In this document: one piece after another, positions 1-64,000 of the stretch
Layout: every line of letters starts with the position of its first letter
Position numbering within the stretch: the first letter of the stretch is position 1
DNA from: a virus
IMG/VR virus record: IMGVR_UViG_3300036715_003254
Coordinates: 64,001-128,000 of that record
Length of the DNA: 64,000 bases
Strand: one strand, 5' to 3'
Made by a program: the position numbers and the translations under genes
The notes under the pieces: generated by a model
What the model was told of the DNA's origin: nothing
Database searches by the model: none
The model's input: the letters and a program-made list of their open reading frames with translations, nothing else

Positions 1-425
1 TTCGTCAACCAACAGTAGCTTAAATCATAAATCACTTCTACATCGTCTCTATCGCCCCAATCGGCATACTTATAAACTTTTATCTGGAAAAAAGAATCGT
101 CTGGATAAGAGTCATATAAACATTTAAGAATTGAAGCGAACATTGTATGATAGGTATTTCCTTCCATTTCATAAAGTTCGAAAGAAAGCTGTACTTCTTT
201 TTGGCTAACATAACAAAAGTTAAAAAATCCAGATTGATATTCAGTCGCTAATGATGCAGTTATAGCGTCCAAATTGAAAGTTTTTACGCCTGGTATAGTT
301 ATTTTACTTCCAGGAGTTAAACCTACAGATTTTAATTTTTTCTCTCTAGGTAGAATTATATCGATCGAAAAATTATTTTTGAAAGAAAATCTATATAAAA
401 AACTATCGAGTGGATTTTTAGCCAT
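1..425 (-). CDS. Partial (runs off window) virion protein, possibly tail-tube-like or baseplate; not in ORF track
   Basis: ATG at 425 with GAGG RBS and AATAAATA promoter. Open frame MAKNPLDSFLYRFSFKNNFSIDIILP...YDLSYCWLT reaches the edge. Divergent from gp19. Confidence 0.6.
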   Translation of the reverse strand, partial: MAKNPLDSFLYRFSFKNNFSIDIILPREKKLKSVGLTPGSKITIPGVKTFNLDAITASLATEYQSGFFNFCYVSQKEVQLSFELYEMEGNTYHTMFASILKCLYDSYPDDSFFQIKVYKYADWGDRDDVEVIYDLSYCWLT

Positions 426-435
426 TTTTACCTCA

Positions 436-465
436 AATAAATATTGTGAACCGAAATTATTTATT
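436..465. promoter_or_regulatory. Pair of face-to-face T4-like late promoters
   Basis: AATAAATA at 436-443 (+) and 458-465 (-), a variant of T4 TATAAATA. The same motif precedes most structural genes here. Confidence 0.65.
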
Positions 466-477
466 TGGAGATAAAAA

Positions 478-984
478 ATGGCTTATGATATAGAAAATCT
501 AAAGACCACACTTGGTATAGGTGCAAAGAAGTATAGATTTAAATTAATACTTCCTCTTGAAGGTGCTGACAAAGCAGACTTGCTCGTTAAGACTGCGAAA
601 CTTCCTAATATAGAAATTGCTGAAACAGAAGTATTTTCAAAAGGAAGAAAACTAAAAATCAGAGGACACAGAAAATTCGATGGCGAATTAACTTGTACAT
701 TCCTTTCTGATGATGCTCATACATTAAGAAAAGCGTTTGAAACGATTATAGAAAAAACTGACTCATATACCACTAACATAGCCACAAATAGCCACGCAGA
801 TTATATGATTACAGGTATGACTCTTGTTCAGCTTGCAGGTGATGACACTGAAAAAGCAAAATGGGAATTTAAAAATGTTTGGGTAAAAACTGTTGGTGAA
901 ATTGAATTCACTTCAGAAGAAGGTGAAGAAATTATTGAGCTTCAGGTAACTTTCTGCTACTCAGACTACGTAAGAACGCTTTAA
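478..984 (+). CDS. gp19: Tail tube protein (T4 gp19-like)
   Basis: 168 aa; KTAKLP, GRKLKIRG.RKF, WEFKNVWVKTVGEIEF, VTFCYSDY motifs. Confidence 0.85.
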   Translation: MAYDIENLKTTLGIGAKKYRFKLILPLEGADKADLLVKTAKLPNIEIAETEVFSKGRKLKIRGHRKFDGELTCTFLSDDAHTLRKAFETIIEKTDSYTTNIATNSHADYMITGMTLVQLAGDDTEKAKWEFKNVWVKTVGEIEFTSEEGEEIIELQVTFCYSDYVRTL

Positions 985-988
985 TAAA

Positions 989-1022
989 AATGAGGAGAAT
1001 TATCTCTCCTCATTTCTTTTTT
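989..1022 (+). terminator. Intrinsic terminator
   Basis: ATGAGGAGA/TCTCCTCAT stem followed by a T-rich tract. Confidence 0.7.
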
Positions 1023-1048
1023 AGAAAATCTCTTATAAAGGAGTTTAT

Positions 1049-1246
1049 ACGAACAAATTTTTTAAAAAAATCAAATCTCAGAAAGGAATTAGTGATGTTG
1101 TAGTAGCACTTCTACTTGTATTAGTAGGTGTTGTTGCTGTAGCAGGTATTCAAGTATTCTTAAAAACACAATCTGCTACTGTTCAAACAGAAACAGCTTC
1201 TCATCTAAATAAAGTAGTATCAGAAAGCAACTCGACACAACAATAA
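1049..1246 (+). CDS. Small pilin-like protein with class III signal peptide, ACG start; not in ORF track
   Basis: AAGGAG-N5-ACG. 65 aa: NKFFKKIKSQKG|ISDVVVALLLVLVGVVAVAGIQVFL... Confidence 0.6.
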   Translation, partial: TNKFFKKIKSQKGISDVVVALLLVLVGVVAVAGIQVFLKTQSATVQTETASHLNKVVSESNSTQQ

Positions 1247-1264
1247 AGGGAATATTTCTTCCTT

Positions 1265-1432
1265 TTATTTTTCTTTTGTTATTTCTTCAGTTTCTTCTTC
1301 AATTTCTTTGTCTTTGTTTCTTTTAAACAATTTTGGTTTTTTCTTTTGGTCTTTCTTAGATGGATCTCCTGGATTAACTACATCACCAGAAACAGTTTCT
1401 TCTTGAAGTAATAAAAATTCAGACACTTTCAT
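1265..1432 (-). CDS. Small charged hypothetical protein (55 aa); not in ORF track
   Basis: MKVSEFLLLQEETVSGDVVNPGDP...; ATG abuts the gp13 stop codon. Confidence 0.55.
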   Translation of the reverse strand: MKVSEFLLLQEETVSGDVVNPGDPSKKDQKKKPKLFKRNKDKEIEEETEEITKEK

Positions 1433-2182
1433 TTATACCACCGTTATACCTGTTGGACAGCCGTAAAGTTTAGTTAGATCTTCATCAAGCTTACTTAGCG
1501 CTTCTTTAGCATCAGATATCATTCTATTGTATTCTATTTTAGAGCCGGAAACCAAACTTGCATCGTATTTACCTAGATTTGTTCCTTGTTGTAATAGAGC
1601 AAGATTATGTGCATAATTTTTTACCCAAGTATGATTATAAATGTCGTCTATATCTCCAGGAGTATACTGTAAAGCTAGATGTAAAAGTATATTTGGATAA
1701 CCTTGACTATAAACATCTTCTAGGAAATTTATTTCTTTATTAAAGGAATTCCAAGAATAGTTTGGACATCTTCTGAAAAATCTCATAATATGTTCATATT
1801 GAGCCATCATAGAGTAGACTTGAGTAATATCTATTTGGTACGATTGTCCCTGAGGATTGAAACCGAACATTTGAAACACAAAATCTGATTGAATAACAGT
1901 TCTATCTGGCATAGTGAACATAGAAGCGTTACCGACATAGATATTAAGCAAGGCTAGTGTTTTGTCAGGAAGTTTATACTTTCTAACTCCTTGTTGAACA
2001 GGAAGGAGATACACATCTTCTGTGTATCCCTCATAAGCAAAAGTGGTGAATTTGTTTATAGCTTCATTAATACAATCGGAAAGTTGAGATTCAGTTAACT
2101 CAACAGATATTATACCATCACCAAGTTTTCTTTTGATATATTTTTTAAGATCTACTTCCGATTGTATTTTTGAAAATGCCAT
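1433..2182 (-). CDS. gp13: Neck protein (T4 gp13-like)
   Basis: LKKYIKRKLG..ISVEL..SQL.DCI, WVKNYA...QQG.NLGKY, C-terminal PTGITV. Confidence 0.85.
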   Translation of the reverse strand: MAFSKIQSEVDLKKYIKRKLGDGIISVELTESQLSDCINEAINKFTTFAYEGYTEDVYLLPVQQGVRKYKLPDKTLALLNIYVGNASMFTMPDRTVIQSDFVFQMFGFNPQGQSYQIDITQVYSMMAQYEHIMRFFRRCPNYSWNSFNKEINFLEDVYSQGYPNILLHLALQYTPGDIDDIYNHTWVKNYAHNLALLQQGTNLGKYDASLVSGSKIEYNRMISDAKEALSKLDEDLTKLYGCPTGITVV

Positions 2183-2481
2183 TATTTTCTACCTTTTCTA
2201 CCTTTTGTTTCTTCGACAGCTTCTTCAGTAACAGTAATATCAGAAGATTCGTCTTTAAGAATTTCTTCGTCATTTTCTACAAATTTTTCAGTAACGGTTT
2301 CTTTTATTTCTTTAACAGCTTCTTCTACTTTTGTTTCAGCCGTTTCAACAAAACCTTCTACTTTCTCGAAAAAACTTGAAAAAACCTCTGTAAATGGAGA
2401 CTTAACATAAAGTTCTCCAGCTTTTATTTCTTGTGAAATGTGACCAATCGAAATGACTCTATCTACTAGCGCCTTATACAT
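2182..2481 (-). CDS. Acidic hypothetical protein
   Basis: 99 aa, GGAG RBS, coupled to gp13. Confidence 0.6.
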   Translation of the reverse strand: MYKALVDRVISIGHISQEIKAGELYVKSPFTEVFSSFFEKVEGFVETAETKVEEAVKEIKETVTEKFVENDEEILKDESSDITVTEEAVEETKGRKGRK

Positions 2482-2591
2482 TTTTCTCCTCTTTAAACCC
2501 CTCTAAACATAGAGGACATTTTGTATTAATTTCGTTGTTAGTTGGTTTTCCGAAAGCTTCCTCAATAGTAACACTTTCGCTCATATCGTAC

Positions 2592-2996
2592 TCAATTACC
2601 TTTTTTGATTTTTGAGTTTCCTGATTGTTTTTGTTCTCCAATTTCACTCCTTTCGTCGTTATTATTTATTTCATTAATTACGACTTCTGGTTCTGAAATT
2701 ATAGTTTCTGGTTTAGAAACAACTTCTTGTTCAGAAGTAGCAGTTTCTGGTTCTGAAATTATAGTTTCTGGTTTAGAAACAACTTCTTGTTCAGAAGTAG
2801 CAACTTCTGTTTCAGAAATTATAACCTTTGGTTCAGAAAAAGGAGCTTGAATATAAATTTTCTCGCCAACACAAAAGAAATTGTCTTTATAGATTCTAGT
2901 AATAACAGATTCTTCGACTAGAGAATCTTTTTTAAAGTCATATCTTCTTCCTTCGTGAACGATTATTTTGTTTTTCAATACTTTGAAAAGTTTCAT
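2592..2996 (-). CDS. Hypothetical protein with 20-aa repeats
   Basis: 134 aa, AAGGA RBS; ATSEQEVVSKPETIISEPE occurs twice. Confidence 0.65.
   Translation of the reverse strand: MKLFKVLKNKIIVHEGRRYDFKKDSLVEESVITRIYKDNFFCVGEKIYIQAPFSEPKVIISETEVATSEQEVVSKPETIISEPETATSEQEVVSKPETIISEPEVVINEINNNDERSEIGEQKQSGNSKIKKGN
2685..2822. repeat. 60-bp coding tandem repeat (~2.3 units)
   Basis: Lines starting at 2701 and 2761 are near-identical. Confidence 0.9.
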
Positions 2997-3011
2997 TAAA
3001 AATCCTTTAAT

Positions 3012-3042
3012 AAAGGAGAGGGCTTAAGCCCTCTCTTTTTTA
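3012..3042. terminator. Hairpin terminator
   Basis: GAGAGGGC-TTAA-GCCCTCTC flanked by A and T tracts. Confidence 0.7.
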
Positions 3043-6000
3043 GTAATCACCACCGAATACTGTAACAGCTATCGGAGAATTTGGACCATATGATGTAGCA
3101 GTACCAAGAGTAGCATAAACTCTCATACCACTATCAAGAGAAAGATTTGGATAATAGAAGAACTCACTTTGAGCGCCTGTCTCTGTAGTTGATATAGAAG
3201 GAACAGAGATTTCCGCTATCATTGAGTTGTTTTCTTTTATCTTGACATCTCCACCATTATTCAAGAAGAACCTTACTACTGTTGAACCTGTAGTAGATGT
3301 AGGTCTGACTTTGAATGTATCTAGTCTAGAACCATAAGGACCAGCAGCATAAACAAGTTTCATAGTATCATCAGAGTAACCTGCTATACCGAAATTGCTA
3401 CCAGCTAGAGTAGAAACTTTTCCTGTTGTCAAATCGATTTTTCTTACTTTATGATATTGTGAATCAAGAATAAAGAGTGCGTTTCTTGAAGCGCTATATT
3501 TAATATCAGCAATAGAACCGAATAGAGCAGCAGAAAGACCACCACTACCATCAACAAAACCAGATTGACCAAAAGGATTTCCTGCAAAGTAAGCAGATAT
3601 TCCTGTAGCATCATCGACAGTTTTAATTTTTGTTACATCTGAGACATACCAAGTTGAACCGACTTTTGTCATACCTATTGGTGTAGACTGATAAGTCGCT
3701 TTTTTACCCATACAATTTCCAGGATAAGAACCGACACCAAGTTCCATTGTGAGAGTTTTACTAGAAATATCTACTTTTGAAACATAAGCTGAGTTTCCTA
3801 TTAGGAATTGAGTTGGACTAATCCAAGTAATTTGACTATGAATTGTCAAATTCAATGGAACTTGAGCAATATTACCTATACCGTAACTGTTTGACTTACC
3901 ACTAGTATTTACTAGTGTAGAAACAAGACCGCTTTGAATATCCATAACTCTTATTTTTGAATATCCAACATCAACTATATAAAGGTTTTCTTTAGACGCA
4001 TCAAGAGAAAGTTTAGCTGGATTATAGAAACTTGCTGAAGTTCCATTTCCATCTAAGAACCCTTGTCCGCTACCTGCTATAGTTGTAGTATAACCATTAT
4101 ATGGATTTACTTTTCTTATTCTGTAACCTGAATAATCAGCTACATACAAGAAGTTACCATCGAAAGCTATACCTGCAGGATAGTTGAATTTCGATTTTGG
4201 ACCATCAGAAGCAATACCCCAACCAGTACCATCACTAGAAGATCCAGATGTATCACCAGCAATAGTAGTTAAGAAACCTGTTGAAAGTTTCATTTTTCTA
4301 ATAACATTGTTACCGCTATCAGCTATAAACATATTTCCGTTGCCATCAAGAACAAATTGTCTTGGATTATTCATTCTTGCTATAAGGTTTACACCATCAG
4401 CATAACCAGAGTTACCTGTACCTGCCCAAGTTTGAACCATAACATTAAGTTGAGGATATACTCTTCTTATTTTATAGTTAGATTGGTCAGCAACATATAG
4501 ACTAGTTCCGTCAGCAGTACAAACAATACCTCTCGGATAGTTGAATTTAGTTGAAGTATTATAACCGTCAACGTTACCTGGATATGTTGTATCAGAAGTT
4601 GAGTTATTAGGTGGAGTACCAGCAATAAGAAGTACTGTACAAGTATCTATGTCAATTCTTCTAATAACGTGGTTACTGTATTCTGCAACATAAAGCTCTC
4701 TGTTATTTGATACACAAATGCCCCAAGGATTGTTAAATCTAGTATTGGCTTGACCAGTACCATCTATATAACCTTTTGTACCGTCACCAGCAAATACAGA
4801 AACTCTCTTATCAGACAAGCCGTATTTTCTAATTCTATGACCGCTGTATTCTGTAACATAAAGGTTACCTTCAAATTCTACCATATGCATTGGACCATTA
4901 ATAGCTGCAGAGTCACCGATACCGTCAACAGTAGAAGCTGAACCGTTTCCGAAAAGTGTACCGACTTTACCAGTGGCTTTGTCGATATATCTTACCCTAT
5001 TGTTATTAGTATCAGCTACATAAATTGTAGATTTATCGCTTGACCAAGCTAGACCATTAGGATTGTTAAACATAGCTTCACTAGGTTTACCATCAGCAAA
5101 ACCAGCAACACCTTTACCAGCAAATGTTGTTATTTGTCCGTTAGATATTTTTCTAATTCTGTTATTTGAACTATCAGCAACATAAATATCGCCATTTGTG
5201 TCGACTACTATACCCATTGGATAGTTAAACATACCGACTGCGGCCTTTCCTTCAGTATAACCAGAATAACCTGAACCTGCAACAACAGAAGTCAGTTTTG
5301 TGGTTTCGTCATATACTCTTACTTTATAGTTTGCATAATCAGCAAAATAAACTTTTCCAGATTTATAGAAAGGAGTTAGAACGCCGTTTCCTACTCTTGT
5401 AAAGTTTCCGTAAGTGTCATTTGAACCAGAAGTACCATCACCCAGAACAGTATCAACTAGATTAGTTGAAATGTCGAGTCTTCTCATTCTAGCGTCGCCT
5501 GAGTTCCAGTTACCTATATAAAGTTTTGAACCATCTTCGCTTAGAGATAGGTATGAAGGATATGTAATCAATGGTCTTAGTCTTACGCCGTCGTTAGATG
5601 CTCCAGAACCAGAGTATTTTGTACCACCAGCATAAGTCTCAACATAATAAGAGTTAACATCAAAAGATCTAACAGTTGTAACTGCTGTAGAGATGTTTGA
5701 GTTTGTAAAGTAAATCAACTTATCATTTGAGTCATAAATTGCTCCAGGAATATGTGCGATTGTAAACGATCCGTATTGTCCGTCAGTTGAACCATAAGAG
5801 TTAGAAGAGTTAATTGTTTGACAATCGTCAGTAGCGAAGCTTATTCTTCTAACATAAGGTTGTCCGAAGAACCACACTGTGTTCGCATCTTCCCATACAA
5901 TATTAGAAATACTATCATTGTATGTACCTGTTTCAGAGAATGTAGTTTTATAAGCTGGACAGTTAGAAGCTGAACCAGAAGCTCCGTGTGTTCCAAGGAA

Positions 6001-9000
6001 TTGACTAAATTCACCTGTTGTAGTATCGTATTTTGTGATAGTATAATTTGCTCTATTATAAGCGTAGATATTGCCATCAAGACCAACAGAGAAATAACCA
6101 GAAGAAAGACCGAATGAACCTAAAGCTGTTTTAGAGCTTGTCATTTTTGCTGGTGATGTAGAATACGAATCAGCAAATGATGAGATAATTGTTGAAACAA
6201 AGTTTTTACTAATATCGTATTTCACAAGTCCAAGGCTTGAAGCAGTAATAGCTAGGAATTTATCTTTGTCAATACTGCAAAGTTTACCTATACCTGTAGC
6301 AGTAACATAATCTACGTGACCTGTTTGAGAAGAAACTCCTGAACCTGTATAAGAGAATACTTGTGGATATGGAAGGAAGCCAAGATCAATTACTCTTACT
6401 ACATTGTTTCCTGTATCAGAAACATAAACTTTTTTGTTTTTAGAGTCAACAATGATACCGTTCATAGTTGATGAGAATCTAGAAGAAAGTAGATTTCCAT
6501 TTATTACAGAACCGTTACCACTACCAGCAATTGTAATTACTTGTTGAGTAGCTTCATTGTATTTTCTAACAGCAGCATTACTATCGCCTGAAGAATAAGC
6601 TGTAAACCAAAGATCTTGATTTGTAGCATCATAAGCCATAGCCATAACAGTACCAACAGAAGCGTTTATACCTTCACCTGTACCCATTGAAGTTTGACCA
6701 TTACCACAAGCTATTGAAACAATTCCTGTAGCTAGATCTATTCTTCTGATTACATTGTTTCCAGCATCAGCAACATATAGACAGTTAGCTCCGGAAGAGT
6801 AAACTATGTCATTAAGTGTAGTACTGAATGTAGCATTTGCTCCAGTGCCGTTTTCAAAACCAGTCATTACTGAACCGGCTATTGTGGTAACAATACCGTT
6901 TTGAGTGATTTTTCTTACAGTAGAAGAGTCACAAACATAGAAATTTGTGCCATCAGTTGTAATTCCAGTAATAGATGTGAATGTAGGCGGAATAGACAAA
7001 TAACCAACTTCAGATGTTGCTGTATATGATGATGTAGATGAACCCATTCCTAGTAGAATAACTCTATTATCTGAAGAAGAAAGAAGTATTAAGCTATCTA
7101 CTATACCTGCTGTATCAAGATTATTTCCTTGAATATAACTTACAGTATTGTTAGAAATAATAGCAAAGAAAACTAAAGCCGATGCTTTACCATTTCCTGT
7201 TTGTCCACCAACAAGAACTACATAACCGTTAGAAAGAACTAAAGATTTATGATAAGCCATAGTGTACGGAAGGTTTGTTACTGATGTCCAGTTAATAGTA
7301 TCACTTCCTAAAACACCTATATAAGCTTCACTTTGGCAGTTACCAGAGTACATACCGCCTGTAACAAAAATTCTACCGTCAGGAAGAGTAATAGCAGATT
7401 TACCTGTGACGCCTCCGCCAGAGTTAGGAAGAGCGCTAAACAATGATCCCCAAGAAACATCACTACCAGTATATTTACCTATAACAGAGCTTTTGCTTGA
7501 CAAGTAAACAACATTTGAACCTGATACAACAAGAAGACCGTCAGCTGTACCATTAGGACAAGCTGAAATAGATGTCCAAGTAATTTTATTATCGCTAGAA
7601 ACAGTACCTATATAAGAACCGCAAGCAGTTTTATTACTTGAATCAGTATAACCGCCTAGTACTATAATTTTTCCATCAGGAAGAGTAGCTACACTGTGTT
7701 CAATTACACCAGCTTCAGGGAAGTCAGTTGAAGCAACCCAAGTAGTACTATTACCAGAAACAGTTCCTATTTTAACAGTTTTTATACCGTTAGTACCGTC
7801 AGTTGAACCGCCTATTGAAACAATTCTGCCATCAGGAAGTTTAGTTGTTTTCGCTGGATAATTTGAGAATGTGTCATAATTATCAGTAGGAGTTACTAGA
7901 TTGATTTGAGCACCATCTTGTAGACCGCTTAGAGCACTACCAGCAAGAATACTAATATCACCTGTTGCTTGATTCCAAAGTTTTACAGATCTAACATCAG
8001 CTATAGCAGTCACATTTTTAGAAATGAAAGATAATCCTCTTAAAGCTGATTGGAAAGTAGGAATACTTGCTGTAGGACTATAGTATCCGTAGCAGTCATT
8101 TTGTGTATTATTGTATGATAGTTGAACAGCTGAACCAGTAGAAGTATCAACAACTCTGAATGTATCGTGAGTTTGTACATATATCTTACCGGCTGAATAA
8201 ACCATTGAGTTCTTAGTACCAGCAGTGTAGTAATTATTTGAACTTGCTGTTGAGCTACAAGTATTTGTAGTTTGTGTACTAGTATTATAAGAACCAGAAA
8301 GTGTAGATTCTGTTGTCCAACCTGTACCAGAGTATTTCAAAATACAGTTAGCAGAAAGAGTGAAAACATTTGTTCCGTCTGTACAAACTGAGAACATAGG
8401 TTTTGTAGAAATAGTTGATACAGTACCATCAGAAGCTATTCTTCTTAGACCGTTTTTATTATCAGCTACAAATACATCTCCGCCTATTTTACAAATATTG
8501 TTACCGTTTAGAGGAAGTTGTCCTGTAGCATTATAACTACTGAATACTGCTTGTTGACCATACTTACCATCTAGACTTCCAGGTTGAGCAAAAATACTAC
8601 CTGTTACGTGTGATACAAAGCCTGTAGAAGGATTTATTTTTCTAACTCTGTGGTTATAAGCATCACCAACATAAACTGTACCATCAGAAGCACAAGCAAC
8701 ACCTATAGGACTGTTAAACGCTGCAAGTTTTCTTATACCATCAGCAGAACCATAAGTACCATTTATACCTGCGTATGTTTCGACGTCGCCAGAAGTCAAA
8801 TCCATTCTTCTAATTACGTGGTTTGTAGTATCAGCCATAAACAAGTATTGACCTGTAGAATCAACAAATAGAGAATAAACTGAACCTATAAGAGCGTTAT
8901 AAGAACCACCTCCTGGACCTTGACCATCTTGGTTACCAGCAGAAGATTGTGAGCTAGTATTACCAGCTATTGTCACAACATTTCCAGCATTTCCGGAAGC

Positions 9001-12000
9001 ATCCAAAGGAATTCTTCTTATCAAATAGTTACCACCGTCAGCAACATATAAGTTTGCTTCATTTGCGTCAACAGCAATGTCATAAACAGCTTTAAATCTA
9101 GCAGTAGCTGTAGGAGCTCCATCTGCATAACCAGAAGAGTTATATGAACCAGCTATTGTAGTAACATTTGGATTATTTGGAAGACCTGTTATTTTTCTTA
9201 CTGTATAACCACCGCTATCAACAAAGTAGAATACACCAGAAGCACCAAGACAACCACCTGAAGGGTTATTACAAGTAGCGTTAGATCCTGCTCCGTCTGC
9301 ACCACCAGCTGTACCAACATTCGCTCCAGAAGCACCAGCAATTGTTGAAGTTGAATAAGAGTTATTTATAGCCGCAGATCTAATTCTGTTACCAGCAGCT
9401 TCACAAATATACATAGTCGAATTGTCTGGAGTAAGAATAACATCAGTCGGACCATTCAATCTTGAAGAACCTTGACTACCATCAGCATAACCAGCTGTAG
9501 CGTTTGGAGCAGCAGCACCAACAACAGTAGTAGTAGCACCAGTAGCTATAGTTACCTTTCTAATTGCGTGGTTACCTGTATCAGCAACATATAGATAATT
9601 TCCGTCGTTTGTTACTGCTACACCTTGAGGACCATTAAATGCTGAACCAGCACCGTTAGTACCATCAGTAAAACCAGAAGTACCAGTACCAGAAATAGTA
9701 GAAACAGCGCCTGTACTCATATCAATTTTTCTAATTTTGTGGTTACTAGAGTCGGCTACATAAAGTATACTACCGTATTGAGCAATACCTTTATGGCTGT
9801 TAAATGACGCCGGAGTACCAGATGAATATCCTTGGAAGTTTCCTGAAGATCCAGAAGTAAGACCAGAATATGTAGAAACTTGACCTGTAGCAATTACAAT
9901 TCTTCTGATTGCGTTATTTCCTGTATCAGCAACTAGTAGAGAATCTGAAAGTGGACCTTGACCTAGACAAATTTGTTTAGGTGAATTAAATTTTGCTGAA
10001 GTAGAGTTACCATCAACAAAACCACTAGCTCCACCAGCAAGAGTTTCAACCCTAGCAGTAGCAACATCTATTTTTCTAATCGCATTGTTTCCGCTATCAG
10101 TAACATAAAGAGTATTAAAGTCTTTTGAGAAACATAGAGCAACAGGAGTATTAAATGAAGCGTTTAGACCTTCACCATTAACAAAACCGCTAGAACCTGT
10201 ACCAGCAAAAGTTATAGTATTACCTGTAGCTAATTCTACTCTTCTTATTTTGTTATTGGCAGTATCAGCAACATACATATATTTAGAAGCTGAATCAACA
10301 ACAACATTATATGGAGAGTTAAATGACGCTTGAATTCCAACAGCAGGACCATCAGCAAAACCAGAAGCACCTGAACCAGCAACAGAAGTTATAATACCAG
10401 TTTTATTATCTAGTTTTCTTACTTTATTTCCATCTGTAAAATAAACTGCATTATTTGCTTCGTCTAGATAACAGAAATTTGGAGAAGCAAGAATAGCTTG
10501 AGAATATTGACCAACACCATCCATAGAACCAGTGTTACCGGTTCCAACAATAGTTGAAAGAGCGTAACCTGAAGTTGAAACTCTTCTGATTTTATTTGAT
10601 TTTGTATCAGCAACATAGATATAATCAGCAGTTGGAGATACACAAAGACCTAGAGGACCATTAAGAGTACCATTAGTACCTGTACTGTTATCAGTAGAAC
10701 CAGCAGAACCAGAACCAGCAATTGTATAAACAGCACCAGTTTGAGTCATAATTTTTCTGATTTTATTATTACCTGTATCAGTAACATATAGTATATTACC
10801 AGATTTATCACAAGTAATATCTGTAGGTGAATAGAAGCTAGCATTTAGACCTGTACCGTCAGTACCACCTATTGCACCAGAAGGAGAACCAGCAAGAGTT
10901 GTAGTAGCACCATTTAGTGGATTTACTTTTCTAATTCTTTGGTTACCTGTATCAGCAACATATAGATATTGGTCGTCACAAGTAATGCCTGTTGGTTGGA
11001 AGAATGAAACAGCGCTTCCAGTGTTACCATCAACATTATATTGAGGTCTGTTTATACCTGCATTATCTTGATTTAATTGAGAAACAGCATTTAGACCAGT
11101 ACCAGCTACAGTAGCAACCACCCATTGTGAAAGAGTAGAGTTATAAGTTAGACTTCTAATTTTGTTTGAGTTAGTATCTGCAACATATAGAACGCCGTTT
11201 AGTTGAGTAATACCTTGAGGATAGTTAAATGTAGCAGAAAGACCATTTCCATCAAGAGAAGAATTATCTCCAGAACCAGCGATTGTAGTAACAGTATTAT
11301 TACTCAAATCTATTTGTCTAATCATATTATTACCAGTATCAGCAACAAATAGTTTTGTATTAGTTTGGTCTAGACAAATACCTTTAGGAAGGTTAAATGT
11401 TGCGCTTGTACCAGCTCCGTTTAGAGAACCGAATTGTCCTGTACCAGCAATAGTAGAAACCACACCAGTAGCAATATCGTATTTTCTTATTTTGTTGTTT
11501 TTAGTATCAGTAAAGTATACTGTAGTACCATCAGAACATACGCCTCTAGGTTCATTAACTTCTGAAGCCATAAAGTAACCAGCACCATCAGAGTAAGAAG
11601 CATTTCCATCTCCAGCCATAGTAGAAATGAAGAAGTTATTATTTAGCTCAAGTCTTCTTATTGCGTGGTTTGTTGTATCTGAGAAATATAGACAGTTTGA
11701 AGTTGCATCATATTCCATATGTGAAATGACACCAAAACTTGCTGCCATACCAAAGCCGTCAGTAAGATTTGAGTTTCCGTTTCCGGCTATCAACATAATA
11801 GTATTTGTTATTGGGTCATATCTTTTGATTTTATATGTGTTAGCATCAGCTATATAGTAATATCTACCATCATAAGCCGTAGCAGATACTAGACCAAAAG
11901 AAGCAGAATAAGGAATAGAAATACCATCTCCATAAGAAACTATACCAGCACCAGCAAGAAGATTTACTTCTTTTGTTAGAGTATTAATAGCTCTTATTTT

Positions 12001-13677
12001 TGAGTTTCCTGTATCAGCAACAAATGCAGTTTTACTGTCTTGAGATACAAAAATATCAAAAGGATTGAAGAATGTTGCTAGAACACCTATACCATCAGTA
12101 GAACCAGCAGTACCTGAACCATAAACTGAGAAAACAGTATTACTTCTAAGGTCTATTACTCTTATTTTGTTGTTATTGACATCAGCAACATAAAGTTGTT
12201 CAAATCCGTCAAAAGCTATTCCTGAAGGATAGTTAAATGTAGCAGCATTTACTGGACCATCATAAGAACCAGCAGAACCTGTACCAGCAACAGTAGTTAC
12301 GCCGAAATTTGCTGATTTTAGATCTATCTTTCTAATTTTGTTAGCAGAAGCATCAGCAACAAAAAGGAATTGATTTGTTTCGTCTAATGCTAGAGAAGTC
12401 AATTGACTGAATGTAGCATTTAGACCTTTTTCAGAGTCTGTAGATCCGAATGTTCCAACAACACCAGCTATAGTAGAAACAACATTATTAGTAAGATCTA
12501 TTCTTCTTACAACATTGTTATTTTGGTCAGCAACATAAGCCATATTTGTTGTTTTATCTATACAGATATCAACAGGACTAGCAAATTGAGCTGAAGCAAT
12601 ATCTCCGTCAAGATAACCAGCAGAAGAAATACCTGCTACAGTAGTAGCTGAGCCATCAGCAACACTTACTTTTCTTATACAGTTATTACCCATATCAGCA
12701 ACATAAATGAAACCTGAATAGTAGAATAGTCCTCTAGGTTGATTGAATTTAACCTTTGAAGCGATTCCATCAACATATCCTGGAGTTCCACCAATACCGC
12801 AAAGAGTAATAGTTTTATTATTTGTTTGGTCTATTTTTCTTATACAGTGATTAGCTGTATCAGCAACATAAACATAAGTACCATCGTATGTTACACCTTT
12901 CGGAGTATTAAACATAGCTATTTTTTGATCACCTATATCAGTGTCACAGAAAATAGATGTTTGTGAAATATTTCCAGAGAATGGTCTTACTTCTCCTGTA
13001 GCAACAATATATTTTACTATTGTTCCGACTTGAGTTATATAAAGATCTGTACCATCAGTAGTAACATATCTTGGAGAGTTAAGTTGAGCATTAGTACCAA
13101 ATCCAGGTTTAAAACCAGCATTTCCAGAACCAGCAAGAGTTAAAACTTCAAGAGTAGTAAGGTCAAGAACTCTTAGTTTATGTTGTGCTTGTTGAACAAA
13201 GTAAAGTTTTCCATTCAAATAAGTTATACTTACACCAGATTGAATAGTAGCTGATATTCCTATACCATCTTGAGAACTAGAAGAACCAGAACCAGCAAGA
13301 GTAATTACCTCTCTACTATTTAAATCAATTTGTCTGATTCTACAACCAGCATTTTCTATAACATACAGTTTGTCTGTACCGTTTGTTGTTATACCATAAG
13401 GGTTGTTGAATGAAGCATTTATTCCGAAACCGTCTATTGAAGCATTAGAACCAGAGCCGAAATATGTTTCAGTCATTCCAGTATCCATATCAACAGTTCT
13501 AATTCTGTGGTTATTAGAATCCGCAATGTACAATTTATTACCAACAATTACTTGAGCTGTTGGAGTATTAAAAAGTGCAGTTGCAAAAGAACCATCTTTA
13601 TTAGTGTTAGCTGAATAAAGATTGTTTACTGTTGATTTTGGAACTGAAGGAAAAATTGGAGCAGTGTTTGCACTCAT
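3040..13677 (-). CDS. Giant (3545 aa) NHL-repeat multi-beta-propeller virion/adhesin protein with internal Kelch-like domain
   Basis: More than 40 repeats of F..P.G.....LYVADT.N..IRKI....V.T.AG.G..G..DG. Kelch/galactose-oxidase blades (LPDGRI...GG) at about 7000-7900. Termini MSANTAPIFP and VTVFGGDY. Confidence 0.85.
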   Translation of the reverse strand: MSANTAPIFPSVPKSTVNNLYSANTNKDGSFATALFNTPTAQVIVGNKLYIADSNNHRIRTVDMDTGMTETYFGSGSNASIDGFGINASFNNPYGITTNGTDKLYVIENAGCRIRQIDLNSREVITLAGSGSSSSQDGIGISATIQSGVSITYLNGKLYFVQQAQHKLRVLDLTTLEVLTLAGSGNAGFKPGFGTNAQLNSPRYVTTDGTDLYITQVGTIVKYIVATGEVRPFSGNISQTSIFCDTDIGDQKIAMFNTPKGVTYDGTYVYVADTANHCIRKIDQTNNKTITLCGIGGTPGYVDGIASKVKFNQPRGLFYYSGFIYVADMGNNCIRKVSVADGSATTVAGISSAGYLDGDIASAQFASPVDICIDKTTNMAYVADQNNNVVRRIDLTNNVVSTIAGVVGTFGSTDSEKGLNATFSQLTSLALDETNQFLFVADASANKIRKIDLKSANFGVTTVAGTGSAGSYDGPVNAATFNYPSGIAFDGFEQLYVADVNNNKIRVIDLRSNTVFSVYGSGTAGSTDGIGVLATFFNPFDIFVSQDSKTAFVADTGNSKIRAINTLTKEVNLLAGAGIVSYGDGISIPYSASFGLVSATAYDGRYYYIADANTYKIKRYDPITNTIMLIAGNGNSNLTDGFGMAASFGVISHMEYDATSNCLYFSDTTNHAIRRLELNNNFFISTMAGDGNASYSDGAGYFMASEVNEPRGVCSDGTTVYFTDTKNNKIRKYDIATGVVSTIAGTGQFGSLNGAGTSATFNLPKGICLDQTNTKLFVADTGNNMIRQIDLSNNTVTTIAGSGDNSSLDGNGLSATFNYPQGITQLNGVLYVADTNSNKIRSLTYNSTLSQWVVATVAGTGLNAVSQLNQDNAGINRPQYNVDGNTGSAVSFFQPTGITCDDQYLYVADTGNQRIRKVNPLNGATTTLAGSPSGAIGGTDGTGLNASFYSPTDITCDKSGNILYVTDTGNNKIRKIMTQTGAVYTIAGSGSAGSTDNSTGTNGTLNGPLGLCVSPTADYIYVADTKSNKIRRVSTSGYALSTIVGTGNTGSMDGVGQYSQAILASPNFCYLDEANNAVYFTDGNKVRKLDNKTGIITSVAGSGASGFADGPAVGIQASFNSPYNVVVDSASKYMYVADTANNKIRRVELATGNTITFAGTGSSGFVNGEGLNASFNTPVALCFSKDFNTLYVTDSGNNAIRKIDVATARVETLAGGASGFVDGNSTSAKFNSPKQICLGQGPLSDSLLVADTGNNAIRRIVIATGQVSTYSGLTSGSSGNFQGYSSGTPASFNSHKGIAQYGSILYVADSSNHKIRKIDMSTGAVSTISGTGTSGFTDGTNGAGSAFNGPQGVAVTNDGNYLYVADTGNHAIRKVTIATGATTTVVGAAAPNATAGYADGSQGSSRLNGPTDVILTPDNSTMYICEAAGNRIRSAAINNSYSTSTIAGASGANVGTAGGADGAGSNATCNNPSGGCLGASGVFYFVDSGGYTVRKITGLPNNPNVTTIAGSYNSSGYADGAPTATARFKAVYDIAVDANEANLYVADGGNYLIRRIPLDASGNAGNVVTIAGNTSSQSSAGNQDGQGPGGGSYNALIGSVYSLFVDSTGQYLFMADTTNHVIRRMDLTSGDVETYAGINGTYGSADGIRKLAAFNSPIGVACASDGTVYVGDAYNHRVRKINPSTGFVSHVTGSIFAQPGSLDGKYGQQAVFSSYNATGQLPLNGNNICKIGGDVFVADNKNGLRRIASDGTVSTISTKPMFSVCTDGTNVFTLSANCILKYSGTGWTTESTLSGSYNTSTQTTNTCSSTASSNNYYTAGTKNSMVYSAGKIYVQTHDTFRVVDTSTGSAVQLSYNNTQNDCYGYYSPTASIPTFQSALRGLSFISKNVTAIADVRSVKLWNQATGDISILAGSALSGLQDGAQINLVTPTDNYDTFSNYPAKTTKLPDGRIVSIGGSTDGTNGIKTVKIGTVSGNSTTWVASTDFPEAGVIEHSVATLPDGKIIVLGGYTDSSNKTACGSYIGTVSSDNKITWTSISACPNGTADGLLVVSGSNVVYLSSKSSVIGKYTGSDVSWGSLFSALPNSGGGVTGKSAITLPDGRIFVTGGMYSGNCQSEAYIGVLGSDTINWTSVTNLPYTMAYHKSLVLSNGYVVLVGGQTGNGKASALVFFAIISNNTVSYIQGNNLDTAGIVDSLILLSSSDNRVILLGMGSSTSSYTATSEVGYLSIPPTFTSITGITTDGTNFYVCDSSTVRKITQNGIVTTIAGSVMTGFENGTGANATFSTTLNDIVYSSGANCLYVADAGNNVIRRIDLATGIVSIACGNGQTSMGTGEGINASVGTVMAMAYDATNQDLWFTAYSSGDSNAAVRKYNEATQQVITIAGSGNGSVINGNLLSSRFSSTMNGIIVDSKNKKVYVSDTGNNVVRVIDLGFLPYPQVFSYTGSGVSSQTGHVDYVTATGIGKLCSIDKDKFLAITASSLGLVKYDISKNFVSTIISSFADSYSTSPAKMTSSKTALGSFGLSSGYFSVGLDGNIYAYNRANYTITKYDTTTGEFSQFLGTHGASGSASNCPAYKTTFSETGTYNDSISNIVWEDANTVWFFGQPYVRRISFATDDCQTINSSNSYGSTDGQYGSFTIAHIPGAIYDSNDKLIYFTNSNISTAVTTVRSFDVNSYYVETYAGGTKYSGSGASNDGVRLRPLITYPSYLSLSEDGSKLYIGNWNSGDARMRRLDISTNLVDTVLGDGTSGSNDTYGNFTRVGNGVLTPFYKSGKVYFADYANYKVRVYDETTKLTSVVAGSGYSGYTEGKAAVGMFNYPMGIVVDTNGDIYVADSSNNRIRKISNGQITTFAGKGVAGFADGKPSEAMFNNPNGLAWSSDKSTIYVADTNNNRVRYIDKATGKVGTLFGNGSASTVDGIGDSAAINGPMHMVEFEGNLYVTEYSGHRIRKYGLSDKRVSVFAGDGTKGYIDGTGQANTRFNNPWGICVSNNRELYVAEYSNHVIRRIDIDTCTVLLIAGTPPNNSTSDTTYPGNVDGYNTSTKFNYPRGIVCTADGTSLYVADQSNYKIRRVYPQLNVMVQTWAGTGNSGYADGVNLIARMNNPRQFVLDGNGNMFIADSGNNVIRKMKLSTGFLTTIAGDTSGSSSDGTGWGIASDGPKSKFNYPAGIAFDGNFLYVADYSGYRIRKVNPYNGYTTTIAGSGQGFLDGNGTSASFYNPAKLSLDASKENLYIVDVGYSKIRVMDIQSGLVSTLVNTSGKSNSYGIGNIAQVPLNLTIHSQITWISPTQFLIGNSAYVSKVDISSKTLTMELGVGSYPGNCMGKKATYQSTPIGMTKVGSTWYVSDVTKIKTVDDATGISAYFAGNPFGQSGFVDGSGGLSAALFGSIADIKYSASRNALFILDSQYHKVRKIDLTTGKVSTLAGSNFGIAGYSDDTMKLVYAAGPYGSRLDTFKVRPTSTTGSTVVRFFLNNGGDVKIKENNSMIAEISVPSISTTETGAQSEFFYYPNLSLDSGMRVYATLGTATSYGPNSPIAVTVFGGDY

Positions 13678-13703
13678 ATATATTTTTCTCCTATAAAGTT
13701 AAG

Positions 13704-14114
13704 TTAAAAACCACCATAATTGGTAGCAAGAAGTTTGTTTACCGTCATTGAACTGTTTACAACATTTTGATACTCTTCTCCAAGACCTATTTTCTCCCAT
13801 TCGTTTTTATTCAATACATTTAGTGTAGTATTAGTAGAATTGATTTTTTTATAAATCGCTCCATCAAAGACTACTAGAGTATTTACTCTATAAAATGTAT
13901 TTGGTTTAAAAAATGGGATAGAAGTTTGAATAAAAGAAGTACCAGCATCAATTGCGTCGCCTAAAGTAGTGTCACCATTTAGACCAGCGTTTGAAATTTT
14001 TTGATAAGTACAGCCTGACGATACAACAAATATCAACTTACCATTAGGAATTTTATTAATTCCTGTTTCAGTATGATCTTTGAGATACCAAATTGGTTCT
14101 ACATTGTATGTCAT
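13704..14114 (-). CDS. Short fibre/adaptor protein with shared N-terminal anchor domain
   Basis: N-terminus YN..P.W...D...TGI.K.P is shared with 14662 and 18333 ORFs; ends NYGGF. Confidence 0.7.
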   Translation of the reverse strand: MTYNVEPIWYLKDHTETGINKIPNGKLIFVVSSGCTYQKISNAGLNGDTTLGDAIDAGTSFIQTSIPFFKPNTFYRVNTLVVFDGAIYKKINSTNTTLNVLNKNEWEKIGLGEEYQNVVNSSMTVNKLLATNYGGF

Positions 14115-14191
14115 TTATTTACCTACCCTAGAGTTTTTTGCGTTACTTGGTATGTCACATTCCGTAAGGAGTTTAACGCAATATATTTATT
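14115..14191 (-). promoter_or_regulatory. Late promoter plus structured 5' leader (copy A)
   Basis: AATAAATA at 14184-14191; 21-nt core identical to 19792-19812. Confidence 0.6.
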
Positions 14192-14268
14192 TTGTAGGTT
14201 TGATTACACTAAAATTTTTAATAAATAAAAGACACAAACTTTGTTTGTTCGTGTCAATCTTTTAATTT

Positions 14269-14562
14269 TTATACGCCCCAAATACCATAAGCTCTAAATA
14301 CAACTCCGGCAGCAGAAGCACTTACTATAACACTCTCTCCAGAAACTACTATAAGATCTGTTCTTTCTAAAGTATCGTTTGCCGATATTGTTGTTCCTGA
14401 TTCTATTTTATCTCCGCCTATAGTTATATTAATAGTAACAGAATCAGAAGTCGTATTACAAACATTTATAGCCATAGTAGCAGTTTTACCTACAGGCACT
14501 TTACACAAAACTGTATCTGTATTCGCCGCAGGTATTACACTTCCAAATTTTATTCCAGCCAT
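14269..14562 (-). CDS. Small beta-rich virion structural protein
   Basis: 97 aa; PAANTDT....VP.GKTAT..INVCN...LERT....GE pattern typical of small phage structural proteins; GGAGG RBS, TATAAATA upstream. Confidence 0.65.
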   Translation of the reverse strand: MAGIKFGSVIPAANTDTVLCKVPVGKTATMAINVCNTTSDSVTINITIGGDKIESGTTISANDTLERTDLIVVSGESVIVSASAAGVVFRAYGIWGV

Positions 14563-14596
14563 TTTTATTTCCTCCTTTAGTTTTAATATTATTTAT

Positions 14597-14653
14597 AAAA
14601 TATGACCTTCAAACCTACTACTGTAAAAGTAGTAGGCTTTGAGCTTATATTTT
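14597..14653 (-). terminator. Long hairpin, probable terminator
   Basis: CCTACTACT/AGTAGTAGG core with extended AAAATAT/ATATTTT arms. Confidence 0.55.
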
Positions 14654-14661
14654 AAACTCTA

Positions 14662-15774
14662 TTAAAATATACTTTCTATTGCTATTTCATCACCTTTAGA
14701 TAGAGCATCATTGAATGTTAAAGTAGTTCCATCTACAGACCAGTTTGAAGAAGCAAATCTAATACCGTTTTTATACACTACAAAATAAGAACCTTTTGGT
14801 CCATTTAGAGTGACTTTAGTTTGTCCATCGTCGGCTACTAATTCTTGAATATACGTAGGTATTGTACCGCCTGCAGTTATTAGACCTTTGCTGTTGACTG
14901 TAACTGAAGTATAAGTACCGGCTGTAACCACATTAGGTAGTGTAGCTGTAGCGCTAATATCACTTGAACCGTCAAAGGCCGGTGTAGTAAAGGAAATATC
15001 GCCAGTAACAGTTAAAACTCTACCAGTAGCCAATTTAGTCGCAGGAGTACTAGAAATAGCGCTAGTAACAAATTTTGTGGTGGCAATTTGATCTGTATTT
15101 GTTCCCGAATCGGCAGTTGGTGCAGTTGGTGTTCCTGTTAGAGCAGGAGACGCCAATGGAGCTTTAGTACCAACAACAGCAGTTAAAGCAGCGGCAGCTG
15201 ACTCATCATTTGCTAGTTGGTCGGCTATTTCTTTTAGTGTATCTAGTGTTGCCGGTGCGGAATTTACTAGATTAGCAATTGCTGTATCTGTATAAGACTT
15301 AGATGATGCTAATGTAGAAGTATCTTTACCATCTACTTCAGTTTTAGTATAAGCATCAGTAATACCGTAACCAGCAATAGTTGTAGGTTTATTTAGTATT
15401 TGAGCCGCACCACTAGATGCAGTCCAATCAGAGCTTACTTGCGGTCTAGCATTATAGAAAGGTTGAGAACTTATCCAAGTTTTTGTGTCAGCGATAGCAC
15501 CAGTAACGAAAGCTGTAGTAGCGATTTGGTCTGTATTTGTTCCAGCTGGAGCAGTTGGAGCGGTAGGAGTGTCGCCGCCAGCAATACATTTAAAAACGCT
15601 TGAGTTATTTATAACATCAGATATTTTAGTATCAGCTGTTATATTATCGTTACTTATTTTTGTAAAGAATTGTTTAGTACTCTGAATGTATATTAGTTTA
15701 AGCAGAGGTACTTTGTTTATACCTGTTTGATTTACATCATTAAAATACCAAACTGGCGATAAATTGTAAGACAT
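14662..15774 (-). CDS. Tail fibre protein
   Basis: APLASPALTGTPTAPTA..GTNTDQIATT.FV repeat (twice), LVNSAPATLDTLKEIAD, AGTYTSVTVNSKGLITAG. Confidence 0.8.
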   Translation of the reverse strand: MSYNLSPVWYFNDVNQTGINKVPLLKLIYIQSTKQFFTKISNDNITADTKISDVINNSSVFKCIAGGDTPTAPTAPAGTNTDQIATTAFVTGAIADTKTWISSQPFYNARPQVSSDWTASSGAAQILNKPTTIAGYGITDAYTKTEVDGKDTSTLASSKSYTDTAIANLVNSAPATLDTLKEIADQLANDESAAAALTAVVGTKAPLASPALTGTPTAPTADSGTNTDQIATTKFVTSAISSTPATKLATGRVLTVTGDISFTTPAFDGSSDISATATLPNVVTAGTYTSVTVNSKGLITAGGTIPTYIQELVADDGQTKVTLNGPKGSYFVVYKNGIRFASSNWSVDGTTLTFNDALSKGDEIAIESIF

Positions 15775-15963
15775 TGTTATTCTCCTTTTTAAATATAACT
15801 TAAAACCTATTAAATATTAGGATTCTAGTTTATATATTTATTGTTCTGATGTCTTCAGTTAACGAGAGTTTTATTAAAGTAAGACAAAGTGTTTTGATTT
15901 TATTGTCTATAATTAGAAGAAAGAATATATAAACCAGTCAACTCCGTTTTATGGAGTGATAGT

Positions 15964-16236
15964 TTACTTATCTTCAACAAGCAATACTGTATCTTTACTG
16001 TATGGAACAATAGGTTTGAAATAAGGTTTTAAGTAAAAGTTTACTACTTTTCCTTTGTGTTCACCATAACAAAGCTTTGCTGTACCTATATACGCACCAT
16101 CTTTTATTTCACAAGACTGTACTACAGCATAATGTGTTCCTACTCTATCGTTTTTCCAGTCAACCCAATTTTGGTAATTAGTTGAGCAACCTGTTAATCC
16201 TAAAAGTACAAAAAAACCGATTATTAACTTTTTCAT
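15964..16236 (-). CDS. Lipoprotein
   Basis: Signal peptide with lipobox LTGC. Confidence 0.7.
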   Translation of the reverse strand: MKKLIIGFFVLLGLTGCSTNYQNWVDWKNDRVGTHYAVVQSCEIKDGAYIGTAKLCYGEHKGKVVNFYLKPYFKPIVPYSKDTVLLVEDK

Positions 16237-16252
16237 TGTTTAATCCTTTTTA

Positions 16253-16600
16253 TTAAAATTTCCAACTAAACTGCGCAGTAATAGCGCTTCCTAATACAGA
16301 ACCAACTGTGTCAGCATAAACATCGTGAATATCTTCTGTTCCGTGACCTGCTGCATCCCATTTCTCTTTAGCAATTCCCACCAAAAGCCCAGAAGCGACA
16401 CCGATAGCAAAAGCTTCAAACTTATTAGCTCCATAGTATCGAGCTAATGCAGTAGCAGTTCCGCTAATAGCAGCAGTGGCAGCGATATGTTTTTGCTTAT
16501 CTTTTTGCTGAAAAAATGGTTCATCAGCGAAAAGCGAAGAAGAAAAAAATATTATCATTATTATTGTTTTTGATAAATTTCTCAACACAGTTTTAATCAT
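16253..16600 (-). CDS. YfiM-like membrane/secreted protein
   Basis: Signal peptide; DK.KH...., G.AKE.WD and D.YAD..G motifs. Confidence 0.6.
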   Translation of the reverse strand: MIKTVLRNLSKTIIMIIFFSSSLFADEPFFQQKDKQKHIAATAAISGTATALARYYGANKFEAFAIGVASGLLVGIAKEKWDAAGHGTEDIHDVYADTVGSVLGSAITAQFSWKF

Positions 16601-16794
16601 AGCTAAATTCTCCTATTTTTGAAATATGAAGCGCTTTTTAGTATTTTAATCGCATTTTTATAAACTTTTTTCGAATTCTATTTTTCATATAACTATAAGA
16701 ATTAGTTCAACTAAACTTCTATATAAAATTTTTAATATAGTTTAAAATATTTATATCTATTCATTTGATATTATTTAGCGATATTTTCTCTTTT

Positions 16795-16904
16795 ATTATA
16801 ATTAGTCAATAGTCAAAACAGAAAATTATCAAATAATTATTGATAATTTAATGTGCTTATATCACCGTCCTAAAGGACGGTGTTTTACGCACAAAATGGA
16901 TAAA
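16795..16904 (-). mobile_element. Orphan IS200/IS605 left end preceded by TTTAT
   Basis: TTTAT|CCATTTTGTGCGTAAAACACCGTCCTTTAGGACGGTGATATAAGCAC hairpin; downstream sequence is homologous to 37755-37830. Confidence 0.7.
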
Positions 16905-16961
16905 TAATCTCACACTCTGCTTTCTTTTTCTATAAGTCCAAGATCACTATGTCCGTAGGTA

Positions 16962-17273
16962 TTAGACGTTCGTACCACCAAACTTTTTTTGTAGTGACTT
17001 ATAGACACTTACATAGCCTCTTTCATCTGCTGAGTAAGGAACTTGATAATTGAACTCTTCTATCTTATTGAATACCTGTCTAGTAGTGGCTTCCTGAGCT
17101 GGTATGTTAAGCTCAGCATTTGCCGGCACTGCAGGTACAGCTTCTGTAGTAATGTTATAAACACCAACTAAACTATTCCACCCTTCTCGTTTGCTTCCAA
17201 ACAGTCTATCGATTCTGATATAAGCATCTTTTACTTCTATGCCATTGAAGTTGTAATTTGTTTGTATTGCCAT
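16962..17273 (-). CDS. Tail-fibre-associated small protein
   Basis: MAIQ....GIEVKDAYIRI pattern; located directly after a fibre gene. Confidence 0.6.
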   Translation of the reverse strand: MAIQTNYNFNGIEVKDAYIRIDRLFGSKREGWNSLVGVYNITTEAVPAVPANAELNIPAQEATTRQVFNKIEEFNYQVPYSADERGYVSVYKSLQKKFGGTNV

Positions 17274-17286
17274 TTTATTTTCCTTT

Positions 17287-17940
17287 TTATAGTATTTTTT
17301 GTACTGTACAAGTGCAACTTACTTTATCACTTGATGATGATTGAACTGATAATCTTTTTTGATTCCCGAAGTAAAATGTGTAACTAGGTTCATTATTCTC
17401 CGTCTTATATGTAGACTTATTTACACCAACTATTTGAATATCCTCTGAAGAAGAGGCATCAAAATGAACCGCAAAAACAAATGAAAAAACTTGCTCATAA
17501 GCAACATTATAAATGTCAAACCCGCGAACATTGGCGATATACGTTCCTCCTGATAAAGCTGGGGAAATAAATTGTTTTGAACTACAATCAGCATCGGATA
17601 ATGTAGAAATTATTGGAGTAAATAAATTGCTAGCGCTTATACTTCCATTAACCTGTAACTTATCAACACCATTATCTGTTGTTGTTCCTACTAATAAATT
17701 AACACCAGTGTCATATACAACACTATTTGAATTAATAGTTACTATGTGTTTTCCATTACAAGCAATACCGATATTGCCTTCTGCAATATGGTAGAAACCT
17801 GTATCATTTGAACTATCATTTTGAAATACTAGTCCTGGGGCGATATTCGTACCTTCCGGAATAAAAACCTGACCAGTAAATACTGGCGAGTTGATGTTTG
17901 CTTTTACATCATTAAGCTTATCTAGTGAATACTTAATCAT
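17287..17940 (-). CDS. Short tail fibre/spike protein
   Basis: KANINSPVFTG, APGL.F...DTGFY, LLVGTTTDNGVDKLQVNGSI. Confidence 0.7.
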   Translation of the reverse strand: MIKYSLDKLNDVKANINSPVFTGQVFIPEGTNIAPGLVFQNDSSNDTGFYHIAEGNIGIACNGKHIVTINSNSVVYDTGVNLLVGTTTDNGVDKLQVNGSISASNLFTPIISTLSDADCSSKQFISPALSGGTYIANVRGFDIYNVAYEQVFSFVFAVHFDASSSEDIQIVGVNKSTYKTENNEPSYTFYFGNQKRLSVQSSSSDKVSCTCTVQKIL

Positions 17941-18299
17941 AGTGCGAATTCTCCTATTTTTTGGGGTCTAAAGTATTGTTTGGTATTCCCATCCATATCT
18001 TTATAGCTTATTGGCACATCATATGGGTACACAGATTTATATATAGCAAGAGCTTTATCGTTAGCAAACAGCTCTTCATATGTTCCAAGCACCTGTATTG
18101 ACTTCATAGTCTTTACAAAAGCTAATTCCTCATCTGTAAGAATTGATAGAGCCAAGCTCCCATTTTCGTTTTTAATGACTGGTGTGGTTTGGACATTCCA
18201 CCCAGTTACATTCCCTTCTCCATCTTTAACTTTATAGCTATCTGGAAGTTCATCCATAAAAGCTTTAGTATCTTTACAATACGTTATTACGTAATTCAT
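17937..18299 (-). CDS. Putative fibre assembly/chaperone protein
   Basis: 120 aa, directly downstream of a LamG-type fibre gene. Confidence 0.5.
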   Translation of the reverse strand: MNYVITYCKDTKAFMDELPDSYKVKDGEGNVTGWNVQTTPVIKNENGSLALSILTDEELAFVKTMKSIQVLGTYEELFANDKALAIYKSVYPYDVPISYKDMDGNTKQYFRPQKIGEFAL

Positions 18300-18332
18300 T
18301 TGTTTCTCCTAAGGGTTTTATTGTTTATCAAA

Positions 18333-19757
18333 CTATGCAAGCGATACTTCGTATGCAGTTAATGCTCTATCATAAATTCGCAAATTTGTAATATGACCAT
18401 ACCAAAGTCTTCCTATCATAATACTAGAAGCAGTATCGCCTAAGTCGTTATATTGTTGTAATCTAGATTCTTTAGCCAATAATACTCCATTTTTGTAAAT
18501 ACTAGTTTGATTGTTTTTACTATCAGAAATTGCACAAATCCTTTTAGTAACAGTATCAAATGGAATATATGTATAAGCCAGCATATTAGTATTTTTACCA
18601 CCGTGACAATGAAAATCAGTACCATCTCCGTAGCCAAATATCAACGCGCCGTCGCCATTACTATTAATTGCGATTATAGAGCTCCAATCGCCGTCTTTTT
18701 TTCCTTTTATATCAAAGTCAGCAATAACGGTTCTCGAATCATATACGGACGGAAAGTTACCTTCTAGAGTGGCACTCAACATATCAGCTGCTCTAGTAAC
18801 AGTGCTAGAAGTTGTAGAAATATAGGATGTAGTAAATGGCAACGCTTCTAATTGTGCTCCATAGATGTTTACACCATTTCCTGTTTTATCTGTCGAAGAG
18901 TAGCTGTATATAACATTAACATATTTACGGTCAGAGGTAGTGACAGTGAAAGTCATACTAAGTCTTACCCACCCATTAGCTAATATTTGTACATTTTTAT
19001 CTTGTAGGTTATTGTTTTGATCTGTTAAAACTCCTGTGTCGAAGTTATAACTCAAATCACGTGAAGTACCGTCTGAGAAGAAAAATGACGGATACATTAT
19101 TCTTATTATAGAGTCTTCTGCTTTTTGAGCAAATATAGAAGCAGTATATGTTGTCCCAGCAGTTAACGAAAAATATGAAATATATATATTTTCCTCTGAC
19201 CCAGTTGTAGTTTTATAAAAATGATAAGCAGAGTTTGCTACACCGTCAGGACCAGTAACATTTTGAGTAATAGCAGAATTTTGAGTACTCCATTGTTCGA
19301 ATTGGTTTGAATAAGAAAATAGATTCGTACTATTACCTTCGTTCAAATAACCTTCTTTTTCAAATCTAGGTACATCTATACCAGCTGTTTTTAGAACACC
19401 ATATCTATCTATATAAGTAGCAGTTGAAGCTCTTGAGAATGTAACACTACCTGTACCAGACCTCATAGCCAAAGAGTTTTTTAGTGGAAGATCTAGCAAA
19501 GGATTATGGATATTACCAATAGCCATTTGAAGATCAGAATTGTTAGCTTTTAGGTCAACTTCTGCTGCATTCTTAAAATTACTCGGATTTCTTAAAAGGT
19601 CAGTTACAGTAGAAGTACTTGTTAAACCGTCATTACTTAACTTTTTAAACATTTTTCCAGTACTTTGGATATGTATTAACCTGTTTAGAGGCACTTTGTC
19701 AATGCCAGTTTGATTTACATCAGAAAATTCCCAAATGGGAGATTTGTTATATGCCAT
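18333..19757 (-). CDS. Fibre/spike protein with LamG/concanavalin-like domain (start revised to 19757)
   Basis: AAGGA RBS before MAYNKSPIW; TFSRASTATYID...PRFE..G.L.EG.STNL; GHI.NLRIYDRALT. Confidence 0.8.
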   Translation of the reverse strand: MAYNKSPIWEFSDVNQTGIDKVPLNRLIHIQSTGKMFKKLSNDGLTSTSTVTDLLRNPSNFKNAAEVDLKANNSDLQMAIGNIHNPLLDLPLKNSLAMRSGTGSVTFSRASTATYIDRYGVLKTAGIDVPRFEKEGYLNEGNSTNLFSYSNQFEQWSTQNSAITQNVTGPDGVANSAYHFYKTTTGSEENIYISYFSLTAGTTYTASIFAQKAEDSIIRIMYPSFFFSDGTSRDLSYNFDTGVLTDQNNNLQDKNVQILANGWVRLSMTFTVTTSDRKYVNVIYSYSSTDKTGNGVNIYGAQLEALPFTTSYISTTSSTVTRAADMLSATLEGNFPSVYDSRTVIADFDIKGKKDGDWSSIIAINSNGDGALIFGYGDGTDFHCHGGKNTNMLAYTYIPFDTVTKRICAISDSKNNQTSIYKNGVLLAKESRLQQYNDLGDTASSIMIGRLWYGHITNLRIYDRALTAYEVSLA

Positions 19758-19838
19758 TTTATTTCCTTCCTCAAAAATTTTTCGCGTCGCGACTTGGTAT
19801 GTCACATTCCGTGAGGAATTTTACGCGATATATTTATT
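19758..19838 (-). promoter_or_regulatory. Late promoter plus structured 5' leader (copy B)
   Basis: AATAAATA at 19831-19838; three-way junction, homologous to copy A. Confidence 0.6.
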
Positions 19839-19866
19839 ATACTATAATTGAGTTTAAAGATTTATC

Positions 19867-19965
19867 AATAAATAAATTCGGCAAAGACCCCAACTAAGAC
19901 TTGGGCGCAGAACTTGTCATTCTGCTTAAAACTTTGACCCTTGACAATTATAAGGAAATATAAAA
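19867..19965 (+). promoter_or_regulatory. Late promoter and pseudoknotted leader of tail sheath gene
   Basis: AATAAATA at 19867-19874; three stems plus loop TTGTCA pairing with TGACAA. Confidence 0.55.
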
Positions 19966-21441
19966 ATGGCTACTATGCTTTCTCCTGGTGTTTATACACA
20001 CGAAATTGATATGAGCATAATTGTACCGTCAGTATCTTCTGCTACTGGTGCATTTGCTGGGTTATTTAAAAGAGGTCAAGTTGGTGTATACAAACTTGTT
20101 TCTTCTGTTGACGATTTGATATCTAATTACGGTGAACCTACAGATTCAAATTATAATGACTGGTTCCAATGCTATTCGTTCCTTCTTTACGGAAGCTCTC
20201 TTCTTGTTTCTAGAGCAATCGATAGTAATGGATCACTAGTTTCAACCACTTCAACAGTAACAGATGCTGCTGCTTCTGGTTCAAAAACTGTTTCAATAGA
20301 CCATATTACTAATTTTTCTGAAGGTGATAAAATTGTTTTTAACGGCGATAGAACTCACATCTATACAATAGACAAAGTAAATTCTTCAAGTGTTGATCTT
20401 GTAGAAACTCTTGCTACTGCTGTTGATAAGAATTCTCTTGTAGAAAAATTTGTTAAAGCTACAAACGCAGCTGTTGAAGCCAAAAAAGTAGGTGGCACTG
20501 CTCCGTATGCGCTAGCTCTTAAAAAACTTGGAATATTTGTTCCAAATTCTCAATACTTTGAAGATTTTAACGCTAGTTTTGGTGTTACCGATGCTAATAA
20601 TGTTGCTCTTCAATTTATAGCGAAAGATCCAGGCGAATTTGGTAACAATATCACTATCTCTATCGGTAATACAGCTGATTTCACTAATGGTTCTACTTCT
20701 CAAGCTCTTCCTGGAGTTCTTTTCAGTCAACTATTTGACAGATATCCTACAACTACTGAAATAGCTATCGTTATTTCTGTTGGTGGCGTTATGGTAGAGA
20801 AATTTATTGTTTCTCTTGTTCCAGGAACAAAAGACTATACAAATAGATCTACTTACATCGAAGATGTACTAAACAGACAGTCTAACTATGTGTATGTGGT
20901 TCACAACAAATTAACAACTACTGTTGCTTCTGCGCTAGCTAACGATTCTACAACTCTTAAACTTGCTTATGGTAATTCTGGTCTTCCAAATACTGATGAC
21001 ATAGAAGTAGCATATGATGTATTCTCTAATAAAGAAGAAGTTGATGTAGATATAGTTATAGCTAATGAACAAGCGCATCTTGCGGCGGCTACTCTTGCTA
21101 TGAATAGAGCTGACTGTATATGCTATGTAGGCGCAAAATATGAGAATGTAATCGGTCTTAAATCTTCAGACATTGTTGCTAAACAAATAGCATATATAAA
21201 CGATTCAAATTCGCCAATGAACCTAAACACTTCATTTGTTGCGTTCTATGATAATTACACACAATTCTATGATAAATGGAATGATAAGTTAAGATGGTGT
21301 AATGTTGCTGGTCTTATTGCTGGCGCAAGAGCTAAAACTTCTTATAACTTATCAGAGTCTGAGGCTTCTGCAGGTCTTATTAATGGCGTGCTAAAAGGTA
21401 TAACAAAGCTTTACTACAGTCCAAACTCGGGGCAAAGAGAT
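19966..21441 (+). CDS. gp18: Tail sheath protein, exon 1
   Basis: MLSPGVY..EID, GAFAG.F..G, AKDPG..GN; similarity stops at QRD. Confidence 0.9.
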
Positions 21442-21561
21442 TGGTGTGCCCGTTTAAAAAGAATAATAAATAACTGAAAGGTTATATAAAACACACAGAC
21501 CTAAAACTTCGGAACTTTTAGGTCTATTTCATAACCTTTAATTAAAATTAAAGGCACTTCA

Positions 21562-22722
21562 ATGAAACAACTTCAACAAGACATCCAAAACTATCTAAAC
21601 AAATTCGGAAACGATGCTCTTACCTCAAACGCTCTCGTTATAAAAAGAAGAAAAGACGACATTATAAATTTCACTAGTTTTCTTCCGGAAGATACAAAAA
21701 TGATGGAAAGAGTTTATATCATTTTCCACGAAATTAAATTAGAAGACCTAGCATGTAAAATATGTGGAAAGAAAAGAAAATTTCGTTCATTCGTGAAAGG
21801 CTTTAACAAAACTTGTGGAAATGGTTCTTGTAACTCAGCTTATGGTTCATTATACTCTACAGATCAAACTAAAAGAGTAGCAAAAATGAATGAAACAAAA
21901 AGTCTTCATACAGAAGAACGAAGAAAAGAAATAAGACAAAAATGTGATCAAACAAAAAGAGAAAGATACGGTGAAGATTATCGTAGATTAGAAGGATTAA
22001 AGGGTTATAAAAATGCTTTAGAAAGAGGAACTTTCTATTCTCCATTCCAAGAATGGTCTAATACAAATAATAAAGAAAAAATCAAAGAAACACATTTAAA
22101 AGCTGCAAAAACACTTAAAAGTAAAATTGATGAAAATGGATTAGATCATTATGATAGAATTCATCAGAGGAAACTAAATGATATAGATAAAAATGGATTA
22201 GATCATTACAACAGAATTCATCAGAGGAAACTGAATGATATAGATGAAAATGGACTAAATTACTATCAAAGACTACATATAAAAAGATTGAACGATATAG
22301 ACGAAAACGGACTAAATTACTATCAAAGACTACATATAAAAAGATTGAACGATATAGACGAAAACGGATTAAATTTCTACCAAAGACAAACTGAAGCACA
22401 ATATAATTCTGGAAGATTTACTAGACCAGAAGATAAAGACGATTTTCAACATTACAGATACAAAGTTTATAAATGTATGAAAAAATTCGATGAGCAGATA
22501 AAGAAGCTTCCGGATTATGATTTAAGAGGACATGCAAATAAAGCAGGTTCATACCATCTAGACCATAAATTTTCAATACACGAAGGCTTTAAAAACTGTG
22601 TTCCGCCATACATCATAGGTAATATAGCTAATCTTGAAATGATTTCTGCTAGAAACAATCTATCTAAAAATAGAGCTTGTTCGATTGATCTTGATACTTT
22701 AATAAACAACCTAGTCTGGTAA
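21562..22722 (+). CDS. Intron-encoded HNH-type homing endonuclease
   Basis: N-terminal CKIC..C...C zinc finger, central repeats, C-terminal YHLDHKFS...NLEMISARNNLSK. Confidence 0.8.
   Translation: MKQLQQDIQNYLNKFGNDALTSNALVIKRRKDDIINFTSFLPEDTKMMERVYIIFHEIKLEDLACKICGKKRKFRSFVKGFNKTCGNGSCNSAYGSLYSTDQTKRVAKMNETKSLHTEERRKEIRQKCDQTKRERYGEDYRRLEGLKGYKNALERGTFYSPFQEWSNTNNKEKIKETHLKAAKTLKSKIDENGLDHYDRIHQRKLNDIDKNGLDHYNRIHQRKLNDIDENGLNYYQRLHIKRLNDIDENGLNYYQRLHIKRLNDIDENGLNFYQRQTEAQYNSGRFTRPEDKDDFQHYRYKVYKCMKKFDEQIKKLPDYDLRGHANKAGSYHLDHKFSIHEGFKNCVPPYIIGNIANLEMISARNNLSKNRACSIDLDTLINNLVW
22123..22388 (+). repeat. 60-bp coding tandem repeat (~4.5 units)
   Basis: IDENGLNYYQRLHIKRLND / IDKNGLDHYNRIHQRKLND units. 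Confidence 0.9.
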
Positions 22723-23208
22723 AAACAGACTAGGCTTCCTAAATAGTTACATCTAATGAAACTGAAAACTAAAAGCAAATATATTCTCTTAAACCTATAT
22801 CACAAAAACAACCAAAATAAATAATCTGTGTGTTTTTATATTAAACACTTACTGTTCCGAAGGCAGTAATGTTCTTATTCTTTTTATTGTTATAAAAAGG
22901 TCTCGCCATATAGTGATATATGGAAAAATTAATCTATCTAATTGCTGGAAAATCCTTAGAGTCTATTCAACTACAAAGTAAGATGAAAATCTAAGCTTGA
23001 ATGTTTAAAAATGAATAGAATTGGACAATCAGCAGCCAAGCTACTTTAAAATGTAGAAGGTTCAACGACTAGAACGAAAGTTCGTACACTCGAGTGAGTG
23101 GAAATGGTAGACATCTAGAAATAGATGAAGATATAGTCTAATCTTATAGGAAACTATAAGCAGCAGTAAATGCGGTATTTGTGTAACGAACAAATGCGAA
23201 TATAAAAG

Positions 23209-23625
23209 CTTTTATACAAAAGTAGGGTAAACCCTGTAGTAAATTTTGTCGGACAAGGTAAAGTTATCTGGGGACAAAAAACTCTTAATGGTTATGCTAG
23301 TGCGTTTGACAGAGTTAATGTTAGATGCCTATTCAATAAACTTGAAAGAGTTATCTCTAAAATGGCTAATGCGTTCTGTTTCGCAAAAAACAACGAATTT
23401 ACAAGAGAAAGATTCAAATCAACTATTACTCCGGTTCTTGCTCAAGATCCTGGTGTAGATCAGTTCTATATCGACTTAAGTAAGAATACTCCTGAAGTAA
23501 TAGCTAGAGGCGAATTTATTGTTAATATACTTATAAAACCAGTATATACAATGGAATTCATATCTCTTGGGTTTACAGCGGTAGGAAATTCGCTCAAGTT
23601 CGAACAGGTGGTACAATCCATCTAA
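23209..23625 (+). CDS. gp18: Tail sheath protein, exon 2 (spliced product 630 aa)
   Basis: LLYKSRVNPVVNFVGQGKVIWGQKT...SAFDRVNVRCLF...NNEFTR...IKPV..MEFISL.F. Confidence 0.9.
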   Translation, partial: LLYKSRVNPVVNFVGQGKVIWGQKTLNGYASAFDRVNVRCLFNKLERVISKMANAFCFAKNNEFTRERFKSTITPVLAQDPGVDQFYIDLSKNTPEVIARGEFIVNILIKPVYTMEFISLGFTAVGNSLKFEQVVQSI

Positions 23626-23645
23626 CTATAAAAGCTATAAGTCAA

Positions 23646-24734
23646 TTAAGACTTATAGCTTTTTCTTCCTTTTACCCAACCTTTAGTTACTTCTTCTGGT
23701 AATAATGTTTTACATATTTTAAGCTTATCATTATGATACCAACTTTTTCCTAGATTGGTTTTCATTTTTTCGGGATCCATATTCACAATCCTGCCTCTTC
23801 TAAACCCTTTATTCAAAAATTCTTCTATTCTGTCTTTCTCTACCTGAAAACTATCTACACCATTTGTCATCCAAACAGTACCTAAATTATTTTGTGTCTT
23901 CCCTTTAACCCAGCCATCATTTAAATACTCTTCTAACTCTTCTTGCTTAATGGATATACTTTCTCTACCCTTCTTTATCCAAATACGCCCAAAAGCACCA
24001 CTATTTTCTCCTCTTCTTTTCTCAGCATATTTTTCTCTTTCTTCAGGAGTTAAACTTTGATAATATTTCTTTACTGCAGCTGCTCTCTTTTCTATGGTTT
24101 CTTTAGAAGGTTTATAACCTTTCAAACTTTCTGAAGTTTTTCTACCTTTTCTCTGATAACCAGTTAAACCGTCTTCGCCTACTTCAGACAGCTTTTCTTT
24201 TGTTTTTTGGATTATGAGTTCTTGAACAGACATTCCATTTTCTAAAATAGTTTCCTTCCTAGTTTTATAACCACGTCTACCACTATCCTGAGCATTAGTC
24301 AATCCATTCTCTAGAACTGTTTCCTTTCTAGTTTTCGCCGCCTTTAAAGCCGCCTTTTTATATTCACTCAAACCATTTTCATCAACAGTTTTAAATTTTT
24401 CGAAAATCTCTCTGTTAACTTTCTCAAAAAGTCTCGAATTAGTAATCTCTCCCCATCCTCTTTTTTCTGATGTGTGTTTTAGCTGCCAAAGAGCATAAAC
24501 CATTTTTCCACCAAAAATTCTAGCTAGCATTATATGAGCTATAAAATGAGCTCTGTAAGATAGATTAACACCATTCCAAGGATATAAATTAAGATTTTCA
24601 TATTCAGGAAATAACGCTCTTAGTAGTATATGATGTTTATGAGTATGAGTTTTACTTAATGTATTAAACTTCTTACAAAAGTTTATATACCTTTTCGAAA
24701 GGTTAGTGTTTGGTAGGAAGCTTTCTATGTTCAT
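23646..24734 (-). CDS. Free-standing HNH homing endonuclease
   Basis: HKHHIL...FPEY..L....WN...L..RAHFIAH; ENGL repeats; C-terminal W...G...GW.KG modules. Confidence 0.8.
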   Translation of the reverse strand: MNIESFLPNTNLSKRYINFCKKFNTLSKTHTHKHHILLRALFPEYENLNLYPWNGVNLSYRAHFIAHIMLARIFGGKMVYALWQLKHTSEKRGWGEITNSRLFEKVNREIFEKFKTVDENGLSEYKKAALKAAKTRKETVLENGLTNAQDSGRRGYKTRKETILENGMSVQELIIQKTKEKLSEVGEDGLTGYQRKGRKTSESLKGYKPSKETIEKRAAAVKKYYQSLTPEEREKYAEKRRGENSGAFGRIWIKKGRESISIKQEELEEYLNDGWVKGKTQNNLGTVWMTNGVDSFQVEKDRIEEFLNKGFRRGRIVNMDPEKMKTNLGKSWYHNDKLKICKTLLPEEVTKGWVKGRKSYKS

Positions 24735-24820
24735 TATAATTCTCCATAAATTTTTTATAGATTATTTATTAGAGAACCAACAGCAACAAACCTTTACTCT
24801 ATGAATCTTATTCCTTAAAA

Positions 24821-25447
24821 TTACTCTACAAAACTAACTATCCTAAAGATTTCAATAATTTGAAATACCCAACGATTCATATTAGATTCAGTTTGAAATT
24901 TTCCTTCTATCTGAAAGCTTCCTTCAAAGTCGCCTTTCGTAATTTTAAAAAATTTCATTCCTTCAAAAAAGAAATAATCTATCTTTATTCCTTTCTCTTC
25001 TAAAAATTTCTCTTCTAAAAGAGAATATATTTCTACTCCACCGTAAATACTATCATCCGCATTATAATGAAATTTAAATACAATTTTAAAAAGGTCTTCT
25101 TCCTCACCTCTAGATACAACAAAAGAATGTTTTTCTTCTTCCAAACACTTATTACTATTGCCTTCTTTCAAAGAGTAAAACATTTCAAGAACAACTTTTC
25201 TTAGTCCATTTATACTATTAGTAAAATCTGTAAGAGGCAAATCTTGTATTTTAGTATGGATAAAATCATATTCATCAGAACCGCTAGAAGAAATGAATTT
25301 AAAGTCTTCTGTTTCTAAGTCTTTATGAATTGCGACTTGAAATAGAATATCAAAGCAGTTATAATCAGGAGATTCTATTTCCTCTATAGGAAAATAAGCG
25401 TAGTCGAAAAGAATTGACTCCTTTTCGTTTGAATGAAATTTAAACAA
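24821..25447 (-). CDS. Hypothetical protein
   Basis: 208 aa, AAGGA RBS. Confidence 0.6.
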   Translation of the reverse strand: MFKFHSNEKESILFDYAYFPIEEIESPDYNCFDILFQVAIHKDLETEDFKFISSSGSDEYDFIHTKIQDLPLTDFTNSINGLRKVVLEMFYSLKEGNSNKCLEEEKHSFVVSRGEEEDLFKIVFKFHYNADDSIYGGVEIYSLLEEKFLEEKGIKIDYFFFEGMKFFKITKGDFEGSFQIEGKFQTESNMNRWVFQIIEIFRIVSFVE

Positions 25448-25463
25448 TATAATCCTTTAAATT

Positions 25464-26612
25464 TTAAAATGTCACAGTTCTGTAATATGAAAAAATCGAA
25501 TCATTTAATCCTGAACCAGTATCTTGAGGATTTCTACATATAGATTTTCTATTTAAATAGAAAAGAGTTTCTTTTCCTGTTTCATAATCAGTAGCAAAGT
25601 AAAGCTTATCTTTATAATTTCCTAGTATAAGTGTTGAATCACCAAATTTCTCGCTATTATAGAAAATCATATAATAGTCTTCATCAGCAAAATTGTCAAC
25701 ATAGCAGTCATAACCAGAAAGAGTACCAATATATTTTTCATCTCTTCCTGTTCCGCTTTTATCTGATGTAATAGATGATTGAATTGATGATAATAGGTAT
25801 CCAGCTACTTTAGGAGACATTATAATCTCAAAAGAAAGACCTCTATTAATTATAGAGTTAAGAGACATAATATCCAAATTAAGATTACTAAAAAGTGCGC
25901 TAGGTATATCTTGGTTAGGTGGAAGGTCATTAGAATCTAAAGCTAGTGTTGGTAAAATTGTAGAAATATCTTTTAGTGTAAAAATTATCTCTCTATCAAT
26001 TTCATCTATAACTACTTGAGAAAGGTTTTGAGCTATTTTATCTTCAAAATCAGTAGGATAAAGAAATTTTATATCTTCTAGAACTTCTCTTGTAATTTGA
26101 GTTTTGATTTTTTTACTTATAGCTGTAGTTTTAATTCTTTTTACACTTAGGTCTATTGAGTTAGGAATAGTAATTTCATTAGACTCAAAAAATCTAGAAA
26201 AGGCAAAAATAATAGATGATATATTTTTAGTAATTCTTTTTATTTTAGCCGATGAATTGTCAGAAGTTTTAATATCTTGACCTACAGACATTGAACCGTC
26301 ATAAATGTCAATAAGTATATTAAGTTTTTCAAAATATCTTACTATACCTTTTCCTGTAGAAGTAGTAAGAGTATCTCCTACTGAAATATTCAAAGATTTA
26401 TCAATCATAATAAATGAAAAATTTTGAGAGTTATTTGTTCCTTCTGGATGATGAGATGTATAGAAAGAATAGACAAAGTCTGTTGGAGTTTTCATTCTCT
26501 GAACAGAACATACATTACTTGCTAAACTATTTGAATAAATTCTTTCAAATATCTTTTTCTCTAGTGACGCAAACTCGACTAAATCTGTTGAGAGTGTACT
26601 TTCATTTATCAT
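25464..26612 (-). CDS. Divergent capsid-fold protein (gp23/gp24 paralog)
   Basis: VCSVQRMKTP, SKKIKTQITREVLEDI, EIDREII, IG.L.G...YVD. Confidence 0.7.
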   Translation of the reverse strand: MINESTLSTDLVEFASLEKKIFERIYSNSLASNVCSVQRMKTPTDFVYSFYTSHHPEGTNNSQNFSFIMIDKSLNISVGDTLTTSTGKGIVRYFEKLNILIDIYDGSMSVGQDIKTSDNSSAKIKRITKNISSIIFAFSRFFESNEITIPNSIDLSVKRIKTTAISKKIKTQITREVLEDIKFLYPTDFEDKIAQNLSQVVIDEIDREIIFTLKDISTILPTLALDSNDLPPNQDIPSALFSNLNLDIMSLNSIINRGLSFEIIMSPKVAGYLLSSIQSSITSDKSGTGRDEKYIGTLSGYDCYVDNFADEDYYMIFYNSEKFGDSTLILGNYKDKLYFATDYETGKETLFYLNRKSICRNPQDTGSGLNDSIFSYYRTVTF

Positions 26613-26613
26613 A

Positions 26614-27888
26614 TCATATTACCTGCTTAACTTGTGAGTAATCTACTGTAAATCTACAAAAGAAGTCAGAATCATTTAGACCTGTTCCTTCGTCAAAAGG
26701 ATTTCTTCCGAAAGCATATCTATAAAATACAACAAGGTTTTCTTCGCCTGTTTCAGGATTAGTTGCTGTAGTAATAGTAAGATTATAAGGGGAGAAAATC
26801 AAACCTGAATCAGTTTTAAATTTACCAGCATTAAATCCAACAATAACTTCTTCATCATCTTGATAGTTACTTTTTATAATATCGATATATCCGAGAGCTT
26901 TACCTATATAATCTGTGTCTGTAACTACATTTTCTTGTTCAGTTTTACCACCTTTTGATAGGTCAAGAGCACCAGAAGCTGAAAGAGCAGCAACAGTTCT
27001 ATGTGAAGCAATAGCGAAGCCAACAATATTTCTTCCTGTTCTTTTAGAAATATCAGCAAGCTCTTTTACTATTTTGGTGTATATAATCGTGTAAGCGTAA
27101 ATCAAATCTGTAGAACCATCTCTATCACTTACAACAAGATCTCCGCCTTCTCTTGCTATTGCTCTAAGATAATCAAACAACTCTTGCTCAACTTCGTTGT
27201 TTATTTCTTCTGCTAGAGTTTTAGCTATAATCTCTACAGCATTTTCCATTCCAAATTGAGCTTGAATATCTTTTATAACTTCTCTAGTTAAAACGGATTT
27301 AATCTTTCTAGTTTGAGTAGTAAGAGTAAGAGCTCTAATAGAATGATTAATTTCTCTAGGAACAAGTTTTTCACCATCAGAAGTAAGGAATGGACCAGAA
27401 TAAGTATTGAATACCTTTTTAATAGCTATTCTTGAAGAGAAAACATCTTTTACTGTTTCTTTGTTATTTCCGTCAGTAATACTATCTCCAACAGCAAATG
27501 TTTCTCCTGGAACATCAAACTCAAGAAGAACTTTATTCAACTCAACAAATCTTACTGTTGCTATTTCAGGATTATTACCATCTTTTTTTATTCTAGCTCC
27601 AACAGTCCAAGGACAAGTAGAGGTCAATTTGATGACTTTAGTGTTATTCTCTTTAGCAGTTTTAGAATTTCCTGCGTAGTTCGCCGTTTGAACATAAACT
27701 TTGCCTATTGGGCCATCAAGAGGAACTATTGATGAAATTTTGTCAAGTATAGAATTGTTATAGGTATATTGAATTACCTTATCAAGTAGTTGTTCTTGAA
27801 AGGAAATATCTCCAACTGATGATTCGCTCAGCTGTATAGCCTTCTTTGAATTCTCTAAGACCTTACTGGCTGTTATTTCATTATTCAT
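26614..27888 (-). CDS. Capsid-fold protein (gp23/gp24 paralog); start revised to 27888
   Basis: VPLDGP.G, TRKIKS.LTRE..DI, LAEEI..E, DSGLIFSPY, RYAFGRNPF. Confidence 0.8.
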   Translation of the reverse strand: MNNEITASKVLENSKKAIQLSESSVGDISFQEQLLDKVIQYTYNNSILDKISSIVPLDGPIGKVYVQTANYAGNSKTAKENNTKVIKLTSTCPWTVGARIKKDGNNPEIATVRFVELNKVLLEFDVPGETFAVGDSITDGNNKETVKDVFSSRIAIKKVFNTYSGPFLTSDGEKLVPREINHSIRALTLTTQTRKIKSVLTREVIKDIQAQFGMENAVEIIAKTLAEEINNEVEQELFDYLRAIAREGGDLVVSDRDGSTDLIYAYTIIYTKIVKELADISKRTGRNIVGFAIASHRTVAALSASGALDLSKGGKTEQENVVTDTDYIGKALGYIDIIKSNYQDDEEVIVGFNAGKFKTDSGLIFSPYNLTITTATNPETGEENLVVFYRYAFGRNPFDEGTGLNDSDFFCRFTVDYSQVKQVI

Positions 27889-27987
27889 TAAACAGAACCT
27901 CTTTTTTATTTTGTACAATTCAAATCTTTACTATTTATTTGTAAGATAATCATAAACAGATATAATTATCTATAGTCCAAACTACTT

Positions 27988-30531
27988 TTAATTAGCTTCT
28001 ATGACATCTCTATATTTTTTACCCAACTCGAGTCTCTTACTATTCTGTTTGAACCCTATTTGCTCCAAAAGAGTCCTTTCTTCTTCGGTTATTTCATTCA
28101 GAGTGTACCACTCCTTTAATTTCATACCGTTGAATTTAATGCAAAGATCGAGAAATTTCTTGTATTTATTCTCTTCGCTACTCATAGAACTTTCAAGAAG
28201 AAGCTCAGTTCTCCTTTTCTTCAAGGTTTTCTTGTCATCTTTTAAAAATATAAAGAGGCGCTTTAGAGTAAAAATAAAATTTCTATCTCTTAAACTTTCC
28301 TTATATAGTTCTAAAGCATATTCCCTAGAAAAAGTTTTATATTTTGAAAACCTTATTCTAATCGACTCTAGTTCACTTAGAAGTTTTTCTTGTTCACTAA
28401 ATGTTTTTTTACCTTCAAAAATTTCATCTATTTCTTTCAACCGATTAGTGATATATTCATCTTTAGAACTCTTCTTCAACCTTTTTACAAATTTCTTATC
28501 AGTTACTTCGGTTACTCTTTCAAACTGTTCAGAAAGAAGAAGCCTAAATGAAAAATAATGAGAGTTATCAAGAAGATTTGAAAACGCTCTAATCTTATTG
28601 ACAAAATACTGCTCTTCTGAAGGAACAATATTTCCATACTCATCATACGATTCAAATTCTATGTTTTTAAAATCTTCTTCCATAATCTTGTCAAGGATCT
28701 TGTGCTCAATCGGTAGATTCTTGAATTGCGATTTCTTCACATAGAGGAAAACCTTTTCTACATTCCTTACTCGCTTAATCATTTGGAGGCTTGAAATAAC
28801 ATCGCAACTCGATGAACAATCATAATGATAGTGTCTCTTGTAATGGTTTAAAATATTAACGCCAACAGTAATTGTAGGCGAATAAATTAAGACATCCCAA
28901 AGAATTTCTCTCTCTTTTTCTCCTATAATCTTAAGAATTTCTTTTTTGTGTTCAATCGAAAGGTCTCCAGAAACAAAAAGAACTTTTTTACCTTTCAACT
29001 CTAACTGTTTCTTAAGCTCTATTGCAAAACTCTTTGATGTAGTCGAGACAGATATTTTGTCATTATCTTCTATTATAGTTTTGATAAGAGTTTGCTCGTC
29101 GGTATCAACAAACAAAGAACAATCTTGTTGGTCTTTCCTTTTATTTTCTATTTTCAAAATCGAATCATATTCGCTTAGAAAATTATTTTCAAAACCTAGA
29201 AGAAAGGCGTCAGCTAATAAAATCGGCATCTTGTTAGTAAATATACTCATAAACTTTTTAATAGTCTGTCTCTGTTTTGTCGAAAGCGTTGATAGGTTCT
29301 GAAATAGAACAGAACAAAATTCATCTATAATGACTATGTCGAAGTTTCTAAGGTCGTATTTCCAAAGAGACTCAATTTGTACAATAAGAGAATCTCCTAT
29401 TACATAATCATCATCCAAATATGTTTTTATATTATAGCGCTCAGAGTAGTCTATTGTCGAATTTATTCTATTACTTAAGAAAAGTATTCTTCTATTTTTT
29501 CTTTTCAAGACCTCTTCTATAATATTTGACTTCCCAGAACCCATAAATGATTTAATTTTTAGAGCAACAGAATGTTTTTTTGAAAGGAACGCCTCTATAA
29601 ATTCGATAGTCTTCTCGTCAACCGACAAGTACTGTTTATCTACTTTATGGATTGTTTCAAAGGCGAATTTAGAATATAACTTATCTCTTAATCTCTGTTC
29701 TTGTTGTTCTTTTAGAAACTTTTTCCCTGTAAGAGTGTTAGCAAATTCTTTAAAAATGTTTACTGATTTATTCTTATCGTGATGATGCATTATAAATGGC
29801 GAATTTTCAAACCAAAAATAACCGTTCTTAGTTTTCTTTTCGCTATAATGCGAGAATTGAAAAGAGCCGTTATTGTTTTTATAATCTCGAACTCTTCTAA
29901 ATCCCATTTCGGTAAACTTTTGAAGCGCCCAGTCTTTTTCAATATCTGAAGACGAAGGAATAACAAAATCGATTTGTTTTTCTTCAAATACTTCTAATGT
30001 GAGTTTACCATTACCGTTTAAGTTGTCTAAAATTATTTTAGAATTTTTAGTAGGCGCTTGATATGATGAAGCGTTCAATACGTGTTCATCTATACTACAT
30101 ATATTTTTTAGATGTTTATTGATTGTTTTAACATAAGATTTGATGATATCCCTTGAAAGAAAATCTTTTAAATAAAAAATTCCTTTCATATTAAAACAGT
30201 CAGTGTTGTTAAAGGAACGAGATGTAATTAGAAATACAGGAAAATCATTAAAGAGAAAATAATTTACAACCTTTTTAAATTGTGCTAATGTATCTACGTG
30301 GTCAATATCAAGAATAAAATAGTTTGATGTTTCCTTATATCTAAGAAATTCTTTTTTCCTCTCGCAAGTAATTATATCATCCGCTAGAGGATGATTCAAA
30401 TAAAATGATGATGAAAGAAAGTCTGCTAGATTTTCCTTAGACACATTGTATGAAACGAATTGAAACTTATTATCTTTTGAAAATGGAACTTTCTTATTTG
30501 AATCAGTAATTAGTTGAGTAAATCTAAACAC
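27988..30531 (-). CDS. Origin-binding-protein-like (UL9-type) SF2 helicase with possible N-terminal primase-like domain
   Basis: KSFMGSGKS, IVIIDE, YSPTITVGVN, QMIKRVR; N-terminal ILDID. Confidence 0.7.
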   Translation of the reverse strand: MFRFTQLITDSNKKVPFSKDNKFQFVSYNVSKENLADFLSSSFYLNHPLADDIITCERKKEFLRYKETSNYFILDIDHVDTLAQFKKVVNYFLFNDFPVFLITSRSFNNTDCFNMKGIFYLKDFLSRDIIKSYVKTINKHLKNICSIDEHVLNASSYQAPTKNSKIILDNLNGNGKLTLEVFEEKQIDFVIPSSSDIEKDWALQKFTEMGFRRVRDYKNNNGSFQFSHYSEKKTKNGYFWFENSPFIMHHHDKNKSVNIFKEFANTLTGKKFLKEQQEQRLRDKLYSKFAFETIHKVDKQYLSVDEKTIEFIEAFLSKKHSVALKIKSFMGSGKSNIIEEVLKRKNRRILFLSNRINSTIDYSERYNIKTYLDDDYVIGDSLIVQIESLWKYDLRNFDIVIIDEFCSVLFQNLSTLSTKQRQTIKKFMSIFTNKMPILLADAFLLGFENNFLSEYDSILKIENKRKDQQDCSLFVDTDEQTLIKTIIEDNDKISVSTTSKSFAIELKKQLELKGKKVLFVSGDLSIEHKKEILKIIGEKEREILWDVLIYSPTITVGVNILNHYKRHYHYDCSSSCDVISSLQMIKRVRNVEKVFLYVKKSQFKNLPIEHKILDKIMEEDFKNIEFESYDEYGNIVPSEEQYFVNKIRAFSNLLDNSHYFSFRLLLSEQFERVTEVTDKKFVKRLKKSSKDEYITNRLKEIDEIFEGKKTFSEQEKLLSELESIRIRFSKYKTFSREYALELYKESLRDRNFIFTLKRLFIFLKDDKKTLKKRRTELLLESSMSSEENKYKKFLDLCIKFNGMKLKEWYTLNEITEEERTLLEQIGFKQNSKRLELGKKYRDVIEAN

Positions 30532-30534
30532 CTT

Positions 30535-31515
30535 CTAGAACCTTAGTGTTACTTGAGCAGGAAGACCTTCTTCTATGTTTTCATTGATTAGTATTTTAAT
30601 CTGTTCCGGTTTAAAATTTCCATTAACCAACATCTCATTAAAATCTTTGTATTCTATTTCTTTTGGCCACATAAAGGCTTTAAATCCTTCATCCACATAT
30701 TTCCTATAAGACTGTTTCGCTTTCATATCGAAATTATAATTGTCGAGACAAATAACATAGTCTCTCTTGTACTTAGAAAGAATTTCTGAAGAAGAGCCTA
30801 GAACAGCCATACTATTATCTTGACCTGTAGAAAGAGCGTCGAATATTGACTCACAAACAAAAACTTCCTTTGTTTTGTCAGTTTGAAATATATTCCAAGC
30901 CTTCGGCAGGCTTTCGTCAAATAATTTGGTAATAAATTGTTTTCCTACTAAACTCCTACCTTGAAACCCAAACCAAGTACCGTCTTCTCTTAAAAGAGGA
31001 AAAATGATAAAGTTGTCAAGATACATATCAAACACATTTAAATTTTTCGCTTGATATACTTGAATATTTCTTCGCTTTATTTCAGACAAGACTTTTCTTT
31101 TTTCAAGGTATTCTATCGCTTCACTATCAATTTCTTGAAATGGATTTTCAAAATCATCAATAACTTCTTCTTCAGGCTCTTTTTCTATTATAGGCGGCAA
31201 ATCTTCAAAAACTAAATCATCAAGACTTTCTCCAGTCAATGATTTAAAACTGTTTTGTCTTAACTCATTTCTATAAGAGTCAAAAAATTCTGGACAATTT
31301 TCCTTGAAGAACTTATAAAAGCTTGAACTATAATCACAGTTAAAACAGTGTACATAGTCCTTTTTGTTGTTTTCTATAAACCAAAATCTTCTTTTTCTTT
31401 TATTCTTCTTAGAATCGCCGCAAATAGGACATCTTATATTATATTTGTCACCAACTTTCTTAGCGTCTAGATAAGCGTATTTTATGAATTTTTCTGCTAA
31501 TGGAGTCATAGTCAT
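30535..31515 (-). CDS. gp61: DNA primase
   Basis: RCPICGDSKKNKRKRR...HCFNC; GFQGR; ESIFDA; KDFNEM. Confidence 0.9.
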   Translation of the reverse strand: MTMTPLAEKFIKYAYLDAKKVGDKYNIRCPICGDSKKNKRKRRFWFIENNKKDYVHCFNCDYSSSFYKFFKENCPEFFDSYRNELRQNSFKSLTGESLDDLVFEDLPPIIEKEPEEEVIDDFENPFQEIDSEAIEYLEKRKVLSEIKRRNIQVYQAKNLNVFDMYLDNFIIFPLLREDGTWFGFQGRSLVGKQFITKLFDESLPKAWNIFQTDKTKEVFVCESIFDALSTGQDNSMAVLGSSSEILSKYKRDYVICLDNYNFDMKAKQSYRKYVDEGFKAFMWPKEIEYKDFNEMLVNGNFKPEQIKILINENIEEGLPAQVTLRF

Positions 31516-31580
31516 AAATCCTTTAAGAGGAATTATACCTAAAATAAGTTTAAAAGGAGAAAGGAGAGTTTAAACTCTCC

Positions 31581-32639
31581 TTAAAAATCGTCTAGAGTAG
31601 TATCCTCTTTTTCGACAGGTTTAACGTAGAATGTGCTCAAATTCTCGAACATTTCGTTCAAGTTATGGGCTAGGAAGTAATCCATCATACCTTTTGAGTC
31701 GTAGTGTGCTTCTGCTTTAGAATATTCTTCGAGTATGGCTTTCTGAATATCTTCAGGAATATAATCAAAGTCTATGAGGACTTTGTTCCTTTCAAAATTC
31801 GATTTACAAATTTCCGGAAGTTTCTCAAAGTTTTCTTCAAAATTTTCGAGAAACTTATTTACTCCTACTTCACCAAACATAGCTTTCTTATAGATAGGCT
31901 TGTCGAGAAATTCAGTTTGATATTTCTCAATCAACATACCTGAGATTTGAAGCTTAAAGAACTTGTCTACTTCGGTGACGAAAATATTTTCTCGTCTAAG
32001 AAAAGAAATGAAATCCTTATGGAATTCTGATTCGGCTTTTATACTAGGAACATTATCGCCAGAATCGCCAAGAAGAATGTGGAATAGTTTAAAATTCCTT
32101 ACTTCTGGCTTAGTCATTTTAACGAATTCTTTCTTTATCGGATCGAAAAGACTTACATTATCGTATTCAAGCACTTGTTTATAGTCTTTATCAGAAGACA
32201 CGACTAGCACTTTCCTTTTCTTAGAAAGATTCTTAGCCAAAACTCCACAAACATCATCAGCTTCAGCTCTATCGACATAAACAACCTTTACTGGAAAACT
32301 TGTTTTTAAAGCTTCCAGAACATCGTTTACTACAGCGAAAAATTCGTTGAAGTCTATATCAGAATTTTCTCTTCCGGCGGCTCTATGTGCTTTATATTCT
32401 TTATAAAAATCTTTTCGCCAATTATTTTTAGCGTCGCAAGCTATTACTATTTCGTCATTCCACTCGTTAAATTTGTTCGAGAAAATATATTTCAAGTTGT
32501 TGAACAAAAGATGTCTGAAGAAGTCTTCATAGTCTTTTGTTCTAAACTTTTTAGTAGTTTTATCGACTTTTAGTTTGAGTTGAAATATGGAAACATAAAG
32601 CAATCTATGAGCTAAATGGCTAAAGTCCATTAAGACCAT
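31581..32639 (-). CDS. rnh: RNase H / 5'-3' exonuclease
   Basis: WRK..Y..YK..R, AEADD, SSDKD, GDSGDNVP. Confidence 0.9.
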   Translation of the reverse strand: MVLMDFSHLAHRLLYVSIFQLKLKVDKTTKKFRTKDYEDFFRHLLFNNLKYIFSNKFNEWNDEIVIACDAKNNWRKDFYKEYKAHRAAGRENSDIDFNEFFAVVNDVLEALKTSFPVKVVYVDRAEADDVCGVLAKNLSKKRKVLVVSSDKDYKQVLEYDNVSLFDPIKKEFVKMTKPEVRNFKLFHILLGDSGDNVPSIKAESEFHKDFISFLRRENIFVTEVDKFFKLQISGMLIEKYQTEFLDKPIYKKAMFGEVGVNKFLENFEENFEKLPEICKSNFERNKVLIDFDYIPEDIQKAILEEYSKAEAHYDSKGMMDYFLAHNLNEMFENLSTFYVKPVEKEDTTLDDF

Positions 32640-32643
32640 TATA

Positions 32644-32814
32644 TTATTGTGCCTTTCTTAGCTTTTCTATTTTCTCTTTAAACTCATCTTCTATAAATGG
32701 AAGAAGTATAGCGAGGAGCTTCGCATTTTTTGCGTCGCTCTCAGGTCCATACATTTTTGCTATTTCAAATTCTGAAAGAATTTTGTTATATTTTTCTAGT
32801 TTTTCTTTTGACAT
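32644..32814 (-). CDS. Small hypothetical protein (56 aa); not in ORF track
   Basis: MSKEKLEKYNKILSEFEIAK...; fills the gap between gp32 and rnh. Confidence 0.55.
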   Translation of the reverse strand: MSKEKLEKYNKILSEFEIAKMYGPESDAKNAKLLAILLPFIEDEFKEKIEKLRKAQ

Positions 32815-32825
32815 TTTTCCGCCTT

Positions 32826-33752
32826 TTAACCTATTAGATCGTCAAGAAAATCTAAATCGTCATTGACGCTTTTTGTTTCCGGAGCTTCCTCGACTTTCTT
32901 TTTTGTAGGTTTTTCTATAGTAGCTTGTTTTTTAACTCCAATCTCTTTAGGTTTTTCATCTTCATCAAAAGGTACATCATTATTTTTAATCTCAGCTCCC
33001 TTTACAGTTTTTTGACCTGTTTCAGCAAAAGTCAAAAGGGCTTTCAACTCATTATATGGTTTAAAGTGAGCTGGAGAAATAAACTCATCCAGTTTGTAAC
33101 AATTTTTGTTTATAAATTCTACCGCAGCTTCAGTAGATTTGAAAACAGCACTTGCATCAAGAATTGTTGTATCATCATAATTAAAGAAGTTATTAGCTTT
33201 CTTAATTTGAAGACTAATTGAAGATCCATTCGCTGTAGGATCGAAAAGTTGTTTTGGTTTTACGCCTACTTCTCTCATAGCTTCTGTTGGATTCATAGCT
33301 GCTATGAATTTGTCCATAAGTTTGGTGCCGAATTCCCAGAGGAACACTTTACCGTTGTTTTCCGGACAGCCTGGATCTTTTACAACAAGTATGTTAGCTA
33401 TATACTTGATTTTTCTTGAGTATAGTTTCGCTTTTTCTTGATTACCACTGTTCCATAGTTCTTGCCATTTTTCAGAAGCTGGACACGGAAGACCTATTGT
33501 TTCAGGACTGTCTTGAATGTAGTAAAAGTCTTTACCGTTTCTTGTAAATTTTATTGAGTGATGGAATATTTTGACAAAAGGTTTAGCGTCTGGACCTGCT
33601 GAGTCTGGTAGTAATCTAATTACAGCTGCTCCTGTACCACTTTCATCTTTAGAAAGCTTCCAAAACCTTGAGTCTTTGAAGTCTTTTTTCTCTCCTGGAA
33701 GAGCGTCTTTTTGTAGATTTTGTTGAAGTGTTTCCCACGAAAATTCAAACAT
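32826..33752 (-). CDS. gp32: ssDNA-binding protein (start revised to 33752)
   Basis: D.RFWKL.KD..G.G.AVIR.LP, NILVVKDP..PENNGKVF, acidic tail; AAGGA RBS. Confidence 0.9.
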   Translation of the reverse strand: MFEFSWETLQQNLQKDALPGEKKDFKDSRFWKLSKDESGTGAAVIRLLPDSAGPDAKPFVKIFHHSIKFTRNGKDFYYIQDSPETIGLPCPASEKWQELWNSGNQEKAKLYSRKIKYIANILVVKDPGCPENNGKVFLWEFGTKLMDKFIAAMNPTEAMREVGVKPKQLFDPTANGSSISLQIKKANNFFNYDDTTILDASAVFKSTEAAVEFINKNCYKLDEFISPAHFKPYNELKALLTFAETGQKTVKGAEIKNNDVPFDEDEKPKEIGVKKQATIEKPTKKKVEEAPETKSVNDDLDFLDDLIG

Positions 33753-33756
33753 TTTT

Positions 33757-33927
33757 AATTCCTTTTTAAACGATTTGTGAACCGCTCCTTCGTAAAAGAA
33801 GAGCTTCCTAACTAACAACTTCCAACGAAGTTGAGCACGAAAGGCTTTGTGTTTATAGTCCACAAGGCTAGTTCCTAGCCCAAACGACTATGATTATATT
33901 ATATAATCAGTCGATAGCAAAAACAGA
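33757..33927 (-). ncRNA. Stand-alone TnpB omega-RNA cassette (mini IS605 derivative)
   Basis: GTCGTTTGGGCTAGGAACTAGCCTTGTGGAC...AAAGCCTTTCGTG...GTTAGGAAG...GCGGTTCAC matches the 3' ends of both tnpB loci; putative guide AAATCGTTTAAAAAGGAATT. Confidence 0.8.
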
Positions 33928-33969
33928 TAGATAAAAACGAACGCCAAATTCTTTAGACTGATTTATTTA

Positions 33970-34671
33970 TCAGTTTTGTTTTGGTTTCTCAGCTACCAGA
34001 ACTTCAAAAGTTTCTAGAGTATTTGAAACAAATTTAAAAATCACTTTACCTGACGCATTTCTATGTATAGAAACTCTGTATGTTCCTAGAGGAATTTTTT
34101 TAAAGTTATCATTGCTCAAAGAAAGCATAACATCTTCTTTCGACTCGCCGTCACATTTAATAGAAAAAGTATTTCCGAGAGTTTCTGAATCAAGAGAAAT
34201 TGTTATTTCATCATCAGACGATGAGATTGTGATATTTTCTAGATCTTTAAGAACGCTTGACGCCTTTCTTAGTTTACCCATATCTTCGTCGCTAAGAGTA
34301 AACGAAATAATCGGTTCAATAGAATCAACCTTGTCAAATATACTAAAGTTTAGTCTATATTTGTCTAGTAGGTCTAGGTCTGATGTGTAATATGTGATTT
34401 GTGTTGACCTATCAGAAAGAATAAGTTTTGAATCTTCTTGTTTAATTTCCGGATCTTCAAGAAGTTTCACTACTGATAGAAATTCGGAAAGTTTTCCGAG
34501 CAAACCGAATTCTTCAAACTCTTCAGAGTCGTATCTAGAAAGATCGATTTTGGCCATAATGGTTGAATCTATATCTTTAATCCCGAGTATAGGATAAGAA
34601 ACAACTAGGCTTGAAGAAATATCTTGTAATTTTGACAGGATTGTCAACGAGTTTTTGTTAAGCATTTTCAT
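33970..34671 (-). CDS. gp45: Sliding clamp
   Basis: 233 aa; EFG...LSEFL..V.L..DPEI, F.LS..D..KL.KAS.VL, NFKKIP.G.Y.V. Confidence 0.8.
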   Translation of the reverse strand: MKMLNKNSLTILSKLQDISSSLVVSYPILGIKDIDSTIMAKIDLSRYDSEEFEEFGLLGKLSEFLSVVKLLEDPEIKQEDSKLILSDRSTQITYYTSDLDLLDKYRLNFSIFDKVDSIEPIISFTLSDEDMGKLRKASSVLKDLENITISSSDDEITISLDSETLGNTFSIKCDGESKEDVMLSLSNDNFKKIPLGTYRVSIHRNASGKVIFKFVSNTLETFEVLVAEKPKQN

Positions 34672-34771
34672 CCTTCAAACGAAATTAAAGTTTTTCGGTC
34701 TTACGACAAAATGTATTTTGAAAGCCGAAAACTTTTAACTTCGGTTATTATAGCCGAGAAAAGTTTAACAA

Positions 34772-35275
34772 TTAATACCAAACGAAGTATTTTCCTTTTG
34801 TAAGCTCTATATAACCGATGAGTTCTTCCTTCATATCAAGAAAGTCTTCTTTGTCTAAAACATAGATAGTCTTTTTGAAAATCTTTTTCGCTTCTTCGTC
34901 TAGTGTAATGAACTCTTTTTTACCGACTTGAATTTTTGTTTTAAAGATTTTCTCTTTCAAAATTTTCATATCATCATCAGTCAATTCAGGAAAATCATTT
35001 TTGATTTTTGTGAAGTCAACAACGCTTGAGTAGTCTGTTTTTACTGAAGAGATTTTCTCTCTGAATTTTCTCGGCCATTTGACACAGTGTGTATCTATAA
35101 AAAGAGTTTTCTTCATTCCTTTACCCTTAGAGACATCATAGATTCTTTTGAAATCTACATCTTCTTCTAGCTTATATTTTTTAGCTAGAACAGTAAAGGT
35201 AGCTAAATGAATTCCAAGCTTTTCGCTTAATTCTGATGTAGAAACAAAGTTTTTTCCTAAAGTGTATTGTGTCAT
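34772..35275 (-). CDS. Hypothetical protein, possible N-terminal HTH
   Basis: VSTSELSEKLGI; 167 aa. Confidence 0.55.
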   Translation of the reverse strand: MTQYTLGKNFVSTSELSEKLGIHLATFTVLAKKYKLEEDVDFKRIYDVSKGKGMKKTLFIDTHCVKWPRKFREKISSVKTDYSSVVDFTKIKNDFPELTDDDMKILKEKIFKTKIQVGKKEFITLDEEAKKIFKKTIYVLDKEDFLDMKEELIGYIELTKGKYFVWY

Positions 35276-35517
35276 ATTCTTCCTTCCTGTTTAAGTTGTA
35301 GGATTTTTATGATGTCATTCTTAGTTACATTCAAATCTTTTTCGAAAGACATTTCAAGTTTCCACCCGTATTTTGTTTGAGAGTATACATAGACAAAACG
35401 AGAATGGCGAACTATTTTTAATGTGGTATTATTCGCTGTAAAATAATCATCTTGTTTTTCATCATAACAGCCAGAAAATAGGAACAATACAATAATAAGA
35501 AAGAGTATCCTTTTCAT
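35272..35517 (-). CDS. Lipoprotein
   Basis: Lipobox FSGC after a hydrophobic stretch. Confidence 0.65.
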   Translation of the reverse strand: MKRILFLIIVLFLFSGCYDEKQDDYFTANNTTLKIVRHSRFVYVYSQTKYGWKLEMSFEKDLNVTKNDIIKILQLKQEGRI

Positions 35518-35969
35518 TCGAATAGTCCTTCTACTCTTCTTCTAGACTCATCTTCAAGTTGTTTTTGAAGTTTTTCACATTTTTCTTTGTAGAATTTTAA
35601 TTGATTCTTAGTAGTTTGTAGCTCAAAATCATTAGCAAGAAGTTCGCCTTTATGTTGTTTTTTGATTCTCTCTAAGTCGTAGAGAGCTTTTTCTACGCTT
35701 TCTATAACAGTTTGTCTTCCTTGATTTTTAAGTGAAAGAGATTTATTTTGAGAAGACAAAACTCTAACTTGTTCTTCAAGGTCTTTTATTCTTTTTTGAG
35801 TTTCAAAGTCCACACCAAATAGAGCGTCAATATCAACACCTTTTAGGCTTTCTGAATATTCGAGAATTTTATCTATAAAAAGGTCCGCATTTCTTTTTAT
35901 ATCAGCTTTTGAAGCTGAAAGTCCTTTAAGAGTTTTTAGGACTTTGTATGCTGTTTTTACATCGTTCAT
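35514..35969 (-). CDS. Coiled-coil hypothetical protein
   Basis: 151 aa, AGGAG RBS, own early promoter. Confidence 0.6.
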   Translation of the reverse strand: MNDVKTAYKVLKTLKGLSASKADIKRNADLFIDKILEYSESLKGVDIDALFGVDFETQKRIKDLEEQVRVLSSQNKSLSLKNQGRQTVIESVEKALYDLERIKKQHKGELLANDFELQTTKNQLKFYKEKCEKLQKQLEDESRRRVEGLFE

Positions 35970-36033
35970 AACGAACTCCTAAAAAAGATAAAGAATTATA
36001 CCTTGTCTTTTCTTTAAATAAGCTTAAAGAAAA

Positions 36034-36150
36034 TTATTTTTGATGCGTTTTGAAGTAAGCGGACGCCTCTTCGGAAGTTGAGAATTTTTTTCCTGACAAA
36101 TTCAAAACATACGGAGAAGTATCACCAAAATAAGAAAGAGTCAATATAGA
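36034..36150 (-). pseudogene. 3' fragment of a ~100-aa repeat-family gene
   Basis: SILTLSYFGDTSPYVLNLSGKKFSTSEEASAYFKTHQK* aligns to the family C-terminus and starts right at the IS right end. Confidence 0.7.
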
Positions 36151-36270
36151 GTGAACTGCCTACTCCTTAAAGGAGTCGGCTTCCTAACTAACAGCTTCCA
36201 GCGAAGCTGAAACACGAAAGGCTTTGCGTTTATATAAGTCCGCAAGGTTGGTTCCCAACCCAAACGACTT
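36131..36270 (-). ncRNA. omega-RNA/right end of tnpB-1
   Basis: Overlaps the tnpB 3' end; ends GGCAGTTCAC at 36151; putative guide TCTATATTGACTCTTTCTTA. Confidence 0.8.
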
Positions 36271-37593
36271 CATACCTCTATACAATATATGTACTGAAGC
36301 TTGATGGTCAGGATTAGTCTGATGACCACAAGCTGTACATATAAATTTGTCTTGTTTAGGTCTATTGTTCTTATCAATATTACCACAGTTTAAACAAGTC
36401 ATAGAAGTATAGGAAGGATCTACTTTTACAAACAATTTGCCATTAAGCGACTGCTTGTATTCAAGCATAGATATAAACTGATAGAATGAAGCTCTTAAAA
36501 TTGATTTATTTAAACCTGCTTTTTGTCTTACATTTTTTCCGTGCTCGACTTCATTTCCTTTAGCAGATTTAGTCATTTGCTTTAGTTTAAGGTCTTCAAC
36601 TACTATCAAATCAAATTTGTTTGTTAATCTGGAGGAGATTTGATGATATAGATCCGTTCTTTTATTGATAATTCTTTTTTGTAGTTTATTTAATTGTTGT
36701 TGTGTTTTATTATAGTTTCTCCCTAGTTTGGTTTTTGATTTTTTGTTTTTTAGAATTCTTCTAGACTGCTTTCGCAAAAGAAGTTTGATTCTTTTGTTAT
36801 TCAGCATTGCTTTACGATTAGCAGAACCGTTGTTTATTAGATGTCCTGATTCAACCGATACTAAGTTTGGTATCGATTCAAAGAGAAAATCTACATCGTT
36901 TGAAACTGCAAAGTTATAAACATTCATATCTATACCTATACAATTTTCTTCATTCAAATTGTCGATAGATACAGGTTCTATTTCTTTTTCAAAAGAAATT
37001 CCTATGCTAGCGTAATAACCAGTCGCATCTCTAGATATAACAACAGAAGTTAACTTATATTCTTTTGGAAGTTCTCTATGATATCTTAGTTTTATGTTTT
37101 GCTTCATCAATTTCAAAATAGCAGTTCTTTTATCTGTTTCTTTAATAGATACTGCTTGATTGTTCCACACAAATGATTGTCTTACATCTTTACTTGATTT
37201 AAACTTTGGAAATCCGATTGATAGCGCTTTTGCTTTTTCTTTTGGAGTTTTTGCGTTTTGTAAAGCTTTATTTCTTTCATTAACAACATTTTTTGAGAAA
37301 GCTCGTTTAGTCGCCTTAAGAAAATTTATTCTAGCTTGTTGAATAACAACGGAAGAAAAAGGAATATTTCTAAGTTTTAAAGCTCTTTTTATAACTCTGT
37401 CGTAAGACGAATCCTTCCTGTATTTTCTATCTGCTTTCTCTAGCTTTCTATTTCTTTCTTGTTCTTTTTGCCATAGATTAAGACAGATGTTGTAGGCTTG
37501 ATTATAAACGAACATTTGATGGTCGAGAAGCTTCTTTTGTTCTTCTGTAGGATAGATCTGATATTTATAACCTAGATTTACAGTTTTGTTCAT
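36184..37593 (-). CDS. tnpB: TnpB RNA-guided endonuclease (IS200/IS605 family), copy 1
   Basis: YKY.IYPT.EQ HTH; GFPKFK; RuvC IGID, VVEDL, NPD; CLNC/CTAC zinc finger. Confidence 0.95.
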   Translation of the reverse strand: MNKTVNLGYKYQIYPTEEQKKLLDHQMFVYNQAYNICLNLWQKEQERNRKLEKADRKYRKDSSYDRVIKRALKLRNIPFSSVVIQQARINFLKATKRAFSKNVVNERNKALQNAKTPKEKAKALSIGFPKFKSSKDVRQSFVWNNQAVSIKETDKRTAILKLMKQNIKLRYHRELPKEYKLTSVVISRDATGYYASIGISFEKEIEPVSIDNLNEENCIGIDMNVYNFAVSNDVDFLFESIPNLVSVESGHLINNGSANRKAMLNNKRIKLLLRKQSRRILKNKKSKTKLGRNYNKTQQQLNKLQKRIINKRTDLYHQISSRLTNKFDLIVVEDLKLKQMTKSAKGNEVEHGKNVRQKAGLNKSILRASFYQFISMLEYKQSLNGKLFVKVDPSYTSMTCLNCGNIDKNNRPKQDKFICTACGHQTNPDHQASVHILYRGMKSFGLGTNLADLYKRKAFRVSASLEAVS

Positions 37594-37754
37594 ACGAGAT
37601 TAATATTGTTCCTTAATAAGATTAATTATTTATTTGTAATCGAATTTTGTTTGAAATAGGTTCACTAAAGAAAATTTTTAATTTAGTTATTATACTATAA
37701 AAAAATTTAAATTAAACGAAAATAAAAGAAGACGAGATAACTCCACCATCACCT

Positions 37755-37981
37755 GTAGGACGGCGATATAAACACATTAAATTAACATTTAACAATTTTC
37801 TGCTTTTGCTATCGACTAACTATAACAAATATGATATAATAATCATAGTCGTTTGGGCTGGGAACCAGCCTTGTGGACTATAAACACAAAGCCTTTCGTG
37901 CTCAGCTTCATTAGAGAAGCTGTTAGTTAGGAAGTACCGCCGTTACGGCGGTACGGTTTATATTCAGAAGTGAGTTTAGAA
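37755..37981 (+). mobile_element. Non-autonomous mini IS605 element: degenerate left end plus omega-RNA
   Basis: TAGGACGGCGATATAAACACATTAAATTA (left-end half), TATAAT, full scaffold 37847-37961 ending GGTTTAT; putative guide ATTCAGAAGTGAGTTTAGAA. Confidence 0.8.
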
Positions 37982-38010
37982 ACGCCTAGATATTTTTCGA
38001 TGTTTTTCAT
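37960..38010 (-). pseudogene. 5' fragment of a ~100-aa repeat-family gene
   Basis: MKNIEKYLGVSKLTSEY with the family RBS and promoter (38015-38070), truncated by the mini element. Confidence 0.8.
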
Positions 38011-38179
38011 TTTGAAATCCTTTTTTAATTTCAAAAATTATAGCTAAACTTTTCTTTAAGAAAGCTTAATTCCCGAAAGATTTAAATATTTCGGTGTAAT
38101 CTTTAAGCAAATTTTTAACCGATTTATTGTGGAAGAAAACAATCCGTTATCAATAGAAAGGTCGTCAGAGGAATGACGA

Positions 38180-39082
38180 CTATTTTTCGTAATTTTCGAT
38201 AATCCATTCAAGAGATTTGTATTTGAAACCTGAAGGAACAGTGTCAAAATATCCAGTATAAATTTTGTTAATTATTTCGCCTTCAGCGATCTCGCTATAA
38301 ATCGGATCTTTTACAGAGACGCCTTTAGCTTCGAAATGCGCTCTTAACATCTTATAGAGTCTTTCTATCGTCACAATATTTTCCGGAGCAATAATATCGT
38401 ATGTTTGCCCCCAATACTCGTGTCGGAAATCATCTTCGACATCTTTAATAGCATATTCGATGCCGAAGATGAAATCTTCAACAGAAGTGAACGATCTAAG
38501 AGGAGAGAAATTTTGAGACGAAATATGAATTTCACAAACATCATTATTCATCATCTTGTTGTAGAAGTTTGCAAATACGCCGCTTTCTGGATTTTGATAT
38601 TTTCCAACTATATTGAAGAGTCTGAACACTATCGCAGGACTGTAAAATGTGTTAAAAATAACAGACTCGGTATATAGTTTATTTAGAGCGTAAAAATCTC
38701 TTTCGCTAGTAGAAAGAGGTCTTGTATCGTCAAAATGAAGCCCGTCGTAAACTTCAGATGTGCTCGTGAATATGACAGGAACTTTAAGTTCTCTTAACTC
38801 TGGAATAAGAATTTCTATTAAAAGAGCATTGTTTTTTATGAATGATTCTGGATTATTTTGAATGTATTTCACGCCGACAGAACTTGCGAGATTAATAACC
38901 ATCTCAGCGCCGAATGTTTTGAGATCTATCGGTTTTGTTAAATCATATTTAAAAAATCTGTCTTTATGAGATTCTAAAATAGGCTCTTCTCTATCAATTA
39001 GAACCAACTCGTGTTTGTCTTCTAACGCTTCAACAAGATGTGTTCCTAAAAATCCGCTACTTCCTAAAATCATTATTCGCAT
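38180..39082 (-). CDS. NAD-dependent epimerase/dehydratase (start revised to 39082)
   Basis: GSSGFLG, TSTSEVY, YALNK, RLFNIVG. Confidence 0.85.
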   Translation of the reverse strand: MRIMILGSSGFLGTHLVEALEDKHELVLIDREEPILESHKDRFFKYDLTKPIDLKTFGAEMVINLASSVGVKYIQNNPESFIKNNALLIEILIPELRELKVPVIFTSTSEVYDGLHFDDTRPLSTSERDFYALNKLYTESVIFNTFYSPAIVFRLFNIVGKYQNPESGVFANFYNKMMNNDVCEIHISSQNFSPLRSFTSVEDFIFGIEYAIKDVEDDFRHEYWGQTYDIIAPENIVTIERLYKMLRAHFEAKGVSVKDPIYSEIAEGEIINKIYTGYFDTVPSGFKYKSLEWIIENYEK

Positions 39083-39223
39083 ATAATTTCCTTTTATTCT
39101 TTTGATTAATAGATATTTATACAAATATTTCTATAACGAATATTATTACTGATTTTAGTTTAAAACTACTTTAATTGAATTCTGTTACACAAAAATTCTA
39201 GATTTCAATCCGTATTCTTCAAT

Positions 39224-40846
39224 TTACTGTATATTCACTTCTTTCTCAAAAAGGTCGAATTCTTGTTCTTGATATTCGGCTAGTCTTTCAAAAAAGTGTT
39301 TCAAACAATAATTTTGTTTCTTACCGTAACCACAGTCATCGACAATATCCCAAACTCCGACTTTGTCTTTACTATCGTGTAGCCTTAGCATACGTCCTAT
39401 ACTTTGAAGAAGTCTTATAGAAGATTTTGTACTTTCTCCTAGTATCAGGTGTCTTAGCTTTTTTATATTTACGCCTGTACTCATAGTAGCGTAAGAAGCG
39501 AATAGTATCGCATTATCGTACTGTTCAAGAATTCTTCTGATATACTCTCTCTGTTTTTCGTCAACAGCACCGGTTACAACGAAAATTTGAAGTTCTTCAA
39601 GAGATTTAACTTTTCCATATACTTCTTTGTATTGGCTTGCGTATTCAGTTCCTGATAGAAGTCTTTTAATTTTAGCCTCATCTACTTGATCATTTACATA
39701 AATCAGGTCTTTCTTCGATATTATAGCCGAAAGAAGCTCATTCTTAGTCAATTTAAAAATGAATTCAGCAGACTCTCCGACTCTTTGTTTAATCGTTTCC
39801 TTTACAAGAGGAACTCCGTGATTTTCTACTTTAGAAAAAAGACAAAGAGTATTTCCCTGTTTAGAAATTTTATCAGCAAGCTTAACTATAAATTTCTTTC
39901 GGTTTGAGTATTCATTCAAAAATTGATTTTCTTTTTGATATTCCATTTTTAAAACGGCTTTACAAACATCGTCAGGATATTTCAAAAATAGAGCATAAAT
40001 TTCTACAGGAGTAGCAAGACCCATCTCAATCAGTTTCTTAGTAGTCAAATACCTCTTACTTTGTCCTAAAGCGCCCTCAAGATACATTTTGCTTATATAC
40101 TCTTCCGGAAGTGTTCCTGTCAAACCTATTCTGTAAGGTGTATTACTAGCAGATATTACTACGTCTTTCAAACTTTGGGCAGCACAACCGTGAGCTTCAT
40201 CTACTAAAATACAATGAATGTCTTCAAACAGCTCTTTTGATTTATAGATTGACTGCCAAGTTGTTATAGTGATAGGCTTCTCGAAATGTTTTTCTTTTCC
40301 AGCACAAATTTGGTGAACATAATTTTCCAAATCTTTAAAGCCGTAATCTCTAAAATCAGAATACATTTGATTCACAAGCATAACATTTGGAACAATAAGA
40401 ACTGTCTTCTTATTCCAAGCCATCATAAACCTACTAATAATGTAGATTACCAAAGATTTACCTGAGCCTGTTGGTAGAAGAACGGTCTTTCTTCTCTCAT
40501 TTAAAGTTTCAAGAACGGCGTCGATTTGATAATCGAACGGTGTCATAGGTATATTAAGAGTCTCTATAAATGAAAGCAATTTTTCTCTAGTAATAATCGG
40601 CTCTGGAAGTGAAATTTTTAGATCGAATTTTTCCGCTAGCCTCTGTTCTAAACCTTTAGGGAATATGATATTTTGATTTTCATCTACCATATAGAGTTTT
40701 TCTCTACCATCCCATAGTCTTGCTCTAACTCTAGGATGAAACCTGTAATTAGGTATATATGGAGAAAGAAAGTCCATTATGGCTACTTTCTTGTCCATAT
40801 CATCTATTACTACACGGCTATAACTTTCATTTACATATTCTATCAA
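39224..40846 (-). CDS. uvsW: UvsW helicase
   Basis: WDG, PTGSGKS, TTWQS, DEAH, GLTGT, LQSIGR.LR. Confidence 0.92.
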   Translation of the reverse strand: MIEYVNESYSRVVIDDMDKKVAIMDFLSPYIPNYRFHPRVRARLWDGREKLYMVDENQNIIFPKGLEQRLAEKFDLKISLPEPIITREKLLSFIETLNIPMTPFDYQIDAVLETLNERRKTVLLPTGSGKSLVIYIISRFMMAWNKKTVLIVPNVMLVNQMYSDFRDYGFKDLENYVHQICAGKEKHFEKPITITTWQSIYKSKELFEDIHCILVDEAHGCAAQSLKDVVISASNTPYRIGLTGTLPEEYISKMYLEGALGQSKRYLTTKKLIEMGLATPVEIYALFLKYPDDVCKAVLKMEYQKENQFLNEYSNRKKFIVKLADKISKQGNTLCLFSKVENHGVPLVKETIKQRVGESAEFIFKLTKNELLSAIISKKDLIYVNDQVDEAKIKRLLSGTEYASQYKEVYGKVKSLEELQIFVVTGAVDEKQREYIRRILEQYDNAILFASYATMSTGVNIKKLRHLILGESTKSSIRLLQSIGRMLRLHDSKDKVGVWDIVDDCGYGKKQNYCLKHFFERLAEYQEQEFDLFEKEVNIQ

Positions 40847-41292
40847 AACTGCCCCAATTCAATAGCTAATTTTTTTAGTTCTATCCAATTCTTAATATCA
40901 AACCTTGTAGATTCAAGATTCTTTTTCATATCAATAAGCATCTCAATATAGGAAGACAATTCTTTCATCGAAGATTGAATAGATAAAAGAGAGGAGTCTC
41001 TTTCTAGGAATTCCTTCACTTCAGAATTGTTGAGCTTTATATTAAATTCGAATTTATAATAAGAATACCTTAAAGCTTCAGTCTCCTTATAGTATGTTTC
41101 CAATAAGTATAATCTTCTTTTTAGTCTTCCTATAAAGTCAATTATTTTAGCTACAAAAAGAGGAGCTGATTCAACAAATTCGTCGAATTTCTTTTGTTCA
41201 AGAAGAGAGCAAATTTCTTTATTTTTATCTAGAAATTTTTGTACTTGTTCTGATACTATTTCTAGATTCAAAATTTTTTCATTTAATGCCAT
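40843..41292 (-). CDS. uvsY: UvsY-like recombination mediator
   Basis: Helical 149 aa ending R.FDIKN.IE; adjacent to uvsW. Confidence 0.65.
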   Translation of the reverse strand: MALNEKILNLEIVSEQVQKFLDKNKEICSLLEQKKFDEFVESAPLFVAKIIDFIGRLKRRLYLLETYYKETEALRYSYYKFEFNIKLNNSEVKEFLERDSSLLSIQSSMKELSSYIEMLIDMKKNLESTRFDIKNWIELKKLAIELGQF

Positions 41293-42613
41293 CTATCTCT
41301 TCTTTCCACATATCTTCTAGGGATTTATCTTTATACTCTTTATATTCTTCAGCAAGCTTCTTTAAGCTTTTTAGAAGCTCTTCTTGTTTTTCTGGTGTCA
41401 AAGACCAAATTGGCATAGAAAGAAGTATATCGGTTTTGTCGGAAGCAGAAGGAAGTAATTCTTCAATCTTATCCACAATATATTGTTTAGATTTTCCATT
41501 GACTTCAATTTTTCCTTTTATAATAAGTTCTATGAAACGATATTTAGCTTCTAGTAAATCGACTTCCCTTTTTATTTTTCCTATTATAGCTTCTTTTCGT
41601 TTAAACATATATTCTAGTTTTATAGATATATATCTCTCTAGAATGTCTTCTACACTTTCGAATGTTTCAACTCTATTATGTTCGTTTAGACAAGTATAGT
41701 TTTCAGTTACCTTTTGAATTAGCTTCAAGTCATCAAGAATTTTTTCCTTAGTTTGTTGAGTGAATTTTCTATCACACTTAATATGAAATTTGAATGTGTC
41801 TTTTTTAGAGTCGCTCAGGTCTGTATAAGACTTTATCACTCCTTTTTCTTCAAGAGTGTTTAGTACCTTCACATATTTTTCTAGGTCGTAGTTTAAAGGT
41901 ATTTCTGTAATCATTAGCTCTGTTTGTGACAGAACATCAACCTTACCTATAATAGAGAAAGATTTTTCTCCAGTTTGAATAATATCACCTTTAAATCCAG
42001 AATAATAAGGAATTAGAAGCGTAGAGTCTTTAGTTCCATCTTTAAGATACTTTTCAATCCATTTCTTCAAGTTTTCTGGGTTTCTAGGAAGAATTTTTTG
42101 AGCATAACCATTACCTATACCTTCAGAGCCGTTAATTAACAAAATTGGTAGTGTTGGAACGAAAAATCTAGGCTCAATTTTTTCGCCCTCGAATGTTTGT
42201 TGAATTAATACATCATTATCTTCCTTCAAGAACAACTTGTCCATAATAGGAGACTTACAGGTAAATATATACCTTGCTTCTGATGCTTCATTATTATGTC
42301 TAAATCCGAAAGAAGCCTCTGGAAGAATAAGATTGATGTTATTTGCTCCAACAAAATCTTGAGCTAAACCTACTATAACATCATACATAGATTTTTCGCC
42401 GTGTAAATAGGAAGTTTCACCTATTACTTTACTACCTAGAGTCGAAACCTTAATTTTTTCTTTAATATTATTCTTTAACATAGTATAAACAACTTTCCTA
42501 CTTGACGGCTTTAAACCATCAACTACACTAGCGAGTTTCCTATAATTGTCGTAAACTGAAAAGAGTACATAATCATTATCAAAGAATTCTGTTATTTTTT
42601 GAGTTTTCATCAT
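41279..42613 (-). CDS. gp52: Type II topoisomerase medium subunit
   Basis: DGLKPS.RK, YLHGE, ARYIF, LLINGSEGIG.G. Confidence 0.92.
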   Translation of the reverse strand: MMKTQKITEFFDNDYVLFSVYDNYRKLASVVDGLKPSSRKVVYTMLKNNIKEKIKVSTLGSKVIGETSYLHGEKSMYDVIVGLAQDFVGANNINLILPEASFGFRHNNEASEARYIFTCKSPIMDKLFLKEDNDVLIQQTFEGEKIEPRFFVPTLPILLINGSEGIGNGYAQKILPRNPENLKKWIEKYLKDGTKDSTLLIPYYSGFKGDIIQTGEKSFSIIGKVDVLSQTELMITEIPLNYDLEKYVKVLNTLEEKGVIKSYTDLSDSKKDTFKFHIKCDRKFTQQTKEKILDDLKLIQKVTENYTCLNEHNRVETFESVEDILERYISIKLEYMFKRKEAIIGKIKREVDLLEAKYRFIELIIKGKIEVNGKSKQYIVDKIEELLPSASDKTDILLSMPIWSLTPEKQEELLKSLKKLAEEYKEYKDKSLEDMWKEEIDGIK

Positions 42614-42625
42614 CTTCCTTAAATA

Positions 42626-44479
42626 TTACATTGCGTTGATATCGAATATTGTCTTATCTACTTCTGACTTTCTCAAATCTGAGTTCTTACTACCGAACCA
42701 CAAATCCATTCTTTCCTTTGAGCCTTCATTATACTCTAGAGGGACAATAAACTTTTCAAATCCTCCAGCTTCGGAAAACATAGCTTCAAGCTCATTAGGT
42801 TTGTTTGAACCAAGACCTTTTTTATAGTCAAAAGTAAGCCCGTGTTTTGGGTTGTTTCTGATAAAATCTACATAATCTTTCATCTCTATAAAAAACTCTA
42901 CAGGTTTATTGCCTTTAATACCAACTATAATAGGTGTTCTTAAATAGCAAATTTTACCATTCAGAAGCATATCAGGATAAAACTTTTGACAGAAAACAAG
43001 TAGAAGCCCTCTAATTGATATTCCGTCCATATCAGCATCAGTAGCTATTACTATTGAGTCATATTTTTCAGAATTCTGAATTGTCATAATATTTTGAAAC
43101 TCGACATTTTCTCTTATTTTTTGCGCCGATTCTTCAAGAACATTTAATGGCTTTCCTTTAAGAGGGAAGAAACCAGACTTCTCTCTACCTATAACTTTCG
43201 CAATAAGGTTAGTCGCCGAGTCGCCTTCTCCCAAGAACAAATACCTTTTCTCTTTTTGAGCGGAAACATACTTGTTTACCTTAACTCTTTTAACAACCTT
43301 TTCAGTCATACTTTGAAGAGCTTTTCTTTCTTTTAGCTCTTCTTTAATTTTGTGTGTTTCTATAATAGGAAACATTATATCATCATTTTTGAAAAGTTTT
43401 GTTACTATTTTGTCAAAATCTATTTCACCAAAATATTGTCTTAGCTCTGTTTTAGGATTGTCAAGCTTCTCTTTTGTTTGTCCGTCCCATTTCTTAGCTT
43501 TAAGGTCTTTCATAAGACAAACGATTTGAAGTTTGTTTTTAATATCTCCGTTTTTTATCTCTTTATATTTCTTAGAGACTTTCTCTCTTAATCCACTTAC
43601 TATATTTTCCATCAGGTAATCAATATGAGTTCCACCAGAATTTAGTGTAAGACCATCTACTATGGAAAAATGTCTGAAGTCGTCGAATTCATTCGGAAAA
43701 ATAGAGAACGAATACTTTCCAAAATTAAACAACTCAAAATTTTCACCGAAAGTTTTATAAAACTCTGTACCTTGAAGTTGAATTTTCTTACCATTCAAGG
43801 TAAATTTAATTTTCGGGAAAAATAGTGATAGGTAATACAGTCTTTGTTCTATAAGATTAATATGAGTTTGATCAATATACTCTAGACCAAAGGCTTCTAC
43901 ATTCGGAACGAATGATACTGTTGTGCCTTTCTTAGTTGATTTTTTGACTTCTACTATCGGTTTTGAATCGCCTCCTGCGGAAGTAAGTGTTAACTGATTT
44001 TTTCCGTCAGCCGTTACGCCTATAAACTCTTTAGAAAACACTAGTGTAATAAAAGAGCCTACGCCGTTTGTTCCTCTTAGAACGCTATCATCGTCATTAT
44101 CGAAGTTGCTTCCTGCTCTTGCGTGACTCCAACAAAGTTCTGGAATGTAATATTTTCTTCCGTACTCATCTTCGCCGTATTCTACTGGAATACCATTTCC
44201 ATTATCACTTACAATTACTCTTTTTTCATCTATTGTAATATCAATTTTATTTCCAACTATGAAATTATTTCTTTCGGCTTCGTCTACTGAATTGTCGATT
44301 ATCTCATTGATGATTTTCAGAAGTCCAGGAACAAAAGAGACTTCTCTCATTGTATGTTTTCCGCCTTCTAGTACATACATCTCTTTTGTTTCAAGAGTTT
44401 TCGAGCCTAGATACATTCCTGAGCGTTGAAATATGTGTTGAGCTTCGGATAGTTTTCTGTGAGTAGGTTTTTTATTCAA
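42626..44479 (-). CDS. gp39: Type II topoisomerase large subunit (unsplit gp39+60)
   Basis: EIIDNSVDE, DNG.GIP, GTNGVG, EGDSA, PLKGK, DADMDG, KGLG. Confidence 0.92.
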   Translation of the reverse strand: MNKKPTHRKLSEAQHIFQRSGMYLGSKTLETKEMYVLEGGKHTMREVSFVPGLLKIINEIIDNSVDEAERNNFIVGNKIDITIDEKRVIVSDNGNGIPVEYGEDEYGRKYYIPELCWSHARAGSNFDNDDDSVLRGTNGVGSFITLVFSKEFIGVTADGKNQLTLTSAGGDSKPIVEVKKSTKKGTTVSFVPNVEAFGLEYIDQTHINLIEQRLYYLSLFFPKIKFTLNGKKIQLQGTEFYKTFGENFELFNFGKYSFSIFPNEFDDFRHFSIVDGLTLNSGGTHIDYLMENIVSGLREKVSKKYKEIKNGDIKNKLQIVCLMKDLKAKKWDGQTKEKLDNPKTELRQYFGEIDFDKIVTKLFKNDDIMFPIIETHKIKEELKERKALQSMTEKVVKRVKVNKYVSAQKEKRYLFLGEGDSATNLIAKVIGREKSGFFPLKGKPLNVLEESAQKIRENVEFQNIMTIQNSEKYDSIVIATDADMDGISIRGLLLVFCQKFYPDMLLNGKICYLRTPIIVGIKGNKPVEFFIEMKDYVDFIRNNPKHGLTFDYKKGLGSNKPNELEAMFSEAGGFEKFIVPLEYNEGSKERMDLWFGSKNSDLRKSEVDKTIFDINAM

Positions 44480-44588
44480 ACGACATCCTTTTTGCTTTTT
44501 TCCTGTTGTAAACTTTCTTTGATTTAACCGTAGTCTGATTCATCTTAATCTGTCTCTGATGAGAAAGAAGAATATTTAGATCTCTCAT
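44472..44588 (-). CDS. 38-aa basic peptide; not in ORF track
   Basis: AAGGA RBS and early promoter; MRDLNILLSHQRQIKMNQTTVKSKKVYNRKKAKRMSFE. Confidence 0.5.
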   Translation of the reverse strand: MRDLNILLSHQRQIKMNQTTVKSKKVYNRKKAKRMSFE

Positions 44589-44650
44589 TTCAAATTCCTT
44601 TTTGAATTTAACTATGAGAGAATTATATCTAAATAAACTTAAAAATTTCT

Positions 44651-45487
44651 TTAAAACATTCTAGAGGCTTTCATAATTTCTTTTGCGTAATCAAAATTCG
44701 GAGTTTTGCAGTATGTGTTTTGTAGTCCTCTAGCTATGGCAAAAAGGTTTGTACCACCGGAATATAATCTAGCATTTCTAGCAGCTTCTAACACTCTAGA
44801 TGAGTTGTGAACTTCAAAATACCTAGCAACAGCAGCTTCTATACTAGGAAACCTTTGGACTTTATTAGGGTGTTTAACATCCATTATTCCCCACCAGTTA
44901 TTAGCAGCCTTTCCAACCTTGTCAGAACCTAAACCTGTTTCAACTACAGCTTGAGCTAAAGCAAGTTTTACTGGAATTGGATGTGCCTTTTTGATTATTT
45001 CTTCTTTGTCATCTAGAGAATTAAGACCATATTTCTTCATAAGAGGCTTTACTTCTTCTGGAGACTTAGCAGTTAGTAGCTTTCTTGAATCTTGTACTGT
45101 TTTCAAATTTTCTCTTTTTACTGCCTCTGAAAGTTGTATTACCTTCTTCGCTTGTTCAGGTTTCATTTGATTTAATTTGGATTGCGGCGGCGTAGAATAA
45201 TATATCGGCAAGACTTGTTTTAGCTCATTAATTTTTTTGTCTTTTTCTTGTATAACTTTTTCTTTTTCTTTGATGGTCATTTCTTTAGCCGATATAACAG
45301 CGTTCTTTTCCAAAATGATAGCGGCGCTTTTTGCGTTAAGCGATATAAGACCTACAATAAATGCAGTTAAAACAGAAGCAATTAATCCTGAAACTAAGAT
45401 TATGTTTCTTAATGTTTTCATTGGGTTTGTGTGTAAAGAATATAAAAGAGACTCTTTAGCTCTTTTGATTTTTTTCTTGAATGACAT
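44651..45487 (-). CDS. Membrane-anchored glucosaminidase (GH73/Bax-like)
   Basis: TM helix, coiled coil, then IPV.LALAQA..ETG.G....NN.WGI. Confidence 0.75.
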   Translation of the reverse strand: MSFKKKIKRAKESLLYSLHTNPMKTLRNIILVSGLIASVLTAFIVGLISLNAKSAAIILEKNAVISAKEMTIKEKEKVIQEKDKKINELKQVLPIYYSTPPQSKLNQMKPEQAKKVIQLSEAVKRENLKTVQDSRKLLTAKSPEEVKPLMKKYGLNSLDDKEEIIKKAHPIPVKLALAQAVVETGLGSDKVGKAANNWWGIMDVKHPNKVQRFPSIEAAVARYFEVHNSSRVLEAARNARLYSGGTNLFAIARGLQNTYCKTPNFDYAKEIMKASRMF

Positions 45488-45742
45488 TTCGGCTCTCCTT
45501 TCTTTATACAACCAGAAATCTTGAGACTTAACTACAATAAATTTGTCTCGACTGGTTCTTATGTGTTAGGGTGTTCTTCCTTTTACTCCTTTAAGCAATT
45601 ATACACATATTTTTATAAGGTAGTATTCTACCAACCACTTTGACGCATTTCCAATTCCTTTAATTTAGATAGATAATCTTATCTAATTTTAAATTAAAGA
45701 AATCTTAAAAGAAAATCGGCTCATTTAAGAGCCGAGATCCTA

Positions 45743-46162
45743 TCACTTAATTTCTATTTTAGTGATTTCAGGTTTTTTAGGCTGTTTTGAAACTATTTTC
45801 AATCTCAAAACACCGTCGTCCATCTCTGCAGAAATGTTTTCTACTTCTTCAAGAAGCGTTAAAACTCTCTTGAAAGATTTACTTGAAGATTGTTTCAAGA
45901 AGTATACATAGTCTTCAGAAACCTCTTCTTTTTTAGATTCTCCAGATATAATAATCTTACCTTCTTTCAGCTCGATATTAATATCTTCTTTTTTGTAGCC
46001 CGCAATAAACAGCTCTACAATAGTTTCTTTCGTTTCTTTGTTTACTTTGATGTCAATAGCCGGAAATTCTTTTTTCGGCATTTCTTTTACCGGAAATAGT
46101 CTACTTCCATCAAACATAGAATCGAAAAGTTTAAACGGATCTTCAAATCTTTTTTGTAGCAT
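45743..46162 (-). CDS. hsp20: Small heat shock protein
   Basis: FP.IDI, AGYKKEDI, FKRV.TL, A.M.DGVL, C-terminal IEIK. Confidence 0.9.
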   Translation of the reverse strand: MLQKRFEDPFKLFDSMFDGSRLFPVKEMPKKEFPAIDIKVNKETKETIVELFIAGYKKEDINIELKEGKIIISGESKKEEVSEDYVYFLKQSSSKSFKRVLTLLEEVENISAEMDDGVLRLKIVSKQPKKPEITKIEIK

Positions 46163-46285
46163 AGTGTTTCTCCTTAAAAAGCGAGTATTTTTGGACTTAC
46201 ATCAACAACAAAGACCTGACTGTTGAATGCCAAAAATTATTTTATCTATATTTAGTTTAACTATTTACACCAACTTTAGTAATAG

Positions 46286-46726
46286 TTATTTATATGATGA
46301 ATTTTGTTGTTTTTCTAACTGAAGCAATAGTGCTTTTAGTTTTGAAAATTTTGGAAATATTACCAATCTCAAAATATCACCATCTAATTTCGCAGAAACC
46401 TCTTCAACTTTTTCATTGATCGTCAACACTCTTTTGAAAGTTTTACTTGCAGACTGTTTTAAAATACAAGCACAAGATTCCGGAAACTTTTCTTTCGCTT
46501 TACCTTTTATTATGATTTTATTTCTTTTCACTTTGACTTTAAGTTCTTCTTTTTTAAAGCCTTCAACTTTCAGTTCTACAATAGTTTCTTCAGTTTCTTC
46601 GTTTACCTTTATATCAATAGGAGGGAATGCTTCCTTCGGTATATCTTTCATTGCGGCGACCTTTTGATATTCGTCAAGCCAAGAATCAAAAGGAGTAAAT
46701 GGCTTTTTAGGGTTTTTTTGAGACAT
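46286..46726 (-). CDS. Hsp20 paralog
   Basis: Same alpha-crystallin motifs. Confidence 0.85.
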   Translation of the reverse strand: MSQKNPKKPFTPFDSWLDEYQKVAAMKDIPKEAFPPIDIKVNEETEETIVELKVEGFKKEELKVKVKRNKIIIKGKAKEKFPESCACILKQSASKTFKRVLTINEKVEEVSAKLDGDILRLVIFPKFSKLKALLLQLEKQQNSSYK

Positions 46727-46779
46727 AATTTTCCTTTAAATGAAGTATTTCGGCGCTTAAATGAACCAATTTACTTTGT

Positions 46780-47124
46780 TCACTTTAGATTAGATATTTT
46801 TGAAACTATTCTCATTTTCAAAACATCGCCTTTTAACTCAGCGAACACTCTTTCTACTTCTTCATAAAGCGTTAGAACTCTTTTAAAAGTTTTACTTGAA
46901 GTTTGTTTGTAGAAGTAAGCATAATCTTCAGGAAGCTCTTTTTCTATTTTTCCAGTTACAATTATTGACTTCCCTTCCACTCTGATGTCAATATCTTCTC
47001 TTCTAAATCCTGTAACAGACAACTCTACGACCGCTTCTCTCTTATCTCCGTATTCTAAAATACTCACAACTGAATATTTCTTTTCTTGACAATCGATATT
47101 TTCCAAACCAACAATTTGAAACAT
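46780..47124 (-). CDS. Hsp20 paralog
   Basis: GFRREDI, KQTSSKTFKRVLTL. Confidence 0.8.
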   Translation of the reverse strand: MFQIVGLENIDCQEKKYSVVSILEYGDKREAVVELSVTGFRREDIDIRVEGKSIIVTGKIEKELPEDYAYFYKQTSSKTFKRVLTLYEEVERVFAELKGDVLKMRIVSKISNLK

Positions 47125-47140
47125 AAATTCTCCTTTTTAA

Positions 47141-47476
47141 TTAGTAAATTTCTATTTTAGTCATTTTAGGTTTTTTCGCTATTCTTGTAAATATTCTCAT
47201 TTTCAGAATATCATCTTCCAAGTCGGCATAAACCTTTTCTACTTCTTCGTGAAGTGTAAGAACTCTTTTGAAATATTTGATTGAAGACTGTTTTAGGAAA
47301 TACATATTATCGTCTGGAATTTCTTTTTTCACTTCACCTATTATGGTTATTATATTTCCGTATATTTTGATACTAATATCTTCTCTTTTAAAACCTGTGA
47401 CAACCATTTCTGCTGCTACTTCTCTAATTCTTCCGTCTTCCAAAATATTACAAAAAATGTATTCATTAGCACTCAT
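47141..47476 (-). CDS. Hsp20 paralog (start revised to 47476)
   Basis: GFKREDI, FKRVLTL, IEIY; AAGGA RBS before MSANEY. Confidence 0.8.
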   Translation of the reverse strand: MSANEYIFCNILEDGRIREVAAEMVVTGFKREDISIKIYGNIITIIGEVKKEIPDDNMYFLKQSSIKYFKRVLTLHEEVEKVYADLEDDILKMRIFTRIAKKPKMTKIEIY

Positions 47477-47540
47477 TTTTAATCCTTTCTTGTGGTATAA
47501 AATTTTAATATAGTTTAATGTATTTAATACATCAACACCT

Positions 47541-48395
47541 TTACAGCAATGAACCTTGTACATATTTCTTAGTATTGTTCTTTTTATTTTCTGCTTGTAA
47601 TTTCAGTTGTAATTTTTCTATTTCTGCTTCAAGTTTAGCTACAGTCTGTTCTTCATCATATACATATTCTGAAAATAGATACTTATGGTCTTCTGGTAAT
47701 ACATTATACATAGCAGTTGCTAATTCTCTTATTTCCCACAAAGCAGAAGGACTAGTTCTTAGTTGTAGAAAATTTTGAAGTGCTCTAGCATTTATAGTAT
47801 ACACTAATTCTGTTTTATATGACTCTATAAGAGCATATTTTGATTTATCGTTTGATATTCCTTCTACTACAAGTTTTCTAACTTCTTCTAGACCTCTAAT
47901 ACTAGCCAAATCTACTTCAGCAACACCTGTAATAACAATGTATTTTGATGCTCTCTTAATATGTTCTTCAGATCCATCTACAGCTAAGAATGGTTTTTCA
48001 TTTCTTAACTCTTTCAGAGTATATCTTGTCGATTTTACTGACATTGAAGCTATTCTGTGTCTAGCTAGTTCTTGTAGTAATGCTCTACTAACACCAACAA
48101 TATCAAAGCTATAAACAAGATGTTCTAGTGTAGATGAATGTTTGTTTTTATTTCCAACTCTATCTATTAAAAGTCTATCATTTGGACCACATTCAGTAGT
48201 GCTTATATACATTTCACTATCACAGTCATCACAATAACCATAACCACTAGGAAAGCTAGATACTATATTAGTACTTCCACATTTTACACATGTGTGTGTA
48301 GTTACAGTATCAGATTTATCTTGACTTTGCCAACATTTACGTATAGCATAAGAAGCTACCCAAAGTGGTGTATAGTGTAATAGAGTAACTTTCAA
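47541..48395 (-). CDS. thyX: Flavin-dependent thymidylate synthase
   Basis: HSSTLEH, SRALLQELARHRIAS.SVKSTRY, NARALQNF..LR. Confidence 0.93.
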   Translation of the reverse strand: MKVTLLHYTPLWVASYAIRKCWQSQDKSDTVTTHTCVKCGSTNIVSSFPSGYGYCDDCDSEMYISTTECGPNDRLLIDRVGNKNKHSSTLEHLVYSFDIVGVSRALLQELARHRIASMSVKSTRYTLKELRNEKPFLAVDGSEEHIKRASKYIVITGVAEVDLASIRGLEEVRKLVVEGISNDKSKYALIESYKTELVYTINARALQNFLQLRTSPSALWEIRELATAMYNVLPEDHKYLFSEYVYDEEQTVAKLEAEIEKLQLKLQAENKKNNTKKYVQGSLL

Positions 48396-48485
48396 AATTT
48401 ATCCTTTTTATTTTTATTATAACTTTCTTTTGTTTAAATTTATAGTGGTCATTATTATCTTTACACTAGACCAAAGTTTATTCTA

Positions 48486-48857
48486 CTATGAAAAATCGCC
48501 ATAAATGAATGAATAACCTTCATTGTCAAGGAAACAGTTTTCTGCTTGTAGTCTTGCACCTATCTCACCTGCTTCAGCCTCACTTTTTATATACTCACAA
48601 TAGTTCATTTTATTTTTCTGATGTGATGTTACTAGAGATATAAACTCTGTTAGTTTTATTCTTCTTCTATACTCATCAAGTATCATAGAATTAGATTTTT
48701 GAATATATTTTAGCCAATCCATAAATGATTTAATATCTACATTATCACCTCTAGCTCTTGAGTATCCTTGAAAAGTAAAAGTCCAACCTTTTGCTGTTTT
48801 ACCTATATGTAATTCTTCACCTGTTCTTATTGATTTAGCATAATAATTATTACCCAT
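48486..48857 (-). CDS. Conserved-looking phage hypothetical protein
   Basis: MG.NYY...HIGK...GW.F.FQ...I.DEY...D.EGY.F...DFS. Confidence 0.65.
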   Translation of the reverse strand: MGNNYYAKSIRTGEELHIGKTAKGWTFTFQGYSRARGDNVDIKSFMDWLKYIQKSNSMILDEYRRRIKLTEFISLVTSHQKNKMNYCEYIKSEAEAGEIGARLQAENCFLDNEGYSFIYGDFS

Positions 48858-48872
48858 CTTTGTTCCTTCTTT

Positions 48873-57749: not shown

Positions 57750-58889
57750 TCAAAAATCTTCTAAACTTTCTACTTTTTCTAATTTCCAATTCAAAGGCTT
57801 CGCAAGAATTTCTATATTTGGAAGAAAACTTTGTACCCAATTCTTTTCATAGTCTATTATATTCGGCGGCAAATAATCAAAAATTCTCTCGTCGAGAAAG
57901 CCCATAACTGGATAGCCTAGTTTGTTCGGCTCTTTCAAATAAAGGAAATGAAGTCTATCCTCTAATGTTATTTTTCTAAATTCTTTTAAAAGGTTATTTT
58001 TCTCTATATACTCATTGTGTGACATCGCTGCTCTTGAGTTTATAGGTATAGGAAGCTTAGCACCATTTTTATTTGTTCTTTCGGAATATCCTGTTGCTAG
58101 GTCATAGTCAAAACTGTTTACACCTAGAATTTTAGAAATTTCTTTAGGAGACGCTTTCATAAACTCTTTTTTAATTCCTTTTAACCAATCTAGTAATTGG
58201 TCGTTATTTCCATAAAGGAATATGTCAAGAGATTTAACAACCTCTTTTCTGACAAATAATGGTGTAGAGGATTTTACTAGTGTAATTCCCTTCATTACTC
58301 TTTCAGGTTTTGCGTATCTAACACCTTCATTATCGAGAACATCACATATATAGGTTTTCTTACCCATAATTAAGAAAACAGAACAAATCTTTTCTCTCTC
58401 GCAAACCAACACTTCAGGCTTTTGAATATTAAATCTACTAGAAAACTCTTTTATTGAGTCATCAATTATAGGTTGGATTTTTACTTTTACAAATTTGTCT
58501 AGGAATGTTGCTATTTCGTCGTCAGTTTTTTCACCGACTTTTTCGATCCAAGAATCGACTATTGGTTCGAGAGTAAACATAGCCGAGTCTGTATCACCAT
58601 AAACTAAAAACTCTTTATTCTTATAAGTTGGACTTAGAGCTTTAAGTTTTTTATTAACTTCACTAGACATAAATCTGTTAAGGTATCTACCATTAGAAGT
58701 TATCGACGCTGCTATTTCATTATCAAACAAAACGAAATATTCATTAGCGAAAGCTCCATAACCGGAGTTAAGTGAAATTTTCAAGGCTTGCTCAATTAAG
58801 TAATATCTCTCATATTCGGTTTTACAATATTCTTTAAGCTTTTCTAATTCTTCTAGACTCAATGAGGATAGATCTTCAGGTATTTCCAT
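57750..58889 (-). CDS. gp43: DNA polymerase B, C-terminal subunit (gp43B)
   Basis: Q.LKISLNSGYG, YGDTDS, KK.Y, KG..LVKSSTP. Confidence 0.92.
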   Translation of the reverse strand: MEIPEDLSSLSLEELEKLKEYCKTEYERYYLIEQALKISLNSGYGAFANEYFVLFDNEIAASITSNGRYLNRFMSSEVNKKLKALSPTYKNKEFLVYGDTDSAMFTLEPIVDSWIEKVGEKTDDEIATFLDKFVKVKIQPIIDDSIKEFSSRFNIQKPEVLVCEREKICSVFLIMGKKTYICDVLDNEGVRYAKPERVMKGITLVKSSTPLFVRKEVVKSLDIFLYGNNDQLLDWLKGIKKEFMKASPKEISKILGVNSFDYDLATGYSERTNKNGAKLPIPINSRAAMSHNEYIEKNNLLKEFRKITLEDRLHFLYLKEPNKLGYPVMGFLDERIFDYLPPNIIDYEKNWVQSFLPNIEILAKPLNWKLEKVESLEDF

Positions 58890-59011
58890 AGAAAGCCTTT
58901 TTATTTTTATTATACTGAATTTAGGTTTAAAATTTGGGAGGAATAAATAAGAAGTATCGTTCGCGAGATGGCAGTCTCCAACGACTCTATGATAAAAGGA
59001 GTATCACAGCA

Positions 59012-59731
59012 ATGAACTATTTATTACACTACAACAAATTAATCGAAAGAGCTAAAACAAGAAAGCTCGAAACCTACAAAGAAAAACACCATATTATCCC
59101 TAGATGTATCGGCGGAACTGACGCAAAAGAAAATCTAGTTGAACTGACGGCAAGAGAACATTTTGTCGCACATCAGCTTCTTATAAAAATTTATCCAGAA
59201 GAAGCTTCTCTTGTATATGCAGCAAGAATGATATGTGTTGACAGATACGGAAATAGAGTTTCGAATAGGCTCTACTCTTGGTTAAAAGAAAAATATTCTG
59301 AAAAGGTATCGGAACAACACAAAGGAAATAGCTATACAAAAGGGAGAAAACTTTCAAAAGAACACTGTGAAAAACTTTCCATCATAGCCAAAGAAAGATT
59401 GTCTGTAAAGGAAAATCATCCTATGTTCGGTAAAAAACATAGTGAAGAAACTAAAGAAAAGATTAGACAAAAACATTTAGGCGTCGGTATTGGAAGAAAA
59501 CATACAGAAGAGACCAAACAAAAAATAAGAGATTCTCTAGGCGATATATCTGGCGAAAATCATCCTTGTTTCGGTAAAAAACATAGCGATGAAACTAAGA
59601 AAAAGATTGGTCAACAAATTTCAGGTAGAAAATATATGAATAACGGTATTGAGACAAAAGCAGTCAAACCAGAAGACATCGAAACATATCTACAAAATGG
59701 CTTTAGTTTTGGTGTATTGAGAAAGAACTAA
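59012..59731 (+). CDS. HNH homing endonuclease with NUMOD3 repeats (start revised to 59012)
   Basis: EKHHIIPRCIGGTD..ENLV.LTAREHFVAH; GKKHSEETK.KI repeats; AAGGAG RBS; AATAAATA at 58942. Confidence 0.9.
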   Translation: MNYLLHYNKLIERAKTRKLETYKEKHHIIPRCIGGTDAKENLVELTAREHFVAHQLLIKIYPEEASLVYAARMICVDRYGNRVSNRLYSWLKEKYSEKVSEQHKGNSYTKGRKLSKEHCEKLSIIAKERLSVKENHPMFGKKHSEETKEKIRQKHLGVGIGRKHTEETKQKIRDSLGDISGENHPCFGKKHSDETKKKIGQQISGRKYMNNGIETKAVKPEDIETYLQNGFSFGVLRKN

Positions 59732-61290
59732 GTAGTTCTTCTCTCAATTTCTTTCCTCAATCTCTCATACTCTCTTTTGAAGTTTTGACTCTTTTTCTTT
59801 TCATTTTTTCTTTTATGATACATATTTTCCATCAATTCAGAAAGAAGACCTTGTTTTTCATTACTGAAAGGAATACCAAGAGTACTGAAAGAGATGTTTT
59901 CGGCTAGACATATTTTTTTGATATAAGCTAGAACATCTTCTGGTATAGATAAAACTTGTTCTTCATCTTCTGAAAAGTATTGTCTTATGATTTTTTGTAT
60001 ATCAGGATATTTCTTACTTAATTCTACTAAAGGAACTTTTACATCAGGAGATAGGTTTGCTGAAACAATAGTATTTGGATAAAGCGAGTTCCAGTCAATC
60101 GTCGCAACCCAACGATATTTTCCTGGTACAGGATTCATTACCCAGCCACCTTTAATAGATCCAAAAGAATCATTAACAGAATCATTAGGTAATACAAGAC
60201 CTCTTTGTAAAGCCTTATTGTAAACATACATTCCCCAAGGTCTAACTGTTCCTAGAGCGTCGTCAAGAGTAATACCCATCATATCTGCGATAGTTTTTTG
60301 TATAGCGATAATAGATTTTTTCGCTTCTATGTCAACTATCAACTGTACATCTTTAATACCATACTCTACAAACTTTGTAAAGTCTCTGTAGTAAAGGTCT
60401 GTCAGGTTTTCGAATTCGTCATATTCTACCTTCGAGTCTCCTAGTTCTACCCTCGCTATATTGTTAAGCGAATAGCTGTCTCTTGGAACAAGAACAAACT
60501 TTTTATAGGTATCCAACATATCAACTATTACAAAACCAGAAATATCACATTCAAAAGCTGTTTGACCTTGATACTCTTTCATAGTTAGTTTATAAGTTCC
60601 AAACTCTGACAGATTTCCAGGATCCATACCTAGCTTTTTAAAACGATTAATGATATAAGGGATGTCGAAACCTTTTATATTCCAACCAGCTATAATTAAC
60701 GGATTTAGAATTCTGATTGTTTTGGCAAAACCCAAAAGCATATTTTCTTCGCTTGAAAACTTTTTGAATTTTACTTCTTCTTTAAATTTACTTTGAATGT
60801 ATTCTTTATCTAGATTAGCGTCCGAAGTATAGAAACAAAAATATTTTTTCTCGAACGAATCATAAAACTGAAATAGAGAAATAGGAAATTCCGCTTTCTC
60901 TGGATAAGGAAACCCAGCATCAGAAGTAACTTCTATATCTAGGAATAAAATTTTCGGCGTAGAGTATTCTGCTTTTTCAAAAAAGTTTTCAAATATGTAC
61001 GAATACATACCGTTTCTTTTTCCATAGGTTTTAAAATTTGAAAGTCCGCCATAATTCTTTTCAAATTCTTGAAACTCTTTATTATTTTTGAATGTTAGTT
61101 TCTTTAGATTGATTGATTTGTTAAGAAAATATTTGTATCCAGTTTCTTCTTTAGATTCAACAAATAATTCATAAGGAATGTTTACTTCTTCGAAATGGGA
61201 GTTATTCAAATTATCTTGATAGCGAAGTATGGTCTTATAGCCGGATTTGAAAATATGTTCAAACTTTCTTTTCAAAACAATCCTTTTCAA
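59728..61290 (-). CDS. gp43: DNA polymerase B, N-terminal subunit (gp43A)
   Basis: LDIEV, GWN..GFD.PY, SYSL, Y..KDV, DWNSLYP. Confidence 0.92.
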   Translation of the reverse strand: MKRIVLKRKFEHIFKSGYKTILRYQDNLNNSHFEEVNIPYELFVESKEETGYKYFLNKSINLKKLTFKNNKEFQEFEKNYGGLSNFKTYGKRNGMYSYIFENFFEKAEYSTPKILFLDIEVTSDAGFPYPEKAEFPISLFQFYDSFEKKYFCFYTSDANLDKEYIQSKFKEEVKFKKFSSEENMLLGFAKTIRILNPLIIAGWNIKGFDIPYIINRFKKLGMDPGNLSEFGTYKLTMKEYQGQTAFECDISGFVIVDMLDTYKKFVLVPRDSYSLNNIARVELGDSKVEYDEFENLTDLYYRDFTKFVEYGIKDVQLIVDIEAKKSIIAIQKTIADMMGITLDDALGTVRPWGMYVYNKALQRGLVLPNDSVNDSFGSIKGGWVMNPVPGKYRWVATIDWNSLYPNTIVSANLSPDVKVPLVELSKKYPDIQKIIRQYFSEDEEQVLSIPEDVLAYIKKICLAENISFSTLGIPFSNEKQGLLSELMENMYHKRKNEKKKSQNFKREYERLRKEIERRTT

Positions 61291-61320
61291 AGTTTTGAAA
61301 GAATTATATCGTAAGAAAGT

Positions 61321-61905
61321 TTAAAAAGAAGGTATAGATTGAGTTACCTTAATACTTGTAGGTTTTATTTTTTTCATAAACACATCTGCCGCTCTTTTTA
61401 ATCTAGGTGAATGAGAGAATGCTGTTCTGAAAAAATTATCAAAGGTAGCTTTAAAAAACTCTATAGAGTCAATATATGTGACAATCTCAAAAGCTGAATC
61501 AAACTTAATTTTCACAGAGTCTTTGTCTTCTGATACAACAGTTCCTTTAAGTTTTAATTGTTCAAGACTTTTGAATACAATCATAACGCCTACTTCTGGA
61601 CCAGCTTTTACTTCTCCTGTTTTCTTAGCTTGATCCATTTCACTATTATGTTGTACTTTTATACCGTTCTTAATAAAAAGAATTGGTTCATTTACAGGTA
61701 GAGAGTTGTAAATGACCATCGCACAGAAAGAGGGAAGCGTAAGAATAGTAGCAACCTTTCCTGTGTCATTAAATTCAGGCTCTTTCTTCGGCTCAGCCTT
61801 TGGTTCTACTTTAGGTTCTTCCGCTTTAGGAGCAATAACTGCCTTAGCTATATCATAGAATTTCTTTAGCTTAATTCCAGTTGCTATTGCTCCAGTTACA
61901 TTCAT
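61321..61905 (-). CDS. Hypothetical protein
   Basis: 194 aa, AAGGA RBS. Confidence 0.6.
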   Translation of the reverse strand: MNVTGAIATGIKLKKFYDIAKAVIAPKAEEPKVEPKAEPKKEPEFNDTGKVATILTLPSFCAMVIYNSLPVNEPILFIKNGIKVQHNSEMDQAKKTGEVKAGPEVGVMIVFKSLEQLKLKGTVVSEDKDSVKIKFDSAFEIVTYIDSIEFFKATFDNFFRTAFSHSPRLKRAADVFMKKIKPTSIKVTQSIPSF

Positions 61906-62903
61906 ATTACTTTAATTCCTTTTGGTAGAATAACACAGTTTGTTTTTCTATTTTTTTCTATAAGTTTTTCAAAATCTACTTTTTCAAATGTACATTCAAA
62001 CGGTCTTACAAAAATTGTATTACCTATATGTACATATATAGCAGTAGTATATATATCAATCATATCTTTATCTTTTTTAAGGTCAGGATTTTTTCCTTTT
62101 AGCCTTACAGGACAATAGAACGGATCTTTATCGGCTTTTTGTAAGCTTGAAAGAACTTCTATAAGGTCAAATGGATGAGTTACCTTTGGAAGAGCTTCTA
62201 TTGTGTGTTCTCTTCTTTTGACTGATGAAATATAGCCTCTACCGTCTTCTTCAGTATAACCTGCGTCACCTAGCAAAACGCCGTTATTTGTTCTTACAAA
62301 CCAAGCGTCTTCTTCTGGTTCAAAAACCTTAACATCATAGTCTTCAGGTTTAATTAGTCTAGTAACGACTTTTTTAACATCTTCTGCATCTTCTATTTCA
62401 TTATAGTTGTCACCATAATATTTGTCTATTACTTCTTGAGAGTATTTTTCTCTTGTTTCTGGTGGAAGGAATATTTCAACTATTTTTAAGTTTTTCTCGT
62501 CTGCCACTAGAGTACAACCTTCAAATCTACAGTCAACAAGGTATTGTACAGCTTCATCTACAGTTTTTCTTTTTAGAGCTTGTCTGATAATAACACCGTT
62601 TCTTGATACATTTTGAGGTTCGTCTTTTGCTTTTTTAGTTCCTTCTTTCTTATCATCGTGATTTTGAAGAGCTGATGATACTATAGAAATACCGAAAGAA
62701 TTGAGACCTTCAGACCAGTCAGTATCAGAGTCTACAACGAATAGAGCTTCTCCTTCATCAGGAGTACCAACATTAAATCTTCTTCTTTTTATAACCATAT
62801 GAGAGTCATATGCTCTGTCTCTAATTTTAGCTAGATATACTTTTGAATCTTTTGTTCTTTTTCCATCTTTATTTGGCCAAAAATATCCAATAGTAACGCA
62901 CAA
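61902..62903 (-). CDS. Putative Ntn hydrolase (N-terminal Cys)
   Basis: MCVTIG...K.RDR...WSEGLN..GI...RTN. Confidence 0.65.
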   Translation of the reverse strand: MCVTIGYFWPNKDGKRTKDSKVYLAKIRDRAYDSHMVIKRRRFNVGTPDEGEALFVVDSDTDWSEGLNSFGISIVSSALQNHDDKKEGTKKAKDEPQNVSRNGVIIRQALKRKTVDEAVQYLVDCRFEGCTLVADEKNLKIVEIFLPPETREKYSQEVIDKYYGDNYNEIEDAEDVKKVVTRLIKPEDYDVKVFEPEEDAWFVRTNNGVLLGDAGYTEEDGRGYISSVKRREHTIEALPKVTHPFDLIEVLSSLQKADKDPFYCPVRLKGKNPDLKKDKDMIDIYTTAIYVHIGNTIFVRPFECTFEKVDFEKLIEKNRKTNCVILPKGIKVI

Positions 62904-62949
62904 AATACACCATCCTCGAGAGTTTGCGAAGCTCTCTTTTTTCCTCTAT

Positions 62950-63198
62950 TTATTGTTTTGTTTGGTTGTTATCTAGCTTTCGACATACATCAAGAGCTTG
63001 TTCCAATTTTTTAGAGTATTCAACTACATTAATGAAAGTCTCTGTATTATTTTCACCCATTTCCGGTTTTGAAGGTTGAGGCGCTTGACAAGCAACAGGA
63101 ACATCTACATATACTATATTATCTTTGTAAGTCGGACAAGTTGTTTTACAAGCACAACCTAAAAAAAGAAGCGGTGCTAAGAAAAGTAAATATCTCAT
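62950..63198 (-). CDS. Outer-membrane spanin-like lipoprotein
   Basis: Lipobox FLGC, VDVPVAC..P.P..P, LEQAL..C. Confidence 0.7.
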   Translation of the reverse strand: MRYLLFLAPLLFLGCACKTTCPTYKDNIVYVDVPVACQAPQPSKPEMGENNTETFINVVEYSKKLEQALDVCRKLDNNQTKQ

Positions 63199-63593
63199 TT
63201 GAAAAATCCTTCTTTTTTCAGATTTTGAATATAGTCGTTAAGAACAGTATTATTACAGTCTTTTCCACTTGTTCTTGCTTTAGCTTTCCAATCAGCAGAC
63301 TCTTTTGATATTCTTTCAACTTGAGTAGAATAAGTCATAAGATTTTTTTGATTATCGATTCTTATTTTTTCAATAGCGTCGTTTGATGTTTTCAAAGCTT
63401 GCTTGAGATAAAACTCGTTTGTTTGAGAAACATTAAGATCGGTTTCTAGCTTTCCAATAGTTTGTTCATACGCTTTACAATTTTCTTGAAGAGAGCGTAT
63501 TCTAAAATGTTGAAAGCCAATAGCAATCAACAGAAGACCAACTAAAACAAAACCTTTATTTTCTGAAAAAAATTCTGATATCAAACTAAACAT
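63195..63593 (-). CDS. Inner-membrane spanin-like protein
   Basis: N-terminal TM, coiled coil, C-terminal Cys; overlaps the lipoprotein gene. Confidence 0.7.
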   Translation of the reverse strand: MFSLISEFFSENKGFVLVGLLLIAIGFQHFRIRSLQENCKAYEQTIGKLETDLNVSQTNEFYLKQALKTSNDAIEKIRIDNQKNLMTYSTQVERISKESADWKAKARTSGKDCNNTVLNDYIQNLKKEGFFK

Positions 63594-63840
63594 TTAAAAG
63601 TTCCTTTAGCACTATTAGTTTTTGCTGTTTCTCATCACAAATTGATGATATTCCTCTATTTTGTAGTCTTTTTATTTTATGATTAGAAAAGGATTCTGTG
63701 TTAGTAAAAAATTCTACAATTAAACTTTCTGAAACAGGCGTGAGAGCTACTTCCTTTCCTGTTTCATCAAATGCCTTATATCTTTGAGCCTCTAGAAGAA
63801 AATCCGATACAGAAATTGACGGACAATTACCGCTCATCAT
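63586..63840 (-). CDS. Hypothetical protein
   Basis: 84 aa, GGAG RBS. Confidence 0.5.
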   Translation of the reverse strand: MMSGNCPSISVSDFLLEAQRYKAFDETGKEVALTPVSESLIVEFFTNTESFSNHKIKRLQNRGISSICDEKQQKLIVLKELLNV

Positions 63841-63871
63841 TGATAAATACTCTCCAATTTTTGGAATTGAG

Positions 63872-64000
63872 TTATTTATTTCCTAGAATTCCTTTCAGCT
63901 CTTCAAACATTCCCCAGACTTGTTTAGGTGTCATAGACTTAAATGCTTCAAAGTCATTATCTCTTATAGCTTGTACAACTTTTGTAGCCGAAATATCGTC
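63872..64000 (-). CDS. Partial CDS (C-terminus), possibly cytidyltransferase-like
   Basis: DISATKVVQAIRDNDFEAFKSMTPKQVWGMFEELK. Confidence 0.5.
   Translation of the reverse strand, partial: DDISATKVVQAIRDNDFEAFKSMTPKQVWGMFEELKGILGNK

What the first reader, a model, noticed from the sequence alone, without database searches (positions are those of the whole stretch)
3040..13677. A ~3400-aa propeller chain inserted inside a tiny virion protein
Seen: residues ~1-30 (MSANTAPIFP...ANTNKDGS) and the last ~105 (LVYAAGPYGSRLD...RP......VVRFFLNNG...EISVP...VTVFGGDY) are non-repeat. From recall, joined they read like a ~135-aa small phage structural protein. All NHL blades lie between them, entering at a DG loop. 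A Kelch-like domain (~7000-7900) is nested at the equivalent DG loop between two NHL blades. Inference: a display scaffold carrying a very large multivalent adhesin built by nested insertion.
Basis: partly seen in the sequence, partly recalled or inferred. Interest (0 to 1): 0.75.

Follow-up and report, generated by a model that had tools for sequence, protein, structure and literature searches.

The report
Giant propeller chain inside small jelly-roll
A phage gene encodes a 3,545-residue protein in which a small eight-stranded jelly-roll domain, normally a stand-alone protein of about 140 residues encoded beside tail-fibre genes, is split in one surface loop by about 3,400 residues of beta-propellers, probably making a very large host-binding appendage.

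Summary
ORF 3040-13677(-) encodes 3,545 aa. A profile built from 129 stand-alone proteins of 125-165 aa matches it in two complementary pieces. Profile positions 1-31 match residues 1-30, and positions 32-136 match residues 3437-3545. The 3,406 residues between are about 54 NHL blades plus one Kelch-type six-bladed propeller. That propeller sits after a blade's "DG", the same position at which the whole array enters the scaffold.

Short family members lie at the ends of tail modules. The giant lies between tail-fibre and neck/baseplate genes of a T4-like phage of about 138 kb from sediment and microbial-mat metagenomes.

Other members carry smaller inserts at the same loop or at a second loop. 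Virion location and adhesin function are inferred, not shown. Whether the Kelch domain sits inside one NHL propeller could not be resolved.

The parts
3040..13677 (-). Whole ORF: 3,545 codons plus stop
   Evidence: contigs of 4 runs cover it
13688..13692 (-). Ribosome-binding site AGGAG, 10 nt before the ATG
   Evidence: read from the sequence
13588..13677 (-). Scaffold piece 1, residues 1-30 (MSANTAPIFP...ANTNKDGS). It supplies strand beta1 and the conserved ANT..DG loop of the jelly roll.
   Evidence: Profile positions 1-31, 21.4 bits, E 1.3e-7. 8 of 8 conserved family columns kept. 27 of 30 residues identical to P0005. Strand beta1 is residues 12-17 in the family model.
7900..13587 (-). NHL blade array, first part, residues 31-1926: about 33 blades, the last three degenerate
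   Evidence: Pfam NHL/TEN_NHL; blade profile
6994..7899 (-). Kelch-type six-bladed propeller, residues about 1927-2228, placed after the 'DG' of an NHL blade
3370..6993 (-). NHL blade array, second part, residues 2229-3436: about 21 blades, some degenerate
3043..3369 (-). Scaffold piece 2, residues 3437-3545 (DTMKLVYAAG...VTVFGGDY). It supplies strands beta2-beta8 of the jelly roll.
   Evidence: Profile positions 32-136, 105.6 bits, E 1.4e-33. phmmer finds 233 relatives. 65% identical to P0005.
3016..3035 (-). Terminator-like hairpin (8 pairs, 6 G-C) with a T-rich tail, 5 nt after the stop

Best explanation
The gene encodes one polypeptide whose two ends fold together into a small eight-stranded jelly-roll domain. 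That domain belongs to an uncharacterised phage family which is normally a stand-alone protein of about 140 aa encoded at the distal end of tail modules.

The loop between strands beta1 and beta2 (family motif ANT..DGT|GT) carries a 3,406-residue insertion. The insertion consists of about 54 NHL blades. Nine six-bladed propellers is an inference from the blade count. One Kelch-type propeller is set at the same post-DG position of one blade.

I propose that the jelly roll is the oligomerising, virion-docking anchor. It is probably a trimer and probably sits on the tail or baseplate. The propeller chain leaves and returns at one point, so it would form a closed loop or bouquet that acts as a multivalent binder of host-surface or matrix ligands.

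Shown: the split homology, the repeat content, the fold of the family, and the position of the break in a loop.

Inferred: virion location, oligomeric state in vivo, number of propellers, and adhesin function.

My odds: insertion architecture about 0.93; virion-surface structural protein about 0.7; tail rather than head about 0.55; binding rather than catalysis about 0.6.
For: 1. Split profile match with complementary boundaries in the giant, in its 3,227-aa orthologue P0005 and in the 492-aa P0093. It is the only match in the whole genome.

2. The giant keeps 26 of 33 family columns that are conserved at 70% or more.

3. Between P0001 and P0005 the scaffold pieces are the best-conserved parts: 27/30 and 65% identity, against 36-44% for the propellers.

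4. Uninterrupted members dominate: 125 of 153 classified. Insertion into a small protein is therefore the parsimonious direction.

5. The family model has pLDDT 94.5 and eight strands. The break falls in the loop between residues 18 and 34.

7. The three-copy model gives ipSAE 0.78 against a best control of 0.00. That mark was reached by 20 of 30 proteins solved as pairs of one chain and by 1 of 23 solved as single chains. The runs share at least 79% of contacts, and partner pLDDT is at least 88. Strand beta1 and residues 24-29 lie in the interface. Residues 30-34 are not listed among the interface residues.

8. Context of the giant. It lies downstream of tail-fibre genes and upstream of neck, tube and baseplate genes in one minus-strand block.

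9. Context of short members. They follow tail-fibre or hub genes. In 20 of 33 loci the next gene is a Gly_rich_2 gene, followed by lysis genes. RcOceanus gene 21, directly upstream of its member, has DUF2793, the domain of the RcGTA tail-fibre/spike-like protein Rcc00171 (PMC5026251, passages read).

10. GC3 of the giant is 0.156, the same as other late genes.
Against: - No experiment or annotation places any family member in a virion. All 10 isolate-phage copies are 'hypothetical protein'.
- The stoichiometry of three was my choice, not a result. The calibration of the complex test used two copies, and I supplied my own alignment.
- The Gly_rich_2 partner gene that follows most short members is not next to the giant. 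The genome holds only a weak hit far away (E 8.7e-4).
- The partition into six-bladed propellers is unsupported by any lag-6 or lag-7 similarity signal or by the segment model.
- Pfam also reports SGL, arylesterase and lactonase hits, so a catalytic propeller cannot be excluded.
Confidence: 0.6

Rival explanations
1. The jelly roll is a capsid cement or decoration protein. The giant is then a head-borne fibre, working like Hoc, rather than a tail appendage.
Against: - Sequence identity to these proteins is 6-9%, and jelly rolls are common.
- In every locus examined the gene lies with tail-fibre or hub genes and lysis genes, not next to the major capsid gene.
- In the window the capsid genes lie about 12 kb away.
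- As an inference, a 3,545-aa subunit at every cement site of a T4-like head would be sterically extreme.
Confidence: 0.2
2. The propeller array is mainly catalytic (a lactonase, SGL-type or oxidase-like activity acting on host envelope or signalling molecules) rather than adhesive.
Against: - These families share the six-bladed propeller clan with NHL. The hits follow the NHL blade motif, and NHL itself scores far higher (312 bits).
- No active-site analysis was possible.
Confidence: 0.1
3. The resemblance of the ends to a small protein is an artefact: a chimeric assembly, chance similarity of a 30-residue N-terminus, or a small family derived from the giant by deletion.
For: The N-terminal match is short (21.4 bits).
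Against: - Contigs from 4 runs cover both junctions. One contig spans the whole gene, and one run is not a candidate source.
- The N-piece match has E 1.1e-5 even against all six-frame ORFs of the genome.
- Its boundary is exactly complementary to that of the C-piece.
- The same split is seen in P0005 and P0093.
- 125 of 153 classified members are uninterrupted, and members occur in diverse phage and MAG contigs.
Confidence: 0.03

Closest known systems
Trimeric jelly-roll cement proteins of tailed phages (KHP40 7dou, KHP30 7dn2; more distantly the capsid-entry chains of BPP-1 3j4u, Pam1 7eel, GP4 8h89)
   Different: 6-9% identity and no sequence-level relation. The genes lie in tail-fibre neighbourhoods, not beside the capsid gene. 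No member of those families known to me (recalled) carries a loop insertion of this kind.
TNF/C1q-like and other jelly-roll domains of fibres and tail tips (Bdellovibrio Bd2133 fibre C-terminal domain, Agrobacterium phage 7-7-1 tail fibres, lambda tail-tip chain residues 72-207, KP1 baseplate-cup C-terminal domain)
   Different: Those domains sit at the end of, or within, long fibre or tail proteins. Here the jelly roll is the whole protein in most members, and the 'fibre' is an insertion inside it.
NHL-repeat six-bladed propellers (Pfam PF01436; teneurin NHL PF25021)
   Same: Blade motif and Pfam scores far above the cut-offs.
   Different: About 54 blades lie in one chain and the whole array is a loop insertion, in a phage structural gene block. 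The searches found no description of such a phage protein.
Kelch-type propellers (KLHL7, LZTR1, YjhT, galactose oxidase)
   Different: Pfam Kelch models score just below their gathering cut-offs on the giant itself. The domain is embedded in an NHL array.
Viral jelly-roll capsid proteins with projection domains inserted in loops (for example birnavirus VP2, which appears among the Foldseek hits; the general statement is from established knowledge)
   Same: A jelly-roll base that assembles, with surface-exposed function carried by loop insertions.
   Different: Those insertions are about 100-200 residues. Here the insertion is 3,406 residues and is itself interrupted by a further domain.

Membership tests
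Unnamed phage jelly-roll family of about 140 aa (alignment A1 and my profile of 129 members) | Profile match over the full length of the domain | tested here: met
   Profile 1-31 matches residues 1-30, and profile 32-136 matches residues 3437-3545. The same result came from the A1 model over the genome.
Unnamed phage jelly-roll family of about 140 aa | Conserved residues (M1, P7, ANT..D loop, R64, NNG 68-70, NN 78-79, GGDY end) | tested here: met
   26 of 33 columns conserved at 70% or more are kept. The misses are at columns 32, 39, 56, 60, 76, 81 and 91.
Unnamed phage jelly-roll family of about 140 aa | Contiguous stand-alone protein of 131-169 aa | tested here: not met
   The giant is interrupted by 3,406 residues. 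It is a derived, insert-bearing member.
Unnamed phage jelly-roll family of about 140 aa | A Gly_rich_2 (PF21722) gene directly downstream | tested here: not met
   Present in 20 of 33 loci with a short member. Not adjacent to the giant, with only a weak hit about 40 kb away in the genome.
NHL repeat (PF01436) | Pfam score above the gathering cut-off | tested here: met
   312.1 bits against a cut-off of 20.
NHL repeat (PF01436) | Blades close into six-bladed propellers | tested here: inconclusive
   54 blades are counted, but there is no lag-6 signal. The NHL flanks in the segment model are below pLDDT 50.
Kelch-type propeller | Pfam Kelch model above the gathering cut-off | tested here: not met
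   Kelch_6 scores 24.3 against 25.3. Glyoxal_oxid_N scores 31.5 against 37.5. Kelch_2 scores 17.6 against 21.3.
Kelch-type propeller | Six-bladed Kelch fold and Kelch-annotated homologues | tested here: met
Phage capsid cement protein (KHP40 type) | Fold likeness | tested here: inconclusive
Phage capsid cement protein (KHP40 type) | Binding to capsid three-fold sites | not testable with these tools
   Needs a virion structure.
Phage tail fibre or receptor-binding protein | Gene located in the tail-fibre/baseplate block | tested here: met
Phage tail fibre or receptor-binding protein | Presence in virions and binding to the host | not testable with these tools
   The phage is uncultured and known only from sediment and microbial-mat metagenomes.

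The most novel reading that the evidence does not exclude
The ~140-aa jelly roll is a general, evolvable 'socket' of tailed phages. It would be a self-assembling, probably trimeric, virion-surface plug whose beta1-beta2 loop (and a second loop near position 74) can accept whole foreign domains. In this phage lineage that loop has grown into a 3,400-residue closed loop of about ten propellers. This would be one of the largest single-loop domain insertions described in any protein, and it would replace a conventional rod-like fibre with a bouquet of three propeller loops.
Probability: 0.35. Interest if true: 0.8.

Novelty: new variant of a known kind. Interest (0 to 1): 0.68.

Why it matters
Domain insertion is common, but an insertion 25 times larger than its host domain is an extreme case of protein architecture. 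Here the insertion is itself interrupted by another domain, and it is conserved in at least two diverged phages (P0001/P0004 and P0005).

The finding defines a widespread, unannotated phage protein family: 233 cluster representatives, with no Pfam or PHROG model. It gives that family a confident fold, a likely oligomeric state and a map of permissive loops.

If the family is a virion-surface anchor, it is a natural display scaffold and could be useful for engineering phage host range or surface display. The giant would also show how phages in sediments and microbial mats build very large multivalent binders without a fibrous shaft.

The finding adds a recognisable gene pair (jelly roll followed by a Gly_rich_2 protein) to the unannotated end of many tail modules.

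Tried and rejected
Family and sequence searches that found nothing:
- Pfam and PHROGs on the two terminal pieces and on 10 short members gave no family.
- A PDB sequence search with the family profile gave nothing credible (best E 0.057).
- The ESM Atlas returned only viral 'hypothetical' clusters.
- hhalign of the family against the neighbouring 97-aa ORF gave probability 0.2, so they are unrelated.

Locus and homologue searches:
- The search for related loci with the full alignment failed because it has no conserved 7-10-column stretch.
- The giant's C-terminus found no relatives in viral contigs.
- P0005 in metagenome contigs returned only generic NHL proteins.
- A 'longer' homologue search gave one protein, P0154.

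Virion evidence:
- BFVD row 45 is a 'virion structural protein' of cyanophage S-TIM5. The whole S-TIM5 record has no family match at E<=1, so it gives no proteomic support. I recalled the accession from memory, and the record title confirmed it.
- PMC8601537 (passages read) says nothing on the RcC phage gene.

Literature: the searches found nothing on this architecture or on Gly_rich_2. One search did not find the KHP40 structure paper.

Structure of residues 1755-2412: mean pLDDT 45.5, and the NHL flanks are unusable, so nesting within one propeller is undecided.

Blade-identity periodicity by lag: flat at 30-34%.

Reads and expression:
- No RNA holder is listed among the runs.
- The 'joint' rows have 20-nt sides and come from other contigs. 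I disregarded them.

phrog_2295 and my Gly-rich profile in the phage's own genome gave only a weak distant hit.
Full report
**The gene.** Window 3040-13677 on the minus strand is one open frame of 3,545 codons. An AGGAG lies 10 nt before the ATG. A G+C-rich hairpin with a T-rich tail lies 5 nt after the stop. It is the longest ORF of a 138,481-bp viral record rated 94% complete, and the window is bases 64001-128000 of that record.

The phage is a distant T4-like myovirus. It has a tail sheath, tail tube, gp23-like capsid genes, topoisomerase II and a split DNA polymerase. Its major capsid protein is only about 25% identical to those of Campylobacter phages, the best matches in the isolate collection.

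Contigs from four sequencing runs, of sediment and microbial-mat metagenomes, cover the gene. Three of the runs may be the source sample. One contig spans the whole gene without a difference. The one run not flagged as a possible source covers both junctions described below. TRF finds no DNA tandem repeat in the gene. GC3 is 0.156, like other late genes at 0.13-0.22. The ORF is therefore real, old and at home in this genome.

**The split small protein.** The last 115 residues, searched alone, find 233 cluster representatives at E<=1e-3. Nearly all are 125-165 aa long, and the match begins at about their residue 33. Their unmatched first 30 residues read M-a-A-N-T-x-P-I-F...A-N-T-x-x-D-G-T-G-T, which is the pattern of the giant's own N-terminus.

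I built a profile of 139 positions from 129 short members. None of these was selected through its N-terminus. The profile hits the giant twice:
- positions 1-31 on residues 1-30 (21.4 bits, E 1.3e-7);
- positions 32-136 on residues 3437-3545 (105.6 bits, E 1.4e-33).

The two boundaries are exactly complementary. The family reads ANTa.DGT|GTv.lvFTAG and the giant reads ANTNKDGS[3,406 residues]DTMKLVYAAG. The giant keeps 26 of 33 strongly conserved family columns, including all 8 in the N-terminal piece. Over the whole genome in six frames these are the only two matches, and no uninterrupted copy exists.

The same split is found in a 3,227-aa orthologue, P0005, and in a 492-aa protein, P0093. 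The insert of P0093 is about 360 residues and looks BNR/sialidase-like. That is an Atlas lead only, with scores of 0.85-0.89. P0004 is the same protein as the giant apart from two residues.

I classified 153 retrieved proteins:

| Class | Count |
|---|---|
| Uninterrupted stand-alone (131-169 aa, median 141) | 125 |
| N-truncated fragments | 14 |
| Tandem duplications | 5 |
| Giants (P0004, P0005) | 2 |
| Insert near profile position 74-86 (P0138, P0154) | 2 |
| C-part only (P0037, and P0093 with its insert at 31/32) | 2 |
| N-terminal extension | 1 |
| C-terminal extension | 1 |
| Other | 1 |

Insertion into a small protein is therefore the parsimonious reading, and the family tolerates inserts at two loops.

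**The insert.** Pfam scores NHL at 312 bits and TEN_NHL at 186 bits. A blade profile of 53 positions and a period of about 56 aa lays out blades from residue about 38 to 3438. Counting degenerate blades by eye, I arrive at 54. That would be nine six-bladed propellers. This partition is inference only. Blade similarity shows no periodicity at lag 6 or lag 7.

The chain enters straight after the scaffold's DG, as 'DGS-FATALFNTP', which is the usual inter-blade linker. It leaves at a blade's DG-equivalent, '...AGYSDD|T'. The insert is therefore a whole number of blade units in phase with the scaffold motif.

**The Kelch-type domain.** Residues about 1927-2228 (window 6994-7899) are not NHL.
- Their homologues carry Kelch Pfam families, with the best at E 4e-29.
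- Pfam Kelch models fall just short of their cut-offs on the giant itself.

The domain sits between '...LAGSALSGLQDG' and 'PPTFTSITGITTDG...'. This is the same post-DG position of a blade unit. It is absent from P0005, whose alignment to the giant skips residues 1975-2231.

Whether the three blades before it and the three after it close into one propeller (true nesting), or whether the Kelch domain lies between two propellers, could not be settled. The NHL flanks of the segment model are below pLDDT 50.

**The scaffold fold.** With 121 sequences, AlphaFold2 gives pLDDT 94.5 and pTM 0.86. The model has eight strands, at residues 12-17, 35-39, 45-54, 61-68, 79-87, 101-109, 114-119 and 127-135. 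The giant's N-terminal 30 residues thus supply strand beta1 and the conserved ANT..DG loop. The break lies in the beta1-beta2 loop.

**Oligomer model.** A three-copy model passes its controls. The score is 0.78 against a best control of 0.00. That mark was reached by 20 of 30 proteins solved as pairs of one chain and by 1 of 23 solved as single chains. The runs agree in at least 79% of contacts, and partner pLDDT is at least 88.

Each copy uses two different faces. One face includes beta1 (residues 12-20). The other includes residues 24-29 of the conserved loop. Residues 30-34, where the insert enters, are not among the listed contacts. The number of copies was my choice, and the calibration was made with two copies. 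The result supports self-association, not a particular stoichiometry.

**Context.** On the minus strand the giant follows tail-fibre-type genes at 18333-19805, 17287-17940 and 14662-15774. It precedes a neck/adaptor-like gene (1433-2182). Just beyond the window lie genes for a baseplate hub, a 1,638-aa tape-measure protein, a tube cap, a gp5-like hub and gp25/gp6-like wedge proteins.

Short family members occur in only 10 of 50,697 isolate phage records. All 10 are Rhodobacter capsulatus phages of the kind described as RcC-cluster siphophages, and all are annotated 'hypothetical protein'. In RcOceanus the gene (22) lies between:
- a DUF2793 protein (gene 21). DUF2793 is the domain of RcGTA Rcc00171, described as tail-fibre/tailspike-like in PMC5026251 (passages read);
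- a Gly_rich_2 protein (gene 23), followed by the holin.

In IMG/VR and MAG loci the gene again follows tail-fibre, hub or tail-protein genes. In 20 of 33 loci it is followed immediately by a Gly_rich_2-type gene. Four loci have under 100 nt of sequence downstream, and several loci are near-duplicates of each other. That partner is not next to the giant. The family has no Pfam or PHROG model and no sequence relative in the PDB.

**Selection.** Between the two giant orthologues the scaffold pieces are the most conserved parts. The N-piece is 27 of 30 identical and the C-piece is 65% identical. The propellers are 36-44% identical. This is the pattern expected of a conserved anchor carrying a faster-evolving, outward-facing part.

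**Reading.** I consider the insertion established (about 0.93). The function is inference from fold, self-association, gene position and conservation pattern.

My reading is that a jelly-roll anchor plugs into the virion, more likely at the tail than at the head. It presents a closed loop of about ten propellers as a multivalent binder. No data place any member of the family in a particle, and a capsid-decoration role (about 0.2) or catalytic propellers (about 0.1) remain open.

My literature searches found no description of such a protein or of the small family. These searches cover only the held open-access library.

Noticed in passing
window 13704-14114(-), 14662-15774(-), 18333-19805(-): Three neighbouring proteins (136, 370 and 490 aa) share an N-terminal module of about 65 aa (M-x-YN-x-x-P-[IV]-W...TGI[ND]K[IV]P) that matches positions 1-74 of phrog_13044. 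It is probably a common attachment domain carrying different distal parts: a tail-fibre repeat region in the 370-aa protein and a Laminin_G_3/ConA-like lectin domain in the 490-aa protein. In the 490-aa ORF the true start is probably the internal Met, 15 codons after the GTG.
   Followed up: partly
loci L001, L004, L006-L010, L013-L016, L018-L023, L040, L042, L044: A conserved gene pair. The small jelly-roll gene is followed at 0-25 nt, or with overlap, by a gene for a Gly_rich_2 (PF21722, matching phrog_2295) protein of about 280-345 aa. This holds in 20 of 33 loci. The function of the pair is unknown, and no paper was found on the domain.
   Followed up: partly
window 36184-37593(-) and 51571-52980(-): Two copies of a 469-aa transposase (phrog_506, E 1e-75 to 1e-77) lie inside the replication gene region of the phage.
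   Followed up: no
window 57750-58889(-), 58934-59731(+), 59728-61290(-): The DNA polymerase is encoded in two ORFs (phrog_262 positions 7-497 and 494-850). They are separated by a 265-aa ORF on the opposite strand, so this is a split polymerase with an intervening gene.
   Followed up: no
window 14269-14562(-): A 97-aa ORF with weak matches to tail-fibre PHROGs (phrog_693, phrog_11338). It is not related to the scaffold family by hhalign (probability 0.2).
   Followed up: partly
loci L044-L051 (Planctomycetota MAG contigs): Divergent family members occur several times per MAG: four contigs in one MAG and two each in two others. They lack the NNG motif and match only profile residues 1-104. 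It is unclear whether they are prophage or cellular genes.
   Followed up: no
window 2592-2996(-): The 134-aa ORF directly downstream of the giant contains a tandem peptide repeat (SEPE.../TSEQEVVSKPETIISEPE). It matches no Pfam or PHROG family.
   Followed up: no

Follow-up and report, generated by a model that had tools for sequence, protein, structure and literature searches.

Introduction

Cas12 is regarded as a descendant of TnpB, and one step of that history still to be explained is how a single nuclease acquired several guide genes located apart from it. According to Meers et al. (PMC10055086), the omega RNAs that many PATEs encode depend on TnpB supplied in trans, and homing is driven by TnpB. 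The available text of Timms et al. 2010 (PMC2853527) describes ISCaje1-4, TnpB-only IS200/IS605 elements found in the Campylobacter phages CP220 and CPt10. A limited literature search, covering the available portions of the sources, found neither stand-alone guide genes described in phages nor any account of phages excluding one another by means of TnpB.

Here, we analyse a locus at which a scaffold of the omega-RNA type stands directly in front of gp32, the gene of the single-stranded DNA-binding protein (SSB), in a 138,481-bp IMG/VR virus record (CheckV completeness 94, 32% GC). The 64,000-nt stretch of this record that was analysed is called the window, and coordinates refer to it unless stated otherwise. 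Very probably, the feature is an omega-RNA cassette of IS605 type that has no tnpB and was inserted before gp32 at TTTAT. This virulent-type phage has two complete tnpB genes and a third tnpB locus, together with three putative guide genes that combine a promoter-like module with a scaffold, and natural populations are polymorphic for insertions, with borders precise to the single nucleotide.

Layout of the cassette in front of gp32

The components of the locus, together with the other scaffold and tnpB loci of the genome, are collected in Table 1. The cassette is flanked by two conserved replication genes, those of the sliding clamp and gp32, and occupies the 200-nt gap between them, which opens at the stop codon of the clamp gene (33970 in the minus-strand reading). 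Downstream of gp32 follow genes for a 5'-3' exonuclease that has a C-terminal domain of T4 RNase H, for a primase-like protein, with Pfam matches under the curated cut-offs, and for a helicase. The N-terminus of gp32 is alignable from residue 1 with that of its closest relative (locus L009, 66% identity). The ATG at 33752 is therefore taken as the true gp32 start, and a longer GTG-initiated ORF was rejected as the gp32 gene, as the same alignment places the start at 33752.

Table 1. Components of the gp32 cassette, its neighbours and the related scaffold and tnpB loci (window positions unless marked as genome)
Feature	Position	Strand	Evidence
Sliding clamp (DNA polymerase processivity factor), upstream neighbour	33970..34671	-	phrog_223, E 5.4e-21
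TTTAT, presumed TAM (transposon-adjacent motif), directly 5' of cassette	33931..33935	-	Homology with cassette-free allele ends there
5' module, 41 nt, with promoter-like site inside	33890..33930	-	Promoter scan 10/12
Omega-RNA scaffold, 113 nt, 3' end GGTTCAC	33777..33889	-	BLAST, nhmmer, covariation-supported fold
Guide segment, first 20 nt past the scaffold (definition adopted)	33757..33776	-	Cassette-free-allele junction at 33776/33777
gp32 single-stranded DNA-binding protein gene, 308 aa	32826..33752	-	Pfam PF08804, E 1.3e-38
tnpB1, 469 aa (gene 36184-37593, own scaffold 36269-36151)	36151..37593	-	Pfam OrfB_IS605, Cas12f1-like_TNB, HTH_OrfB_IS605
tnpB2, 469 aa (gene 51571-52980, own scaffold 51656-51539)	51539..52980	-	Pfam OrfB_IS605, Cas12f1-like_TNB, HTH_OrfB_IS605
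Second stand-alone scaffold, inside a disrupted small early gene, opposite orientation to gp32 copy	37847..37956	+	BLAST/nhmmer; joint at 37957
Third stand-alone scaffold, near contig start	genome 820-935		BLAST/nhmmer

In the direction of transcription, the promoter-like site consists of TTGCTA (33920-33915), a 16-nt spacer and TATAAT (33898-33893), all on the minus strand, and scores 10/12 in the promoter scan. The scaffold ends 24 nt (33776-33753) before the gp32 ATG (33752-33750), and the AAGGA ribosome-binding site (RBS) of gp32, at 33764-33760, falls on guide positions 13-17. The preliminary description had read the locus as a TATAAT box followed by a full scaffold, 24 nt and the gp32 ATG, with a putative guide over the gp32 RBS; re-reading the sequence confirmed both points, the coordinates included.

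The 154-nt cassette holds no ORF, and the nuclease genes lie 2.3 kb and 17.7 kb away. The tnpB ORF that elsewhere overlaps the 5' part of the scaffold is absent at gp32, where the stretch from TTTAT to the scaffold is a 41-nt non-coding module; tblastn with TnpB recovered about 19 residues at the cassette, those encoded by the scaffold itself. The cassette is best explained as a tnpB-less derivative of the IS200/IS605 family, in which a complete scaffold is joined to a 41-nt 5' module carrying a sigma-70-like promoter, in the canonical insertion geometry: TTTAT, the cassette, and then a flank turned into guide, all within the clamp–gp32 gap.

Six scaffold copies and a shared RNA fold

BLAST of the gp32 scaffold against its own genome returned five more copies, with E-values from 1.8e-37 to 1.1e-22, which brings the complete copies in the 138-kb genome to six, three linked to tnpB and three standing alone. 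An nhmmer search of the same genome with a profile of 12 sequences found six copies at E 4.8e-33 to 3e-28, with the next best match at E 0.053; a right-end remnant upstream of tnpB2 reached E 2.1. These matches lie far outside chance expectation. Identity to the tnpB-linked scaffolds is 85-90% for the gp32 copy and 85-91% for the stand-alone group. Searched at gathering threshold, Rfam provided no family for the scaffold in the whole window, its sole match being a group I intron elsewhere.

The fold was derived from an alignment of 12 sequences, the six phage copies and six scaffolds of Campylobacter and Helicobacter elements. RNAalifold predicted 29 pairs, 16 of which show changes on both sides. 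Cells of the alignment at these positions are paired in 93.4% of cases vs 80.2% in shuffles and 31-51% in slid controls, and the covariation score was equalled by none of 500 shuffles. Within the stand-alone group, a G-C pair of helix 4 has been replaced by A-U, a compensatory change, in the gp32 and contig-start copies, and the terminal hairpin differs in sequence among all six copies of the genome and is paired in each. Because the paired hairpins differ by copy and helix 4 is compensated, these observations are taken as evidence of past selection on RNA structure in the stand-alone lineage. By sequence and predicted fold, the block in front of gp32 is a homologue of the scaffolds that overlap tnpB 3' ends; an nhmmer E-value of 4.8e-33, the covariation-supported fold and the accompanying promoter-like site bear out the earlier proposal that the cassette carries a genuine omega-RNA scaffold.

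A separate lineage of stand-alone copies

Two loops are shorter in the stand-alone copies than in the three tnpB-linked scaffolds, one by 3 nt and the other by 1 nt, and at both places the stand-alone copies are like the cellular scaffolds. All three also have in common a 5' module that is not found at the tnpB-linked copies. This module starts at about CTG(T/C)TTTTGC and has a -10-like box 1-6 nt ahead of the scaffold start. The promoter scan called TCGACT-17-TATAAT, with TG ahead of the second hexamer, at the plus-strand copy (10/12); it called no promoter at the contig-start copy, where TTGCTT-16-TATAAG is recognizable by eye. In the interval 33600-34100, two promoter-like sites were counted vs a shuffle mean of 1.2, a count that is not significant. 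The modules are thus consistent with a promoter, unproven by site counts. An origin of the 5' module from the antisense of the small-gene family was considered and rejected, as the two share a 9-nt word and loose similarity only.

The copies differ in their ends and neighbours. The gp32 cassette has the right-end (RE) hairpin, and its 5' module has no left-end (LE) hairpin resembling it. Of the remaining stand-alone copies, neither has TTAT at its left end. The contig-start copy stops 20 nt short of an ATG that has GAGGAG in front of it and opens an ORF of about 28 codons in our own reading, and the plus-strand copy is the leader of no gene.

TnpB nucleases of the phage

The two complete nucleases, TnpB1 and TnpB2, are 86% identical, and the 3' end of each gene overlaps a homologue of the gp32 block that ends in GTTCAC. 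A third tnpB at the contig start is represented by its last 62 codons only, being cut by the contig end. TnpB1 matches the solved TnpB-family chain 9j09_A at E 8.2e-27; its D (IGIDMNV), E (VVEDLKL) and D (NPDHQAS) correspond to the motif residues, which we take to be the RuvC catalytic triad. A CxxC...CxxC zinc-finger motif is present in TnpB1, and its cysteines align with those of 9j09_A. On these alignments, the nucleases look active, and a TldR-type nuclease-dead repressor is unlikely because the motif D, E and D of TnpB1 align with 9j09_A.

The Y1 transposase tnpA (PF01797) had no match in the phage genome, in a search whose control was positive in 10 of 14 reference genomes. Among annotated records, the closest TnpBs are those of Campylobacter plasmids (45.8% identity) and Helicobacter (41-43%); in viral_contigs, relatives were confined to two loci, both weak. 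The left ends of tnpB1 and tnpB2 were tried as a source for the TAM and set aside, as the upstream sequence aligns weakly and homology runs into an RE-like hairpin remnant without a boundary.

The adjacent motif

The clearest guide to the motif is a C. jejuni plasmid IS with tnpA and tnpB, which has the same scaffold family, an RE end of GGTTCAC and a TnpB with 45.7% identity. Its left end follows TTTAT, and an IS-free plasmid joins TTTAT straight to the sequence that otherwise comes after GGTTCAC; this boundary was checked on one empty site among many listed. Two further elements add left-end homology only: a PATE-like element of a Campylobacter MAG (L105), which reads TTTAT, LE hairpin, the promoter-like TATGATATAAT and scaffold, and a Helicobacter phage IS, in which CTTAT stands ahead of the homologous left end. 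At the gp32 cassette, the TTTAT of the left junction is unlikely to be there by chance because the phage genome has the motif at a frequency of only 0.004 per position per strand. The choice of TTAT as adjacent motif in the preliminary description thus agrees with the left flank of the cassette and with the insertion site of the related Campylobacter IS, and TTAT is the likely TAM of the phage TnpBs, judging from relatives that are 41-46% identical.

In the phage's own gp32 copy, the target is preceded by GGTTCAC, not TTAT. Elsewhere in the whole genome, no sequence comes closer to the gp32 guide than 3 mismatches in 16 nt.

A cassette-free allele in natural populations

Logan contigs of four public runs (X1-X4) from sediment, microbial mat and hydrothermal vent metagenomes were mapped on positions 32600-38200 of the window; X5 and X6 gave no cover at the cassette junctions. 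The sequencing runs listed as containing the phage include no RNA run. A joint from 33776 to 33934, which removes the cassette, is present in one contig of X3 (depth 6.6) and one contig of X4 (depth 27). In these contigs, 157 nt are skipped and 24 other letters stand instead; the shorter side measures 30 letters, and the joint is unambiguous. The right junction coincides exactly with the border between scaffold and guide, 33776/33777, in both runs, and the GGTTCAC end that this border defines is common with the Campylobacter IS. Another X3 contig, 605 nt long and differing once from the window, stops exactly at 33776, as an assembly-graph branch would produce. The cassette-free allele postulated earlier was thus found in nature, in populations where the sequence of this phage also occurs.

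The same data bear on whether the cassette might be an artefact in which the repeated scaffold was misjoined to the gp32 locus during metagenome assembly. The scaffold is a six-copy repeat, and joints due to cross-mapping between copies do appear among the mapped contigs. Set against this, the interval 33300-34400, which includes both junctions, is represented at 0.99 and 0.97 of sampled words in two runs and at 0.93 and 0.83 in two more; the terminal hairpin and the flanks of the gp32 copy are both unique; and the alternative branch begins at exactly the expected biological border. We therefore consider a misassembly highly improbable.

Several other joints were set aside. Those from 33889 to 36361/36371, from 33899 to 37830 and from 38019 to 36179 are best read as cross-mapping among scaffold and other tnpB loci. 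A joint from 36150 to 37957 in X4 was not accepted as an in-frame rejoining of the small gene, since the letters between are unknown and about 43 codons are missing; paralogues of this gene have about 100 aa, and the joint carries no TAM information.

On the left side, the two alleles are identical through a run of T's. The cassette allele then continues with TAT and the cassette, which starts right after T(T/A)AT if one mismatch is allowed. Past the T run, the cassette-free allele reads AAT, followed by a repeat of the first 8 nt of the protospacer. On the gene strand, AAAAT therefore stands directly before the intact protospacer, and the position equivalent to TTAT holds TAAT, followed by 8 nt only that match the guide. 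Compared with a simple excision product, the recovered allele shows a T-to-A change in the motif and 21 extra nt that make an 11-nt direct repeat.

TnpB requires a TAM-proximal seed match, and either of these differences should block it. The recovered allele is probably not cleavable, because AAAAT precedes the intact protospacer and the TAAT site matches 8 nt only. The TTTAT flank of the cassette, for its part, implies that a site of the cleavable type existed at the time of insertion.

Relatives of gp32 offered few further comparisons. Among 18 loci in viral_contigs, L009 alone is close; it has TTTGTT before a protospacer-like sequence with an indel, and no TTAT. The 11 loci in metagenome_contigs are all at or below 42% identity, and none is usable as an empty site. 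No scaffold was found at any of these 11 and 18 loci, and the exact 27-nt gp32 leader, searched in viral_contigs and metagenome_contigs, had 0 and 0 matches. The proposal that the guide would cut a competitor's cassette-free gp32 allele is therefore not supported by the alleles at hand, the found one having AAAAT before the protospacer and L009 having no TTAT and an indel in the protospacer; likewise, the expected relatives with TTAT directly before the guide target were not encountered among the three alleles compared.

By contig depth, a crude measure, the cassette-free allele stands at 27 vs 25-32 for the flanks in X4 and at 6.6 vs 12.5, about half, in X3. It is as abundant as its flanks in X4, and the cassette has therefore not swept. 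This pattern fits either a homing cycle spent against resistant alleles or an inert relic.

Relic or guide

As an inert relic, the cassette would go back to an IS605-family insertion at TTTAT that lost its LE hairpin and tnpB and now guides nothing; the leftover would be tolerated, perhaps kept as a promoter of gp32. Both the LE hairpin and tnpA are indeed missing, and the coexisting cassette-free allele is abundant and uncleavable under the TTAT rule. In addition, tnpB-less scaffolds are common debris in cellular genomes. A scaffold pattern specific to the family found 66 scaffolds at 64 loci in one-genome-per-species contigs, mostly in Helicobacter, with further carriers among Nautiliales, Thiovulum and Campylobacter MAGs. 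Directly upstream, TnpB was full-length at 9 of the 66 and partial at 8, the contig ended at 17 and no match was found at 32; this last figure is an upper bound, as at least L093 and L094 keep tnpB-like 3' sequence, and many of the 32 have a left-end hairpin 30-40 nt ahead of the scaffold and are hence PATE-like. In viral contigs, the same pattern gave 5 loci with the phage's own record excluded, and tnpB was linked at 5/5.

Against a relic speak the three stand-alone copies, which keep every helix, show compensatory changes and have three distinct paired terminal hairpins, as well as their specific common 5' module, in which the spacing between the -10 box and the beginning of the scaffold is fixed, and the presence in the same genome of three tnpB loci, two of them complete. 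On this evidence, we regard the relic as possible though rather doubtful. Were the cassette only that, interest in it would be limited to annotation, tnpB-less scaffolds being common in Helicobacter.

The cassette as putative leader of gp32

In T4, gp32 regulates its own translation by binding its structured leader, where a pseudoknot is combined with an unstructured tract rich in A/U to which gp32 binds cooperatively. At the present locus, the scan of the stretch from the promoter-like site to the gp32 ATG found nothing resembling a terminator, and no further promoter-like site on the gene strand. Since 24 nt cannot hold a promoter and no terminator intervenes, gp32 transcripts that start in or run through the cassette should carry the scaffold as their leader. 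The view of the cassette as the gp32 5' leader, already taken in the preliminary description, thus follows from the geometry. It suggests that an essential gene with high expression can tolerate a structured guide RNA as its leader. When the sequence is folded singly, the RBS is unpaired, and the leader, with a z of -1.89 and 8 of 200 shuffles folding as well, is not unusually stable.

A gp32 transcript bound by TnpB would be lost to translation, guide positions 13-17 being the RBS. The same RNA would then end either as gp32 mRNA or as guide RNA, a positional side effect of the insertion. In a stronger form, the cassette would be a regulator in cis: binding or processing of the leader by TnpB would bury or sever the RBS and couple SSB synthesis to the TnpB level, with an outcome comparable to the autoregulation of T4 gp32. 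The argument for such regulation is one of geometry only, with 24 nt to the ATG, the RBS within the guide and no intervening promoter or terminator, to which the contig-start copy adds a second scaffold ending 20 nt before an ATG with GAGGAG. The cassette-free allele and L009, however, have gp32 without any cassette; the predicted fold leaves the RBS unpaired at a stability z of -1.89; the plus-strand stand-alone copy leads no gene; and the ORF after the contig-start copy has about 28 codons only. We consider regulation in cis improbable and rank it below the relic, which in turn ranks below a guide for homing.

Proposed mechanism

The best-supported mechanism is a trans-acting guide for RNA-guided homing, to which we give about an even chance on sequence evidence. 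The cassette would be transcribed from its own promoter, and the scaffold would be bound in trans by one intact phage TnpB, two of the three tnpB loci being complete. The opening ~16-20 nt of the gp32 leader would serve as the guide of this complex, and a co-infecting relative with TTAT directly before the target would be cut at the gp32 RBS and start codon. Repair of the break from the cassette-bearing genome would then copy the cassette and nearby markers, and the outcome would be RNA-guided homing or localized marker exclusion in the manner of the Seg/Mob endonucleases of T-even phages, with the nuclease acting in trans. The phage's own copy would be immune because GGTTCAC, not TTAT, precedes the target, a point that is read directly from the sequence.

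Some findings stand against homing. The cassette-free allele is an unsuitable substrate and is abundant, and the other two stand-alone copies have no TTAT. There is neither tnpA nor an LE hairpin to account for the spread to three loci. Related phages may also carry modified DNA, possibly blocking TnpB. Even so, the locus offers a testable natural case of trans-acting omega RNAs, of RNA-guided homing or marker exclusion between phages, and of a possible resistant allele.

A more far-reaching scheme, which we offer as unlikely and speculative, would be a proto-CRISPR-like arrangement. Here, a few TnpBs would be served by several promoter-driven guide genes, each written by its insertion site, and would attack co-infecting relatives at replication genes. 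The cassette-free form would be a selected escape allele, with TAAT in the motif and the protospacer split by the 21-nt duplication, and TnpB loading and SSB synthesis would compete at gp32.

Comparison with known systems

The small selfish cassettes of Seg/Mob homing endonucleases, in the available text of PMC13565253, likewise sit between essential genes and are polymorphic for presence and absence. They are also alike in the predicted cut in the unoccupied allele, repair from the occupied one and self-immunity given by the insertion. A homing endonuclease gene has its own nuclease in the cassette, and the gp32 cassette encodes none. Here, recognition would instead be by an RNA guide and a TAM, with the nuclease encoded elsewhere in the genome.

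The IStron described in the available text of Zedaveinyte et al. (PMC10690162) provides an analogy, which we infer, in that one transcript has two mutually exclusive fates, there as intron or as guide RNA. In the phage, the counterpart of the ribozyme would be the leader of an mRNA. The translational operator of T4 gene 32 is a further parallel, being a functional element in a gp32 5' leader.

ISCaje1-4 are similar in host and family. In the available text of PMC2853527, they too belong to T4-like phages of Campylobacterota with several TnpB-only elements, at sites that differ among relatives; stand-alone guide cassettes are not described in that text.

In form, a close match is the PATE or mini IS200-IS605 element of the available text of PMC10055086, which has a nuclease-less right-end scaffold, depends on TnpB in trans, takes its guide from the flank and has TTTAT on the left. 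A PATE has both subterminal hairpins, which TnpA recognises, as do L105 and the H. pylori mini-elements; the phage cassette, unlike these, has no left-end hairpin like its right-end hairpin, so that it would be immobile by TnpA. It also differs in residing in a T4-like phage without tnpA, where it abuts the start of an essential gene and its guide is an mRNA leader.

Relative to these systems, four aspects are new: the context, stand-alone cassettes in a T4-like phage without tnpA; the form, a promoter-like module with a scaffold and no left-end hairpin, occurring three times; the position, in which the cassette is continuous with the gp32 leader and has a replication gene on either side; and the precise natural polymorphism for presence and absence.

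Scaffold architecture and the terminal hairpin

Six TnpB omega-RNA scaffolds of the same family are found in this one phage genome, and in every one the last hairpin (alignment A3, columns 99-121) has a sequence unique to that copy while its pairing is kept. Outside this terminal hairpin, the copies are 85-91% identical to each other. The coordinates of the associated features are collected in the table, together with a group I intron that bears no relation to the gp32 cassette finding.

Features accompanying the scaffolds and other features of the window
Feature	Coordinates	Strand	Remarks
Group I intron	window 22884-23160	+	Rfam RF00028, 85.4 bits, E 2.5e-20
3545-aa ORF	window 3040-13677	-	many diverged repeats, period ~170 nt (repeat families D2-D7, D11, D15)
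Composite element, 1.8 kb	window 36151-37956		inside a disrupted small early gene
Small early gene family	window 45600-57720		~90-100 aa, N-terminus ..EKYLG.SKLT..
Hairpin followed by AGTTCAC, like a scaffold right end	window 53105-53131		~125 nt upstream of tnpB2
Third stand-alone scaffold	C1:820-935 of the genome, beyond the window		locus L003

A composite element around tnpB1

The composite element is built from the plus-strand stand-alone scaffold, a ~200-nt spacer, and tnpB1 together with the scaffold linked to it, so that both of its borders are scaffolds, facing outward. In the public metagenome run X4, one contig (depth 18.7) joins position 36150 to 37957, the letters between the two sides being unread; the entire composite is therefore absent from some phages.

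The plus-strand scaffold closes with GG and then TTTAT, in place of GGTTCAC (window 37934-37961). Its last hairpin and T-rich tail were scored as terminator-like, with 9 pairs, 7 of them G-C, and the DNA downstream is the antisense of a conserved motif of the small early gene family, with 1-2 mismatches against four paralogues. Members of this family are interspersed with the tnpB elements, and each carries a promoter-like block and a ribosome-binding site, both conserved (repeat family D1 with 7 copies, D8 with 10).

The third stand-alone scaffold and upstream hairpins

The 3' end of the third stand-alone scaffold lies 20 nt upstream of an ATG that has GAGGAG in front of it, and its guide therefore also spans a ribosome-binding site. 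The ORF that follows has only ~28 codons, and a long inverted repeat lies within it. This scaffold and the tnpB3-linked one (C1:101-218) face each other, 600 bp apart.

Upstream of tnpB2, the hairpin followed by AGTTCAC could be either a left end or what an earlier element has left behind; tnpB1 has an upstream counterpart too, but a weaker one.

Related scaffolds and a possible host

Scaffolds of this same family are also contained in three loci of an uncultured Nautiliales MAG (L097, L100 and L068). Taken with the vent and sediment runs in which the phage occurs, the Nautiliales scaffolds and tnpB likeness hint at a deep-branching member of the Campylobacterota as host. The L097 scaffold is tnpB-linked, and the 3' end of that tnpB, read by eye from the DNA, encodes ..ETNPDIQAS.., much like ..QTNPDHQAS.. 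in the phage.
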